Assembly: GCA_965243325.1 (NCBI GenBank)
Contig: CBDEUQ010000003.1
Location: forward strand, 2,020,304-2,084,303
Source of the DNA: Alphaproteobacteria bacterium
Lineage (GTDB): Bacteria; Pseudomonadota; Alphaproteobacteria; UBA7887
Length of the DNA: 64,000 nt
Direction: 5' to 3'
Part shown: piece by piece, positions 1-64,000 of the stretch
Numbering within the stretch: the first letter of the stretch is position 1
Layout of the letters: each line of letters starts with the position of its first letter
Program-made: the position numbers and the translations under genes
The notes under the pieces: generated by a model
Databases searched by the model: none
What the model saw: the letters and a program-made list of their open reading frames with translations, nothing else
What the model was told of the DNA's origin: nothing

Positions 1-1585
<1,585 letters not shown>

Positions 1586-1994
1586 GGCGTTGTTCCTCCC
1601 TCGCGGCAAGCGGGCGCCAACAAAGGCCGGCGCGGCTGCGGCGTCAATCGAAAACCGCACTGCGCCGGCAACCCGTCAGATTCGCCCGCACGCGTCCCTA
1701 TCCGACTTTTTCCGTCCCTTTCCGTCCCGAGGCGGGGACGGCGCGGTCCGCGGTCCGACCAGGCGGCGACGGCCAGCCTGCCGGACCGCTCCGGCGGTTC
1801 ACAGCGGACCATGGTCCGCCGCCGGTCGGTGCGCGGCAGGGCGGGCTTCTCTGCGTGCCTCGTTTCCCCGGAGTAACGGACAGCGGCGCGGCTTGTCGTC
1901 CCCGGGGGCTTGGGGAACCTCGCCGGCGTTGACGTTGCGTTGTCCGCGCGCGAATCGCGGCGCCCGACGATGCCGGCATCGATTACAGGCCGGC

Positions 1995-2513
1995 CTATGC
2001 CTTCGACCCTCGCAGGGCGGAGTGGCCGAGAGGGAGGAACAAGCGCATCGGATCGTCCGTGAGCGGGGCGAAGCCGAAGCCCTCGTAGAAGAGTTTCGCG
2101 TCGTCGTTCGCGGCGTCCACGATCAGGGCGTGCATGGCCACGGTCTCGTCCGCGGCGACGACGCGCTTGACCGCATCGGCGAGAAGCATGCGGCCGACAC
2201 CGCGCCCGTGCGCCGAGCGGTCGACCGCCAGCCGGCCGATCAGGGCGCAGGGAACCGGATGGCGCGGCAGCTTCCGGGACAGTGCCTCGGGCAGCGAGGC
2301 CAGATCGACTGCCAGCGCGCTCAGCGTGTAGAAGCCGAGCACGGCATCGACGTTGCCGGCAGTGCAGACGAACACCCGGGCGATCCGGCGCCGGACATCC
2401 TGTCCGGCCTGGCGCGCCAGGTGGCGGTCGAGTTCCGGAAGGCCGCAGGAAAACGCCCTTCGGTCATGCCGCTGGCCGAGAGGCTCGACGACCAGCGTAT
2501 CGGGGGCGGTCAA
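1995..2513 (-). CDS. GNAT-family acetyltransferase, toxin of a DUF1778/GNAT (TacAT/KacAT-like) type II TA pair
   Basis: 172 aa. GNAT acetyl-CoA motif ...HGRGVGRMLLADAVK.... Overlaps the upstream DUF1778 gene by 4 nt (ATGA). Confidence 0.75.
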   Translation of the reverse strand: MTAPDTLVVEPLGQRHDRRAFSCGLPELDRHLARQAGQDVRRRIARVFVCTAGNVDAVLGFYTLSALAVDLASLPEALSRKLPRHPVPCALIGRLAVDRSAHGRGVGRMLLADAVKRVVAADETVAMHALIVDAANDDAKLFYEGFGFAPLTDDPMRLFLPLGHSALRGSKA

Positions 2514-2797
2514 CGCGATTCGACGCGCCGGGCGTGCTCCTCCAGGGCGGCGCGGAGCCGATCGTTCGGCGGCGGCGGCTCGGCCAGCGCATCGAAGAAG
2601 CGCATCGCGGCCTCGCGGGTGAGCGCCACGGCCTCGCGCCGGCCGATGGTTGCCTCCGCGCTCTCCAACGCGCTGGACACGATGAAGGCGCTGACGGTCT
2701 TGCCTTCGACGGATGCCGCCCGCTCGATACGCCGCTTCGCCGTTTCGCTGAGCCGCAGGTTGATTCGCGCACTGCGAGCCGTGTTCGCGGGGGCCAT
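2510..2797 (-). CDS. DUF1778-family antitoxin (RHH-like), partner of the GNAT toxin
   Basis: The ORF track gives 2510..3001 with a TTG start. The internal ATG at 2797..2795 gives a 95-aa product MAPANTARSARINLRLSETAKRRIERAASVEGKTVSAFIVSSALESAEA..., typical DUF1778 length and sequence. The choice of start is an inference. Confidence 0.65.
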   Translation of the reverse strand: MAPANTARSARINLRLSETAKRRIERAASVEGKTVSAFIVSSALESAEATIGRREAVALTREAAMRFFDALAEPPPPNDRLRAALEEHARRVESR

Positions 2798-3281
2798 GGC
2801 GCCGTCCTCCCTTACCGACGCCGATGTACGTCGTTCCGGTGCCCGTCGCAAGGTCGAACCGCTTCGACGCACATCCAACGGCAGTAGTTCCCGATGCGCT
2901 CGGCCAAACCCGTTGCTTTGCGGGTCAGTTACCGCCGAAGGGGCGCGTGGCGCGGATTCAACCGAGTTTTCGACCGCTCTGTCGAATCGAAGGTCGGGCA
3001 ACCCTGGTCATGCGCTATGGCTCCTGCACTCCTCCGTTATGCCCGGACTTGATCCGTGCTCCGGCTTTGCTGGCTCGGGGACGGGCTCCACCGCAGGTTA
3101 TCGCGAACGTGCGGAGCCTCAGCATCACCGGCAGCGTGTGGACCGCCCGCGCCGAGTCGCGTCGCTCGCGGACACACCCCGCAAGCGCCTCGGTCAACGC
3201 GAGCCGGTGCGCCACCGCGCCGACGCGCAGCAGCACCAGCCCGGCACCCGACGACATCGACCCGCCCTCAATACTGGCACT

Positions 3282-3466
3282 CATTTTCTTGGGTTGAATT
3301 CTTGCGGTGAATGGCTCGCAGATCGAACGGCAGAGGGGTATCTTCGGGCATGGCGGGCGTGCCGCTTTCGTCGCCGGGGCAGAAGGTCGCTGGACAACGA
3401 ATTTCTGCCCTATGACAATGACTTACGACACGTTCGCCGTCACCTCAGCCCACCGTGAGGAATAGG
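3282..3466. repeat. Copy A of a ~175-bp direct repeat (about 80% identical to copy B at 12208..12378)
   Basis: Shared blocks ggctSgcagatcgaacggcag, atggcgggcgtgScgct and gccggggcagaaggtcgctggacaacga, then atgacaaYgacttacgMcacgtt. No conserved reading frame across the indels. Confidence 0.5.
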
Positions 3467-3875
3467 GCAGGCTAGCTTGCCGACATCCTCGAACGCATCT
3501 CAGATTGCAAGATCAACCGCGTCAACGACCTGATGCCCTGGAACTGCACGTCGCGCGAAGATCGGGAAGCCGACACCTGAACTCGCCGGGGCCGTCAGAC
3601 CGGACGTGTGTGGACGCCCCTGGTGACGCAAGCATTTTCTTCGGTCGGTTCGGTGCGCGCGGTCAGGTGCTGTCGTGTGTCCGGCCTCTCTATGCGGCAC
3701 GTCACACGCCGCGGGCCCTCATGGAGATGCGCGGATCGGGTCCATATCGCTTACGCGAGCTCGAAAGCTCTGCGTCCGGAGACTGGTTTTCCCGATCCCG
3801 TCTCGATCGACCGTTTGCCCTTGCCTTTCCTCAGACCTGCCCGCGTCCCCGACAGCGACCCGCCCGACCGCCCTC

Positions 3876-4898
3876 TCAGGCGGCGGCGGGAGCCCGGTAG
3901 CTCTCCTTCTTCGTCATCAGCGCCCAGACGATGCGCGCCATCCGGTTGGCCAGCGCCACGGCGACGAGCATGCGCGGTTTGCGCGCCAGCATCCTGGCAA
4001 GCCATGGGTCGTTCGTCCTGCCGCGCCGAGCCGCCCAGCGAACGACCGCCATGGCGCCCGTGATCAGCAGCCGCCTCAAGTCACGCTGGCCCATCTTCGA
4101 TATCTTGCCCAGGCGCGGCTTGCCGCCAGTCGTGTGCTGGCGCGGCACCAGGCCGAGCCAGGCGGCGAAGTCCCGGCCGCGCCGGAAGGTCTCCATCGGC
4201 GGCGCGAAGGACTGGACCGCCATCGCGGTGATCGGCCCGATCCCCGGCACGGTCATCAGACGGCGCGCCTCCTCGTCCTGCCGGGCCACCGCCCGGATTT
4301 CCTCTTCAAGGCCATCGATCTTCTCGCCAAGCCCGGCAATCTGGTTCAGCAGAAGGCCGGCCAGATCGTGGACCGCGTCCGGCAGATCCAAGTCCGGGTC
4401 TTCAAGCGCCGACGCCAAGCGCCCGACATGGGCCGGACCCTGGGGAGCAACGATGCCGAACTCCGCCAGATGACCGCGCAAGGCGTTGATGGTCTGGGTG
4501 CGCTGGCGTACCAGGAGATCACGCGTGCGGAACAGCATGCCCCGGGCCTGCTGCTCGACGGTCTTCACAGCCACAAAACTCATCGTCGGGCGCGATGCTG
4601 CCTCGCAGATCGCCTCCGCATCCGCCGCATCGTTCTTCTGTCGCTTGACGTAAGCCTTCACGTAGGCCGGCGGAACCAACTGCACCGCATGGCCCAGGCG
4701 GCTGATCTCGCGGCCCCAATGGTGCGCACCGCCGCAGGCTTCCATCGCGACTGTGCAGGGCTGCTGCGAGACCAGAAACCCCAGCACCTTCGCCCGGCTC
4801 AGCTTCTTCCGGAACGCGACCGATCCATCGGGCCGCGCGCCGTGAAGCTGAAAGCTGTTCTTCGCGAGATCGATCCCGATCATGCTAACCTGTTCCAT
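3876..4898 (-). CDS. IS110-family transposase
   Basis: Track ORF 3876..5057. Probable start is the ATG at 4898 (MEQVSMIGIDLAKNSFQLHG..., the usual IS110-family N-terminus). The C-terminal half carries a DEDD-type motif (...MTVPGIGPITAMAV...). Confidence 0.85.
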   Translation of the reverse strand: MEQVSMIGIDLAKNSFQLHGARPDGSVAFRKKLSRAKVLGFLVSQQPCTVAMEACGGAHHWGREISRLGHAVQLVPPAYVKAYVKRQKNDAADAEAICEAASRPTMSFVAVKTVEQQARGMLFRTRDLLVRQRTQTINALRGHLAEFGIVAPQGPAHVGRLASALEDPDLDLPDAVHDLAGLLLNQIAGLGEKIDGLEEEIRAVARQDEEARRLMTVPGIGPITAMAVQSFAPPMETFRRGRDFAAWLGLVPRQHTTGGKPRLGKISKMGQRDLRRLLITGAMAVVRWAARRGRTNDPWLARMLARKPRMLVAVALANRMARIVWALMTKKESYRAPAAA

Positions 4899-5001
4899 GG
4901 ACGCCCCTTTCCTCTCTTGGCGTTTACGACACCGCCAACTTGGCACATTGCGATGCCGTCGGGAGGGGCGTCCACTCCATCGCTTACTTGGTACCGATGT
5001 T

Positions 5002-8000
5002 ATGGATACAGTAAATTTCGACCATGAGACTCGTAGAATAAGTGACCGATTCGTCACTAAGTTCGACGCGATACCGGGATTTTGGAACTATCTTATCGGC
5101 CTTGATCGCAGTGATCTCATAGCAGAGTTGGTCCAGAATGATCTGGACCAAGGAGCGACCAAAACCGTCGTCTCATTCGGGAAGACGTGTCTGATCTGCG
5201 AAGGGAACGGGGAGCCGGTCGATCCAGAAGGCTGGCAACGTCTCCAGGTGATATCGGGCGCAGGGGATGAGGTGCCTGCCAAGCGCAGCAGGTTTGGCGT
5301 CAAGAACCACGGCCTCAAGGCTGCTTTCACGATTGGTGATGAAATCCGTCTGATGTCGGCCGGCCGGACTATTGTTCAAACGCTCTACGCCAAGGGACGC
5401 CATATGCGCCCTCATCCCGGCGCGTCAGCGCACCCAATTGAAGATCGTCAAGCGCCCACTGAGGGTTGCCGCATAATCGTACAGTATCGCGACGTAGACC
5501 TCGAGCCTACTCAAGGGGAGGCCGTCAAGTTGGATGCAGTCAGCGAGGGTGAAATCGAAACACTGTTTAGGTCAGCCTGTGCAGGCATGCCTGAACAGTT
5601 CGCGGGTGTAGTCTCGCCGGAGAACACGCCTCGGTACGAAATCGTGTTGCGGCATTGGAAGCTTGGCGAAGCGCGGTTTCAGTTCTCATGTACTCGGCCG
5701 CGCAAAGCGACCAAGCGTATTGATGTCTTCCAACGGCGTTGCGCCATTAACGGGACGTACTCCGCCCTTCCAAAACCTTTGCGAGAACGAGCAGTTCGCC
5801 GCCTCGTTCCGTTGAAAGGCGTTCTGAAGGATCGGGTTGCCGATTTTTTTCGCCGCGGGAGGCACTTCTTCATCGAGGCATCGTGGCCGATTGACGTGAA
5901 GGGAAAGCCCGGAGTTGGGACCGGGAGGTATCGCTACCCAATCGGCTACCCAGCGAATTCGCGTGAGGCGCGAACGGGACATAGCACTCATTTTAATGCG
6001 CCGTTTGCTTCGAATAACGAACGCCACGCTCCCGCATGGAACGAGGCCACGAACACCGAGTTGCGTCGAGCGTGTGAATCTCTGCTAGTCGACGTGCTTG
6101 CCCTTCACGCAATTCCACGGTGGAAAGCGAACGGGTTGAATCCTGTCGTGCCGAACACCGATACTGACAACGGAAGGGAGATCGTCCGCACGCTGCTGGA
6201 GGCACTTGTCACGAGGGGAGCATTGCCTGTCCTGAGTTGGCGGCAAGCGGCCGAAGTCGCCACAAAGGTCAAAAGGATGAGCATCAGGGCGATTGCGAGC
6301 CGCCGCCCTGCTAGAGAATTTCCAAGGAGCGAGAGGCGGTACCGGTTTGTGGTGCCGGCGTTGACTTGGGCGGAGAACACCATTGAGCCATTACTGTCGC
6401 TGTTGTGTCCAACTTGGGAGAGGCAGCTCGACCCGCGCGTCAATGCAAAAATCGTTAGCTTACTGACAGACGGGAAAACCCGTGGCTTCTGCGAGGAGTT
6501 TGTCACCTTCGACGAACAGGACGTGATCGATCGGGTGACGTCACAAGGGAATGACCACTTCGGTGCGATCGCAGACCCTGAACGTGAATTTTCCCATTTA
6601 TTCTTCGTTCGCGTGTATCTGGACCTGATTGAGTTGACGCTCGAACAAGGTGACCTCGAAGCCGGGAAAGAAGACCTCCTTCGTTCAAATTTACTTCTTC
6701 CCGATATAGCTGGTCAGGTAACGTCTATGTCGGAACTCTATTCCAACGCGTCGCTTCCATCCGATATACCTGGCCTTCACTTGCCGTCCATCCTCGATGC
6801 TGGCCTGATCACGCATGCTCTTTTTAAGCGCAGAAAGTGGAGAATTCGGAAATTTACGATCGCCGAGTTCTTGGAGAGCGATACTCTTCGGACCGCTGAC
6901 GAGCAAACTCGGAGGAAGTTCTGGAAGTGGCTTTCGCGGAATGGTCGGCATATTCGGCCGCGTGACCGACCAAAGCTCGCCGAACTCGCCGTTTGGCCGG
7001 ACGAGAACGACGACCTTTGCAGGATATCCGATCTCTGCGAGCCGCGCACGGGGCGCGTTGGTACTGTGCTTGCCGGGTTCATTAGGCGACCGCACAGGGA
7101 GGTTCGCAGTTCAAGGCTCGTTTCCGTCGGGGGCAGGGCGCGTGTCTCGGTCCGACGCACGCCAACCAAGAGCGAGATCGGGGATTGGCTTGACACAAAG
7201 TTCAGGGGATTTGAGATCGGGAGCCAACCGGATGCTGCAACGGCCGCGGAGTTGCGTCGATTCGAGGGAGACCTATGTAGTCTGCTTGAGGACAGGTCCA
7301 TTGCTCCTCTGCTCACGGCGGCTGTGTCAGCGCTACCAGCGCTTGCTCGGGACGGAGCGATGCGACTGCGCACGAAGTTGGTGTTCCCGAGCCGCGGCAA
7401 CGGACGGCTCGCTCTGCCCGACCGCTTCCTGCTCTTGGATCGACGACGTGGCGCCATGCTGGCCAAGCTCTCTCCGGCGTTGAACACACCTACTGCGGCG
7501 ATGCTTTTGGACGCATTCGACGAAGATCCCGGCAACTCCTCCGTTCTGCAACTGCGACTGGCGGAAATCTTAAGAGTCACCGAAACGGATGATGACGAGC
7601 GACGTGAACTCCGAGCGAAGCCCATCATTCCTGTGGCCGGCCAGTGGCGAGCGCCCTGTGAGCTAGCCTTCACCGGCAACAGAGGCGACCACTGGGGTGA
7701 TTGGAAGACCGGCATCTCGACTGAGGGGCTGTCGCAGGACGACCAGAGGCGGTATCGAGCTGCAGGCGTAACGTCCGCCTTGCCTAATCCGACAACGAGC
7801 CGCGCCTTTTTTGGGTGGCTCGCAACGCGGGATGAACGCGTACTTCGGCGGCATATCCCTTGCATACTGCGTCATTTCCTTCTTCCAAATGGCCCTGTTC
7901 GATGGGCTCGTGACTTCGCGGACACGCCTTGTATTCCAGTGGAAGGCCAGTACGGATTGCGACTCGTATCGTTGCAAAGTGTGCGGCGCAAACCAATTTT

Positions 8001-8538
8001 CCTGCGCGACGCGGGGGATATCGGAGATGTTATTATCCAGAATGACGGCGCGGTTTTGTTGGCCATCCACCAGGCGAAGGAGGTAGCAACGCCGATCACG
8101 GAAATGTTGCGCGAGTTGGATGTCAAGTCGCTCCGCGAAGCCCTCGGGGAACCGGAAAGCGTCGCTGGCTCGGGAGATGTCGTTCCAGTCAGAGAGGATA
8201 TTCGTACTCGCTTCGATGGACTCAGTTCTTCCCCGTTCCGGCGGACGTTCCGAAAACGACTCACTGAGTTGGGTGTCGAACTTGGGTTGCTACGCAGTCA
8301 CTGGCAACGTCGGCTGGATCTTGTCCGAGGTATTCACGTCGGTGAAGATGTAGAGGTGCGATTTCGATTCCGTGGCAAACCCTACCTACAAAAAGCCGAT
8401 GCAGGATTCGATTCCGGTACCGGCATATTCTGGATGAAACAGGGCCTTGACGCTCGCAGACTGTACGAGACTATTGCCAAACAATTGATTTTCGAACCGG
8501 CGGCGAGGCCCATCGACCTCCTTGCGCTAGTGGATTGA
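5002..8538 (+). pseudogene. Segment 1 (about 1,176 codons) of a giant gene. The N-terminal domain resembles a MutL/MORC-like GHKL ATPase. The natural reading frame is interrupted at 8529/8530 by an IS630-family insertion; the present stop at 8536..8538 is IS-derived
   Basis: Track ORF 4882..8538. Likely ATG at 5002 (MDTVNFDHET...). GHKL motif I IAELVQNDLDQGATKTVVSF (compare MutL ELVENSLDAGAT), motif II CEGNGEPV (DxGxG-like), motif III G-rich GVKNHGLKAAF. GC is visibly lower than the flanks. Frame continuity with 9679..10224 and 11513..11701 was verified by hand (see findings). Confidence 0.75.
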
Positions 8539-9609
8539 TTCCAACGTTTGGAACCCTCGGTTTCTGGCGGCGATGATGTCGTCGGGGTCCGCGATCCAGA
8601 CGAAGGGCTTTGCCTCTGTCCGGTTGTGCTCGTCGATGAAGCGCTGGATGGCGTCGCGGAGTTCGTCGACGGAGCGGAACACGCCGTGCTTGAGCCGCCG
8701 GCGCGTCAGCTTGGCGAAGAAGCCTTCGACGGCGTTGAGCCACGAGCACGAGGTCGGGGTGAAGTGGAAGGTCCAGCGCGGATGCTTCTCGAGCCATGCC
8801 CGGACCGCCTTGTGCTTGTGGGCGGAGTAGTTGTCGAGGATGGCATGGATCGGCGTCCCGGCGGCGACCGTGCGTTCGATGCGTTCGAGGAAGCGCACGA
8901 ACTCCTCGTGCCGGTGACGGGCGCTGTGCTGCGAGATCACCGTCCCCTCGAGCACATCAAGGGCGGCGAACAGCGTCGTCGTGCCGTGTCGCTTGTAGTC
9001 GTGGGTCATGGTGGCACCGCGCCCTTTCTTCAACGGCAGCCCGGGCTGCGTGCGGTCGAGTGCCTGGATCTGCGACTTTTCGTCGATCGACAGCACCGCC
9101 GCATGCGCCGGCGGCTCCACGTACAGGCCGACGATGTCGCGCACCTTGTCGACGAAGGCCGGATCGGTCGACAGCTTGAACTGACGCCAGCGGTGCGGCG
9201 CGAGACCGTGCGCCTGCCAGATCGTGCGCACCGTCGAGGCGGCCACGCCCGCGGCCTTCGCCATCGCCCGCAGTGTCCAGTGCGTCGCCTCGCCCGCCGG
9301 CGGCGTCTGCGTCAGGCGTACGATCGTCGCAACCCGTGCAGGCGACAAAGGCTTCCGGCCGGGAGGCCGTGTCTTGTCCCGCAGAAGCCCGTCGACGCCC
9401 TCTTCCATGAAGCGTTCCTGCCAGCGCCAGACGCACGTCTTCGACTTCCCCGTCGCCGCCATGATCGCCATCGTCCCCAGACCGTCGGCGCTGGCCAGGA
9501 CGATCCGCGCCCGCCACACGTGCTTCTGCGCGCTGTTGCGATCCTCAACGATCGCACGCAAGCGGTCGCGATCCTCCACCGAAACCGTGAACGAAACTCC
9601 CCGACGCAT
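8527..9609 (-). CDS. IS630-family (Tc1/mariner-like DDE) transposase
   Basis: 360 aa, ...IDEKSQIQALDR...HGTTTLFAALDV...LDNYSAHKH..., ending ...TLESIH. The TAG stop (rc of 8527..8529) lies in the flanking C-TA of the CTAG target, outside the element. Confidence 0.85.
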   Translation of the reverse strand: MRRGVSFTVSVEDRDRLRAIVEDRNSAQKHVWRARIVLASADGLGTMAIMAATGKSKTCVWRWQERFMEEGVDGLLRDKTRPPGRKPLSPARVATIVRLTQTPPAGEATHWTLRAMAKAAGVAASTVRTIWQAHGLAPHRWRQFKLSTDPAFVDKVRDIVGLYVEPPAHAAVLSIDEKSQIQALDRTQPGLPLKKGRGATMTHDYKRHGTTTLFAALDVLEGTVISQHSARHRHEEFVRFLERIERTVAAGTPIHAILDNYSAHKHKAVRAWLEKHPRWTFHFTPTSCSWLNAVEGFFAKLTRRRLKHGVFRSVDELRDAIQRFIDEHNRTEAKPFVWIADPDDIIAARNRGFQTLESIH

Positions 9610-9676
9610 CGCAACCGTCCCATGACAGATCGAACAAGGGAAACAATAAAGGACTCTTCCGTCAAATACAATCCAC
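8530..9676 (-). mobile_element. IS630-family insertion sequence (1,147 bp) in a CTAG target with TA duplication
   Basis: Left junction gcgC-TA|gtggattgattcc; right junction caatccac|TA-Gaacg. Terminal inverted repeats GTGGATTG/CAATCCAC. TA copies at 8528..8529 and 9677..9678. The reconstituted target is CTAG, the classic IS630 target. Confidence 0.8.
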
Positions 9677-9678
9677 TA

Positions 9679-10224
9679 GAACGAGCTATGGAACTGGAGA
9701 TAGCCGATCCAAGTTTCGGACGGCCGGGAGGATCTCAATTGGGTGCTGGTGACGGGGAAACGGCCGCGGAGGACACCACTGGGCAGGGACAGGAAGATGA
9801 AGGGAATGGCCGGCTCGGAGAAGCGGGAAGCGGACACTCTCCGTTTGAACCGGACCCTACGCGCAATAGGCCCAAACCCGGCCCAATCTCTTCCGAATCA
9901 GCTAGACCGCCGGGACGTGCTAAGGAACAGTCCGGTTCATCGGGCTCGGGTGGGGGCGACAGCTTTAGACGCAAACCCGATCTCGAAAAGCAACACATTG
10001 AGGAGCTAAAGCGCAGCCACTATGCCAGCCATTGCCAGATGTGCTTGTGCGAACGTTCGCCTCAAGAGTTAGCTCCAGCTGGCAGCTACATTGAGGCAGA
10101 AGAAGTACGTCAGAGCGTTGTGCATGCGCACCATACCGATTTAGTGTCGGCCGGCGGCGCACGTCACGCCGGCAACATTATTCTACTGTGCAAGTTACAT
10201 CACGACAACTACGGAAGGCAATTC
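9679..10224 (+). pseudogene. Segment 2 of the giant gene: low-complexity G/S/E-rich linker plus the first half of an HNH nuclease motif, cut by the IS256-family insertion
   Basis: In frame with 8527..8529 once the IS630 and one TA are removed (cta|gaa cga gct atg...). Carries ...HYASHCQMCLCERSP...VHAHHTDLVSAGGARHAGNIILLCKLHHDNYGRQF (CxxC...HxHH...GG...N...CxxHH). Confidence 0.7.
10217..10224. repeat. 8-bp target-site duplication (ggcaattc), left copy, IS256-family copy 1
   Basis: The same 8-mer recurs directly after the right IR at 11505..11512. Confidence 0.8.
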
Positions 10225-11504
10225 GGTGACGTAAGAATTTATGTGTCAGGTGGGAAGGGGGTACTCCCTGTGGTGACGACAACCACAAACAGGAGCACCC
10301 CGCATGTCCCAGCAAGCTGCGACGATCATGAGCCTACCCCAGGCCTTTGAGGTGGTGAAGGAGATGCAGGCAGGCGGACTGGACTGGGGCGAGGGCTACC
10401 GCCCGCTCGGCCGCCAGGCGCTGGCCGAGATCATCGAGGGCCGGATGGCCGAGGCGGTGGATCGCTGGCTCGACAACCTCGACGCCGGCGCGATGCGCGA
10501 CCGGCGCAACGGGACCTACCGCCGCTGCCTGCTGAGCGAGCTCGGCGACATCGAGCTCAACGTGCCGCGCACCCGGCACTTCTGCCCGACCGGGGTTGTG
10601 AAGAGCTACGCAAGGCGCGCGCCGGAGATCGACCGTGCCATCCTGGCCGGCTTCGTGCTGGGGCTTTCGACGCGCAAGGTGGGCGAGGTCCTGCTGGCCC
10701 TGCTCGGGCGCCCGGTCTCGGCCGCGACGGTGAGCCGGGTCTCCAAGACGCTCGACATGGCGGTCGAGGCCTTCCACCGCAGGCCGCTGAAGAACGCCTA
10801 CAAGGCGCTGATGCTCGACGGCGTGGTGCTGGCCCGCAAGACCGGCGCCGGCGCGCTCAGGAGGCCGGTCCTGGTGGCGCTCGGCATCCGCCCCGACGGC
10901 AAGAAGGAGATCATCGACTTCCATCTCGCCGTCAGCGAAGGCGCCCGCGAGTGGGAAGTGTTCCTCAACCGGCTGTACCACCGCGGGCTCACCGGCGAAG
11001 GCCTTGAGATGATCTGCGTCGATGGCGGCAAGGGCCTGCTGGCTGCCTTGCCGTTCGTCTATCCCGGCATCCCGGTTCAGAGGTGCTGGGCGCACAAGAT
11101 GCGCAACATCCTCAACAAGGTCCGCAAGGCCGACCAGGAGGCCGTCAAGGCCGATGTCCACGCCGTCATGAATGCAAAGAGCCGCCGCAAGGCCCAGAGC
11201 GCCGCCCGACGCTTCGCCGACCGCTGGCAAAGCACCTACCCCAAGGCCGTCGCCTGCCTGCGCAGCGATCTCGACGAGCTGCTCACCTGCTTCCGCTACC
11301 GGACCCTCGATGAGCGAAAGCGGGTCAGGACCACCAACGCCATCGAACGAAGGTTCCGGGAGGTCCGCAGACGAACCCGGCCCATGGGAACCTTCCAGGA
11401 CCGGACCTCAATGGACCGCGTCCTCTACGCGGTATTCATCCACGAAAACAAGTCTCAGGGAATCAGCACCCCCGTCTCCCTGACACATAACTCTTGACGT
11501 TACC
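10225..11504 (+). mobile_element. IS256-family insertion sequence, copy 1 (1,280 bp)
   Basis: Imperfect terminal IRs ggtgacgtaagaatttatgtgtca and tgacacataactcttgacgttacc (rc ggtaacgtcaagagttatgtgtca). Flanked by an 8-bp TSD. Identical over its full length to 37223..38502. Confidence 0.85.
10304..11497 (+). CDS. IS256-family (Mutator-type) transposase
   Basis: 397 aa with family hallmarks ...RNGTYRR...LNVPRTRHF... and ...QRCWAHKMRN.... Identical to 37302..38495. Confidence 0.9.
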   Translation: MSQQAATIMSLPQAFEVVKEMQAGGLDWGEGYRPLGRQALAEIIEGRMAEAVDRWLDNLDAGAMRDRRNGTYRRCLLSELGDIELNVPRTRHFCPTGVVKSYARRAPEIDRAILAGFVLGLSTRKVGEVLLALLGRPVSAATVSRVSKTLDMAVEAFHRRPLKNAYKALMLDGVVLARKTGAGALRRPVLVALGIRPDGKKEIIDFHLAVSEGAREWEVFLNRLYHRGLTGEGLEMICVDGGKGLLAALPFVYPGIPVQRCWAHKMRNILNKVRKADQEAVKADVHAVMNAKSRRKAQSAARRFADRWQSTYPKAVACLRSDLDELLTCFRYRTLDERKRVRTTNAIERRFREVRRRTRPMGTFQDRTSMDRVLYAVFIHENKSQGISTPVSLTHNS

Positions 11505-11512
11505 GGCAATTC
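11505..11512. repeat. 8-bp target-site duplication (ggcaattc), right copy, IS256-family copy 1
   Basis: Perfect match to 10217..10224. Confidence 0.8.
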
Positions 11513-11701
11513 AGCCGTGCCGGAATAAGTGCGGCTCTTCGGGACAAACCGAAGAGAATGTCGGTCTGCTACGACGGGGATTTGCACGTTAGTGGCCGGC
11601 AAATTAAACTTGAGGTGTCGGGCACGGGAGAGGTCGTGAGACTCTTCTTTACCGAGCACCACATCGCATACTGGTTGTCGCAGGAGTCAGCGTCAAATTG
11701 A
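11513..11701 (+). pseudogene. Segment 3 (62 codons plus stop) of the giant GHKL-HNH gene, downstream of the IS256-family insertion
   Basis: Continues the frame ...GRQF|SRAGISAALRDKPKRMSVCYDGDLHVSGRQIKLEVSGTGEVVRLFFTEHHIAYWLSQESASN* when one TSD copy is removed. Stop at 11699..11701. Confidence 0.6.
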
Positions 11702-12207
11702 AATGCGAAGTTTTGCGATCTTACTTTTCCGCGGAACGGCGTGTTGATTGGTTAATTTCGGGAGCGCGAACTCTCGCGCGCGGCGCCGTTGGAGCGTCAC
11801 CCTTTGAGATTTTCTGTGCCTTGGTTGGGGGTTGAAGGGTCTCGTTTTTTTTGCAGTTCGCCGCGGCGGTCAGGGTTTCGGGGCAGCGAGGCGCCCGGCC
11901 AGCATTCGGATCTCCAGCGTCTCGGTTACCGCTAGCTTGGACAAATGGTCGCGGCGTAGCGCGTAGCGGTCGTCGGCATCGTTCCGCGGATCCGGCTTCG
12001 CCGGCCCGAGGACAGGCTCCCGTGCGCGTGATCGAGAACATGCGGAAGTGCAGCGTCGTTGGGAGCGTATGCACCAACTGCTCCGGCTCGCGCCATTCCC
12101 CGATGCATCCCGCAGGCGCTTTGGCCGGGCCGAGCCGGCCATCCGCGTCCCGCAGGGGCACCATTCCGCCGTTCGACGAAATCAGACCGCCCGGAAAATC
12201 GGCGCTC

Positions 12208-12378
12208 ATGCTCTTGCGTTTGACGGCTGGCAGATCGAACGGCAGACGAGTACTTCCGTAATGGCGGGCGTGGCGCTCTCGTTGCCGGGGCAGAAGGTCG
12301 CTGGACAACGATTTTCGACCTCATGACAACGACTTACGCCACGTTTACCGTTACCTTGACCGACCGTGGCGTATAAGG
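12208..12378. repeat. Copy B of the ~175-bp direct repeat (partner of 3282..3466)
   Basis: See copy A. Contains an 11-bp inverted repeat cttacgccacg...cgtggcgtaTaag. Confidence 0.5.
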
Positions 12379-12558
12379 CGGGCGAACATTCGTTGACCCT
12401 TAAACTTTACGAGAAAGTCGCCGGAGACCTCATTTCACGGTCTGTGCCGTCTGCGAATTTCCGCAATGGAAATACTAGCCGCCGGAGGCCGGGGATTCCT
12501 CCAACGAAAAGGATTCGAACCCGGCCGGGAGGAAAGTGGCGGCGGGTCTCTTCGGTGT

Positions 12559-13434
12559 TCACGGTCCGTCTTGCTCCTTGTGGAACGTGTAGAGGCGGGT
12601 GAAGTCGGCGCCGGGCATGGCCCGCTTCATGGCGCGCAGGGTCTCGCCGACGGTGCCGCCCACCGGCGCCCGTTGGCCGGCATCCTGGACGGCGGCGAGG
12701 AACAGGTCGACGTCCTTCGACAGCAGGTCGATGGTGAAGCCGGCGTCGAAGGTGCCGGTGGCGACGCGCGTCGGGAACTTGTCGCTGGTCGCCGTGTTCC
12801 GCCCCGTCGACACGTTGAGCACGGCGATCATCGTCTCGAGATCGAGGCCCTGCGCCTCGCCGAACGCCACCGCTTCGGTCGTGGCCGTCATGGAGGCGGC
12901 CGACAACACGTTGTTGAGCAGCTTCATCGCCTGGCCCTGGCCGGGCTCGGCGCCGACGTGGAACAGGTTCCGCGCCATGACGCCGAGCGTTTCCCGGTGC
13001 GCTTCGAAGCGCCCGGCGTCGCCGGAGACCATCATCGCCAGCGTGCCTTCGGCGGCGCCGCGGGTGCCGCCGCTCACCGGCGCGTCGAGGTAGGCGATGC
13101 CCGCGTCCGCAAGGGCGCGGGCGACCGCCCCTGCCGCCTCCGGCCCGATCGTCGAGTGGTCGGCGAGGCAGCGCGTCCGGCTTCCGGCGGCGGCGGCGAT
13201 TTCGCCGACGACCGCCCGGACCGCGGGTCCGTCGGGCAGCGACAGGAGCACGAGGTCGGCGGCGTCGGCGACGGCGGCCGTCGACTCGCACACCCGGGCG
13301 CCCGCCGGCGCCCGCGCGGCGGTGCCGGCGGCGTCGTACACCGCGAGCGCGTATCCGGCGTCGGCGAGGCGGCGCGCCATGCGGCCCCCCATTTCGCCGA
13401 GTCCGACGAACCCGATGACCTCGCTGTCGCTCAT
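12559..13434 (-). CDS. NAD(P)-dependent 3-hydroxyisobutyrate dehydrogenase-family oxidoreductase (HIBADH / 2-hydroxy-3-oxopropionate reductase-like)
   Basis: 291 aa. N-terminal IGFVGLGEMGGRMARRL Rossmann motif. Family signatures ...DAPVSGG... and ...KLLNN.... Confidence 0.8.
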   Translation of the reverse strand: MSDSEVIGFVGLGEMGGRMARRLADAGYALAVYDAAGTAARAPAGARVCESTAAVADAADLVLLSLPDGPAVRAVVGEIAAAAGSRTRCLADHSTIGPEAAGAVARALADAGIAYLDAPVSGGTRGAAEGTLAMMVSGDAGRFEAHRETLGVMARNLFHVGAEPGQGQAMKLLNNVLSAASMTATTEAVAFGEAQGLDLETMIAVLNVSTGRNTATSDKFPTRVATGTFDAGFTIDLLSKDVDLFLAAVQDAGQRAPVGGTVGETLRAMKRAMPGADFTRLYTFHKEQDGP

Positions 13435-13560
13435 GCGGCCGCACTCCCGGTTGCCCGGCGCGGGGGATTGTCAAGCGGCGCCGGTTGGTTATCGTTCCGT
13501 TTCACCCGAGGCCCAGCGTAGCCAATCGTGCCGGCGGGCCGCAACGCGAGGGAGGCCCAC

Positions 13561-14028
13561 GTGCGCGTGATCGAAAGCTTCGATGCGATGAAGGCCCTGA
13601 TCGGCGAGGAGATCGGCGTGAGCCCGTGGGTCGACGTGACCCAGGAGCGGATCGACAAGTTCGCCGAGGCGACGGGCGACTTCCAGTGGATCCACGTCGA
13701 CCCCGACCGCGCGGCGCGCGAGCTGCCGGGCGGCAAGACGATCGCGCACGGCTTTCTCACACTCTCGCTGCTGCCGCAGATGGTCTACGAGATCTACCGC
13801 ATCGACGGCGTGGCGCACGGCCTCAACTACGGCAGCAACCGCATCCGCTTCACCTCGCCGGTGCCGGCGGGGAGCCGGCTGCGCGCACGGCTGCGGGTCA
13901 AGCACGCCGAGGACGTCAAGAACAACGGCCTGCGCGTCATCGGCGACGTGACCATAGAACTCGAGGGCTCGAGCCGCCCGGCGTGCGTCGCCGAGACCAT
14001 ATCGGTGGTCTACCCGGCGGCGGCGTGA
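13561..14028 (+). CDS. MaoC-like (R)-specific enoyl-CoA hydratase / hotdog-fold dehydratase
   Basis: Track ORF 13528..14028. A GTG at 13561 gives VRVIESFDAMKALIGEEIGVSPWVDVTQERIDKFAEATGDFQWIHVD..., a MaoC signature. The start choice is uncertain. Confidence 0.7.
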   Translation: MRVIESFDAMKALIGEEIGVSPWVDVTQERIDKFAEATGDFQWIHVDPDRAARELPGGKTIAHGFLTLSLLPQMVYEIYRIDGVAHGLNYGSNRIRFTSPVPAGSRLRARLRVKHAEDVKNNGLRVIGDVTIELEGSSRPACVAETISVVYPAAA

Positions 14029-14041
14029 GGGGCGCGGCGGC

Positions 14042-14842
14042 TCACTTCGCGGTCAGGCCGCCGTCGAGGACGATCTCGGCCCCGGTCATCAGCGACGAGG
14101 CGTCGGAGGCGAGAAAGACGATCGCGCTCGCCACCTCGTCGGCGCGGCCCTTGCGGCCGATCGGCTGAAAGCCGCTCAGGAACGCCTGGGCCCCGTCGTA
14201 GTCCGCGTTCTGGATCTTCATCATCTTGTGCGCGACCTGATTCATCATCTCGGTCTCGATGATCCCCGGATGCACCGAGTTGACGCGGATGTTGTAGCCG
14301 AAATGCGCGCATTCGAGCGCCGCCGACTTGGTCAGCAGGCGCACCCCGCCCTTGGTCGCGCTGTAGCCGGCGCTGAGCGGCGAGCCGACGATGCCGGCGA
14401 CCGAGGAGAGGTTCACGATCGATCCGGACGCGCCGCCGGGCGGACACGTCTCCTTCAGCGTCCGCATGGCGTGCTTGACGCCGAGAAACACGCCTTCGAG
14501 GTTGATCGCGGCCTGCCGGCGCCACTCGTCGAGCGTCATCTCCTCGAGCGGTTTCTCGACGAAGATCCCGGCGTTGTTGACGACGACGTGCGGCCCGTCG
14601 TGGCGCGCCGCGGTGTCGGCGAACACGCGCGCCCAGTCCTCCTCCCGCGTCACATCGTGGGCGGCGAACGAGGCGTCGCCGCCGCCGTCGCGGATGCCCC
14701 GGACGGTCGCGGCGCCGGCCTCTTCGAGGACGTCGGTCACCACCACTGCCGCGCCGGCGGCGGCGAGCGCCTTCGCCGTCTCCGCGCCGATCCCGCGCGC
14801 CGCGCCGGTCACGATCGCCGTCCGTCCCGTCAATGCCGCCAT
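14042..14842 (-). CDS. Short-chain dehydrogenase/reductase (SDR) family oxidoreductase
   Basis: The internal ATG at 14842 gives a 266-aa product MAALTGRTAIVTGAARGIGAETAKAL... (TGxxxGIG), NNAG, and the catalytic Y-x3-K in ...AGYSATKGG.... Confidence 0.85.
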   Translation of the reverse strand: MAALTGRTAIVTGAARGIGAETAKALAAAGAAVVVTDVLEEAGAATVRGIRDGGGDASFAAHDVTREEDWARVFADTAARHDGPHVVVNNAGIFVEKPLEEMTLDEWRRQAAINLEGVFLGVKHAMRTLKETCPPGGASGSIVNLSSVAGIVGSPLSAGYSATKGGVRLLTKSAALECAHFGYNIRVNSVHPGIIETEMMNQVAHKMMKIQNADYDGAQAFLSGFQPIGRKGRADEVASAIVFLASDASSLMTGAEIVLDGGLTAK

Positions 14843-14948
14843 GAGTCCGCTCCCCGCCGCCCGGCGGCGCGAGCATAGCACGGGCCGCCGATTCGATAAT
14901 CCGCGAAGCCGCGTGTTATGACCGGGCGGCGTGCGACGGGGGGAGTAC

Positions 14949-16253
14949 ATGGCCGACGCGAAGACCGAACCGCGCGTGCCGACAAGCTTCTGGCAGTATA
15001 TCCGCTCGCTCGGCCCGGGGCTGGTGGTCGCCCTGACGTGGCTCGGCGCCGGCGACCTCGTCGATTCCGCCGTCGCGGGCGGCAACTACGGCTACACGCT
15101 GATGTGGGCGATGGCGTTGGCGCTGTTCGTCCGCTTCGTCTTCGTCTCGATCATCGCCAAGTACCAGCTCTGCAACCAGCACGGCGAGAGCGTGCTCTCG
15201 GGACTGAAGCGGGTGCACGTGGCGATGCCGCTCTTCGTCGCCGTCGTGGCGGTGATCTTCGGCCACATCTACGGCTCGTTCCTGGTGCGCGGCCTCGGCC
15301 TCGCGAGCGAGGCGCTGTTCCGCTTCGGCGACCCGTTCGTGTGGTCGGCGGTCTGGGTGGTGGCGGCGGCGGTGTTCGTGTACCGCGGCCTCTACCGGCG
15401 GCTGGAGGCGGTCTTCTACGTCTTTCTCGCCCTGCTCGGCGTGTCGGTGATCGGCGTCGCCGCGTGGAGCGGCCCCGACCCGGTGGCGGCGGCGAAGGGC
15501 GTGCTGCTTTTCGACGTGCCGGAGCAGCAGGGGTCCTACGGCGCGCTGCTCGTGATCACGTCGCTGATCGGCGCGGTCGGCGGCTCGATCGCCAATCTGC
15601 TCTATCCCTACTTCATCCAGCAGAAGGGGTGGCGCGGGCCGCGCTTCCGCCGCGTCCAGCTTTACGATCTCGCCTTCGGCGTCGGCGTGCTCGTGTTCCT
15701 CAACCTGTCGGTGTGGACCATCGGCGCCGAGGTCCTGCACGCGCGCGGCGAGACGATCGAAAGCCTGGACGACCTCGCCAAGCTGCTGACCATCGCCCTC
15801 GGCGACCTCGGCGCGCCGATCTTCTACGTCGGCGTGTTCGCCGCCGTCTACAGCTCGGTGATCGGCATGGCGATGGGCTTCGGCTATCTCGTCACCGACG
15901 CGGTACGCGTCCACCGCACGGCCGAGACGCTGCCCGCCGAGCCGTTCGACGCCGGCGCCCGGCCCGTCTACCGGATCGTCGTCGCGTGGTGCCTGTTCTC
16001 GCCGCTGGTATGGAGCCTTCCCGGCGCGCCGGACTTCATCTTCCTCACCATCGTCGGCAACGCGGCGTCGGTGATCGTGCTGCCGATCCTCTGCGGCGCC
16101 CTGTGGATTCTGACCGCGCGCCGAGTGCTCATCGGCGCCGAGTGGCGCAACAGGTGGTGGGAGAACGGCTTCCTCGCGGCGCTGTTCGTGCTGTCGATCT
16201 GGGGCGCGTGGCAGTCCGTCATCGCCATCGCCGGCGCCGTGGGGTGGGGGTAG
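14949..16253 (+). CDS. mntH: NRAMP-family divalent metal (Mn2+/Fe2+) transporter
   Basis: Track ORF 14931..16253. Probable start MADAKTEP at 14949. Multi-TM protein with NRAMP-type motifs ...LGPGLVVALTWLGAGDLV... and ...GYTLMWAM.... Confidence 0.8.
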   Translation: MADAKTEPRVPTSFWQYIRSLGPGLVVALTWLGAGDLVDSAVAGGNYGYTLMWAMALALFVRFVFVSIIAKYQLCNQHGESVLSGLKRVHVAMPLFVAVVAVIFGHIYGSFLVRGLGLASEALFRFGDPFVWSAVWVVAAAVFVYRGLYRRLEAVFYVFLALLGVSVIGVAAWSGPDPVAAAKGVLLFDVPEQQGSYGALLVITSLIGAVGGSIANLLYPYFIQQKGWRGPRFRRVQLYDLAFGVGVLVFLNLSVWTIGAEVLHARGETIESLDDLAKLLTIALGDLGAPIFYVGVFAAVYSSVIGMAMGFGYLVTDAVRVHRTAETLPAEPFDAGARPVYRIVVAWCLFSPLVWSLPGAPDFIFLTIVGNAASVIVLPILCGALWILTARRVLIGAEWRNRWWENGFLAALFVLSIWGAWQSVIAIAGAVGWG

Positions 16254-16327
16254 GCCCGGGCGGCGTGGCGCTTACGCGGCGCGCCGGGCCTTGAGCAAGG
16301 GGCCGGGCTGCCCGCGCCCCCGTCGCC

Positions 16328-17854
16328 TCAGCGTGCGCCCGTCGTCGCGCGCCGCGGCATGCGGATGAGGAGCACGAGCGGCATGACGGCGAGGGCGACG
16401 AGGGTCATCAGCTTGAAGTCGTTGACGTAGGCGATCGCGCCCGCCTGCCGGGTCAGCTCGGCGTTGAGCGCGGCGCGTCCGGCGGCGTCGGCGGCGGACC
16501 ACGGGCCGGGCAGGAGGTCGGCGTCGAACGGCGTGACGTGGGCGCCGAGCTCGGCGCGGTTGATCTGGGTGTAGCGCGTCACCAGCGCCACCAGCATGCT
16601 GACCGCGACCGAGCTGCCGAGGTTGCGCGCGAGGTTGAACAGGCCCGCCGCCTCCGTGCGGTAGCGGTCGTCGAGCGTCGCGAAGGTGCAGACGTTGATC
16701 GGCACGAAGTACATGCCGAGGCCGAAGCCCTGCAGCAGCCCGGTCCACACGAGGGTGAAGACGTCGACGTCGGTGTTGAAGCCCGCCATCGCCCACATCG
16801 ACCACGCGATCAGCGCGAGGCCGGCGGCCATGAGGATCCGCATGTCGACGACGCTGCTCAGCCGCGCGACCAGAAGCATCGCCGCCATCGCGCCGACACC
16901 GCGCGGCGCGAGCACGACGCCCACGGTGATGACCGGATAGTCCATCAGGTGCTGGAGGAACGGCGGCAGCAGCACGAGGCCGGTAAGCAGCAGCGCGCCG
17001 AAGGCGGCGATGAGGGTAAGTCCGACGAGGACGTTGCGGTCCGCGAAGACGTGCAGGTCGATGAACGGGCGGTGGCGCGTCGTCGCCGTATGGACGATGA
17101 ACATGTAGAAGGCGGCGCCGGCCACGCTCGCCTCGATGACGATCTCGGCGCTGTCGAACCAGTCCTCGAGCTCGCCGCGGTCGAGCATGAGCTGGAAGCT
17201 GCCGATCGCGGTGCCGAGCAGCGCGAAGCCGAACCAGTCGAACCGCCGCAGCCGGTCGCGCGCCGTCTCGGGCACGAAGGCGAGAAGCCCGAGCAGCGCC
17301 AGCACGCCGAACGGCAGGTTGACGAAGAACACCCACCGCCAGTCGTAGACCTCGGTGAGCCAGCCGCCCAGCGTCGGGCCGACGATGGGGCCGATCATCA
17401 CGCCGCTGCTCCAGATCGCCATCGCCGAGCCGTGCTGCTCGCGCGGATAGGTGTCGAGCATGATCGACTGCGAGAGCGGGACGAGGAACGCGCCGCACGC
17501 CCCCTGGAGGAGGCGGTAGACGACGATCTCCTCGAGCGAGGTGGCGATGCCGCACAGCATCGAGGCGACGGTGAAGCCGGAGATCGCGAACACGAAGAGG
17601 CGCTTGCGGCCGAACCGCCCGGCGAGGAAGCCGGTCGGCGGCATGAAGATCGCCGTCGTCACGATGTAGGAGGTTATCACCCAGGCAATGCGGTCCTGGG
17701 TCGTCAGCAGCGACCCCTGCATGTTGGGCAGCGCGACGTTGGCGATCGTCATGTCGAGCGCCTGCATGATCGTCGCGATCATCACCGTGATTGTGATCAT
17801 GATCCGCCGGGCGCCGAGGGAGCGGGGCGCCGCTCCGGTCGCGGCATCGGCCAT
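16328..17854 (-). CDS. emrB: MFS transporter, DHA2 (EmrB/QacA) family drug-efflux permease
   Basis: 508 aa, 14-TM type. ...MQALDMTIANVALPNMQGSL... is the EmrB-family N-terminus. Adjacent to a membrane-fusion gene. Confidence 0.85.
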   Translation of the reverse strand: MADAATGAAPRSLGARRIMITITVMIATIMQALDMTIANVALPNMQGSLLTTQDRIAWVITSYIVTTAIFMPPTGFLAGRFGRKRLFVFAISGFTVASMLCGIATSLEEIVVYRLLQGACGAFLVPLSQSIMLDTYPREQHGSAMAIWSSGVMIGPIVGPTLGGWLTEVYDWRWVFFVNLPFGVLALLGLLAFVPETARDRLRRFDWFGFALLGTAIGSFQLMLDRGELEDWFDSAEIVIEASVAGAAFYMFIVHTATTRHRPFIDLHVFADRNVLVGLTLIAAFGALLLTGLVLLPPFLQHLMDYPVITVGVVLAPRGVGAMAAMLLVARLSSVVDMRILMAAGLALIAWSMWAMAGFNTDVDVFTLVWTGLLQGFGLGMYFVPINVCTFATLDDRYRTEAAGLFNLARNLGSSVAVSMLVALVTRYTQINRAELGAHVTPFDADLLPGPWSAADAAGRAALNAELTRQAGAIAYVNDFKLMTLVALAVMPLVLLIRMPRRATTGAR

Positions 17855-17872
17855 GGTCGGTCAGCCGCCGGG

Positions 17873-19072
17873 TCAGAGGTCCGGCGCGAGCCCCCCGGCA
17901 ACGCCGTCGAACCAGTCCAGAGCGCGGTCGACGAATGGCGGCAGCGTGCGCTCGTGGCCGGTGTCGACGGTCACCGTGGCGCTCATGCCGACGCGCAGCG
18001 GCGGGTCGCCGGGGCGCTCGACGATGGCGAAGCGCACGGGCAGGCGTTGCACCACCTTGACCCAGTTGCCGGTGGCGTTCTGCGGCGGCAGCAGCGAGAA
18101 CTCGGCCCCGGTCGCCGGGCTGAAGCTCGTCACGTGCGCCTGCCATTCGTGCTGCGGATAGGCATCGACGGTCAGGGTCGCCGGCTGGCCGAGGGCAAGG
18201 TGGGTGAGGTCGCTTTCCTTGAGGTTGGCTTCGAGCCAGATGGCCGCGGTCTCGACGAGGCTGATCTTCGCCTCGCCGGCCTCGATGAAGGTCCCCGGCC
18301 TCAGGCCCACGCGGGCGACGATGCCGTCGGCGGGCGCCCGCACGACCGTGTTCTCGAGGGCGAGGGCGCGGCCGTCGCGCCGCGCGCGGGCATTGTTGTA
18401 GCGCGCGAAGTCCTCGTCGGGCGTCGTCGGGTCGCCGCCGAGCCGGGCCAGCACCTCGTCGCGCTCGCGCTCGGCGACCGCCGCGGTCTGGCGCGCCATC
18501 GCCAGGTCGTGCCGGACTTCGTCGAGCCTCGCGACGGCGATCGCGCGGCGCTCGACGAGCGCGCTCTGGCGCTCGAACTCGCTCTCGTAGTAGCTCACGT
18601 CGGTGCGCGCCAGCGCCAGCTGCTCCTCCTTCTGCCGGTAGCGGGCGCGGAGCGCCGCGATCTCGGTGCGCACCATCGAGAGCTGCGCCTCCGCTTCCTC
18701 GAGGGCGATGCGGAACGGCTCGTCGTCGATGCGGAACAGCACCGTGCCCCACGCCACCGTGTCGTTGGTGCTGACCGGAACCTCGACCACCCGGCCCTTG
18801 ACCTCGGGCGCGACGGCGACCTTGTCGGCACGGATGTAGGCATTGTCGGTGGTGACGAACCGGCCGCTCTCGACCCAGTAGCGGGCGCCGTACACGGCCC
18901 CGACGAGAGGCACGCCGACGAGCAGCACGAGGCGGATGGCGCCGCGCACGAGACGCGCGACCCCCCGCCCGGCGCGCGCCAGAGGGGGCCGCTTCGGCTC
19001 CCGCTCCGGCCGCGGCAGCGGCGTCACTCGGGCGGGGTGCTGGCGAGTCTCGTCGGCGGCCGGATCAGCCAT
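17873..19072 (-). CDS. emrA: HlyD-family membrane-fusion (secretion) protein, EmrA-like
   Basis: 399 aa. N-terminal TM segment, coiled-coil region, then ...LSLLPPQNATGNWVKVVQRLPVR..., a typical EmrA C-terminus. Directly upstream of emrB on the same strand. Confidence 0.8.
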   Translation of the reverse strand: MADPAADETRQHPARVTPLPRPEREPKRPPLARAGRGVARLVRGAIRLVLLVGVPLVGAVYGARYWVESGRFVTTDNAYIRADKVAVAPEVKGRVVEVPVSTNDTVAWGTVLFRIDDEPFRIALEEAEAQLSMVRTEIAALRARYRQKEEQLALARTDVSYYESEFERQSALVERRAIAVARLDEVRHDLAMARQTAAVAERERDEVLARLGGDPTTPDEDFARYNNARARRDGRALALENTVVRAPADGIVARVGLRPGTFIEAGEAKISLVETAAIWLEANLKESDLTHLALGQPATLTVDAYPQHEWQAHVTSFSPATGAEFSLLPPQNATGNWVKVVQRLPVRFAIVERPGDPPLRVGMSATVTVDTGHERTLPPFVDRALDWFDGVAGGLAPDL

Positions 19073-19392
19073 CTGCCGGCGGCGTGCGGTGCCGATTTGC
19101 GCGGGCGCGGGCGCGGTTCATGCCAGTCGATACCGGTGGAGCGGAGCCAAGCCAAGACTCTACCGCGTCCGCCGGCTTGCCGGAAGCGCGCAACCGCGCC
19201 GTCTGCCGCGCGCCCCGCGCACGGCTCGCGCCGGGCGACCGCCGCCGACATCGACCGTGCCCCGAACCGCGGCCGCTCGATCCGCCGGAGGCGCGGTGCG
19301 CTTACCCGCCGCGCGCCCGAGGCGGCGGACATCCCGTCCGAAAGCCGCGACTTCAAGCCACCGTCGCGGGCTCCGGGCGGAAGGGACCGGGA

Positions 19393-21510
19393 TCAGGCTG
19401 CCGCGACCTCGACGAGCGTGTCGGAAAAGGTCGGCGCGTTGCCGTAGTCGGCGAAGGCCGGCGGGTTGATCGCGTTCACCGTATAGCCGTTGCGGCTGCC
19501 CTTGACCCAGTAGCCCATGGGCGCGACGACGACGCCGGGCCGCGTGCTCGCGCTGACCTCGGCTACCGCGCGGAAATCGCCCCGGTCGTTGAACACCCGG
19601 ACCTCGCTGCCGCCGGCGATGCCGCGCGCTTCGGCGTCCGCCGGATTGATCGTCACCGTCTGCTCGCCGGCGTGATGCAGTTGCGTGCGCAGGTTGCCGT
19701 AGGACGAGTTCAGGAAGGCGTGGCTCTTGGGCGAGATCATGTTGAGCGGATAGCGGGCGGCGAGCGCCGGGTTGGTCTCCGGCGCCTCGTTCTGCGGCAC
19801 GAAGTCGGGCAGCGGATCGAGGGTTTCGCCCGGCTGGCCGGCGAGATAGCCCTGGCGGAACAGGGGCAGCACCATATTTCCGCCCGCCGCCATCGAGGAC
19901 TTGAACTCGAGCTTGCCCGACGGCGTCGGGAAGTTGCCCTCGCGGTGCGGCACGAAATCGTCGGGCGAGCCGACCTTGAGGCGTGCATAGCCGGTCTTGC
20001 GCAACCCGTCGAGATCGATGCCGTCGAGCACCGGGTTGCTCCAATCCAGCGCGTCGAGCGCCATTTCCTCGTCCGTGCGCCGCCAGTAGGGATCGTCGAA
20101 GCCCATGGCGCGGGCGAGCCGGCGGAACAGTTCGGTATTGGGCACCGCCTCGCCGCGCGGCGCGATAGCCGGCTCGTTCAGCGTGAGATACAGGTGGCCC
20201 CAGGAGAACATGAGGTCGAACTGTTCGAGCTGGGTCGTCGCCGGCAGGACGATATCTGCGTAGCGCGCGGTATCGGTGATGAAATGCTCGCTCACCACCG
20301 TGAACAGGTCGTCGCGCGCCAAGCCGCGCAGCACCTTGTCCTGCTCCGGCGCGACCACCGCAGGGTTGGAATTGTAGACGAACAGCGACGCGATATTCCG
20401 GCCGAGCTCGCCGGTCAGCGCCGGGCCGATCCGCCACTGGTTGAGCACCGGTGTGCCCTCGGGGATCCAGTCGGGCCGGCTGATGTCGTCCCACTTCATC
20501 GGGAAGGCCCAGATCGGCATGTGCAGGATGCCGCCGCCGCAACGGCGCCACGAGCCGACCAGTCCCGGAAGGCACGCCATTGCGCGCACCGCGTTGCCGC
20601 CCGAGGCATTGCGCTCGATCGCGACGCCCATGCGGATGACCGACGGCTGGACCGTGGCGAACTCGCGGGCGAGCGTGCGGATATCGTCGGCGTCCAGCCC
20701 GGTGACGGCCGCCACCCGGTCCGGCGGGAAGCCGGCCGCCCGGGCCTTCAACTCCTCGTAGCCGAGCGTGTATTTCGCAACATAGTCGTGGTCGACCAGG
20801 TCCTCGGCGACGATGACGTTGATCATGCCGAGCGCCAGGGCCGCATCGGTGCCCGGCCGGATCGGCAAGTGCCAGTCGGCCTGCCGGGCGGTCCGCGTCG
20901 CCACGGGATCGATCACCACAACCTTGGCTCCCCGGCGCTGGGCCTCGGCGATGAATGGCCAGTGGTGCAGGTTGTTGCTGATCGTGTTGATCGCCCACAG
21001 GACGATATAGCGCGAGTGGACGAAGCTTTCCGGATCCACCGCCGGGGTCGGGCCGCAAGTCATGAAGAAGGCGGTGATGGCGGCCGAGTCGCAAAAGGTC
21101 CGCTCGGAGACTGTTGCGCCGAGCCGGTTGAAGAAGGCGTCGCCGACGTTCAGCCCGTTCAAGATGCCCTCGGTGCCGAGATAGCTGTAGGGCAGGATGG
21201 CGGCCGGACCGTCGCGCGCGACGATCCGCTTCCAGCGGTTCGAGATTTCGTCGAGCGCCTCGTCCCAGCCGATCGGCACGAACTCGCCATCGCCCTTGGC
21301 GCCGGTGCGGCGCAGCGGAGCAAGCACCCGGTTCTCGCTGTAGACCCGGTTCTCGTAATCGTTGACCTTGACGCACAGGCCGCCCTGGGTGAACGGATGG
21401 TCCGGGTTGCCGCGCACATTGGCGACCTTGCCGTCGACGATCGTCGTGAGCATCGCACAAGTGTCGGGACAATCGTGCGGACAGGCGCTGAACACCGTTT
21501 TTTCGTTCAT
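19393..21510 (-). CDS. Molybdopterin-dependent oxidoreductase (MopB superfamily, FdhF/NasA-like) with an N-terminal Fe-S motif
   Basis: ATG at 21510 with ggagg RBS. MNEKTVFSACPHDCPDTCAML... (C-x2-C-x3-C). 706 aa with molybdopterin-binding regions throughout. Confidence 0.8.
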   Translation of the reverse strand: MNEKTVFSACPHDCPDTCAMLTTIVDGKVANVRGNPDHPFTQGGLCVKVNDYENRVYSENRVLAPLRRTGAKGDGEFVPIGWDEALDEISNRWKRIVARDGPAAILPYSYLGTEGILNGLNVGDAFFNRLGATVSERTFCDSAAITAFFMTCGPTPAVDPESFVHSRYIVLWAINTISNNLHHWPFIAEAQRRGAKVVVIDPVATRTARQADWHLPIRPGTDAALALGMINVIVAEDLVDHDYVAKYTLGYEELKARAAGFPPDRVAAVTGLDADDIRTLAREFATVQPSVIRMGVAIERNASGGNAVRAMACLPGLVGSWRRCGGGILHMPIWAFPMKWDDISRPDWIPEGTPVLNQWRIGPALTGELGRNIASLFVYNSNPAVVAPEQDKVLRGLARDDLFTVVSEHFITDTARYADIVLPATTQLEQFDLMFSWGHLYLTLNEPAIAPRGEAVPNTELFRRLARAMGFDDPYWRRTDEEMALDALDWSNPVLDGIDLDGLRKTGYARLKVGSPDDFVPHREGNFPTPSGKLEFKSSMAAGGNMVLPLFRQGYLAGQPGETLDPLPDFVPQNEAPETNPALAARYPLNMISPKSHAFLNSSYGNLRTQLHHAGEQTVTINPADAEARGIAGGSEVRVFNDRGDFRAVAEVSASTRPGVVVAPMGYWVKGSRNGYTVNAINPPAFADYGNAPTFSDTLVEVAAA

Positions 21511-21745
21511 CGTATTCCTCCATACCCGAGACGCGGCCCGATATCGGCGCGAGAAGATACCGGCGGGCAAGCCTAGCGCGCGGCTAGGCCGGCCGGCATT
21601 GCGACAGCCTGCCGTTCCGTTACAGTTTTTTGCTCTTTTTCGGCGGGCTCCAGCGTTGTTGTTGACCGGCATTCCCGGGCAGTGCCACGCTTTCGTCGCG
21701 ACTCCAGGCGTCAGCGCACCGGGCCGGGCGCGGGAAGGAGGCGGC

Positions 21746-22642
21746 GTGGTCAGGTTGGCCGGACACGGCCGGGCGAAATACACCACGGGAACGCTGCTCG
21801 GCAGCAGCCGCGGCCGGGGCTGGGGTGGGCTGCTGGCCGAACGCTGGAGCCATACCGAAGGCGACCTCGGCGAGGTCCGGCCGCGCGAAACCGAAATCGT
21901 CGTCATGCTCGAAGGCCGGGTCCACGTCCGGCGGCGCGGCGACGGGCGGCTTCAGCATCACGATGCGGTGCCCGGCACGATCTGGCTGTGCCCGGCCGGG
22001 ATTCGCGAGGACATGATCCATATCTACGGCGAGATTCCGGAGACCGTGCATCTCTATCTGCCGGCCGCGCCGCTGTCGGCGACCGCCCTGCGTGAACTCG
22101 ATCTCGATCCCGACGCCGTCGGCCTGCACTATGACGGCGGCTTCCGCGATCCGCTGATCGAGCAGATCGCCCGATCGGCCCGGGCCGAGATGATCGCTCC
22201 GGCGCCCGGCGGCAGGATGCTGGTGGAGACCCTGGCGTCCGCGCTCGGCGTTCAGATCTTGCGGCGCCATTCAAACCTGAGTCCGGCTGCGGTGGCGCTG
22301 CCGAGCGTCCGCGGCGCGCTCGACTCCCGGCGGCTCAAGCGGGTCGTCGAGCATGTCGAGGCCCATCTCGGCGAGGATCTGACCGTTGAGGCGCTCGCCA
22401 GCGTAGCCTGTCTCAGCCCATATCATTTCGCCCGCGCCTTCAAGGCGGCGACCGGATCGGCGCCGCACCGTTACCTCACCGACCGCCGCATCGGCCGCGC
22501 CCGGGCACTGCTGGCCGAGGGCCGGTTGCCGCTCACCGAAATAGCCGAAATCTGCGGGTTCTCCTCCCAGCCGCATTTCACCTACTGGTTCAAGCGCCTC
22601 GTCGGCATCACGCCGGGCGCCTACCGGGCGGAGCGCGCCTGA
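21746..22642 (+). CDS. AraC-family transcriptional regulator (N-terminal cupin-like sensing domain, C-terminal HTH)
   Basis: Track ORF 21362..22642. A GTG at 21746 behind a gaaggagg RBS gives about 298 aa. The C-terminus ...LTVEALASVACLSPYHFARAFKAATGSAPHRYLTDRRIGRARALL... is a classic AraC HTH. Confidence 0.7.
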   Translation: MVRLAGHGRAKYTTGTLLGSSRGRGWGGLLAERWSHTEGDLGEVRPRETEIVVMLEGRVHVRRRGDGRLQHHDAVPGTIWLCPAGIREDMIHIYGEIPETVHLYLPAAPLSATALRELDLDPDAVGLHYDGGFRDPLIEQIARSARAEMIAPAPGGRMLVETLASALGVQILRRHSNLSPAAVALPSVRGALDSRRLKRVVEHVEAHLGEDLTVEALASVACLSPYHFARAFKAATGSAPHRYLTDRRIGRARALLAEGRLPLTEIAEICGFSSQPHFTYWFKRLVGITPGAYRAERA

Positions 22643-22876
22643 CCCGCCCCTCGCCGACACGGCGATATCCGAAGAAAAATCAGTTCTTTAGGCCAAAATA
22701 GCTCCAGAAATTCAGGTTCGCGCCCGATTGCCGCCCCGATGCCCGGCCTGGGGTTGGAACGAACATCGGAGCGCCCGCGAGCATGATGGTCATGAATCGA
22801 CCACCTTGATTTCATGTTGTCCATTTGTTGGGCAGTTGTGGCGGGGCGCGACGCGGAGCCGGCGGCATCATGCAGT

Positions 22877-22892
22877 TGGCACGCCCGTTGCA
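22877..22892 (+). promoter_or_regulatory. Sigma-54 (RpoN) -24/-12 promoter upstream of urtA
   Basis: TGGCACgcccgTTGCA matches TGGCAC-N5-TTGCW exactly. It lies about 45 bp upstream of the urtA ATG (22937). Confidence 0.6.
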
Positions 22893-22936
22893 CGAGAGCG
22901 GGCAGGTGCAATTCGTCCCCTGTTGGAGGTGACCCG

Positions 22937-24226
22937 ATGAAAACGTTCCTCTCGTCCCGCCCGCGGCGTGCGGCGGCGCTGGCCTGTGCGGCGGCGCTTG
23001 CCGCCGCGCCCGCGGTGGCGGAAGACCCGATCAAGATCGGCGTGCTGCATTCGCTCTCCGGTACGATGGCCATCAGCGAAACGACGCTCAAGGACACGGT
23101 GCTGATGATGGTCGGCGATCTCAATGCCTCGGGCGGACTGCTCGGCCGGACGGTGGAAGCGGTCGTCGTCGATCCCGCGTCCGACTGGCCGCTGTTCGCC
23201 GAAAAGGCGCGCGAGCTGATCGAGAAGGAAGACGTCGCCGCGGTCTTCGGGTGCTGGACCTCGGTGTCGCGCAAGTCCGTGCTGCCGGTGTTCGAGGAGC
23301 TCAATGGCCTTCTGTTCTACCCGGTGCAGTACGAGGGCGAGGAAAGCTCGCGCAACGTCTTCTACACCGGTGCGGCGCCCAACCAGCAGGCGATTCCGGC
23401 GGTCGAGTATCTCATGAGCGAGGAGGGCGGCGGCGCCGAGCGCTGGGTGCTGCTCGGCACCGACTACGTCTATCCGCGCACGACCAACAAGATCCTGCGC
23501 GCCTTCCTCCACGCCAACGGCGTCGACGACTCCGACATCATGGAGGAGTACACCCCGTTCGGCCACTCCGACTGGCAGACGATCGTCGCCGCGGTCAGCG
23601 ACTTCGCGTCCGCCGGTAAGCCGACCGCCGTCGTGTCGACGATCAACGGAGACGCGAACGTGCCGTTCTACAAGGAGCTCGCCAACCAGGGCATCAGCGC
23701 CGAGGACATTCCGGTCGTCGCCTTCTCGGTGGGCGAGGAGGAGCTGTCCGGCCTCGACACCGAACCGCTCGTCGGCCATCTCGCCGCGTGGAACTACTTC
23801 ATGTCGGTCGACGCCGAGGAGAACGACGCGTTCATCGACAAGTGGCACGCCTTCATCGGCGACGACGAGCGCGTCGTCAACGACCCGATGGAAGCCCACT
23901 ACATCGGATTCCAGATGTGGGCGCAGGCGGTGCGCCAGGCCGGCTCGACGGACGTCGATGCGGTCCGCCAGGCGATGTACGGGCAGACGGTCACCGCCCT
24001 GTCCGGCTACGAAGTCACGATGAACGTCAATCACCACCTGTCGAAGCCGGTGATGATCGGCGAGATCCAGGACGACGGCCAGTTCGACATCGTCTGGGAG
24101 ACCGGCGACGTCGTGGTCGGCGACGCCTGGAGCGACTTCATTCCGGAGAGCGCGAGGCTCACCGCGGACTGGACGTTCCCGTGGGTCTGCGGCAACTGCG
24201 AAGCGCCGACGTACGCGCTCAACTGA
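22937..24226 (+). CDS. urtA: Urea ABC transporter substrate-binding protein
   Basis: Start at 22937 behind a ggaggtga RBS. Signal peptide MKTFLSSRPRRAAALACAAALAAAPAVA, then ...IKIGVLHSLSGTMAISE... (UrtA / Leu-Ile-Val-binding fold). First gene of urtABCDE. Confidence 0.9.
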   Translation: MKTFLSSRPRRAAALACAAALAAAPAVAEDPIKIGVLHSLSGTMAISETTLKDTVLMMVGDLNASGGLLGRTVEAVVVDPASDWPLFAEKARELIEKEDVAAVFGCWTSVSRKSVLPVFEELNGLLFYPVQYEGEESSRNVFYTGAAPNQQAIPAVEYLMSEEGGGAERWVLLGTDYVYPRTTNKILRAFLHANGVDDSDIMEEYTPFGHSDWQTIVAAVSDFASAGKPTAVVSTINGDANVPFYKELANQGISAEDIPVVAFSVGEEELSGLDTEPLVGHLAAWNYFMSVDAEENDAFIDKWHAFIGDDERVVNDPMEAHYIGFQMWAQAVRQAGSTDVDAVRQAMYGQTVTALSGYEVTMNVNHHLSKPVMIGEIQDDGQFDIVWETGDVVVGDAWSDFIPESARLTADWTFPWVCGNCEAPTYALN

Positions 24227-24263
24227 GCCGGGCTCCGCGCGAATCCCTTTCCGCAAGCAAGTG

Positions 24264-24286
24264 AGCGGGCCGGCTGCCGGCCCGCT
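24264..24286 (+). terminator. Hairpin between urtA and urtB, a candidate partial terminator or attenuator
   Basis: agcgggccgg-ctg-ccggcccgct, a 10-bp GC stem, followed by a pyrimidine-rich tcctTcc rather than a clean T-run. Confidence 0.35.
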
Positions 24287-24314
24287 TCCTTCCCCAACTT
24301 TTCCGGTGTTCGCC

Positions 24315-25958
24315 ATGCCGCTGCGCACCGCCTGCCGCCCGTTCGTCGCCCTTGCGCTGCTGTGCCTGTCCGCAGGCGCGGCGGCGCAGGAAGGCGGTAT
24401 AGCGCCGTTGATCGAGGGCCTCGCGGCGAAGGGATTTGCCGACAAGGTGTCGGCGGTCGAGGCGCTGGCGCGCAGCGGCCACGAGCGCGCCGGCCCCATC
24501 CTGCAAGGTCTGCTCGACGGGCGTCTGTTCCGCGTCAAGGCCGACGATCGCATCGTTTTCGCCGACAGGATCGAGGGCGGCTACCGGCTGCTCGATCCGC
24601 TGAGCGAGGCGCTCCTCGGCGAGGTCGGGCGCCGCGACGTGCGGAAAATCAAGGCCAACAACAAGCTGAGGGGCGTCCTGCGCGGCGCCCTCGGGGCGCT
24701 CACCCTGCGCCACCCCGAACCCGAACGCCGCATCGCCGCCGCCGACGCGATGTTCAAGGCGCCGAGCGCCGACGTGCTCGGGTTGCTCGAGGCGGCGCTG
24801 GCCGACGAGACGGATACGGAGGTGGCCGAGCGCCTGCGCCGCGCGCTCGCCGGCGGGCGTCTCGCCGCGAGCGACGACTCGACGGCGCGCATCGCCGCGC
24901 TGGCGACGCTGGCCGAGTTCGTGGACACCGACGTGCGCACGCTGGTCGCGAGCGTGCTGGTGACCGGGGACGACGGCGCGCCGGACGAGCCCGACGACGC
25001 CGTGCGCGCCGCCGCCGCCGAAGCGCTCGAGACGATCGACGACTCGATCGCTCGCTGGCAGCTGGTCGGCAGCCTGTTCCAGGGTGCGAGCCTCGGTTCG
25101 GTGCTGCTGCTCGCCGCCATCGGCCTCGCCATCACCTTCGGCGTGATGGGAGTCATCAACATGGCGCACGGCGAGATGGTCATGCTGGGCGCCTACACTA
25201 CCTTCGTGGTGCAGGAGGTGTTCCGGACGCATTTCGCCGCCGCCTTCGATTATTCGCTGTTCGTGGCACTGCCCGCCGCCTTCCTCCTCGTCGGCGCCAT
25301 CGGCGTCGCCGTCGAGCGCGGAATCATCCGCTTTCTCTACGGCCGGCCGCTGGAGACGCTGCTGGCGACGTGGGGCCTGAGCCTCGTTCTCCAGCAGGCG
25401 GTGCGCACCGTGTTCGGCCCGACCAACCGGGAGGTCGGCAATCCGGCGTTCATGACCGGCGCCATCGAGCTCGCCGGCGGTGTCGTGCTCACCTGGAACC
25501 GCATCTGGATCATCGTCTTCGCGCTCGTCGTCTTCGGCCTGCTGATCGCGGTCATCGCGCGCACGCCGTTCGGCCTCAGGATGCGCGCGGTGACGCAGAA
25601 CCGCGCCATGGCGGCGAACATGGGAATCCGCACCGGCTGGGTCGACGCGCTGACCTTCGGACTGGGATGCGGAATCGCCGGCATGGCCGGCGTGGCGCTG
25701 AGCCAGATCGACAACGTGAGCCCCAACCTGGGGCGCGGCTACATCGTCGATTCGTTCATGGTCGTGGTGTTCGGCGGCGTCGGCAACCTGTGGGGCACCT
25801 TTGTCGGCGCCTTGAGCCTCGGCGTCGCCAACAAGTTTCTCGAGCCGTACGCCGGCGCCGTCCTCGGCAAGATCCTGATCCTCGTGGCGATCATCCTGTT
25901 CATCCAGAAGCGGCCGCGCGGCCTGTTCGCGCTCAAGGGCCGCGCAGTGGAAAGTTGA
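24315..25958 (+). CDS. urtB: Urea ABC transporter permease with the long N-terminal periplasmic extension typical of UrtB
   Basis: Track ORF 24261..25958. Probable start MPLRTACRPF... at 24315. The C-terminal half is a branched-chain-type ABC permease (...LGVMGVINMAHGEMVMLGAY...). Confidence 0.85.
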   Translation: MPLRTACRPFVALALLCLSAGAAAQEGGIAPLIEGLAAKGFADKVSAVEALARSGHERAGPILQGLLDGRLFRVKADDRIVFADRIEGGYRLLDPLSEALLGEVGRRDVRKIKANNKLRGVLRGALGALTLRHPEPERRIAAADAMFKAPSADVLGLLEAALADETDTEVAERLRRALAGGRLAASDDSTARIAALATLAEFVDTDVRTLVASVLVTGDDGAPDEPDDAVRAAAAEALETIDDSIARWQLVGSLFQGASLGSVLLLAAIGLAITFGVMGVINMAHGEMVMLGAYTTFVVQEVFRTHFAAAFDYSLFVALPAAFLLVGAIGVAVERGIIRFLYGRPLETLLATWGLSLVLQQAVRTVFGPTNREVGNPAFMTGAIELAGGVVLTWNRIWIIVFALVVFGLLIAVIARTPFGLRMRAVTQNRAMAANMGIRTGWVDALTFGLGCGIAGMAGVALSQIDNVSPNLGRGYIVDSFMVVVFGGVGNLWGTFVGALSLGVANKFLEPYAGAVLGKILILVAIILFIQKRPRGLFALKGRAVES

Positions 25959-25962
25959 CGGC

Positions 25963-27111
25963 GTGATCGGGGCGCTGACCGGAGTGCGCGCCGACGGCGG
26001 CGCCGGCGTGCGGATCACGGCGCTGCTGCTGCTCGCCGCCACCATCGCGGTGCCGCTGCTCAACCGCTACGCGCCGGCGGACTCGGCGCTGCACTTGCCC
26101 ACCTACATGGTGAGCCTGCTCGGCAAGTACCTCTGCTTCGCCCTGCTGGCGCTCAGCGTCGACCTGATCTGGGGCTACTGCGGCATCCTCAGCCTCGGCC
26201 ACGGCGCCTTCTTCGCCCTCGGCGGCTACGCCATGGGCATGCATCTGATGCGCCAGATCGGCGACCGCGGCGTGTACGGCCACCCGGAGCTGCCGGACTT
26301 CATGGTGTTCCTCGACTGGAGCGAACTGCCCTGGTACTGGTACGGGTTCGACAGCTTCGCCTTTGCCGCGCTCATGGTGATGCTCGTGCCCGGCGCGCTG
26401 GCGTTCGCCTTCGGCTGGTTCGCCTTCCGCTCGCGCGTCACTGGCGTCTACCTGTCGATCATCACCCAGGCGATGACGTTCGCGCTGATGCTCGCGTTCT
26501 TCCGCAACGACATGGGCTTCGGCGGCAACAACGGCCTGACCGATTTCAAGGACCTGCTGGGGATGGATCTGCAGGACGACGCGACCCGCCGCGGCATTTT
26601 CGTCGCCACGGGCGCGGCGTTGATCGCCGGGCTCCTCGTCTGCCGGTTCATCGTCGCCTCGCGGCTCGGTCGGGTGCTCGTCGCGATCCGCGACGCCGAG
26701 AGCCGCACCCGATTCCTCGGCTACCGCGATGCCTGGTACAAGCTGTTCGTCTTCGTCGTCTCGGCGGCGATCGCGGGCATCGCCGGGGCGCTCTACGTGC
26801 TGCAGGTCGGAATCATCAACCCCGGCGAGTTTTCGCCCGCCAACTCGATCGAGATCGTCGTCTGGGTCGCGGTGGGCGGCCGCGGCACGCTCTACGGCGC
26901 GATCCTCGGCGCGATCCTGGTCAACTACGCCAAGAGCTACTTCACCGGCGCGCTGCCCGAGGTCTGGCTGTTCGTGCTCGGCGGGCTGTTCATCGGCTCG
27001 ACGCTCTTCCTGCCCAAGGGACTCGTCGGCGCGCTGGCGCGGGTGCCGGCGCTCGCCTGGCCGAGCCGGCGGCCGCGCGCGCCGGCCCCGGGAACAGAGG
27101 CGCATGGCTAA
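25963..27111 (+). CDS. urtC: Urea ABC transporter permease
   Basis: 382 aa LivM-like permease (...LSLGHGAFFALGGYAMG...). 4-nt gap after urtB. Confidence 0.85.
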   Translation: MIGALTGVRADGGAGVRITALLLLAATIAVPLLNRYAPADSALHLPTYMVSLLGKYLCFALLALSVDLIWGYCGILSLGHGAFFALGGYAMGMHLMRQIGDRGVYGHPELPDFMVFLDWSELPWYWYGFDSFAFAALMVMLVPGALAFAFGWFAFRSRVTGVYLSIITQAMTFALMLAFFRNDMGFGGNNGLTDFKDLLGMDLQDDATRRGIFVATGAALIAGLLVCRFIVASRLGRVLVAIRDAESRTRFLGYRDAWYKLFVFVVSAAIAGIAGALYVLQVGIINPGEFSPANSIEIVVWVAVGGRGTLYGAILGAILVNYAKSYFTGALPEVWLFVLGGLFIGSTLFLPKGLVGALARVPALAWPSRRPRAPAPGTEAHG

Positions 27112-27904
27112 CGTCGGCCACCGCGTTCGCGAGCCGAAGAGCGTCGTCGCCGAGGCGCCGCGCGCGGGCGACACGCTGCTCTATCTCGACAGCGTGACCG
27201 TCACCTTCGACGGCTTCAGGGCGCTGAACGATCTGAGCTTCTATGCTCAGGCGCGGCGCATGGAAGCGGTGATCGGCCCCAACGGCGCCGGCAAGACGAC
27301 GATGATGGACGTCATCAGCGGCAAGACCAGACCCGACCGCGGCCGGCTCCTGTTCCGCGGCGACATCGACCTGACGCGGCTGGACGAGGCGGCGATCGCC
27401 AATCTCGGCATCGGCCGCAAGTTCCAGAAGCCGACGGTGTTCGAGAGCCATACGGTGTTCGACAACCTCGAGCTCGCTGCGAAGGGCGGCCGCAACCCGT
27501 TCCGCTCGCTGTTCGCCAGACTCGGGCCCGACCGCCGCGCCCGCATCGAGGAAGTTCTCGGCGTCGTCGGGCTGGCCGGCCGCGAAACCGACCTCGCCGG
27601 CTCGCTGTCGCACGGCCAGAAGCAGTGGCTCGAAATCGGCATGCTGCTGATGCAGGACCCGGAGCTGCTGATGGTGGACGAACCCGCGGCCGGCATGACC
27701 GACGCCGAAACCGAGGCGACGGCGCGGCTGCTCAAGCGCATCGCCCGCACCCGTTCGGTGCTCGTCGTCGAGCACGACATGGATTTCATTCGCTCGCTGG
27801 AGACGCGCGTGACGGTCATGCACGAGGGCTCCGTCATCGCCCAGGGCAGCATGGAAAGCGTGCAGAACGACGACCGCGTCATCGAAATCTACCTCGGGCG
27901 CTGA
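27104..27904 (+). CDS. urtD: Urea ABC transporter ATP-binding protein
   Basis: ATG at 27104, in frame inside track ORF 26729..27904. Walker A GPNGAGKTT. ABC signature LSHGQKQWLEIG. Walker B LLMVDEP. Confidence 0.85.
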   Translation: MANVGHRVREPKSVVAEAPRAGDTLLYLDSVTVTFDGFRALNDLSFYAQARRMEAVIGPNGAGKTTMMDVISGKTRPDRGRLLFRGDIDLTRLDEAAIANLGIGRKFQKPTVFESHTVFDNLELAAKGGRNPFRSLFARLGPDRRARIEEVLGVVGLAGRETDLAGSLSHGQKQWLEIGMLLMQDPELLMVDEPAAGMTDAETEATARLLKRIARTRSVLVVEHDMDFIRSLETRVTVMHEGSVIAQGSMESVQNDDRVIEIYLGR

Positions 27905-27906
27905 AC

Positions 27907-28602
27907 GTGCTGTCGGTCGAATCCGTCGATCTCCACTACGGCGCGAGCCGCGCCCTGAGGGCGGTAGACCTGCAGGCCGCGGTCGGCGAGGTGACGTGCG
28001 TGCTGGGCCGCAACGGGGTCGGCAAGACCAGTCTGCTGCGCGCCGTCGTCGGCCAGCATCCGATCAGCGGCGGGCGCATCGTCTGGCGCGGGCGCGACAT
28101 CTCGCGCGCCCCCGCGCATGCGCGGGCGGCGGCGGGGATCGCCTACGTGCCGCAGGGGCGGGAGATTTTCCCGCTGCTCACGGTCGAGGAGAACCTGCGC
28201 ACGGGCTTCGCCGCCCTGCCGCGCGCCGAGCGCGCGCTCCCCGAGCGCGTCTTCGAGCTGTTTCCCGTGCTTCGGCGCATGCTGCGGCGCCGCGGCGGCG
28301 ACCTGTCGGGCGGCCAGCAGCAGCAGCTGGCGATCGCCCGGGCGCTGGTCATGCGGCCGAAGCTGCTCGTGCTGGACGAGCCGACCGAAGGGATACAGCC
28401 GTCGATCATCAAGGACATCGAGCGGGTGATCGTCGTGCTGCGCGATTCCGGCGACATGGCGATCCTGCTCGTCGAGCAGTACCTGGATTTCGCCCGGCGC
28501 CTCGCCGACCGCTTCGCGGTGCTGAACCGCGGCGAGGTGGTGGCCGACGGCACGGCCGAACGCCTCACCGACGCCGATGTCCTCCGCCATCTCACTGTCT
28601 GA
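27907..28602 (+). CDS. urtE: Urea ABC transporter ATP-binding protein
   Basis: GTG at 27907, in frame inside track ORF 27625..28602. Walker A GRNGVGKTS. Signature LSGGQQQQLAIARAL. Walker B LLVLDEP. Confidence 0.8.
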   Translation: MLSVESVDLHYGASRALRAVDLQAAVGEVTCVLGRNGVGKTSLLRAVVGQHPISGGRIVWRGRDISRAPAHARAAAGIAYVPQGREIFPLLTVEENLRTGFAALPRAERALPERVFELFPVLRRMLRRRGGDLSGGQQQQLAIARALVMRPKLLVLDEPTEGIQPSIIKDIERVIVVLRDSGDMAILLVEQYLDFARRLADRFAVLNRGEVVADGTAERLTDADVLRHLTV

Positions 28603-29416
28603 GGGGCGCTGCGCCCGGACCCTGCCGGCCACGGTCGGCGGGCTCGACATCGTCGCCGACGGCGGCGTGCACGCGCGCCGCCAGAACGCGCCGCTGCGGC
28701 TGTTCCGCCCGCACGCGGCGGCGGGCGAGCCGCCGACGGGCATCGTCGCCAACGTGTCCGGCGGCATTCTCGGCGGCGACCGCCTGAGTCTTTCGGTGGC
28801 CGCCCGCGGCGACGCGCTGATCACCGGGCAGGCGGCGGAAAAGGTCTACCGCTCCGCCGGCGCGATGGCGCGCGTCCGCACCGACCTCGCGATCGGCGCT
28901 GGTGCGGCGCTCGAATGGTTGCCGCAGGGCACCATCCTGTTCGACGGGGCGCGGCTCGACCGCGGGACGACGGTCCGCGCGGCGCCGGGCGGGCGCTGCC
29001 TCGCCGGCGAGATCCTGGTCTTCGGCCGTGTCGGGATGGGCGAGACCCTCTGCCGCGGCGCGATCCGCGACCGCTGGCGCGTCGAGCGCGGCGGCCGGCC
29101 GCTGTGGATCGACGCGCTGCGGCTCGAAGGCGACATCGGCGCGCGCATGGCGGCGCCGTACGGCTTCGCCGGCGCGTGCGCCCAGGCCACCGTGCTCTAC
29201 GTTGCCGACGACGCGGCCGCGTGCGTCGACCGCGCGCGCGACCTGATGGCCCGGGCCGGGCGCGCCGCGGCGACCGTGGTGGGCGGCGTGCTGATCGCGC
29301 GCTGGCTGAGCGCCGATCCGGCGGCGGCGCGCGCCGCCTTCGGGCGCTTCTGGCGCGCCTTCCGCGCCGAGGTGCTCGGTCGGCCGGCGCGCCTGCCCGC
29401 GGTGTGGCACGTTTGA
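28577..29416 (+). CDS. ureD: Urease accessory protein UreD (UreH)
   Basis: 279 aa, UreD-like. First gene of a contiguous ureDABCEFG block. Confidence 0.8.
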
Positions 29417-29434
29417 CGACCGGAGGAGGCGCGG

Positions 29435-29737
29435 ATGAATCTGACCCCGCGAGAGAAGGACAAGCTGCTGGTGGCGATGGCGGCCTCGGTGGCGCGGCGC
29501 CGGCTGGAGCGCGGCGTCAGGCTCAATCACCCCGAGGCGGTGGCGCTGATCACCGACTTCGTGGTCGAGGGCGCACGCGACGGGCGCACGGTGGCGGCGC
29601 TGATGACCGCCGGCGCCGAGGTGCTCCGGCGCGACCAGGTGATGGAGGGCGTGCCCGAGATGATCGGCGAAATCCAGGTCGAGGCGACGTTCCCCGACGG
29701 CACCAAGCTCGTCACCGTGCACCAACCGATTCGATAG
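29435..29737 (+). CDS. ureA: Urease gamma subunit
   Basis: 100 aa [39 protein letters not shown]..., a near-canonical UreA. Confidence 0.95.
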
Positions 29738-29749
29738 GGGGGCCGATCC

Positions 29750-30067
29750 ATGATCCCGGGCGAAATCCTGCCGCGGGCGGGCGACATCGTTCTCAACGAA
29801 GGCCGCGCCGCCGTCACCCTGACCGTCGTCAACAGGGGCGATCGTCCCGTGCAGGTCGGCAGCCACTACCATTTCGCCGAGGCCAACGCGGCGCTCGACT
29901 TCGACCGCGCGGCGGCGCGCGGGCGGCGGCTCGACGTGCCGTCGGGCACGGCGGTGCGCTTCGAGCCCGGCCAGAGCCGCGACGTGCGCCTGATCGCCTA
30001 CGCCGGCCGGCGCCACGTCGTCGGCTTCAACCGGGCGGTCATGGGGCCGCTCGACGGGGAGGCGTGA
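29750..30067 (+). CDS. ureB: Urease beta subunit
   Basis: 105 aa [19 protein letters not shown]...[13 protein letters not shown]..., a canonical UreB. Confidence 0.95.
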
Positions 30068-30069
30068 GC

Positions 30070-31778
<1,709 letters not shown>

Positions 31779-31779
<1 letters not shown>

Positions 31780-32228
31780 TGCGCCGGGTCGCGCACGTGG
31801 CGGCGGCGGGGCGATGGCCGGCGGCGGCGGCGCGCGACAGCGTTACGCTCGCGTGGGACGACCGCCACCGCCGCCGCGTACGCCTGGTGAGCGACCGCGG
31901 CGCGCCGTTCCTGCTCGATCTCGAGCGCGCCACGGCGCTCGGCGACGGCGACGGTCTGGCGCTCGACGACGGCGGCTGGGTGGCGGTCGTCGCCGCGCCG
32001 GAGCCGGTGGCCGAAGTCCGCACCGCCGACCCGCGCGCCCTTGCCCGGCTTGCCTGGCACCTCGGCAACCGCCACGTCCCGGCGCAGATTCTCGGCGACG
32101 GCGTGCGGTTTCGCGACGACCGGGTGATCGTCGACATGGTCGCCGGGCTCGGCGCCGCGGTCGTCCGCCTACAGGCGCCGTTCGACCCGGAGCGCGGCGC
32201 CTATCACGACCGCCGCGGCGATGGATGA
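31779..32228 (+). CDS. ureE: Urease accessory protein UreE
   Basis: ATG overlaps the ureC stop (TGATG). 149 aa, UreE-like. Confidence 0.75.
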
Positions 32229-32892
32229 CGCGGCGCTCTGCCGCCTGCTGGCGTGGACCTCGCCGGCCTTCCCGGTCGGCGGCTACAGCTACAGCCACGG
32301 CCTGGAGACCGCGGTCGCCGTGGGGCTGGTGGCGGACGCCGCCGGGCTCCGCGAATGGACCGCGGACGCGCTCGAGTACGGCGCGGGCCGCGTCGACGGC
32401 GCCTGGCTCGCCGCCGCGCACGACGCGGCCCGGGCCGGGGACTGGCCGCGCTTCGAGCGGGTGGCGGCGGACGCCGCGGCGCAGCGCGCAAGCGCCGAGA
32501 CCGCGCTCGAGGCGATGGCGCAGGGCGCGGCGTTCCTCGCCACCGTGCGCGCCGCGTGGCCGCACCGGTGGTTCGACCGGGCGGACGGCGTCCCCCTCGT
32601 GCACGCGGTGGCGGTGGGGCTTGCGGCGGCGGCGCACCGGGTCCCCTGCCACGCCGCGCTCGTCGCGGCGCTGCACGGATTCGCCGCCAACCTCGTTTCC
32701 GCGGGCGTGCGCCTGATCCCGCTCGGCCAGACCGACGGCCAGCGCGTGCAGGCGGCGCTCGAACCCGTCGTCCGCCGCGTCGCGACGGCCGCCGAACGGG
32801 ACCGGGGCGAGACGCCCGGCACCGCGACGCCGCTCGCCGACTGGTGCGCGGCGGCCCACGAAACCCAGCATGTAAGGCTGTTCCGATCATGA
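32221..32892 (+). CDS. ureF: Urease accessory protein UreF
   Basis: 223 aa. ...[21 protein letters not shown]... is the UreF N-terminal motif. Confidence 0.85.
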
Positions 32893-33524
32893 CGCATTCC
32901 GCTCACGGCCCCGCCCGCATCGGCATCGGCGGCCCCGTCGGCTCCGGCAAGACCGCGCTCGCCGACGCCCTCTGCAAGCGCCTGCGCGGCGACTGGGAGA
33001 TCGCGGTCGTAACGAACGACATCTACACCCGGGAGGACGCCAACTTCCTCGTCCGCTCGGGCGCGCTGGTGGCCGAGCGCATCGCCGGCGTGGAGACCGG
33101 GGGCTGTCCGCACACCGCCATCCGCGAGGACGCCTCCATCAACCTCGCGGCGGTCGCGGCGATGAACGCCCGGTTCCCGGACCTCGACCTGATCCTGATC
33201 GAGTCCGGCGGCGACAACCTTGCCGCCACCTTCAGCCCCGAGCTGGCCGACATCACGCTCTACGTCATCGACGTGGCCGCCGGCGACAAGATCCCGCGCA
33301 AGGGCGGGCCCGGCATCACGCGTTCCGACCTGCTGGTGATCAACAAGATCGATCTCGCGCCGCTGGTCGGCGCCGACCTCGGCGTGATGGACCGCGATGC
33401 GCGCAAGATGCGGGGCGAGCGCCCCTTCGTTTTCGCCAACCTCAAGGCCGGCGACGGGCTGGCGCGCATCGCCGACTTCGTGCTGACCCAGACCGGCCTC
33501 GCGGGCGCGCCCGCCGCATCGTAA
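32889..33524 (+). CDS. ureG: Urease accessory GTPase UreG
   Basis: ATG at 32889 (ATGA overlap with ureF), in frame inside track ORF 32253..33524. P-loop [11 protein letters not shown], then ...ESGGDNL... and ...VINKIDLA.... Confidence 0.9.
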
Positions 33525-33599
33525 GTCCGCCCCGCGCGGCGCGCCCCGACCGCCGGGCGGCGGCCGGAGCGCGGAGCGGCGGGGGACTGCGGCCGCTCC

Positions 33600-34076
33600 C
33601 TAATCGTCGTCGTCGTCCCAGTCGTCGTCGTACCGGTCGCCGTGACGGCGGTGCCAGCGGTCGCTCATGGACAGCGCGCCGTCGCCGTTGCGGTCCAGCC
33701 GCTCCACGACGGCCGCGAGCGGTCGGTCGTATTCGGCGCGGCTGACGACGGCGTCGCCGTCGGCGTCGAGGAACTGGAAGGCCCGCACCGTCAGCGGCCG
33801 CGTCGTCTCGTGCCAGACACCGGCGAACTCGTCGAGGTCGAGGTTTCCGTCGCCGTTGCCGTCGTGGGCCGCGTGGCGCGCGTTGCGCACCGTGTCGATC
33901 TCGGCCTGCGTCAGCTTGCCGTCGCCGTCGGCGTCGACCGACCGGAACATGTCCATCGCCATGACCGCGAACGGCCCCTTGGCCAAGTGGGCGTGGCCCG
34001 CGTAGCCGGCGACCGCGACTCCGACCACGGCGACCGCCGCGCCGGCTCCGATCCAGGCCATCGTTCTCTTTTTCAT
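33600..34076 (-). CDS. Secreted or periplasmic EF-hand calcium-binding protein
   Basis: Track ORF 33600..34133. Probable start MKKRTMAWIGAGAAVAVVGVAVAG (signal peptide) at 34076. Four EF-hand loops (DADGDGKLTQAE, DGNGDGNLDLDE, DADGDAVVSRAE, DRNGDGALSMSD) and an acidic C-terminal tail DDDWDDDDD. Confidence 0.8.
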   Translation of the reverse strand: MKKRTMAWIGAGAAVAVVGVAVAGYAGHAHLAKGPFAVMAMDMFRSVDADGDGKLTQAEIDTVRNARHAAHDGNGDGNLDLDEFAGVWHETTRPLTVRAFQFLDADGDAVVSRAEYDRPLAAVVERLDRNGDGALSMSDRWHRRHGDRYDDDWDDDDD

Positions 34077-34246
34077 CGTTCCGCTCCCTTGTGGGTTGTC
34101 GATGCGCCGGAACGTGGGCCGCGCCTGTCGCAAAAGCTTGTCCCGCGGGCTCCTTTTTCGTCGCGAACGCTGTCCGGCGGGCCGGTTGACAGACTTTGTT
34201 ACACTTTCGTCCCGCGTCCGCCGGCGCGCCGCATTATCGGTCCCTC

Positions 34247-34966
34247 ATGGAGCCTGAGCCGCACGTCCTCGTCGTCGACGACCACCGGGACATCCGCGAG
34301 CCGCTGGCCCGCTACCTGGAGCGTCACGGCCTGCGCGCTTCGGTCGCCGACGGGGCGCGGGCCGCGCGCCGCGTTCTCGAGCAGGCGGCCGTGGATCTCG
34401 TCGTGCTCGACGTCATGATGCCGGGCGAGGACGGTCTGGCGCTGTGCCGGCACCTGCGCGAGACCACGCGGATTCCCGTCATCCTGCTGACGGCAATGGC
34501 CGAGGACACCGACCGGATCGTCGGCCTCGAGATGGGCGCCGACGACTATGTGACCAAGCCGTTCAACCCGCGCGAGCTGCTGGCCCGCGTCAAGGCGGTG
34601 ATCCGGCGCGCGCGCAGCCTGCCGCCCGACCGCGAGCCGAAGGCCGAGGGGCGGATCGCCTTTGATCGCTGGACGCTGGACGCGGACCGTCGCGAGCTTA
34701 CCGACGAGGGCGGAGTCGTCATACCGTTGTCCACCGGCGAGTTCCGGCTGCTCATGGCCCTGGTCGAGCGCCCGGGAATGGTGCTGTCGCGCGACCGGCT
34801 GCTGGACCTCACGCGCGGCCGCCGTGCGATGCCGTTCGACCGCGCGGTCGACAACCAGGTGAGCCGGCTCAGGCGCAAGATCGAACGCGATCCGGCGAGG
34901 CCGGAACTGATCGTCACCGTGTGGGGCGGCGGCTACCGCTTCGCCGGCAAGGTCGAGCGCGCATGA
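34247..34966 (+). CDS. OmpR-family two-component response regulator
   Basis: Track ORF 34196..34966. Probable start MEPEPHVLVVDDH at 34247. Receiver residues DD...D...K. C-terminal winged helix ...RLLDLTRGRRAMPFDRAVDNQVSRLRRKIE.... Confidence 0.85.
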   Translation: MEPEPHVLVVDDHRDIREPLARYLERHGLRASVADGARAARRVLEQAAVDLVVLDVMMPGEDGLALCRHLRETTRIPVILLTAMAEDTDRIVGLEMGADDYVTKPFNPRELLARVKAVIRRARSLPPDREPKAEGRIAFDRWTLDADRRELTDEGGVVIPLSTGEFRLLMALVERPGMVLSRDRLLDLTRGRRAMPFDRAVDNQVSRLRRKIERDPARPELIVTVWGGGYRFAGKVERA

Positions 34967-36396
34967 GGGCGCTACCGCGGAGCCTCGCCGGCCGGCTCGC
35001 GCTCGTGCTGCTGCTGGCGCTCGTCGCGGCGCAGGGCATCGCCGTGTTCCTGTTCGCCGGCGAACGCGCCGCCGCCGTGCATCACGCCTATCGCGAGAAC
35101 GTCGTCGCGCGGACGGCGACCGTCGTGCGCCTCATCCAGGGCACGCCGCCCGCGCTCCACGACTCCGTTGCCGCCGCGGCGCGAACGCGCTTCGTCCGCT
35201 ATTCGCTGACCCCGGAGCCGGTCGTCGAGCACCTCGGCAGCGGCGAGCGGGCGGAAGCGATCGCCCGCGACCTCGCGCGCGCCCTCGGCGTCGACCGCGG
35301 CCGGGTGCGCATCGCCCCCCTGTGGCGGCCGCATCGACACGGCGAGCACGATGACGATGACGATCACGATGACGACGATCACGATGACGAGCATGACGAC
35401 GACGATGACGACGATCACGAGCGGCCGCGGTGGAAGCGGCACTGGTTCGCCGTTTCCATCGCCATGCCCGACGACGGCTGGCTCAACGTCCAGGTGGGAC
35501 CGCCGCCCGGCGCCCGGCCATTCGGATGGACGTTTCTGCTCTCCTTCGCCCTGTCGGCGCTGGCGGTCGGCGGCGTCGCGGTGTGGGCGGCGCGGCGCCT
35601 GACGCGGCCGATGCGCCGTCTTGCCGATGCCGCCGATGCGCTCGGGCGGGGCGAGGATGTCGGCGACCTGCCGGAGGCGGGGCCGCTCGAGACGCGCCGG
35701 ACCGTCCGCGCCTTCAACCGGATGCGTGACCGCATCGACCGTTTCGTCCGCGACCGCACGACGATGCTCGCGGCCATCTCGCACGATCTCCGGACGCCGA
35801 TCGCGGGCCTGCGTCTCCAGGCCGAGTTCGTCGCCGATGAGGAGGTGCGCAAGAGGATCGCGTCCGGCCTCGACGAGATGCAACGGATGACCGAAGAGAC
35901 GCTGGCATTCGCCCGCGAGGACATGACCCGCGAGGAGACGCGGACGGTGGACCTTCGCGCGCTCGTGGACAGCGTGGCGGCGGACCTCGCGGACCTCGGG
36001 CACGACGTATCGCTGGCCGACGGTGGGCGCGTGCTGGTGCGCTGCCGGCCGGCGGCCCTGCGCCGCGCCGTGGCGAACCTGCTCGAGAACGCCGCCGTCT
36101 ACGGCAGGCGCGGCCGCGCCCGCATCGACCGGCCGGAAGGCGACGTCCGCGTCGCGGTCGACGACGAGGGGCCGGGGATCGCCGATGCCGACCTCGAGCG
36201 GGTTTTCGAGCCCTTCGTCAGGCTCGAGGGGTCGCGCAGCCGCGAGACCGGCGGCAGCGGGCTCGGCCTCGCCATCGCCCGCACCGTCGTCCGCGGCCAC
36301 GGCGGCGACGTGCGGCTGGAGAACCGCAAGGAAGGCGGCCTGCGCGCGACCCTCACGCTGCCGCGCGCCGCGGTCGTCGAGGGCGGAGCGGCGTAG
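34963..36396 (+). CDS. Sensor histidine kinase. The periplasmic domain contains a His/Asp-rich tract
   Basis: ATGA overlap with the response-regulator stop. Two TM segments flank a periplasmic domain containing HRHGEHDDDDDHDDDDHDDEHDDDDDDDHERPR. HAMP. H-box ...AAISHDLRTPIAGL.... HATPase motifs ...LLENAAVYG..., DDEGPGI, GGSGLGLAIA. Confidence 0.85.
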   Translation: MRALPRSLAGRLALVLLLALVAAQGIAVFLFAGERAAAVHHAYRENVVARTATVVRLIQGTPPALHDSVAAAARTRFVRYSLTPEPVVEHLGSGERAEAIARDLARALGVDRGRVRIAPLWRPHRHGEHDDDDDHDDDDHDDEHDDDDDDDHERPRWKRHWFAVSIAMPDDGWLNVQVGPPPGARPFGWTFLLSFALSALAVGGVAVWAARRLTRPMRRLADAADALGRGEDVGDLPEAGPLETRRTVRAFNRMRDRIDRFVRDRTTMLAAISHDLRTPIAGLRLQAEFVADEEVRKRIASGLDEMQRMTEETLAFAREDMTREETRTVDLRALVDSVAADLADLGHDVSLADGGRVLVRCRPAALRRAVANLLENAAVYGRRGRARIDRPEGDVRVAVDDEGPGIADADLERVFEPFVRLEGSRSRETGGSGLGLAIARTVVRGHGGDVRLENRKEGGLRATLTLPRAAVVEGGAA

Positions 36397-36399
36397 GCC

Positions 36400-36546
36400 A
36401 TGCGATGTCCCGGCCCGTACTTCCATCCGCTGCAGGGTGACGGGGCAGGCCGCTACGCCGTACGCTTGACCGCCAACTACCGGGTCACGTTCGGATCGGG
36501 CGATGACGGCGCGGCAGACGTGGACATGGAGGACTATTGTCGATGA
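36400..36546 (+). pseudogene. higB: N-terminally truncated higB (RelE/ParE-superfamily toxin) remnant encoding only the C-terminal ~48 aa
   Basis: MRCPGPYFHPLQGDGAGRYAVRLTANYRVTFGSGDDGAADVDMEDYCR matches the C-terminal half of HigB toxins (...LHPLKGDREGYWSI.VR.NWRI.F.F..GDAY.V.YEDYH). The N-terminal ~45 aa are absent. It begins 4 nt after the kinase stop. ATGA overlap with higA. Confidence 0.6.
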
Positions 36547-36848
36547 TGGAGAGGCATCCTTCCGTGATGCCGGTGCATCCCGGAGAGATCCTGCGTGAGG
36601 ATATTCTGCCCGCGGTTTCGATTACCGGAACGGCGATGGCAGCAGCGCTCGGGATCTCCGAGCAGACCCTTTACGACATCCTTGACGAAAAGCAGCCTGT
36701 GACGGCCGAGATGGCCGTGCGGTTCGGCAAGCTGTTCGGCAATGGCGCCCGCTTCTGGGCGACTCTCCAATGCCGCTACGATCTGGCAATTGCGGAACGC
36801 TCCGTGGAGGTCTCGAATATCCCGACCCTCGAAGCGAGGGCGAGTTGA
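36543..36848 (+). CDS. higA: HigA-family antitoxin (XRE-type HTH)
   Basis: MMERHPSVMPVHPGEILREDILPAVSITGTAMAAALGISEQTLYDILDEKQPVTAEMAVRFGKLFGNGARFWATLQ..., a canonical HigA. Track ORF 36537..36848 uses a TTG 6 nt upstream. Confidence 0.85.
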   Translation: MMERHPSVMPVHPGEILREDILPAVSITGTAMAAALGISEQTLYDILDEKQPVTAEMAVRFGKLFGNGARFWATLQCRYDLAIAERSVEVSNIPTLEARAS

Positions 36849-37214
36849 CGCTCCGAAGGGGATGACGGTGTGTTCGCACCGTCACGGCAAGGAAGGGGTG
36901 GCGACATTCGCGCTCGTCTCTCAGGTGCTCAGTCAGTCGGCATGGACACCCGATGTTCTGGAGGAAAGGCAGCATGATTTGATCGGGCGGCTCAAATCGG
37001 AATGGCGTCTTGGCTAAGCGCCGGGGTGCACTGTCGCCGATCGCTCCCCGATTGGCCTCGTTTGGGCAAGCCCCGGCGGCTCGGCAGGTGGGGAATGTAC
37101 GGAGGAGCCGCCGGCCGTGGAGCCGCTGACTCGAAACGGTGGCAAGCGTCTGCCAGAGGTCGATGCTTTCCTCGTATGATCGTACCCTATGCCAAGCGGA
37201 AACCACACCAGTCA

Positions 37215-37222
37215 AGCCACTC
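37215..37222. repeat. 8-bp target-site duplication (agccactc), left copy, IS256-family copy 2
   Basis: Repeated at 38503..38510, directly after the right IR. Confidence 0.8.
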
Positions 37223-38502
37223 GGTGACGTAAGAATTTATGTGTCAGGTGGGAAGGGGGTACTCCCTGTGGTGACGACAACCACAAACAGGAGCACCCCG
37301 CATGTCCCAGCAAGCTGCGACGATCATGAGCCTACCCCAGGCCTTTGAGGTGGTGAAGGAGATGCAGGCAGGCGGACTGGACTGGGGCGAGGGCTACCGC
37401 CCGCTCGGCCGCCAGGCGCTGGCCGAGATCATCGAGGGCCGGATGGCCGAGGCGGTGGATCGCTGGCTCGACAACCTCGACGCCGGCGCGATGCGCGACC
37501 GGCGCAACGGGACCTACCGCCGCTGCCTGCTGAGCGAGCTCGGCGACATCGAGCTCAACGTGCCGCGCACCCGGCACTTCTGCCCGACCGGGGTTGTGAA
37601 GAGCTACGCAAGGCGCGCGCCGGAGATCGACCGTGCCATCCTGGCCGGCTTCGTGCTGGGGCTTTCGACGCGCAAGGTGGGCGAGGTCCTGCTGGCCCTG
37701 CTCGGGCGCCCGGTCTCGGCCGCGACGGTGAGCCGGGTCTCCAAGACGCTCGACATGGCGGTCGAGGCCTTCCACCGCAGGCCGCTGAAGAACGCCTACA
37801 AGGCGCTGATGCTCGACGGCGTGGTGCTGGCCCGCAAGACCGGCGCCGGCGCGCTCAGGAGGCCGGTCCTGGTGGCGCTCGGCATCCGCCCCGACGGCAA
37901 GAAGGAGATCATCGACTTCCATCTCGCCGTCAGCGAAGGCGCCCGCGAGTGGGAAGTGTTCCTCAACCGGCTGTACCACCGCGGGCTCACCGGCGAAGGC
38001 CTTGAGATGATCTGCGTCGATGGCGGCAAGGGCCTGCTGGCTGCCTTGCCGTTCGTCTATCCCGGCATCCCGGTTCAGAGGTGCTGGGCGCACAAGATGC
38101 GCAACATCCTCAACAAGGTCCGCAAGGCCGACCAGGAGGCCGTCAAGGCCGATGTCCACGCCGTCATGAATGCAAAGAGCCGCCGCAAGGCCCAGAGCGC
38201 CGCCCGACGCTTCGCCGACCGCTGGCAAAGCACCTACCCCAAGGCCGTCGCCTGCCTGCGCAGCGATCTCGACGAGCTGCTCACCTGCTTCCGCTACCGG
38301 ACCCTCGATGAGCGAAAGCGGGTCAGGACCACCAACGCCATCGAACGAAGGTTCCGGGAGGTCCGCAGACGAACCCGGCCCATGGGAACCTTCCAGGACC
38401 GGACCTCAATGGACCGCGTCCTCTACGCGGTATTCATCCACGAAAACAAGTCTCAGGGAATCAGCACCCCCGTCTCCCTGACACATAACTCTTGACGTTA
38501 CC
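37223..38502 (+). mobile_element. IS256-family insertion sequence, copy 2 (identical to 10225..11504)
   Basis: Identity to copy 1 begins at ggtgacgtaag and ends at ...gacgttacc. Its own distinct 8-bp TSD. Same orientation as copy 1, offset exactly 26,998 bp. Confidence 0.85.
37302..38495 (+). CDS. IS256-family transposase (identical to 10304..11497)
   Basis: Identical 397-aa translation in the ORF track. Confidence 0.9.
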   Translation: MSQQAATIMSLPQAFEVVKEMQAGGLDWGEGYRPLGRQALAEIIEGRMAEAVDRWLDNLDAGAMRDRRNGTYRRCLLSELGDIELNVPRTRHFCPTGVVKSYARRAPEIDRAILAGFVLGLSTRKVGEVLLALLGRPVSAATVSRVSKTLDMAVEAFHRRPLKNAYKALMLDGVVLARKTGAGALRRPVLVALGIRPDGKKEIIDFHLAVSEGAREWEVFLNRLYHRGLTGEGLEMICVDGGKGLLAALPFVYPGIPVQRCWAHKMRNILNKVRKADQEAVKADVHAVMNAKSRRKAQSAARRFADRWQSTYPKAVACLRSDLDELLTCFRYRTLDERKRVRTTNAIERRFREVRRRTRPMGTFQDRTSMDRVLYAVFIHENKSQGISTPVSLTHNS

Positions 38503-38510
38503 AGCCACTC
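38503..38510. repeat. 8-bp target-site duplication (agccactc), right copy, IS256-family copy 2
   Basis: Perfect match to 37215..37222. Confidence 0.8.
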
Positions 38511-38550
38511 ACCCTGCCGGCTTGCCGCGACGCTGTCTTGGGGACTCGGC

Positions 38551-39597
38551 ATGACACCTACTCCGGCGACGACGGCTGGACCGCGCCGCGTTCCCGTCGG
38601 CGAACTGAGCCCGATGGTCTCCGGCATCTTCCGCTCGGTCGGCATGTCGGACGAGGACGCGGACCTCATGGCGACCGCCCTGATCGCCTCCGACCTCAGG
38701 GGCGTTCCGTCTCATGGGGTGATCCACGTGCCCGGCTACGTGGGCCGGCTCACCACCGGCGGGGTCGACCCCAAGGGCCGCCCCGCGGTGGAACGCCGGA
38801 AGGGCGGCGCGCTGCGGATCGACGGCGGCAACAGCATGGGCCAGATCGGTAGCGCCTTCGCCATGGAACGGGCCATCGAGCAGGCGCGGGAGGTCGGCGT
38901 CGCCATGGCCACGGTCGGCAACTCCAACCACAGCGGCGCCATGGCCTTCTACGCCATGATGGCGCTGGAACACGACATGATCGGCATCGCGCTGTCCAAT
39001 GCCGTGCCGACCATGGCGCCCTGGGGCGGGCGCGACCGCATCCTCGGCATCAACCCGATCGGGATTGCGATCCCCACCGATGCGGCGGCGCCGTTTGTGC
39101 TCGACGTTTCCTTCAGTGCGGTCTCGCGGAGCAAGATCGTCGTCCACCACCAGGGCGGCATGTCGCTCGAGGACGGCTGGGCGCTCGATGCCGAAGGGCG
39201 GCCGACGCAGGATGCGGCGGCGGCCCTCGAAGGGCTGCTGCTGCCCATCGGTGGCTACAAGGGGACGGGCCTCGCCATCGCCAGCGGGGTCCTGTGCACG
39301 CTGCTGTCGGGGGCGGGCTTCGGCACCGATCTGGGGAGCCTCGAAGCCGGTGCCGTCGCCGGTGCCGACGGCCATGCGCTGCTGGCCGTCGACATCGGCG
39401 CCTTCGAGGACCCGGCCGCGTTCCGGGCCCGCATGACGGCGGTCCTCGACCGCATCAGGAACAGCAACCCGGCGCCCGGGGTCGATCGCATCACCTATCC
39501 CGGCGAAGGGGGCCACGATCGGGCCCGGGCCAACCGCGCCGCCGGCGTCCCCCTCAGCGAGGACACCTGGTCGTCCCTCAAGGCTCTCTGCGACTGA
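38551..39597 (+). CDS. Ldh2-family (malate/L-lactate/L-sulfolactate/ureidoglycolate/ketimine-reductase type) NAD(P)H-dependent dehydrogenase, paralog 1
   Basis: 348 aa. ...DLRGVPSHGVIHVPGYV... and ...TVGNSNHSGAMAFY... are Ldh_2-family signatures. Confidence 0.8.
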   Translation: MTPTPATTAGPRRVPVGELSPMVSGIFRSVGMSDEDADLMATALIASDLRGVPSHGVIHVPGYVGRLTTGGVDPKGRPAVERRKGGALRIDGGNSMGQIGSAFAMERAIEQAREVGVAMATVGNSNHSGAMAFYAMMALEHDMIGIALSNAVPTMAPWGGRDRILGINPIGIAIPTDAAAPFVLDVSFSAVSRSKIVVHHQGGMSLEDGWALDAEGRPTQDAAAALEGLLLPIGGYKGTGLAIASGVLCTLLSGAGFGTDLGSLEAGAVAGADGHALLAVDIGAFEDPAAFRARMTAVLDRIRNSNPAPGVDRITYPGEGGHDRARANRAAGVPLSEDTWSSLKALCD

Positions 39598-39600
39598 ACC

Positions 39601-40674
39601 GTGGCCCGGTATCCAGGATCCGAATCCGAATGCCGAATCGAGGTGGACCGGCTGTCGCGCCTTGTCGCCGACATCTTCGCAGGCTGCGGCATGGCGCCCG
39701 AGGACGCTGCCCTGCTGGCCGACTCCCTGGTCCAGGCGGACCTGCGCGGCATCCATTCCCACGGCGTGCTGCGGGTCCCCGACTACGTGGCCAAGCTCAC
39801 GGCCGAAGGGGTCGACCCCCGCGGCCGGCCGACCGTGGTGAAGGACAACGGCGGTGCCCTCGTGGTCGATGGCGGCAACGCCATGGGCCAGATCGGCGGC
39901 GTCTTCGCCATGGACATGGCCATCGCGCGGGCCCGGGTCCACGGTGTCGCCGCGGTCGCGGTGGGGGGCAGCAACCACGCCGGCACCATGGACTACTACG
40001 TGCGCCGAGCGATCGGCGCGGACATGATCGGCATCGCCACCACCAACGCCCTGCCGACGATGGCGCCGTGGGGCGGGATCGACAAGATCATCGGCCTCAA
40101 CCCTATCGGGATCGGCATCCCCGGCGGCGCCGAGGGGCCGATCGTCCTCGATGTGGCGCTGGGCGCCACCGCCCACGGCAAGATCCGGGTCTACCGCCAG
40201 AAGGGCCTGCCTATACCTGCGGGGTGGGCCTTCGACGTCGAAGGCCAGCCGACCACCGATGCGGAAGTCGCCCTCGACGGCCTGATCCAACCGATCGGCG
40301 CCTTCAAGGGACTGGGCCTCGCCGTCTGCATGGGGGTTCTGTCGTCGCTGCTTTCGGGTGCCGGCTACGGGACCGAGTCGGGCAACATGGTCGACGGCGC
40401 CGCGGCGGGCCGCGACGGTCAATTCTACGTGGCCCTCAACGTCGGGGCATTCGAGGACCTGGATGCTTTCAAGGGACGGGTCGACGGCGTCATCCGCCAG
40501 GTCCGCACATCGCGCCGGGCCGAGGGGGTGGAGCGGCTGTACGCGCCCGGCATGCTCGAGGCCGAGATCGCCGCCCACAACGGCGCCCACGGCATCCCCC
40601 TCAACGAGGAAATCGTCGGCGGCCTGATCGAGGTCGCCGGCCGGTTCGGCGTCGCCCATGGCCTGGGCGCCTGA
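39601..40674 (+). CDS. Ldh2-family dehydrogenase, paralog 2 (tandem duplicate; the proteins share the same motif blocks)
   Basis: GTG start 3 nt after the previous stop. ...DLRGIHSHGVLRVPDYV... and ...VGGSNHAGTMDYY... parallel paralog 1. Confidence 0.8.
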   Translation: MARYPGSESECRIEVDRLSRLVADIFAGCGMAPEDAALLADSLVQADLRGIHSHGVLRVPDYVAKLTAEGVDPRGRPTVVKDNGGALVVDGGNAMGQIGGVFAMDMAIARARVHGVAAVAVGGSNHAGTMDYYVRRAIGADMIGIATTNALPTMAPWGGIDKIIGLNPIGIGIPGGAEGPIVLDVALGATAHGKIRVYRQKGLPIPAGWAFDVEGQPTTDAEVALDGLIQPIGAFKGLGLAVCMGVLSSLLSGAGYGTESGNMVDGAAAGRDGQFYVALNVGAFEDLDAFKGRVDGVIRQVRTSRRAEGVERLYAPGMLEAEIAAHNGAHGIPLNEEIVGGLIEVAGRFGVAHGLGA

Positions 40675-41769
40675 ATGCCGATCCGCCTGACATACGGGGG
40701 GCGCCAGCGGTTCCGCTACCGCCACCACGACATCACGGTGCTCGGCCGGGTTCTGGGCGCCGGCTTTCCCGTCCGCCGGGCGCACTTCGATCTCAACGGC
40801 AGCGGACCGCGGCCCTTCTACGTGGAGCAGGAGCCCGATCCCGGCATCGACTGGACGCAGGGCTACAAGAGCTCCCCGGGAGAGCTGCGATGCCGCGACC
40901 AGGGCGAGTTCTGCATCGAGATCCCCGTCGACGACGACCGGCTGCAGGCCGGCGACAACAGCCTTTCCCTGACGGTGGAGGACGGGGCCGGGACGACCCA
41001 CGCGGCGGCGATGACCTTCGCCTGGTCGGCCGATCCGGTGCCGCTGCCGCTGGACCTGCGCGATCTGTCGTCCTACCGCTCGGTGCAGGAGATCGGGCAG
41101 GCCATCAACGGCGCCTTCGATTTCGATCCGGAGGCCAACCTCATCCGGTCGCGGGGCTCGGTGGCGCCGGATGCCTTCCTCCTTCTGGGCTCGCCCCACG
41201 GCGGCCAGGAGGCGACCTACCGGGTCCGCTTCACCGAGACCGCGGGGGCCAAGTGGCTGGGGCTGTCCGATTTCTTCGCCGGCCTGACCGAGGGCGTGCC
41301 GCCGCGGGGCATAAAGGTCGGCTGGTGCAGCGCCGGCATGGCCGCCCTCAGTCCGACGGACGGCGGCCGCTCCTTCATGGCCTGGGGCGACCATTCCGGT
41401 GATCCCCGGGAATGGGCCGTCGCCACCAATCCGGCCGCGCCCGTCGCGGTGTCGCGGGACACGGCGTACCGGGTCCGCCACCAGATCTGTCGCCATAGCG
41501 GCGTGGGCCGCGTGCGCTACCGCCTGTGGCCGGAGGGCACGGCGGAGCCCGACGACTGGCTCTGCGTGGAGGAGGACAGACGGGTGCCGTCGGACCTGCC
41601 GCGCAACGAACGCGGCGGCTTCGGCCTGTTCCAGCACATGGGCCATCCCATCGAGTGGTCCGATATCCTGGTCACGCCCCATGAGCCCGATCCGCGCGAC
41701 CGGCCCGGCACCGATTCGGCCGCCGCCCGCGAGCCGTTCCTGAAGCGCGACCGTCCGGGCGCGTTCTGA
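40675..41769 (+). CDS. Uncharacterised 364-aa protein, translationally coupled to the Ldh2 pair. No domain recognisable by eye
   Basis: ATG immediately follows the TGA of the upstream gene (tgaATG). Continuous high-GC3 coding frame. No TM segments or signal peptide evident. Confidence 0.6.
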   Translation: MPIRLTYGGRQRFRYRHHDITVLGRVLGAGFPVRRAHFDLNGSGPRPFYVEQEPDPGIDWTQGYKSSPGELRCRDQGEFCIEIPVDDDRLQAGDNSLSLTVEDGAGTTHAAAMTFAWSADPVPLPLDLRDLSSYRSVQEIGQAINGAFDFDPEANLIRSRGSVAPDAFLLLGSPHGGQEATYRVRFTETAGAKWLGLSDFFAGLTEGVPPRGIKVGWCSAGMAALSPTDGGRSFMAWGDHSGDPREWAVATNPAAPVAVSRDTAYRVRHQICRHSGVGRVRYRLWPEGTAEPDDWLCVEEDRRVPSDLPRNERGGFGLFQHMGHPIEWSDILVTPHEPDPRDRPGTDSAAAREPFLKRDRPGAF

Positions 41770-42145
41770 TACGGGGCGGTGACGGACTCGCCCACGTTTC
41801 CTGCCGTCCACCCGCCTCTCCTCGACGACGTCCCGTTGCCGCCGGTGATGCGGGTCGCCCTGCCGCAGCCCAAGGGCGAGCCGGTGGCGGACCTGGAAGG
41901 CGCTATCGCCCGCGCCTCGCCGGCGCGGCCAGGCCCAGGTCCTGGAACGCCTCGGGGTCTCGGACGCGACCATGGGCGGACGGTCCGCGCCACCATGGAG
42001 GCGGTCGAGAGGTGAAGTGAAACGCCTCGACAAGCTGCGCAAGGGCGGCCCGTCCACGCGCTTGAGAACTGCCATTCCTGGGACAGTTTCCGCCGTTGGA
42101 ACTGTGGCGCTGGGCTTTATGCGGTGAGTGAACGAACGGCTTGCC

Positions 42146-43063
42146 TCACCCGAGCCGCTCGCGCTCGGCGCGGACGAGATCGAAGCCGGCGCGCAGGAGG
42201 CGGATGGAGGCTTCGCGGGTCATGAAGCCGGCGTGCGCGGTCAGCGTCACGTTGTCGAGGCGCCGCAGCGGGCTGTCGGCGGCGAGCGGTTCGTCGGCAA
42301 ACACGTCGAGGCCGGCGTGGGCGATGCGGCCGGCGCCGAGCGCGGCGACCAGCGCCTCCTCGTCGATCAGGCCGCCGCGCGCGGTGTTGATCAGGATGGC
42401 GCCCGGCCGCATCAGCGCGAGACGGCGCGAATCGAGGATGCCGGCGGTCTCGTCGGTGAATGCGAGGTGCAGCGAGAGCACGTCGGCGCGGGCGATCACG
42501 TCGTCGAGGGGGCATGCCTCGCAGGGCAGGTCGGGGGCGACGCCACTCCGGTTCCAGGCGATCACCGACATGCCGAGCGCGGCGCCGATGCGCACCGCCT
42601 CGCTGCCGATGCCGCCGGTGCCGACGACGCCGAGGGTCCGCCCCGCGAACTCGATGCTGTCCCGCGTCTCCCAGCCGCCGGCGCGGATCGCGCGGTCCAT
42701 CGCGGCGATCCGGCGGCCCGCGGCGAACATGAGCGCGACCGCGTGCTCGGCCACGCCGCGGTCGCCGTAGCCGCGGATCGTGCGCACGGGGATGCCGCGT
42801 GCCCGTGCCGCGTCGACGTCGATGTAGCTCGCCGCGCCGGTCCCGAGGAACACGATCGCCGCGAGCGCCGGCGCCTCGCCGATCATCGCCGCGTCGACGG
42901 TCGTGTGGTCGACGACGGCGATCCGGCAGTCGGCGAGCAGCGCACGCGCGGCGTTGCGGTCCGGGTCGCCGACTGCGAGCTCGAGACCCGGCGCCAGCGC
43001 CCGCAACTCCTCGTCGACGAGACCGGCGAGGAACGCGGGGCAGTCGATGAAGCGGTCGATCAT
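42146..43063 (-). CDS. D-isomer-specific 2-hydroxyacid dehydrogenase (glycerate/hydroxypyruvate-reductase-like)
   Basis: ATG at 43063 behind a ggagg RBS. 305 aa. NAD-binding ...LGVVGTGGIGSEAVRIGAALGM.... Catalytic region ...LINTARGGLIDEEAL...AGLDVFADEP...LTAHAGF.... Confidence 0.85.
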   Translation of the reverse strand: MIDRFIDCPAFLAGLVDEELRALAPGLELAVGDPDRNAARALLADCRIAVVDHTTVDAAMIGEAPALAAIVFLGTGAASYIDVDAARARGIPVRTIRGYGDRGVAEHAVALMFAAGRRIAAMDRAIRAGGWETRDSIEFAGRTLGVVGTGGIGSEAVRIGAALGMSVIAWNRSGVAPDLPCEACPLDDVIARADVLSLHLAFTDETAGILDSRRLALMRPGAILINTARGGLIDEEALVAALGAGRIAHAGLDVFADEPLAADSPLRRLDNVTLTAHAGFMTREASIRLLRAGFDLVRAERERLG

Positions 43064-43136
43064 GCGCGGACGCCTCCTTCGCAGAACTGCGGTCCAGTAT
43101 AGTGCACGCGCTGCGACGAACGGCGGGGAACGGGCG

Positions 43137-44594
43137 ATGACGGGCGACAACCTCACCAACGCGATCGGCAACCAGCAGGGAATCGAGATGTTCGGCGGCC
43201 GCGCCGGCCGGGCGAGAACGCCGCGTCCGACGGCGACGGTCGCCGAGGCGGCGCGCGAGATCCCCGTGTTCGCGGAGGCCGACGTGCTCGTCGTCGGCGG
43301 CGGACCGGCGGGCACCGCCGCCGCCGTGTCCGCCGCACGCCTCGGCGCCCGGACGGTGCTCGTCGAGCGCTACAACCACCTCGGCGGGCTGTCCACCGGC
43401 GGCCTCGTGATCTGGATCGACCGCATGACCGACTGGAGCGGCCGGCAGGTGATCGCCGGCGTCGCCAGCGACTTGCTCGACCGTCTGCCGGCCGATGCGG
43501 TGCAGGGGCCGGACCGCGCCGACTGGGGCTCGCGCGACGCGGCGACCGCCGCCTACTGGGCCCAGCGCACCGCCGCCTACCACGGCATCGTCACCTGGTC
43601 GCCGACCATCGACCCGGAAGCGCTCAAGAGCGCGTCGCTGGACACGGTGCGCGAGGCCGGCGTGCAACTGGTTCTCCACGCCTGGGCGGCGGCGCCGGTC
43701 GTCGAGGACGGGCGCGTCCGCGGCGCGATCTTCGAGAGCAAGGAGGGGCGGCAGGCGATCCTCGCGAAGGTCACGGTCGACACCACCGGCGACGCCGACC
43801 TGCTCGCCCGCGCCGGGGCGGCGCTCGAGAGCGGCATCGACGAGGGCGACATCCACCACTGCATCAACACGGCCTTTCTCGCCGGCGGTGTCGACATGGC
43901 GCGCTGGCTCGCGTTCCGCGCCGAGGACCGGGAACGGTTCGCCGCCTTCACCGCGCGCGGGCGCGAGGCCTTGGGCTCGTTCGAGAAACCGTTCGTCTCG
44001 TGGCGCAACGACGTGGCGCTGTTCATGGGGCCCAGGCTCTCGGGCTACGACGCCGTGAATGTCGAGGACCTGACCGAGGTCGAGCGCCGCTCGCGCGACC
44101 TCGCGCGCCGGCATGTCGAATTCTACCGCGCCGCCGCGCCGGGGTTCGAGAACGCCTGGCTGATGCTCGGGGCGCCGCAGATCGGGGTGCGCCACAGCCG
44201 GCGGCTCGCGGGCGTGCGCACGGTCACGCGCGCGCAGTGGGACGAGGGCAGGGTGTGGGACGACGAGATCGGCGTCTCGCCGTCGCTGTCGCCGAAGTTC
44301 CCGAACGTCTCGGTGCCCTACGGCGCGCTGCTGCCGGCCCGGCTCGACGGCGTGCTCGGCGCCGGCCGCCACATCGCCTGCGACGCCAGCTCGCACTCGT
44401 TCCTGCGCGAGATCCCGCAGTGCTGGATGTCGGGGCAGGCCGCCGGCGCCGCCGCCGCGCTCGCCGCCGACGCCGGGATCGTCCCGCGCGCCGTGGCGCC
44501 CCGCCTCGTCCAGCGCGCGCTGCTCGACCAGGGCGCGTACCTTTCGCCGGCGACCGCGGCGCGCGCCCGCCCGCCGGCCGCCGCCGCCAGCTGA
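43137..44594 (+). CDS. FAD-dependent oxidoreductase (FAD_oxidored-like)
   Basis: ATG at 43137, in frame inside track ORF 42903..44594. The dinucleotide-binding motif VLVVGGGPAGTAAAVSAARLG is near the N-terminus. 485 aa. Confidence 0.75.
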   Translation: MTGDNLTNAIGNQQGIEMFGGRAGRARTPRPTATVAEAAREIPVFAEADVLVVGGGPAGTAAAVSAARLGARTVLVERYNHLGGLSTGGLVIWIDRMTDWSGRQVIAGVASDLLDRLPADAVQGPDRADWGSRDAATAAYWAQRTAAYHGIVTWSPTIDPEALKSASLDTVREAGVQLVLHAWAAAPVVEDGRVRGAIFESKEGRQAILAKVTVDTTGDADLLARAGAALESGIDEGDIHHCINTAFLAGGVDMARWLAFRAEDRERFAAFTARGREALGSFEKPFVSWRNDVALFMGPRLSGYDAVNVEDLTEVERRSRDLARRHVEFYRAAAPGFENAWLMLGAPQIGVRHSRRLAGVRTVTRAQWDEGRVWDDEIGVSPSLSPKFPNVSVPYGALLPARLDGVLGAGRHIACDASSHSFLREIPQCWMSGQAAGAAAALAADAGIVPRAVAPRLVQRALLDQGAYLSPATAARARPPAAAAS

Positions 44595-44611
44595 CGCGGG
44601 CGGCGCCTGTC

Positions 44612-45091
44612 CTAAGAACGCGTACTTTTCGACGGGTGACCTGCGGGGCCTCCGGAGAGCCGGCCTTCGACGTCGACGAGGACGAGGCGGGCAGGGGGTT
44701 CGGCGCCCCATAGCCACATCACGAGGTTGAGATCGTCAGGGCCGCTGCCTGCGGCGAAGCTCCGAACCCGCATGCCCACTTGGCCCGCGTCGATCAGGCG
44801 GTCGGCCAGAGCCTGCGATGCCGGGACGGCGCCGGCGAGCATCTCGGCTTCCCAGGCGGGGCACGCAAGGTTGAATTCGTTTACGCCGAGAGTCCGGCGG
44901 CGTTCTTCGTCATACGCGTCGAACACGGGCTCGGCGTCGACCTCGTAAGCGCAGAGCGTCAGCGGCTGCAACGGCCGGCCCAGCGGTTGCGCTTCGCGAA
45001 CGGCGGTGAGCGGAGTGAGCGCGGTGTACAGCGCCGGAATGCCGCGCCGATCGAAGCGTCCGCCATGGCGGCGTGCGCCCTCTCCCGACAA
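44612..45091 (-). CDS. RES-domain toxin (RES-Xre / MbcT-ParT-like type II TA)
   Basis: 159 aa from a TTG. ...GEGARRHGGRFDRRGIPALYTALTPLTAVRE... is the RES-domain R...E...S core. In-frame TGA upstream at 45127..45125, so nothing can be added N-terminally. Confidence 0.7.
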   Translation of the reverse strand: MSGEGARRHGGRFDRRGIPALYTALTPLTAVREAQPLGRPLQPLTLCAYEVDAEPVFDAYDEERRRTLGVNEFNLACPAWEAEMLAGAVPASQALADRLIDAGQVGMRVRSFAAGSGPDDLNLVMWLWGAEPPARLVLVDVEGRLSGGPAGHPSKSTRS

Positions 45092-45163
45092 CGGAGTCCA
45101 GGACCAATGCGGATTGTGCGCCCGTCAGACCAGTCCTCGGAACCGCATCGGGCGCGCGCGGGC

Positions 45164-45514
45164 TCAGGCGTAGCCTCCGGCCGCGATGCGGTCGAGATAG
45201 GCGTGGACATGGTCGGCCCGGCCTTCGCGTACCAACTGGTCCGGCGTCGCGCCGCCGAAGCCCTGCAACGGCTCGGCGCGGAACCAGGCGTAGGCGGCAA
45301 GCGGAGAACCGGTCGCCGCCTCGACGCGGTTGAGAATCTCCAGCATCTGACGAAGGCGGACCTGGGTCTTCCGCGCCCGGACGCGCGACGCGCGCGCGAA
45401 CGCATCCTTCCCGAGACCCAGCGTGGCGGCGATCTCGGACTTCGTGGTGCGGAGCGCGTCGGCCACAAGGGTTGGCGAGAACACCTGATCTTCGACGAAT
45501 TCCTGAAAGCGCAC
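45164..45514 (-). CDS. Xre-family / DUF2384 antitoxin partner of the RES toxin
   Basis: 116 aa. The C-terminal ...AYAWFRAEPLQGFGGATPDQLVREGRADHVHAYLDRIAAGGYA is typical of RES-associated DUF2384 antitoxins. Lies upstream of the RES gene on the same strand. Confidence 0.7.
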   Translation of the reverse strand: MRFQEFVEDQVFSPTLVADALRTTKSEIAATLGLGKDAFARASRVRARKTQVRLRQMLEILNRVEAATGSPLAAYAWFRAEPLQGFGGATPDQLVREGRADHVHAYLDRIAAGGYA

Positions 45515-45646
45515 GGCCCTACCTCGCTAATTTTGACGCATTGCGGTGCGAAAGAACGCGCGGTTCCAGGCGATTCGGAGAATGGCGGCGTCGTGGTCCG
45601 AAATTCAACGAGCCTGTGAAAGCAAGGCGCGCATCGGCCGCGTCCA

Positions 45647-47911
45647 TCACCCGCGCGGAACGAGCCGAAGCACGTGCCGCGTCGCCGCGGCGACGGCGGC
45701 GGGGGTCATCGGCAGGGTGAGATAGCCGCCCCCGGCCCAGAGGTCGGCCATGTCGGCGTAGTGGGGCGAAAGCGGGTGCCCGGACTGGCCAGCGTGCACG
45801 ATAGCCTTCATGCCGTCGGCGTCGGCGAGATCGACGATGATGCGCACGCTCGCGCCGTGGATCTCGGCGAACGGCGCATGCGCGTCGTCGATGCGCGTGT
45901 TGGCCTGCATCACCGTATAGGGACCGCCGCCGTGCGGCCGCTCGATCGCGAACAGGTCCCGGACCACCGGTATGGCGTCGGTCAGCGCATGCCGGCTCAC
46001 GGCCTTGTGGGCGTCGCCCCAGCGCCACGCGCCGGGGTCGGGGCCGTAGGCGGCGGAGAGCCACGCGAGCGCCTCGTCGAGAGCGCGGGCGATCGCGGCA
46101 TCGCATCCGTCCGCGCCGCACCACGACGGATCCTCGCCGAGCACGCGGCGGACCATCGCCGGCCGCCGGCCGCGGTAACGGTCGCGGAACGCCGGCAGGT
46201 TGCGCGCGATCAACCCCTGCGCCAGCGCCCGGTACCACGCGTGGAAGATCAGCGGCTCCGAGCGGTCGGCGGCCATGCGGCCGTCCCACGCCGCGAGCCG
46301 CGCGTGATGGGGCGAGTCGGCGACCGCGGGCAGCATGAGCGGCAGAAACTCAAGCGCCATCAGCGAGATTTCGTCGGTTTGCAGCGCCGCGAAGTCGGCC
46401 ACGCCGTGCCGTTCGCGCACGGCGAGCTGCCCGGCAATGCGCCGCGCGCGGTAGTTTTCGGCCCAGTCGCGCCCGATGAAGGGTTCGTATCCCGGCGGCC
46501 GGATGTCCTGGTTGGCGGTGAAGATGGCGCCGCCCGGCGGGTTGTAGAGCCGGGGCAGGGCGTCGTAGGAAAGGCGGCCGATCCACTCGCCGTTGCCGTC
46601 GGCGGCCACGGTCGGCAGCCAGCCGTCGTCATCGCGGCGCACCGGCACCCGCCCGGCGGCGACGAAGCCGATGTTGCCCGCGGCGTCGGCGAGGACGAAG
46701 TTCTGCATCGGCGCGCTGAAGCGTTCCAGCGCTTCGAACAGCGCCTCGACCGAGCCGGCCCGCGCGAGGCGGAACCCGGCGTCGACGGTGGCGTCGTCCG
46801 CTTCGAGCGCCGTCCATGACAGGGCGAGCAAGCGCTCGCCCGCGAAGCGGGCGAGGTCCGAGACGACCGGGCCGAACGGCGTGGTGCGGATGTCGTGCGC
46901 CACCGGATCGCGGCCGCGGACGGCGATCCTCTCGCGGCTCCGGCCGGTGACGTCCGCCTCGTCGACGACGAACACGTCCTGCACGTCGGGGCCGGTGTTG
47001 GTGACGCCCCAGGCCGCGTCGCGGGTGCGCCCGACGACAATCGCCGGGATGCCGGGGACGGTGGCGCCGGCGACGTCGAACCCGGGGGCGCTGAGGTGCG
47101 CGAGATACCAGGCTGCCGGCGCGGTGAGCGCGAGATGCGGATCGTTGGCGAGAATCGGCGCCCCGGTCTTCGAGCGCGCCGGGCCGACGACCCAGTTGTT
47201 GGAGCCCGTGTCGCGCGGCGCGGGCGCCGGCATCACGGCGCCGGTCTCGCGGTACGCCGCGGCGTCCGGCGGCACGGGCGTGCTGCCGGATCCGGGCCAC
47301 GCGGTGGCGAAGACCGCGGACGAGAGCGCCGTCTTCATCTCCGCCCGCAGCAGCTCCTCCATCGCGTTGCCGGAAAGCCGCAGCGCCATGAGCTTGACCG
47401 CAAGCACCGAATCCGCGGGCGTCCACGGCGCCGGCCGGTGGCCGAGCGCCAGCAGCTCCGGCGGCAGCCATCGCGTCGCGTCGATCGCCGCGGTGACTCC
47501 GGCGGCGTAGGCCTCGAGCAGGCGGCGCCCGTCGGCCGGCACGGCGTCGACGTTGCGGGCCGATACGCGGCCGAAGCCCAAGGTGCGGAAATAGCGGTCG
47601 GAGCCGACGAAACCGGCGCCGAGCACGGAGGCCAGCTCGCCGCGGCCGGCGAGGCGCATGAAGGCGATCTGCGACAGCCGGTCCTGGCCGTGCACGAAGC
47701 CGAGGCCGAACCAGGCGTCCCGCTCGCTCCCGGCGTCGATGTGCGGGACGCCGTACGCGTCGCGGCGGATCGCTATTTCGGCATCGACGCCGGCCACGGC
47801 GAGCTCGCCGCCGAGCGTCGGCAGCGAGGCCCGCAGCGCGATCCACCCAGCGGCCGCGGCTACCGCGACGGCGGCCGCGAGGGCGACCGCAATGCGGCGC
47901 GGCCAGCGCAC
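45647..47911 (-). CDS. Penicillin-acylase-family Ntn hydrolase (penicillin amidase / acyl-homoserine-lactone acylase-like)
   Basis: 754 aa from a GTG start. Signal peptide. ...GSNNWVV... (Ser nucleophile of the beta subunit, SNxW). Long alpha and beta regions typical of the family. Confidence 0.8.
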   Translation of the reverse strand: MRWPRRIAVALAAAVAVAAAAGWIALRASLPTLGGELAVAGVDAEIAIRRDAYGVPHIDAGSERDAWFGLGFVHGQDRLSQIAFMRLAGRGELASVLGAGFVGSDRYFRTLGFGRVSARNVDAVPADGRRLLEAYAAGVTAAIDATRWLPPELLALGHRPAPWTPADSVLAVKLMALRLSGNAMEELLRAEMKTALSSAVFATAWPGSGSTPVPPDAAAYRETGAVMPAPAPRDTGSNNWVVGPARSKTGAPILANDPHLALTAPAAWYLAHLSAPGFDVAGATVPGIPAIVVGRTRDAAWGVTNTGPDVQDVFVVDEADVTGRSRERIAVRGRDPVAHDIRTTPFGPVVSDLARFAGERLLALSWTALEADDATVDAGFRLARAGSVEALFEALERFSAPMQNFVLADAAGNIGFVAAGRVPVRRDDDGWLPTVAADGNGEWIGRLSYDALPRLYNPPGGAIFTANQDIRPPGYEPFIGRDWAENYRARRIAGQLAVRERHGVADFAALQTDEISLMALEFLPLMLPAVADSPHHARLAAWDGRMAADRSEPLIFHAWYRALAQGLIARNLPAFRDRYRGRRPAMVRRVLGEDPSWCGADGCDAAIARALDEALAWLSAAYGPDPGAWRWGDAHKAVSRHALTDAIPVVRDLFAIERPHGGGPYTVMQANTRIDDAHAPFAEIHGASVRIIVDLADADGMKAIVHAGQSGHPLSPHYADMADLWAGGGYLTLPMTPAAVAAATRHVLRLVPRG

Positions 47912-47918
47912 GCGCGGC

Positions 47919-49088
47919 CTACGAGTCGCCGCCGAACTCGGCGACGATGGCCTCGCGGGCGCCGTCGAGGCGCGGGATCGGACCGCGCGTCGGCGGGTCC
48001 GCGTGGCCCGACATCTTGATCGGGTTGCCGGCGATGCGGACCGGACCGGCGGCGGGATCGTCGATGCCGACGACCATGTTGCGGGCGCCCACCTGCGGGT
48101 TGCCGACCGCGCCGGCCACGTCGTTGAGCGGCCCGCACGGCACGCCGGCCGCCTCGAGCTTCGCGAGCCAGCGCTCCGTGGTCGCGGTCTTCAGCGTGCG
48201 CTCGAGCTCGACCTTGAGCGCGAGAACGTTCTCCATGCGCTTCGGATTGGTTTCGAAGCGGGGATCGGCGAGCAGGTCCTCGCGGCCCAGAGCCTCGCAC
48301 AGCCTGCCGAACAGCGCCTCGTTCCCCGCCGCCATGACGACATGGCCGTCGGCGCTCTCGTAGCATTCGAAGGGGGCGATCGACGGGTGCCGGGCGCCGC
48401 TCGGCGGCGGGCTTTCGCCGGTGGTGAAGTAGCGCGCGATGGCGTTTTCCAGAATCGCGATCTGGCAGTCGAGCATGGCGACGTCGACGAATCGGCCGAG
48501 GCCCGTGCGCGCGCGCTCGTGCAGCGCGGCGTTGACGCCGATCGCCGTGAACAGGCCGGCGGCGATGTCGCCGATCGCCGTGCCGACACGCGTCGGCGGC
48601 ATGCCCTCGTGGCCGGTGAGGCTCATGATGCCGCCCATGCCCTGCACGACCATGTCGTACGCCGGGCGCTGGGACAGCGGGCCGGTCTGGCCGAAACCGG
48701 AACAGGCGGCGTAGATCAGGCGCGGGTGGCGGGCATGCAGATCGTCCCAGGCGTAGCCGAGCTTCGCCATGGCGCCGGGGCGGAAGTTCTCGACCAGCAC
48801 GTCGGCGCGCGCCAGCAGCCGCGCGAACAGCGCCCGGTCGGCGTCTGCCTTGAGGTCCAGGGCGAGGCTCTCCTTGCCGCGGTTGAGCGACATGAAATAG
48901 GCCGACTGGCCGTCGACCCAGGGGCCATAGGCGCGGGCGTCGTCGCCGCCCGGCGGTTCGACCTTGATGACCCGCGCGCCGAGATCCGACAGCACCATCG
49001 TGCAGTACGGGCCGGCAAGCACGCGCGTCATGTCGAGCACGAGTACGTCGGCGAGCGGGCCGGCGCTTCCTTCGGTCATCGTCGCCAT
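47919..49088 (-). CDS. Family III CoA-transferase (CaiB/BaiF-type)
   Basis: Track ORF 47919..49235. ATG at 49088 (MATMTEGSAGPLADVLVLDMTRVLAGPYCTMVLSDLGARVIKVEPP..., the canonical CaiB/BaiF N-terminus). Confidence 0.85.
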   Translation of the reverse strand: MATMTEGSAGPLADVLVLDMTRVLAGPYCTMVLSDLGARVIKVEPPGGDDARAYGPWVDGQSAYFMSLNRGKESLALDLKADADRALFARLLARADVLVENFRPGAMAKLGYAWDDLHARHPRLIYAACSGFGQTGPLSQRPAYDMVVQGMGGIMSLTGHEGMPPTRVGTAIGDIAAGLFTAIGVNAALHERARTGLGRFVDVAMLDCQIAILENAIARYFTTGESPPPSGARHPSIAPFECYESADGHVVMAAGNEALFGRLCEALGREDLLADPRFETNPKRMENVLALKVELERTLKTATTERWLAKLEAAGVPCGPLNDVAGAVGNPQVGARNMVVGIDDPAAGPVRIAGNPIKMSGHADPPTRGPIPRLDGAREAIVAEFGGDS

Positions 49089-49158
49089 CCGTGGTTTACT
49101 CCCGGAACGGCACCGGATAGCGCAAGGCTTCCGCGCTGCGCAAGCGAAGCGAGGGACG

Positions 49159-51182
<2,024 letters not shown>

Positions 51183-51312
51183 TCATGTCCGGGCCATGTC
51201 GAGGGCATCGCCATGTATGCGCGGTTCGCCTCCATCGAGATGCGCACCACGCGCTGGGCCTTCCGCTCCTCCTTCGCCGCCGGCGGCTGACGAGGCCTTC
51301 GCGGCGCCTCTC

Positions 51313-52341
51313 TCAGGCGCCCGCCGCAGGCAATCGGCTGCGCAATGAAAGCGGCAGCTTCAGGACAATGATGCGCCGCGCGTTGCGCCAGAACGCGGAC
51401 AGCAGCAACAGGGCCGCACCGACGATCAGCGCCGTAATGGCGTCGCGCAGGCTCGAGGCATGGAACTCCTGCACGAGCCCATAGATGGCGATCAACAGAT
51501 AAGCCAGCGCCGAGACCAGCAGGGCGCGGCGGTCAATCGCCAGCGCGACAATGCCCACCAGCACATAGAGAACCACCACGACGACCGCGGACAGGACAGG
51601 GTCGGAACCGTCACTCCCCGATGTCCATGAGAAGACCGGATGCACCATGAGCGGCGGGGCCAGGAGGTGGAGCCAGAACGCGGTGTCGGAACGTCCGGTG
51701 CGCCGCGCCGTGTCCGACAGATCCCAGTACATCGCCCATGCGAAGACACCCATGCCGGCGAGGAACATCGCCGGCCTGACGAAGTTCATGACGCTGCCCG
51801 GATGATGTTCGACCGCCCAATCGGTGACGACGCCCAAAAGGGCGCCTGCAAGCGCCCCCGCCCCGGCCGCCACGGTGATGGGAACATGGAAGCGCCGCCA
51901 GTGAAGCCAGGCAGCCAATGCGGCGGCGAGCGCGGCCGGGGTCGTGGCGTCTATCGAAAGCGCCAGCCAGTCGTCGTCCGTCAGCAACCGCAGGACGGCC
52001 CAGAAGACGCCTCCGACAAACGTCAGCAGCAGGAAGATGGAGGGCAGCGCCATGTGCCTTCGGCGCGTGAAATATTCCGCGAGAGCCCAGGACGCCAGAG
52101 CGACTGCCGCGCCTCCCAAAGTATCGAGCCGGTCCCCGACGATCCAGCCGACGGCCAGCAGAAGCAGGGCTGCGGCGACGACGACGAAAACATCGTTGAA
52201 ACTCGTAATCAGCCGGAAGTGCTCCTCATCCGCCGGCGGCGTTGCGCGGCGGCCCGCGACGTAAGCCCGGAATTCCTCTGCGGCTTCCTGCGACAGCGCG
52301 CCCTCCGCCACCGCGTCATCAATGTCGCCGTCGCTATACAT
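51313..52341 (-). CDS. Polytopic membrane protein of unknown function
   Basis: 342 aa. Soluble acidic N-terminus followed by about 8 hydrophobic segments. The overlapping ORFs are antisense. Confidence 0.6.
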   Translation of the reverse strand: MYSDGDIDDAVAEGALSQEAAEEFRAYVAGRRATPPADEEHFRLITSFNDVFVVVAAALLLLAVGWIVGDRLDTLGGAAVALASWALAEYFTRRRHMALPSIFLLLTFVGGVFWAVLRLLTDDDWLALSIDATTPAALAAALAAWLHWRRFHVPITVAAGAGALAGALLGVVTDWAVEHHPGSVMNFVRPAMFLAGMGVFAWAMYWDLSDTARRTGRSDTAFWLHLLAPPLMVHPVFSWTSGSDGSDPVLSAVVVVVLYVLVGIVALAIDRRALLVSALAYLLIAIYGLVQEFHASSLRDAITALIVGAALLLLSAFWRNARRIIVLKLPLSLRSRLPAAGA

Positions 52342-52566
52342 GGTCGATCACGCTCGCCATCCAGCCGAGACGGACGCCTAAATTGCCATAGTGGCCGCTC
52401 GATATGGCAGGACTGTGGCCGATTGCAATTTCCTTGGCGTGAGTCCCCCTGCCATTGCCCTTCCGGCGCCCGCCGGGGGTGTCCGCAGGGTGCGCGACCT
52501 GCCGGTCCGCGTTGACAGTGGCCTGCCGGAGGATAGGATCGCCGCCGGGCTCGGGGGAGGCGGCGT

Positions 52567-53718
52567 TTGGCGTTCGAAATCAGCGGGGAACAGGCGGCGT
52601 TCCGCGCCGCCGCACGCCGCTTCGCCGCGGCCGAGATGGCACCGCACGCGCAGGCGTGGGACGAGGGCGATGTCTTTCCCGTCGATGTCCTGCGCCGCGC
52701 CGCGGCGCTCGGCTTCGCCGCCGTCTATTGCGCCGAGGCGCACGGCGGCGCCGGACTCGGCCGGCTCGACGCGACGCTGATCTTCGAGGAGCTCGCCGCC
52801 GCCTGCCCGTCCACCGCCGCCTATCTCTCGATCCACAACATGGCGGCGTGGATGATCGACACCTTCGGCGACGACCGGCAGCGCGAACGCTGGCTCCCCG
52901 GCCTCGCGACGATGGACTCGTTCGCCGCCTACTGCCTGACCGAGCCCGGCGCCGGCTCCGACGCCGCCGGCCTTTCGACGCGCGCCCGGCGCGATGGCGG
53001 CGACTACGTGCTCGACGGCAGCAAGGCGTTCATCTCCGGCGCCGGGCGGGCCGACCTCTACGTCTGCATGGTGCGCACCGGCGACGCCGGCGCCGACGGC
53101 ATCACCTGCCTCGTCGTCGAGGCGGGCGCGCCGGGCCTCTCCTTCGGCCGGCAGGAACGCAAGCTCGGCTGGCACTCGCAGCCCACCGCGGCCGTGATCT
53201 TCGAGGAATGCCGCGTGCCGGCGGCCAACCGCATCGGGCCTGAGGGCGAGGGGTTCCGCATCGCCATGAAGGGGCTCGACGGCGGCCGCCTGAACATCGC
53301 CGCGTGCTCGATCGGCGGCGCCCGCGCGGCGCTTGAGGCAGCGCGGGACCACGTGCGGACCCGCGAGCAGTTCGGCCGCAAGCTGGCCGAGTTCCAGGCG
53401 CTCCGGTTCACGCTCGCCGACATGGCGACCGACCTCGCGGCGGCGCGCGCGCTGCTGCGCGAGGCCGCGGCCGGGCTCGACGCCGGTGCGGCCGACGCCA
53501 CCGCGCGGTGCGCCATGGCCAAGCGGTTCGCCACCGACGCCGGATTTCGCGTCTGCGACGCGGCGTTGCAGTTGCACGGCGGCTACGGCTACCTCCGAGA
53601 CTACCCCGTCGAGCGCATTCTGCGCGACCTGCGCGTGCACCGGATTCTCGAGGGCACCAACGAGATCATGCGGGTGATCGTCGCCCGGCGCCTGCTCGAA
53701 GGAGATTGGGAACCGTGA
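52567..53718 (+). CDS. Acyl-CoA dehydrogenase (isobutyryl-CoA-dehydrogenase-like)
   Basis: TTG start behind a gggggagg RBS. 383 aa. ...YCLTEPGAGSDA... and the C-terminal ...LQLHGGYGYLRDYPVERILRDLRVHRILEGTNEIMR... are ACAD signatures. Confidence 0.85.
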   Translation: MAFEISGEQAAFRAAARRFAAAEMAPHAQAWDEGDVFPVDVLRRAAALGFAAVYCAEAHGGAGLGRLDATLIFEELAAACPSTAAYLSIHNMAAWMIDTFGDDRQRERWLPGLATMDSFAAYCLTEPGAGSDAAGLSTRARRDGGDYVLDGSKAFISGAGRADLYVCMVRTGDAGADGITCLVVEAGAPGLSFGRQERKLGWHSQPTAAVIFEECRVPAANRIGPEGEGFRIAMKGLDGGRLNIAACSIGGARAALEAARDHVRTREQFGRKLAEFQALRFTLADMATDLAAARALLREAAAGLDAGAADATARCAMAKRFATDAGFRVCDAALQLHGGYGYLRDYPVERILRDLRVHRILEGTNEIMRVIVARRLLEGDWEP

Positions 53719-54764
53719 CCCAGGACGCGCCCGAAATCCACTTCGCCGTGGAGCGCGGCGTCGGCCGCGTCACGCTCGACCGGCCGCGCGCGCTCAACGC
53801 GCTCACGCTCGGCATGGTGCAGGCGATGGACGCGCGCCTGCGCGCCTGGGCCGACGATCCGGACGTCCGTGAGGTGCTCGTCGAGGGCGCCGGCGGGCGC
53901 GCCTTCTGCGCCGGCGGCGACATTCGCACGCTGTGGGACCAGGGCTACACGCGCGACGACGGCACCGACTACCCGGCGCGGTTCTTCCGCGACGAGTTCC
54001 GTCTCAACCGCCTCGTCAAGCGCTATCCCAAGCCCTACGTGGCGCTGCTCGACGGCATCACGATGGGTGGCGGCGTCGGCCTTTCGGTGCACGGCGCGCT
54101 TCGCGTCGCCACGCCGCGCACCGACTTCGCCATGCCGGAAACCGGAATCGGCTACTTTCCCGACGTGGGCGGCGGCTGGTTTCTCGCCCATTGCGAGGGC
54201 CGGATCGGCGAGTATCTGGCGCTCACCGGCGCGCGGATCGGCCCCGCCGACGCGCTTCGCATCGGCGCCGCGACGCACTGGCTGGACGACGACGCGCTCG
54301 CCGACTTCGGCGACCGGCTGGGCAGCGCGCCGGCGCGCGATCTGCTCGACGCGCTGGCGCGCGACCCGGGGCCGCCGCCGCTCGCCGCGCACGCGGCAAC
54401 CATCGACCGGTGTTTCGCCGGCGCCCGCGTCGAGGCGGTCGTCGCGGCGCTCGCCGCCGACGGCAGCGCCTGGGCCGAGAAGACCCTGGCGACGCTCCGC
54501 CGCAAGTCGCCGACGAGCGTCAAGGTGACGTTCCGCCAGCTTCGCGAGGCGCGCGGCCTCGACTTCGAGGCCAACATGGCGATGGAGTACCGCATCGCCC
54601 AGCGCTTCATGGCCGCCGCCGACTTCTTCGAGGGGGTGCGCGCGCTGCTCGTGGACAAGGACGGCGCGCCGGCGTGGAACCCGGCGCGCATCGAGGACGT
54701 CGACGACGAGACGGTCGCCGCGTTCTTCGCGCCGCTGAGCTGGGGCGCGCTCGATTTCGACTGA
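53715..54764 (+). CDS. 3-Hydroxyisobutyryl-CoA hydrolase (crotonase superfamily)
   Basis: GTG at 53715 overlapping the ACAD stop (GTGA), in frame inside track ORF 53508..54764. ...AFCAGGDIR...GITMGGGVGLS.... Confidence 0.8.
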   Translation: MTQDAPEIHFAVERGVGRVTLDRPRALNALTLGMVQAMDARLRAWADDPDVREVLVEGAGGRAFCAGGDIRTLWDQGYTRDDGTDYPARFFRDEFRLNRLVKRYPKPYVALLDGITMGGGVGLSVHGALRVATPRTDFAMPETGIGYFPDVGGGWFLAHCEGRIGEYLALTGARIGPADALRIGAATHWLDDDALADFGDRLGSAPARDLLDALARDPGPPPLAAHAATIDRCFAGARVEAVVAALAADGSAWAEKTLATLRRKSPTSVKVTFRQLREARGLDFEANMAMEYRIAQRFMAAADFFEGVRALLVDKDGAPAWNPARIEDVDDETVAAFFAPLSWGALDFD

Positions 54765-54780
54765 CCGGGGGAGGGCGATC

Positions 54781-55674
54781 GTGCGCATCGGATTCGTCGG
54801 CGTGGGCAAGATGGGCGCCCCCATGGCGCGCAACCTTCTGAAGGCCGGATACGGCGTGACGGTCTTCGACGTGGACGCGGACGCCGCGGCGGCGCTCGAG
54901 CCCTCCGGCGCGCGCATCGCCGCCGCCGCGGTGGAGGCCGCCGCCGGGGCGGACTGCATCGTCACCATGCTGCCGGCGGGAGAGCACGTGCGCGACGTGT
55001 ACGACGAGGTGATTCCCGCCGCCCCCGACGGCGCCCTGGCGATCGACTGCTCGACGATCGACGTGGCCACGGCGCGCGCGGTCGCCGACGCGGCGACGGC
55101 GCGCGGCCTGGCGATGCTGGATGCGCCCGTGTCCGGCGGCGTCGCCGGGGCGGAAGCGGGGACGCTCACGTTCATGGTGGGCGGTCCGGCGGACGCGTTC
55201 GCGCGGGCCGGACCGGTCCTCGGCGCGATGGGCCGCAAGATCGTCCACGCCGGCGGCACCGGCAACGGCCAGGCAGCGAAGATCTGCAACAACATGATGC
55301 TGGGCATCTCGATGATCGCCCTGTCGGAGGGGTTCACGCTCGGCGAGGCGCTCGGCCTTGAGGCGCAAACTCTGTTCGACATCTCCTCCAACGCGACCGC
55401 GAGCTGCTGGGCGATGCACAATCACCTGCCGGTCCCGGGAATCGTCGAGACCGCCGCCGCGAACCGCGGCTTCCGGCCCGGGTTCTCGACCGACATGATG
55501 CTGAAGGACCTCGAGCTCGCGCAGGCCGCGGCGCGGGAGGCGGGCGTCGACACACCGCTGGGCCGGCGGGCGGCGGCGCTCTACGCGCTGTTCCGCAACG
55601 CCGGCAACGGCGGGCTCGACTATTCCGCCATCGTTAGGCTGATTGCCGGTGGCACAAGCTCGGATGTATGCTGA
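54781..55674 (+). CDS. mmsB: 3-Hydroxyisobutyrate dehydrogenase
   Basis: 297 aa. MRIGFVGVGKMGAPMARNL, DAPVSGG and ...KICNNM.... Completes an ACAD-hydrolase-HIBADH valine-catabolic set. Confidence 0.85.
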   Translation: MRIGFVGVGKMGAPMARNLLKAGYGVTVFDVDADAAAALEPSGARIAAAAVEAAAGADCIVTMLPAGEHVRDVYDEVIPAAPDGALAIDCSTIDVATARAVADAATARGLAMLDAPVSGGVAGAEAGTLTFMVGGPADAFARAGPVLGAMGRKIVHAGGTGNGQAAKICNNMMLGISMIALSEGFTLGEALGLEAQTLFDISSNATASCWAMHNHLPVPGIVETAAANRGFRPGFSTDMMLKDLELAQAAAREAGVDTPLGRRAAALYALFRNAGNGGLDYSAIVRLIAGGTSSDVC

Positions 55675-55733
55675 CGCGCGGCGCACGTGCCCGGCGCCCG
55701 GCGAACGAGCGAGACAGGGAGGGCGCCGCTATC

Positions 55734-56237
55734 GTGGCTGATGAAACACGGCCCGTCGCAGGCGCAGGCGTCGAGGACGACGGCAAGCGGACGCTCCTCG
55801 AGTGCGTGCGGCTGATCGAGCGCCTTCACCGGCGGTTTCTCGACGTGGTCAAGAGCGAGCTCGACCGGCTCGGCATGGAGGACATCAGCAATGTCCAGGC
55901 GGTCCTGCTGAGCAACATCGAGCACGAGACGGTGACCGTCGGCGAGCTCACGCTGCGCGGCTACTACATGGGCTCGAACGTGTCCTACAACGTCAAGAAG
56001 CTCGTCGAGAACGGCTACCTGCTGCAGGAGCGCTCGGCGCACGACCGGCGCATGACGCGGGTGCGCGCGTCCGACAAGGGCCGTGAGGTGGTCGCCGCGG
56101 TCGACGCGCTGTTCGCCCACAACGCCGCCGCTCTCGGGTCCAAGGGTCTCGACGAGCCGGCGCTGCGCGGCACCGCCGGGAACCTGCGCGCGATCGAGCG
56201 TTTCTGGGCCGATTACCTGAGCTACGGGCGCGGGTAG
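55734..56237 (+). CDS. MarR-family transcriptional regulator
   Basis: Track ORF 55668..56237. A GTG at 55734 behind an agggagg RBS gives 167 aa. Winged HTH ...VTVGELTLRGYYMGSNVSYNVKKLVENGYL...DRRMTRVRASDKG.... Confidence 0.65.
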   Translation: MADETRPVAGAGVEDDGKRTLLECVRLIERLHRRFLDVVKSELDRLGMEDISNVQAVLLSNIEHETVTVGELTLRGYYMGSNVSYNVKKLVENGYLLQERSAHDRRMTRVRASDKGREVVAAVDALFAHNAAALGSKGLDEPALRGTAGNLRAIERFWADYLSYGRG

Positions 56238-56403
56238 GGGCGGGCCGCCAGAGGCATTCGCGCGGAGCGCCGGACGGAGTCCCGTCCGGATGCGATCTTC
56301 GCTTGTCGAGGTACGAACGGCGCCCGCTCCGGGTTCCTCTTGAGCACGTATCGTCCGGCAACGTACAATAAGATGTACACGAGAGATCGCAGGGTGAACG
56401 ATC

Positions 56404-56682
56404 ATGGACAGCTACCCGATCGCAGAGGCGCGCCGCAACCTGCCGTCTCTGATTCGTAAGGCGGAGAAGGGCAAGACCGTGCAGCTGACCCGGCGCGGCG
56501 AGCCGGTGGCGGTTCTCGTCGGCTTACGGTCTTTCGAACGGCTCGCCGCCGGCAGGCGGCGTTTCACGGACGCGCTTCGGGATTTCGCGACTGAAACCGA
56601 CGCGTCCGAACTCGCGCTCGATCCCGACGAACTGTTCGGGGACCTGCGGGATCCGGCGCCCGGCCGGGACGTGTGGCCGTAA
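56404..56682 (+). CDS. Phd/YefM-family antitoxin
   Basis: 92 aa, MDSYPIAEARRNLPSLIRKAEKGKTVQLTRRGEPVAVLVGLRSFERL..., a canonical Phd/YefM fold sequence. Confidence 0.8.
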   Translation: MDSYPIAEARRNLPSLIRKAEKGKTVQLTRRGEPVAVLVGLRSFERLAAGRRRFTDALRDFATETDASELALDPDELFGDLRDPAPGRDVWP

Positions 56683-56685
56683 GCA

Positions 56686-57096
56686 TTGAGATATCTGCTC
56701 GACACGGTGGTTGTCTCGGAACCCCTGAGACCCCGGCCTTCTGCTGCCGTCATGCGCGAATTGCGCGCGCACGAGCACGAGGCCGCGATCCCGGCTCCGG
56801 TCTGGCACGAATTGCGGTTCGGCTGCGCGCGGTTGCCGCCGTCGCGCCGCCGGGATGCGATCCGCCGGTACATCGAAGACGTGGTCCTCTCGTGTTTCCC
56901 GGTGCTTGAGTACGACCGGCGGGCCGCCGACTGGCACGCGGTCGAGCGCGCACGATTGACCGCCCAGGGGCGACCGCCGCCGTTCGTCGACGGACAGATC
57001 GCGGCGATCGCAGTCATCAACAACCTTACGCTGGTTACGTCGAACGCGCGCGATTTCAGGGCATTCGAAGAGTTGCGGGTGCAGAGTTGGGCGTGA
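56686..57096 (+). CDS. vapC: PIN-domain toxin VapC
   Basis: TTG start 4 nt after the antitoxin stop. (M)RYLLDTVVVSE... gives the PIN first acidic residue. ...LTLVTSNARDF... is near the C-terminus. Confidence 0.75.
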   Translation: MRYLLDTVVVSEPLRPRPSAAVMRELRAHEHEAAIPAPVWHELRFGCARLPPSRRRDAIRRYIEDVVLSCFPVLEYDRRAADWHAVERARLTAQGRPPPFVDGQIAAIAVINNLTLVTSNARDFRAFEELRVQSWA

Positions 57097-57232
57097 CGCC
57101 GCGCGCCGAGACCGCCGGAATGCGGCGTTCAAGACCGACATCCTCCGACCCCACCGCCGTCCCGGATTTCCCGCGCCGGCGCGCTCGCCGCCTGCCGACA
57201 CCGCCCGCTTCGGCGCCGGCGGTGCCGGCATC

Positions 57233-58876
57233 TCACGGCGCCAGCCGCTCGCGCCGAATGCGGATGCCCGCGGCTTCGCGGTCCCACGTGTCGGGCGCCA
57301 GGCCGGCGGCGCGAAGCTCGGTCTTGCGGACCTTCTGCGTCGGCGTCTTGGGCAGGTCGTCGAGGATGCGCACGTAGCGTGGCACCATGAAGTACGCCAT
57401 CCGGCCGGCGAGCCACGCGGTCAGCGCCGCCGGGTCGACGCGCTCGCCGGCGACCGGCGCCACCGCCAGCAACACCTCGTCCTCGCCGTCGCCGGCCTCG
57501 CTCGGCACCGCCACCGCCGCGGCCTCGCGCACCGCCGGGAAGGCCGTCGCCTCGGCCTCGACCTCGAACGACGAGATGTTCTCGCCGCGCCGGCGGATGG
57601 CGTCCTTCATGCGGTCGACGAAGAAGAACTCGCCGTCGTCGGTGCGCCGGAACGCGTCGCCGGTATGAAACCAGCCGTTGCGCCACGCCCTGGCGGTCGC
57701 CTCCGGGTTGGAGTGGTAGCCGTGGTTCATGGCCCAGGGCGCCGCCGTGCGGACGATCAGCTCGCCGGTCGCGCCCGGCGGCACCTCGATGTCGTGCTCG
57801 TCGACCACCCGCGCCTCGACGCCGGGCCGCGGCCGGCCGCACGTGCCGTTGGTCATGGAGTCCGCTTCGGCGACCAGCGGGCACGATATCTCGGTCATGT
57901 TGAAGACCGAGAAGGACTCGAGGCCGGCGCGGGCGCACAGCGCCGTCGCATCGTCGGTGACCGGCGCGATGAGCACGCGGCGGAGCGGAGTCTCGATCTC
58001 GTCTTCGCCGCGAGGCAGCTTGAGCAGGAACGTCGGGATCACCGCCATCAGCACCGCGTAGGTCGCGCCGGTCCGCCGCACCGACGCCCAGAAGGTGCGG
58101 GTGTCGAACGACGGCAGGACCGCGAGCGAGGCGCCGGCGGCCAGCGCCCACGCGACCATCGCCGTTCCCGACACGTGGAACAGCGGCAGGTACAGCAGCG
58201 CGCGGTCGTCCGAACCGAGGCCGTGCGCGCACGCGCGCGCCGACTCGTACTGCTGGAAGTAGCTGCACAGCACGCCCTTCGACGGTCCCGTCGTGCCGGA
58301 GGTGAACAGCACCATCTGGGTGTCCCACGGCGCGATTGCCCGGGCGAGCGGCGGCGGCGCGTCCGGCGCCGGCGCGCGCAGCACGGCTCCGGCGCGGACG
58401 TCGAGTCCCGGGACGCGCACGTCCGCGGCCCGGTCGCCGCCGGCCGTGACCAGCGTCTTCAGCGGCCCCGTGTCGATGTCGGCGAGGCGCGGCGCAAGCG
58501 CCGGGTGCGCAATCATCAGCGACGCGCCCGACAGGTGCACCGCGTGTTCGAGCAGCCGGCCCCGATACGCCACGTTGAGGGGTACGTAGACCGCGCCGAG
58601 ATAGTTGATCGCGAGCCAGCTCGCCAGCGCCTCGCGCCCGTTCGGCTGCCACGACAGCACGAAGTCGTCCTGGCGCACGCCGAGGCGGCGGAGCGCGTGG
58701 GCGGCGGCGACGACGCGGGCGCGGAACGCGCCGTACGTCCACGTCTCGCCGTCATCGAAGCAGGCAAACGCGCGGTCGGGCGCCGCCGCCGCGCGGCGTT
58801 CGAGGAGCGCCCGAAAGACACAGGCCTCGGCTGGCGCGACCCGTGCCGTGTCTTCGTTCCCCGTCCATGCCGTCAT
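57233..58876 (-). CDS. AMP-dependent synthetase/ligase (acyl-CoA synthetase family)
   Basis: Track ORF 57233..59053. ATG at 58876 behind a ggaga RBS. AMP-binding motif ...LFTSGTTGPSKGV.... ...YHTGDAF... and ...PKTPTQKVRKTEL... at the C-terminus. Confidence 0.85.
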   Translation of the reverse strand: MTAWTGNEDTARVAPAEACVFRALLERRAAAAPDRAFACFDDGETWTYGAFRARVVAAAHALRRLGVRQDDFVLSWQPNGREALASWLAINYLGAVYVPLNVAYRGRLLEHAVHLSGASLMIAHPALAPRLADIDTGPLKTLVTAGGDRAADVRVPGLDVRAGAVLRAPAPDAPPPLARAIAPWDTQMVLFTSGTTGPSKGVLCSYFQQYESARACAHGLGSDDRALLYLPLFHVSGTAMVAWALAAGASLAVLPSFDTRTFWASVRRTGATYAVLMAVIPTFLLKLPRGEDEIETPLRRVLIAPVTDDATALCARAGLESFSVFNMTEISCPLVAEADSMTNGTCGRPRPGVEARVVDEHDIEVPPGATGELIVRTAAPWAMNHGYHSNPEATARAWRNGWFHTGDAFRRTDDGEFFFVDRMKDAIRRRGENISSFEVEAEATAFPAVREAAAVAVPSEAGDGEDEVLLAVAPVAGERVDPAALTAWLAGRMAYFMVPRYVRILDDLPKTPTQKVRKTELRAAGLAPDTWDREAAGIRIRRERLAP

Positions 58877-59042
58877 CGTTCGTTCTCCGTCGTCTTCGCG
58901 CGGCCGCCGCGCTTGCCACACGCGCGCGCGTAAAGTAGAGCGGGACGCTACGCAAGAGCGACGGACCGCGCCACGGCGCCGCCGGACAAGGCCGCGGGCA
59001 AGCGGCCGCCGACGCGGGGCGCCGACACAGGGGGGACACGCT

Positions 59043-61373
59043 ATGGATGCCAAGATCGTCTGGCTGTTCGTCTTCGTACTGCTCTATTGGGCATACTGCA
59101 TCTTCTGGGGCGTCAAGGGCGCGCTGACCTCGCGCACCGCGAGCGACTACTTCATCGCCGGACGCGGCATCTCGATCTGGGTTTTCGTGCTCGCCGCCAC
59201 CGCGACGTCGTTCTCGGGCTGGACGTTCATGGGCCATCCGGGGCTGATCTACCGCGACGGCCTGCCATACGCCTACGCGTCGTTCTACGCCATCACCATC
59301 CCGTTCACCGGCGTCATGTTCCTCAAGCGGCAGTGGATGATCGGCAAGCGCTTCGGCTTCGTCACGCCGGGCGAGATGCTGTCCGACTATTTCCGCTCCG
59401 ACTCGATCCGCATTCTGGTGGTCATCGTCGCGCTGGTCTTCTCGGTTCCGTACCTCGGCGTGCAGCTGCGGGCCTCGGGATTCCTCTTCAACGTGCTGAC
59501 CGACGGCATGCTCGACGTGAACTTCGGCATGTGGGTGCTGTCGGCCGTGGTCATCATCTACGTTGCCTCCGGGGGGTTGCGCGCCGTCGCCTACGTCGAC
59601 ACCGTGCAGTGCCTGCTGCTTGCCGGGGGCATCATCGCGATCGGCATCATCGCCCTCGTCTACGTCGGCGGCATGGGCCGCATGGTCGACGGCATCGCCG
59701 CCCTGTCGCAGGAGGACCAGCGCGTCGGCAGCGAGGCGGTGGCGGCGCTGGAGGAGCGCGGCCTGACGTACACGCAGGCGCAAGCCCGCCTCGTTGTCGC
59801 CGCGGCGAGTCCGGACGACGAGGCGCTCGCCGCGGAGGCGGCGGAGCTCCGGCCGCTGGTGGCCGCGGCCAAGCGCGTCACCCCCGACGGCTACAGCCAT
59901 TACGTCGCCATTCCCGGGGTGATCCAGTTCGTCGACGCCGGCGGCAAGGCGCAGGGCGGCGCGTGGACCGGAATCATGGTGCTCGCCTACATGTTCGCGC
60001 TCATGGGCATCCAGTCGGCGCCAGCGTTCACCATGTGGGCGTTCTCCAACCGCAGCCCGAAGCCGTTCGCACCGCAGCAGGTGTGGGCGTCGTCCTTCGG
60101 CATCGGCCTGATCCTCTTCGTCTTCACCGCCATGCAGGGCATGGGGTCGCACCTCCTCGGCACCAATCTCGCGTTCTACAAGGCGCATCCCGACCGGGTG
60201 GCCGAGTCCGTGACACCCGTGCAGGCGAACATCGTCGCGTCGACCTATCGCGAGAACGTCACCCAGGTGCTGGACACCGCGGACCTGAGCGCGATCGTGA
60301 CGGCGGCGCTGGCCGCCTGGCGCGACGGCGACGCGGTGCCGACGTTCGGCGACATCGCGGCGGGCGAGGGGCCCGCCGCGGAGGCGGCGGCGCGCCTCGT
60401 CGCCTGGCACGAGGGGGGCACGTTCGACGCCGCCGCCGCGCCGGCGCTCGTCGACGTGATGAATTCCCAGGGCAAACAGGGCATGCTCGTCCCGCAGCTC
60501 ATCAATCTCATCGCCGACGTGGCGCCCTGGCTCGTCGGGCTGCTGTCGGTGTGCGCGCTGGCGGCGATGCAGTCGACGGGCGCGGCGTACATGTCCACCG
60601 CCGGCGGCATGCTGACGCGCGACCTGCTCAAGCACTACATCCTGCCGGCGGCGACGCACGCGCAGCAGAAGCTGTTCGGCCGCATCGGCGTCATCGGCAT
60701 CGTCGTCGCGGCGCTTGTCGTCGCCACCGTGTCGTCGGACGCGCTGGTGCTGCTGGGCGGTCTCGCCGTCGCCTACGGGTTCCAGATGTGGCCGGCGCTG
60801 ATCGCGATCTGCTGGTGGCCGTGGCTGACCCGCGCCGGCGTCACGCTCGGCCTCGTCGCCGGCCTCGTCGCCGTCACGCTGACCGAGTCGATCGGCCAGC
60901 AACTCGGCGTCACCGCGTGGGGCCGCTGGCCGTTGACGATCCACTCGGCCGGCTGGGGCATCCTGTTCAACCTCGGCGTCGCCATCGCCGTCTCGGCGTT
61001 CACCCAGAACGAGGCCGACCACGATCACAAGATGGTGTTCCACGGCTTCCTGCGCGACCATGCGGGGCTGCCGGAGAGCAAGCGCCATCTCATCCCGCGT
61101 GCCTGGGCGATCGCGCTCGTCTGGTTCCTGTTCGCCATCGGGCCCGGCGCGGTGATCGGCAACACGATCTTCGGCGCCCCGAACGACCCGGCAAGCTGGA
61201 TGTTCGGCATCCCGTCCATCTGGGCGTGGCAGATCGTGTGGTGGGCGCTCGGCGTCTTCATGATGTGGTTCCTCGCCTACAAGATGGAGATGTCGACCGT
61301 TCCGTCGCGCGAGGTGGAGGCGCTGCAGGAGGACATCGGCGACGCGCAGCTCGCCGCGGCCGGCAAGAGCTGA
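59043..61373 (+). CDS. Sodium:solute symporter (SSS) family transporter with unusually long hydrophilic insertions (776 aa)
   Basis: ATG at 59043, in frame inside track ORF 58605..61373. The N-terminal MDAKIVWLFVFVLLYWAYCIFWGVKGALTSRTASDYFIAGRGI... is the SSS signature. Two insertions of roughly 100 aa lie between TM blocks. Confidence 0.8.
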   Translation: MDAKIVWLFVFVLLYWAYCIFWGVKGALTSRTASDYFIAGRGISIWVFVLAATATSFSGWTFMGHPGLIYRDGLPYAYASFYAITIPFTGVMFLKRQWMIGKRFGFVTPGEMLSDYFRSDSIRILVVIVALVFSVPYLGVQLRASGFLFNVLTDGMLDVNFGMWVLSAVVIIYVASGGLRAVAYVDTVQCLLLAGGIIAIGIIALVYVGGMGRMVDGIAALSQEDQRVGSEAVAALEERGLTYTQAQARLVVAAASPDDEALAAEAAELRPLVAAAKRVTPDGYSHYVAIPGVIQFVDAGGKAQGGAWTGIMVLAYMFALMGIQSAPAFTMWAFSNRSPKPFAPQQVWASSFGIGLILFVFTAMQGMGSHLLGTNLAFYKAHPDRVAESVTPVQANIVASTYRENVTQVLDTADLSAIVTAALAAWRDGDAVPTFGDIAAGEGPAAEAAARLVAWHEGGTFDAAAAPALVDVMNSQGKQGMLVPQLINLIADVAPWLVGLLSVCALAAMQSTGAAYMSTAGGMLTRDLLKHYILPAATHAQQKLFGRIGVIGIVVAALVVATVSSDALVLLGGLAVAYGFQMWPALIAICWWPWLTRAGVTLGLVAGLVAVTLTESIGQQLGVTAWGRWPLTIHSAGWGILFNLGVAIAVSAFTQNEADHDHKMVFHGFLRDHAGLPESKRHLIPRAWAIALVWFLFAIGPGAVIGNTIFGAPNDPASWMFGIPSIWAWQIVWWALGVFMMWFLAYKMEMSTVPSREVEALQEDIGDAQLAAAGKS

Positions 61374-61394
61374 CTGCCGCGGCGCGGGCGCGGC

Positions 61395-61625
61395 GTGAGC
61401 CAGCCGGGCTACGTGCTGTGGACCGCGGCGCTGGCGGCCGCGCTTTGGTGGCCGGTCGCCCGCCTCGTCTGGGTGCTCGGCGTCCGCCGGCTCGAGAGGC
61501 GGCTGGGGGAGCCGCTCGATGCCGGGGCGCGCGCCGGCCAGCGGCGGCGCGCCTGGGTGCTGGCGATCCCCATCGCGCTGGCGTTCGCGGCGCTGTTCAA
61601 CCTGCGCCTGCTCGACGCGTCCTGA
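61395..61625 (+). CDS. Small two-TM membrane protein, a possible accessory subunit of the SSS transporter
   Basis: 76 aa from a GTG start, 22 nt after the transporter stop. Two hydrophobic helices. Confidence 0.45.
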   Translation: MSQPGYVLWTAALAAALWWPVARLVWVLGVRRLERRLGEPLDAGARAGQRRRAWVLAIPIALAFAALFNLRLLDAS

Positions 61626-61626
61626 C

Positions 61627-62199
61627 GTGCTGTCGGACCGCGCGTGGCGGCGGCTCGCCGTGGCGTTGGTCCTCGCGACGGCGGGGTGGTTTCTCTACGA
61701 CACGCTGATCGTCCCGCGCGATCCCGCCCTCGATGCGCAGTCCGCCGCCGACCGGGCCTTCGAGGACGGCGACTGGGAACGCGCGCTCGCGCTGTACCGC
61801 GAGCGCGCGGCGCTGCAGCCGGGCAACGGCTTCGCGCTGCGTGGCGTCGCCCTCAGCCTCATGCAGCTCGGCCATGCCGAGGACGCGCTCGCCGCCTTCG
61901 AACGCGCCATCGCCGCCGAGCCCGGGATCGCGTTCGCATGGGCCAACCGCGGCATCCTCAACGACCGCCTCGGCCGCCATGAGGCGGCGATGGCCGACTA
62001 CGCGCGCGCCCTCGAGCTCGATCCGGCGGTCGCCGACGGCCCGCACTGGATGACGCGGTTCCTGCGCAAGCAGGCCGAACGCCCGCCGACCATCGCCGAC
62101 CGTCTGGCCTACCTGCGTTCCGAGTTCGCCAAACCGCCGGCCGAGCGGGTGCTGCGCATGCCCGGGACCGACGCCTCGCAGCGACCGTACCAGCAGTAA
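61627..62199 (+). CDS. Tetratricopeptide-repeat (TPR) protein with an N-terminal TM anchor
   Basis: GTG at 61627, in frame inside track ORF 61519..62199. TPR-like AxxxYxxAL repeats (...ALALYRERAALQPGNGFALRGVALSLMQLGHAEDALAAFERAIAAEPG...). Confidence 0.6.
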   Translation: MLSDRAWRRLAVALVLATAGWFLYDTLIVPRDPALDAQSAADRAFEDGDWERALALYRERAALQPGNGFALRGVALSLMQLGHAEDALAAFERAIAAEPGIAFAWANRGILNDRLGRHEAAMADYARALELDPAVADGPHWMTRFLRKQAERPPTIADRLAYLRSEFAKPPAERVLRMPGTDASQRPYQQ

Positions 62200-62439
62200 G
62201 GCGCGCGTCCGCCGCCCCGGCCGCGCCGGCGCCGCCGTTCGCGTCTCACAACAGCCCGAACACGTCCACCAGCAGGACGCGCAGGAAGAACAGGAGTGCG
62301 ATGCAGCCGAAGAGCTGGCGCACCCAGTCCGCCTTGCCGTCCTTGTCGCGCCACGCGAGCGCGTGCCACGCCACGCCGCCGGTGACGACCAGGAAGAGAA
62401 GGTCCAGCGCGCCCGGCACCGGCCGGCGTGCCGCCGCGG

Positions 62440-63624
62440 CTACACGGCGCCGGCGCCGCGCAGGCCGGCGATCTCGCCGGCGTCGTAGCCGAGTTCGCCG
62501 AGGATGGCGTCTGTATGCTCGCCGAGGGTCGGTGCGCGATGGCGGACCGAACCCGGCGTCGCCGAAAGGAACAGCGGCGCCCGGAGCAGCGGTACGGGGT
62601 CGGCGACGCCGGGAAAGGCGACCGGCAACATCAGCCCCATCGCGCGAATGTGCTCGTGCTCGAGAATGTCCTGCGGCGCGAGCACCGGCGCCGAGGGGAT
62701 GCGCGCCTCGTCGAGCTCGTCGACGGATTGGGCCGACGTCCGTTGCCCCGTCCACTCCGCCATGCGCTCGCAGATCGCATCGCGGTTGTCGCCGCGCGAT
62801 TCGTCGGTGCCGAAGCGCGGATCGCTCAGCCACACGTCCTCGCCCATCAGCCGTGCCCAGCGTTCGTAAAGCGGGTTGCCGACGGTCTGCACGAGAATCC
62901 AGCCGTCGCGCGTCTGGAACGCGTCGGTCGGCGCCGAGGTCTGGCCGCGGTTGCCGGTGGCGACCCGGTCAGGCCGGCGCAGCGCCTGTTCGATCACCGT
63001 CGGGTGGTTGAACGACAGGGCCGTGCCGAGCAGCGAGGTCTGCACCGTCTGGCCTTCGCCGGTCTTCGTCCGGTGCATCAGCGCCGCCATCGTGCCGAAC
63101 GCGGAATAGAGCGCGGTGCCGAAATCGACGTAGGGCAGAAACGCGCGCATCGGCTCGTCGGGCCAGCCGGAGAGGTACATCGCGCCGTTCATCGCCTGGC
63201 CGATGCCGTCGAACCCCACGCGGTCCTTCATCGGCCCGCCGGGGCCGAAGCCCGACGTGGTCGTCAGGATGATGTCGGACCGGTGGGATTTCAGGCTGTC
63301 GTAGTCGATCCCCATCGTCTTCAGCGTCGGCGGCGGCAGGTTGGCGACCACCACGTCCGCCGTCTTCGCCAGCCGGCGGACGACGTCGCGGCCGCCGGGG
63401 GTGCGCGGATTGAGCGTCAGCCCGCGCTTGTTGCGCGCCAGCTGCAGAAAGGTCGCGCCCGGCCCGTCCGCGGAGACGGGCTGCACGAACCGGTCCTCGC
63501 TGCCCGCCGTCTTCTCGATGCGGATGACGTCGGCGCCCATTTCCGCCAGCAGGGTGGCGCAGAACGGCCCCGCGATGTACCGCCCGAAATCGAGCACCCT
63601 CACGCCGTCGAGCACGCCGTTCAT
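62440..63624 (-). CDS. Family III CoA-transferase (CaiB/BaiF-type), second copy in the window
   Basis: Track ORF 62440..63774. ATG at 63624 (MNGVLDGVRVLDFGRYIAGPFCATLLAEMGADVIRIE...). Confidence 0.85.
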   Translation of the reverse strand: MNGVLDGVRVLDFGRYIAGPFCATLLAEMGADVIRIEKTAGSEDRFVQPVSADGPGATFLQLARNKRGLTLNPRTPGGRDVVRRLAKTADVVVANLPPPTLKTMGIDYDSLKSHRSDIILTTTSGFGPGGPMKDRVGFDGIGQAMNGAMYLSGWPDEPMRAFLPYVDFGTALYSAFGTMAALMHRTKTGEGQTVQTSLLGTALSFNHPTVIEQALRRPDRVATGNRGQTSAPTDAFQTRDGWILVQTVGNPLYERWARLMGEDVWLSDPRFGTDESRGDNRDAICERMAEWTGQRTSAQSVDELDEARIPSAPVLAPQDILEHEHIRAMGLMLPVAFPGVADPVPLLRAPLFLSATPGSVRHRAPTLGEHTDAILGELGYDAGEIAGLRGAGAV

Positions 63625-64000
63625 GCGGTCGGTCCTCCCTTGCCGTCGGTCGGCCCCGCGGTCGCCGCGCCGCCGCCGGCGATGACCAGCGTGCGATGCG
63701 GGAACGGGATTTCGATGTTCTCCTGGTCGAAGACCCGCTTCATGCGGCGGTGGAACTCGCGGCGCACGCGCCATTGCCGGTTCGGCCGCGTCTTCAGGCG
63801 GACGCGGATGTTGACCGCGGAATCGCCGAACGAATCGAGCCCGAGCACGTTCAGCGGCTCCAGGATGTCGTCTTCATAGTCGGGGTCGCCTCGCATGTCC
63901 TCGCCGATTTCCCGCAGTTTCGCCGTCACGCGGTCCGTATCCTCCTTGTATGCCACGCCGGCGTCGATCAGCGCATACGAAAAATCCCGCGTCATGTTGC
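63621..64000 (-). CDS. MscS-family mechanosensitive channel, C-terminal cytoplasmic domain only (N-terminus beyond the window end)
   Basis: ORF 63621..63995 with no stop upstream before the window edge. ...GDSAVNIRVRLKTRPNRQWRVRREFHRRMKRVFDQENIEIPFPHRTL... is the conserved MscS C-terminal beta-domain. Confidence 0.7.
   Translation of the reverse strand, partial: NMTRDFSYALIDAGVAYKEDTDRVTAKLREIGEDMRGDPDYEDDILEPLNVLGLDSFGDSAVNIRVRLKTRPNRQWRVRREFHRRMKRVFDQENIEIPFPHRTLVIAGGGAATAGPTDGKGGPTA

Follow-up and report, generated by a model that had tools for sequence, protein, structure and literature searches.

In Escherichia coli, yiaK-yiaMNO joins an Ldh_2-family 2,3-diketo-L-gulonate reductase to a TRAP transporter. 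Non-phosphorylative aldose and acid-sugar pathways comprise an aldose dehydrogenase, a lactonase, an IlvD/EDD dehydratase and a FAH-family hydrolase; we know of no described role in these routes for Ldh_2 enzymes or for X364, a 364-aa protein encoded directly downstream of two Ldh_2-family genes, ldhA and ldhB, at the locus analyzed here. Loci encoding X364 recall both systems. Four of them (L039, L042, L043 and L044) resemble the E. coli genes, which pair an Ldh_2 enzyme with a TRAP transporter and a regulator for the use of acid sugars. However, yiaK-yiaMNO includes no X364-like protein, and LdhA and LdhB score 151 to 161 bits against the YiaK model, the cut-off of which is 316. X364 loci of the Devosia/Rhodobacteraceae type, in turn, carry AKR, SMP-30 lactonase, IlvD/EDD, FAH and GntR genes around LdhB and X364. 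All five are absent from our window (the whole 64-kb stretch of DNA analyzed), and a TRAP transporter gene is likewise found nowhere in it. A literature search on Ldh_2-linked pathways returned nothing relevant.

Both dehydrogenases match PF02615 over its full length (profile positions 2 to 333; cut-off, 38.8) and share 52% identity, which bears out the earlier note's identification of two adjacent Ldh_2-family paralogs. Its coordinates for the three open reading frames (ORFs), and the tgaATG junction that it described, also hold (Table 1). The genes ldhA-ldhB-x364 lie on the same strand with gaps of 3 and 0 nt (ldhB has a GTG start 3 nt past the ldhA stop) and no + strand terminator inside, from which we predict an operon. 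The best PDB and NCBIfam matches of LdhA and LdhB are L-sulfolactate dehydrogenase/archaeal type-2 malate dehydrogenase (2x06, 1v9n) and the ureidoglycolate dehydrogenase AllD (1xrh), which share their fold and family. However, the scores are 235 to 248 bits against an equivalog cut-off of 500 (the best being 248, for NF040650), so LdhA and LdhB are not orthologs of these enzymes. They fall below all five NCBIfam equivalog cut-offs, those for sulfolactate dehydrogenase, AllD, YiaK and PRK10098 among them. Judged by these scores, substrate specificity cannot be transferred to LdhA or LdhB from sulfolactate dehydrogenase or AllD.

Table 1. Features of the ldhA-ldhB-x364 locus and the associated IS256-family copies (window coordinates).
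Feature	Position	Strand	Remarks
IS256-family element copy 1	10225..11504	+	own 8-bp target duplication GGCAATTC
Native upstream intergenic region	36849..37214	+	~370 bp; joins operon leader directly in L001, L047
Target-site duplication, left copy	37215..37222	.	8 bp, AGCCACTC
IS256-family insertion sequence copy 2	37223..38502	+	1,280 bp
IRL of copy 2	37223-37248		26 bp
Transposase, 397 aa	37302..38495	+	same orientation as operon
IRR of copy 2	38477-38502		26 bp
Outward TTGACG, -35-like hexamer in IRR	38492..38497	+	5 nt from IS end
Target-site duplication, right copy	38503..38510	.	8 bp, AGCCACTC
Residual native leader of operon	38511..38550	+	40 bp, GGGGA Shine-Dalgarno-like motif
LdhA, Ldh_2-family oxidoreductase, 348 aa	38551..39597	+	PF02615 369.7 bits, 1.7e-110
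LdhB, Ldh_2-family oxidoreductase, 357 aa	39601..40674	+	PF02615 360.5 bits, 1.1e-107
X364, conserved 364-aa cytoplasmic protein	40675..41769	+	ATG abuts LdhB TGA
Spacer between convergent X364 and 2-Hacid_dh genes	41770..42145	.	376 bp
D-isomer-specific 2-hydroxyacid dehydrogenase, 305 aa	42146..43063	-	PF02826, PF00389; gene call in L001
FAD-dependent oxidoreductase, 485 aa	43137..44594	+	PF12831 2e-76; gene calls in L001, L047

X364 is a real, conserved protein of a family that is absent from curated databases. It has 314 homologs (clusters at 90% identity), most of them full length and 53 to 78% identical among the matches listed, and an alignment of 43 sequences contains 84 invariant columns. 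Codon GC at positions 1/2/3 is 0.71/0.53/0.91. Relative to the conspecific contig L001, x364 shows two synonymous and no nonsynonymous changes, which makes it more conserved than any other gene at the locus; the synonymous:nonsynonymous counts are 6:6 for LdhA and 10:10 for LdhB. The earlier note had allowed that a lack of homologs or of synteny would expose the ORF as spurious, a product of high GC. Both homologs and conserved synteny were found, and the homolog count, GC3 and absence of nonsynonymous changes rule this out.

The same note could place the ORF in no family, and we likewise obtained no Pfam or NCBIfam match. Searches of Pfam, NCBIfam, PHROGs, PADLOC and PDB sequences gave nothing credible, even when thresholds were relaxed or a profile of 43 sequences was used (best E-value against the PDB, 0.55, for an unrelated short stretch). 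Pfam searches at an E of 5 to 10 with the 43 members returned no matches, with Laminin_G_3, DUF1080, GH16 and Lectin_legB included. A Pfam-less 342-aa protein in Devosia-type clusters was considered as a paralog and has no similarity to X364. The C-terminal tail of X364 is invariant and ends in ...RPGAF, whereas a subfamily at 48 to 53% identity lacks the tail. Cys297 is invariant across the close homologs aligned; His240 and His321 are conserved solely in the alphaproteobacterial subfamily, and Ser241 is likewise subfamily-specific. At all genome loci examined, close members come from alphaproteobacterial metagenome-assembled genomes, except for one bin labelled Chloroflexi.

Conservation of the genomic neighborhood centers on LdhB and X364. 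In about 20 of 33 distinct loci, X364 has an LdhB ortholog (54 to 70% identity) nearby, and the arrangements are of at least four kinds, including divergent, convergent and co-directional ones. The Ldh2-Ldh2-X triad, for which conservation had been envisaged, is confined to this species among the 33 loci; what is conserved is the LdhB-X364 pair. An LdhA ortholog (66%) adjoins GntR and 2-Hacid_dh genes in L039. Adjacency kept across divergent genomes and gene orders points to a functional link between X364 and LdhB. About 40% of X364 loci have no nearby Ldh_2 gene, and these mostly hold the tail-less subfamily in unrelated contexts. GntR/FCD regulators occur near X364 in 10 loci, at a median distance of 31 bp, and histidine kinases adjoin several X364 homologs, with one upstream in our window. 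Other recurrent neighbors are DctPQM transporters, IlvD/EDD, AKR, SMP-30 lactonase, Abhydrolase_3, FAH and ApbA. The linked TRAP binding proteins group with the TakP alpha-keto-acid type (2hzk, 7ug8) or with a SiaP-containing group, and the PDB chains closest to the L044 binding protein presumably hold pantoate or erythronate. Such neighbors agree with a small catabolic module for hydroxy or keto acids, in keeping with the small catabolic pathway proposed by the earlier note. The note's suggestion that X364 supplies the missing step of such a pathway is a tentative one; the fold is close to that of non-catalytic lectins and CBMs.

That note had also called for structural modeling of the 364-aa protein. 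AlphaFold gave a confident model (whole protein, pLDDT 93.2, pTM 0.92; C-terminal domain, pLDDT 95), with a predicted N-terminal Ig/CopC-like sandwich at about residues 1 to 125 and an L-type-lectin/ConA-like jelly roll at about residues 130 to 335. In this model, the C-terminal domain has the ConA-like lectin/glucanase jelly-roll fold, which it has in common with CBM66 and with L-type lectins (legume, ERGIC-53/VIP36, thrombospondin/COMP). Foldseek matched it at probability 1.0 to CBM66 (TM normalized to target, 0.65 to 0.70) and also to the thrombospondin/COMP C-terminal domain, ERGIC-53/VIP36 and legume lectins, the last with TM normalized to target of 0.40 to 0.45; all of this is likeness at the fold level only. 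X364 differs from these proteins in being cytoplasmic, in carrying an additional Ig-like domain at its N terminus and a conserved tail at its C terminus, and in being encoded in a metabolic operon; its sequence identity to them is just 8 to 15%, with no Pfam or PDB sequence match at an E of 5 to 10. No enzyme ranked high in the Foldseek results, and the closest structural relatives are all non-catalytic sugar-binding modules. PL7 alginate lyase, GH16, allantoicase and mutarotase were also considered as analogs; none of them is among the Foldseek matches, and the motif order is inconsistent with them.

We give about even odds to the following overall reading. The operon, apparently associated with the neighboring D-2-hydroxyacid dehydrogenase and PF12831 flavoprotein, would most likely belong to a cytoplasmic pathway for interconverting or breaking down a carboxylic acid of the 2-oxo/2-hydroxy type, probably an acid sugar or derivative. 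LdhA and LdhB would serve as NAD(P)-dependent 2-oxo-acid/2-hydroxy-acid (or imino-acid) oxidoreductases, and X364, coupled to LdhB, would probably bind and transform the LdhB substrate or product as a hydrolase, lyase or isomerase. Upstream, an active IS256-family element has recently inserted 48 bp before ldhA and separated the operon from its native upstream region of about 370 bp, and transcription would now come, most plausibly, from transposase read-through. The analysis establishes the anatomy and recent date of the IS, the gene identities, the existence, conservation and fold of X364 and its linkage to LdhB; the substrate class, catalysis by X364 and the effect on transcription are inferred. 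Against this overall reading stand the non-catalytic structural relatives of X364, the restriction of conserved His240 and His321 to the alphaproteobacterial subfamily, the loci without Ldh_2, and the window without TRAP transporter or GntR genes. Distant X364 homologs (33 to 46% identity) also suggest a role in binding glycans and not in the metabolism of small acids, because some are secreted, some are fused to a sulfotransferase or Laminin_G_3, and some sit beside a polysaccharide flippase.

More tentatively, X364 could be the founder of a new family of enzymes built on an L-type-lectin/ConA-like scaffold, which elsewhere in this fold group is known as a non-catalytic binder of sugars. The scaffold would have acquired catalytic residues, with His240, Ser241 and His321, together with Cys297, as the candidates, and the enzyme would perform a step not yet recognized in alphaproteobacterial catabolism of acid sugars or 2-oxo acids, passing its product to a dedicated Ldh_2 dehydrogenase or receiving its substrate from one. 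A more doubtful alternative is that X364 is a non-enzymatic, lectin-like binding or accessory protein of the cytoplasm, which presents substrate to LdhB or regulates it, or serves as a sensor for GntR proteins or histidine kinases. The top fold matches, all non-catalytic (CBM66, L-type lectins and the thrombospondin C-terminal domain), are consistent with such a role, as are the distant relatives that form modules of multidomain proteins, the GntR genes and histidine kinases directly beside X364, and the invariant tail, which suggests protein-protein contact. However, X364 is very strongly conserved, invariant charged and aromatic residues are numerous throughout the protein, and the subfamily-specific His, Ser and Cys residues resemble a gained active or metal site. 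The order of the gene relative to LdhB also varies, which is commoner for pathway partners than for obligate complexes, and to our knowledge Ldh_2 enzymes have no need for accessory subunits.

The X364 family is compact and highly conserved. Curated databases lack it, yet its structure is confidently modeled and its genomic partner recurs. It is a good candidate for function discovery, although nothing at the locus is exceptional. Identifying its reaction would give a substrate to an orphan branch of Ldh_2, a family that is poorly resolved, as well as to the accompanying TakP-like TRAP transporters, and X364 might then prove to be a lectin fold that was recruited for catalysis.

The mobile element itself is ordinary. 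Like other members of the IS256 family, for example ISPaes3 of Paracoccus and IS256 of Staphylococcus, it is about 1.3 kb long and encodes a single Mutator-type DDE transposase (PF00872/NF033543); its right end contains a -35-like hexamer, and its terminal inverted repeats, some 26 bp long and imperfect, are bordered by a target duplication of 8 bp. Here, the transposase scores 255.7 bits against PF00872 (cut-off, 21) and 298.5 bits against NF033543 (IS256 family; cut-off, 150), its stop codon falls 7 bp short of the IS end, and the inverted repeats match at 21 of 26 positions. The family is characterized by such terminal repeats together with a target-site duplication of 8 to 9 bp, and both copies in the window have a duplication of 8 bp. 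The sequence confirms the IS boundaries given in the earlier note, the 48 bp from the IS to the first ATG and the label "copy 2", as copy 1 is 100% identical (1280/1280 by blastn; flanks read directly). A composite transposon built from both copies is ruled out because each has its own target duplication. The sole match in a plasmid collection covers 15% of the element.

Two conspecific metagenome contigs, L001 and L047 (97 to 98% nucleotide identity), have an exact empty site, with a single target sequence in L047 (AGCCACTC) and in L001 (AGCCGCTC). Given these empty sites and the 100% identical second copy, the insertion of copy 2 is recent and no DNA was deleted. The earlier note's proposal that the IS replaced the native promoter is not borne out: the insertion was clean, with target duplication, and the whole upstream region (GC lower, at 0.61 to 0.65) was shifted 1,288 bp from the operon. 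IS-plus and IS-minus contigs thus offer a natural comparison for expression rewiring by an IS256-family element in a high-GC alphaproteobacterium.

A consensus scan of positions 36800 to 42200 found no sigma-70 promoters, including between the IS and the ATG, where retention of a standard promoter had been raised as a counterargument; note that an E. coli-type consensus may miss promoters in an alphaproteobacterium of 72% GC. The transposase is co-oriented with the operon and the scan found no + strand terminator between it and ldhA, so read-through is possible. With neither a sigma-70 consensus nor a hybrid promoter visible, read-through would be the more plausible driver of the operon. Searches for riboswitches or known RNAs in the leader or operon gave just two sub-threshold chance matches.

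The insertion could instead be neutral or mildly deleterious, a polar event by which an accessory operon was silenced or uncoupled within a variable region rich in mobile elements, with the genes still intact as the event is very recent. We consider this rather unlikely. It would be consistent with the identity of the IS copies, the lack of the insertion in both sampled conspecific contigs, the flanking toxin-antitoxin modules and additional IS elements, the 6:6 and 10:10 ratios of LdhA and LdhB, and the missing transporter and regulator genes; however, all ORFs are intact, the most conserved, x364, has no nonsynonymous changes, and the route for read-through is open. Activation of the operon by a hybrid promoter, with a -35 element from the right inverted repeat and a -10 element from target DNA, is improbable: the outward TTGACG is there and precedents exist, in ISPaes3, an alphaproteobacterial element suggested to form such promoters, and in IS256, which forms them in staphylococci (PMC3281130, PMC6702299), but the hexamers 16 to 18 nt downstream (CTGCCG, TGCCGG and GCCGGC) match TATAAT at 0 to 1 of 6 positions and bear no resemblance to a -10 element. 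By consensus comparison, the sequence therefore lends this part of the earlier note no positive support.

Toxin-antitoxin modules flank the locus, and the window contains further IS elements. A defense-island reading prompted by these modules was discarded, with no PADLOC match for any of the five genes. In the spacer downstream of x364, no consensus terminator was found and a 78-aa ORF has no family match; a LarA-like pseudogene remnant was considered there and dropped for the same lack of a family match. Of the two downstream genes that the earlier note had placed on the opposite strand, the D-2-hydroxyacid dehydrogenase gene does lie there, whereas that of the PF12831 FAD oxidoreductase is on the + strand, divergent from it.

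We find that the operon downstream of IS copy 2, the second of two IS256-family copies in the window, comprises two orphan Ldh_2-family oxidoreductases, LdhA and LdhB, followed by X364, a genuine, conserved and unannotated 364-aa protein with a predicted lectin fold. Our ORF calls put the transposase and all three operon genes exactly where an earlier note had placed them, and our analysis confirms its IS256-family label, its two adjacent Ldh_2 genes, the tgaATG junction between LdhB and X364, and the lack of a family for the latter. Of the two downstream genes that it placed on the opposite strand, the D-2-hydroxyacid dehydrogenase (2-Hacid_dh) is there; the FAD oxidoreductase is not. The FAD gene has no NCBIfam equivalog match and is likewise a functional orphan. 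This pair is kept in conspecific contigs. Among other lineages, 2-Hacid_dh was found near X364 only in L032/L039, and the FAD gene near X364 in none. The GC content of the window is about 72%.

Features of the operon and its surroundings (window positions)
Feature	Positions	Strand	Remarks
131-bp repeat, two copies	3342-3472 and 12253-12383		81% identical
IS630-like DDE_3 transposase	8527-9606	-	
IS copy 1	10225-11504		
Truncated DDE_Tnp_1_4 transposase	11721-12305	-	
Histidine kinase	34921-36396	+	HAMP/HisKA/HATPase
HigA-like HTH gene	36537-36848	+	48-aa stub before it
IS copy 2	37223-38502		1,280 bp; ends read directly
Transposase	37302-38495		PF00872, 255.7 bits; NCBIfam IS256 equivalog NF033543, 298.5 bits (cut-off 150)
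LdhA	38551-39597		PF02615, full length
LdhB	39601-40674		PF02615, full length
X364	40675-41769		ATG directly abuts LdhB TGA; no Pfam or NCBIfam match
Spacer	41770-42145		376 bp; no consensus terminator
78-aa ORF in spacer	41779-42015		no family match
D-2-hydroxyacid dehydrogenase	42146-43063	-	
FAD oxidoreductase	43137-44594	+	PF12831; divergent from 2-Hacid_dh
RES toxin with Xre/MbcA/ParS antitoxin	44612-45514	-	PF08808, PF09722
Penicillin amidase family protein	45647-47911	-	PF01804, 3.8e-196; immediately past RES/Xre module

The X364 ORF is genuine. At E ≤1e-3 we found 314 homologues, mostly full length and 357-365 aa long; the best 120 of these are 53-78% identical to X364, the query's own cluster aside. 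No Pfam domain occurs among the matches listed, and any names given are 'hypothetical'. The suspicion of a spurious high-GC ORF, raised in the earlier note, fails on these homologues and on the synteny kept with LdhB. Across a 43-sequence alignment, 84 columns are invariant, mean column identity is 67%, and the terminal residues (...RPGAF) are conserved. Codon-position GC is 0.71/0.53/0.91 (GC1/2/3), and only 2 synonymous and 0 nonsynonymous differences separate X364 from its counterpart in the conspecific metagenome contig L001, making it the best-conserved gene of the locus. The family is small, because only 88 related clusters were found among 1.84 billion representative proteins (search without a word index). 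X364 lacks an N-terminal signal peptide.

Structure prediction, which the earlier note had proposed for this protein, gave a confident model (AlphaFold2 with alignment; pLDDT 93.2, pTM 0.92) that is all-beta, with an N-terminal sandwich (residues ~1-125) and a C-terminal jelly roll (~130-335). Foldseek found no close relative of the whole chain in the PDB (TM-score normalised to the query ≤0.38). Modelled separately (pLDDT 95), the C-terminal domain resembles CBM66 (TM normalised to target 0.65-0.70), and further matches include the thrombospondin/COMP C-terminal domain, ERGIC-53/VIP36 and legume lectins; each of these matches has probability 1.0 at 8-15% identity. The C-terminal domain is thus predicted to adopt an L-type-lectin/ConA-like fold, and the N-terminal domain resembles CopC/Ig-like sandwiches. 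No enzyme ranked high among the Foldseek matches. Profile and single-sequence searches of PDB, PHROGs and PADLOC returned nothing credible, nor did a Pfam search with the 43 family members at E up to 5.

LdhA and LdhB share 52% identity. Their best solved-structure matches are archaeal L-sulfolactate dehydrogenase (2x06), type-2 malate dehydrogenase (1v9n) and AllD, and both fall far below the cut-off of every NCBIfam equivalog model (best 248 bits versus 500). They are 2-oxo/2-hydroxy-acid (or imino-acid) oxidoreductases, orphan in specificity.

We compared X364 neighbourhoods in 35 genome loci and in metagenome loci by tblastn and clustering of neighbouring ORFs. Within the DNA collected per locus, an LdhB orthologue lies near X364 in ~20 of 33 distinct loci (54-70% identical, always nearer LdhB than LdhA). 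The conserved unit is the LdhB-X364 pair and not the Ldh2-Ldh2-X triad of the earlier note, which is confined to this species among the loci compared. The pair occurs in divergent order (<Ldh2 X364>; L002, L004, L005, L017), with Ldh2 directly downstream (L022, L032/L039, L031/L043), convergently with a GntR gene in between (L008/L042), or with Ldh2 upstream in a longer operon (L009, L010, L012, L013/L040, L014, L016, L023). The longer operon runs AKR, SMP-30 lactonase, 342-aa protein (missing from some, such as L013/L040), Ldh2, Abhydrolase_3, <IlvD/EDD (in L013/L040, L014, L016 and L023), X364, <GntR. The ~342-aa protein (L009:4796-5824; also L010, L012, L014, L016, L023), which lies between the lactonase and Ldh_2 genes in these Devosia/Rhodobacteraceae-type clusters, is a second Pfam-less conserved protein with no sequence relation to X364. 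Within the genome collection, the protein nearest to X364 (79% identity) is encoded on L002 (VXPS01000155.1); this 4.5-kb contig was assigned to a 'Chloroflexi bacterium' bin, probably wrongly, because its Ldh2/X364 genes look alphaproteobacterial.

A specific GntR/FCD regulator recurs beside X364 in 10 loci, at a median distance of 31 bp, as do DctPQM TRAP transporters in L006, L008, L031, L032 and L044, and a lone DctP gene in L019 and L028; IlvD/EDD dehydratase, FAH-family protein and ApbA-type reductases also recur. The TRAP binding proteins adjoining X364 in L039 (5792-6937) and L042 (7797-8849) are nearest the TakP alpha-keto-acid-binding group (2hzk, 7ug8, 4yic, 4pet). That of L044 is nearest 4nq8, 4pdh and 4pdd, whose chains presumably hold pantoate or erythronate; SiaP also matched. 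In L039, an LdhA orthologue (66%) grouped with GntR, 2-Hacid_dh, a DAO-family oxidase and a RidA-family protein lies a few kb from DctPQM-X364-LdhB. The compact cluster studied here looks like a condensed L039-type locus minus transporter and regulator; no TRAP or GntR genes occur anywhere within the 64-kb window.

This conserved proximity suggests that X364 is functionally linked to LdhB, most likely in a step in the catabolism of a 2-oxo/2-hydroxy (acid-sugar-like) carboxylate. However, a non-catalytic binding protein is a serious rival. In ~40% of X364 loci no Ldh_2 gene was seen; these are mainly of a Rhodospirillaceae-type subfamily (48-53% identical, matches ending at about residue 334) with heterogeneous neighbours (histidine kinases, MFS transporter, RF3, NnrU, P-type ATPase). 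Distant homologues (33-46% identity) include proteins with signal peptides (P0124, P0133), fusions to a sulfotransferase (P0123) or to InlB repeats and Laminin_G_3 (P0133), and one whose gene adjoins a polysaccharide flippase (P0122). Together with the Ldh_2-free loci, they make the wider superfamily look like a glycan- or ligand-binding module. His240 and His321 are invariant in the alphaproteobacterial group and not kept in distant forms; this group may have been co-opted for a role in small-molecule metabolism, as enzyme or binding partner. The observation in the earlier note is confirmed and its interpretation partly supported. The locus is not a surprising system, but it offers a well-delimited target for discovering function.

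IS copy 2 is an ordinary, recent IS256-family insertion. Its 26-bp inverted repeats (left GGTGACGTAAGAATTTATGTGTCAGG; right, as reverse complement, GGTAACGTCAAGAGTTATGTGTCAGG) agree at 21 positions, and an 8-bp duplication, AGCCACTC, flanks it at 37215-37222 and 38503-38510. IS copy 1 matches it at 100% identity over the full 1,280 bp but is flanked by another target duplication, GGCAATTC, so the two are independent, recent transpositions; the differing duplications also rule out a composite transposon. Two conspecific contigs, L001 and L047 (97% and 98% nucleotide identity), lack copy 2: their alignments to the window break precisely at 37222/38503, and each carries a single copy of the 8 bp (...CAAGCCACTCACCCTG... 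in L047). Thus, no sequence was lost on insertion. The element interrupts an intergenic region of ~416 bp, so that 40 native bases and the duplication now precede the ldhA ATG and the remainder lies 1.29 kb upstream. The native upstream region was thus displaced and not replaced, whereas the earlier note held that the insertion had probably replaced the promoter. Copy 1 sits in an IS-rich patch (8527-12305).

The accompanying proposal of a hybrid promoter at the IS/ldhA junction is not supported by the sequence. An outward TTGACG lies at 38492-38497 inside the right inverted repeat, in keeping with donation of a -35 element by IS256-family ends, as suggested for the alphaproteobacterial ISPaes3 (PMC3281130). 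However, the hexamers 16-18 nt beyond it (CTGCCG, TGCCGG, GCCGGC) bear no -10 resemblance. A sigma-70 consensus scan, weak evidence in a high-GC alphaproteobacterium, found no promoter in 36800-42200, including between the IS and the ATG, or in the uninterrupted intergenic DNA of L001. With the transposase gene in operon orientation, its stop 7 bp before the IS end and no plus-strand terminator-like site found after it, read-through from this gene would be the simplest route of operon transcription.

The spacer between the convergent X364 and 2-Hacid_dh genes is unusually long, and toxin-antitoxin-like modules bracket the operon on both sides (HigA-like upstream, RES/Xre downstream). Histidine kinases directly adjoin X364 homologues without an Ldh_2 neighbour in L018, L021 and L030, and one lies upstream in the window too; this may be coincidence or a sensory link. 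The window kinase carries a striking His/Asp run, HGEHDDDDDHDDDDHDDEHDDDDDDDHE (~aa 140-168), in an apparently periplasmic loop. In L047, genes for an EF-hand protein and for cobW precede the response-regulator/kinase pair. The kinase and its partner regulator may form a metal-sensing two-component system.
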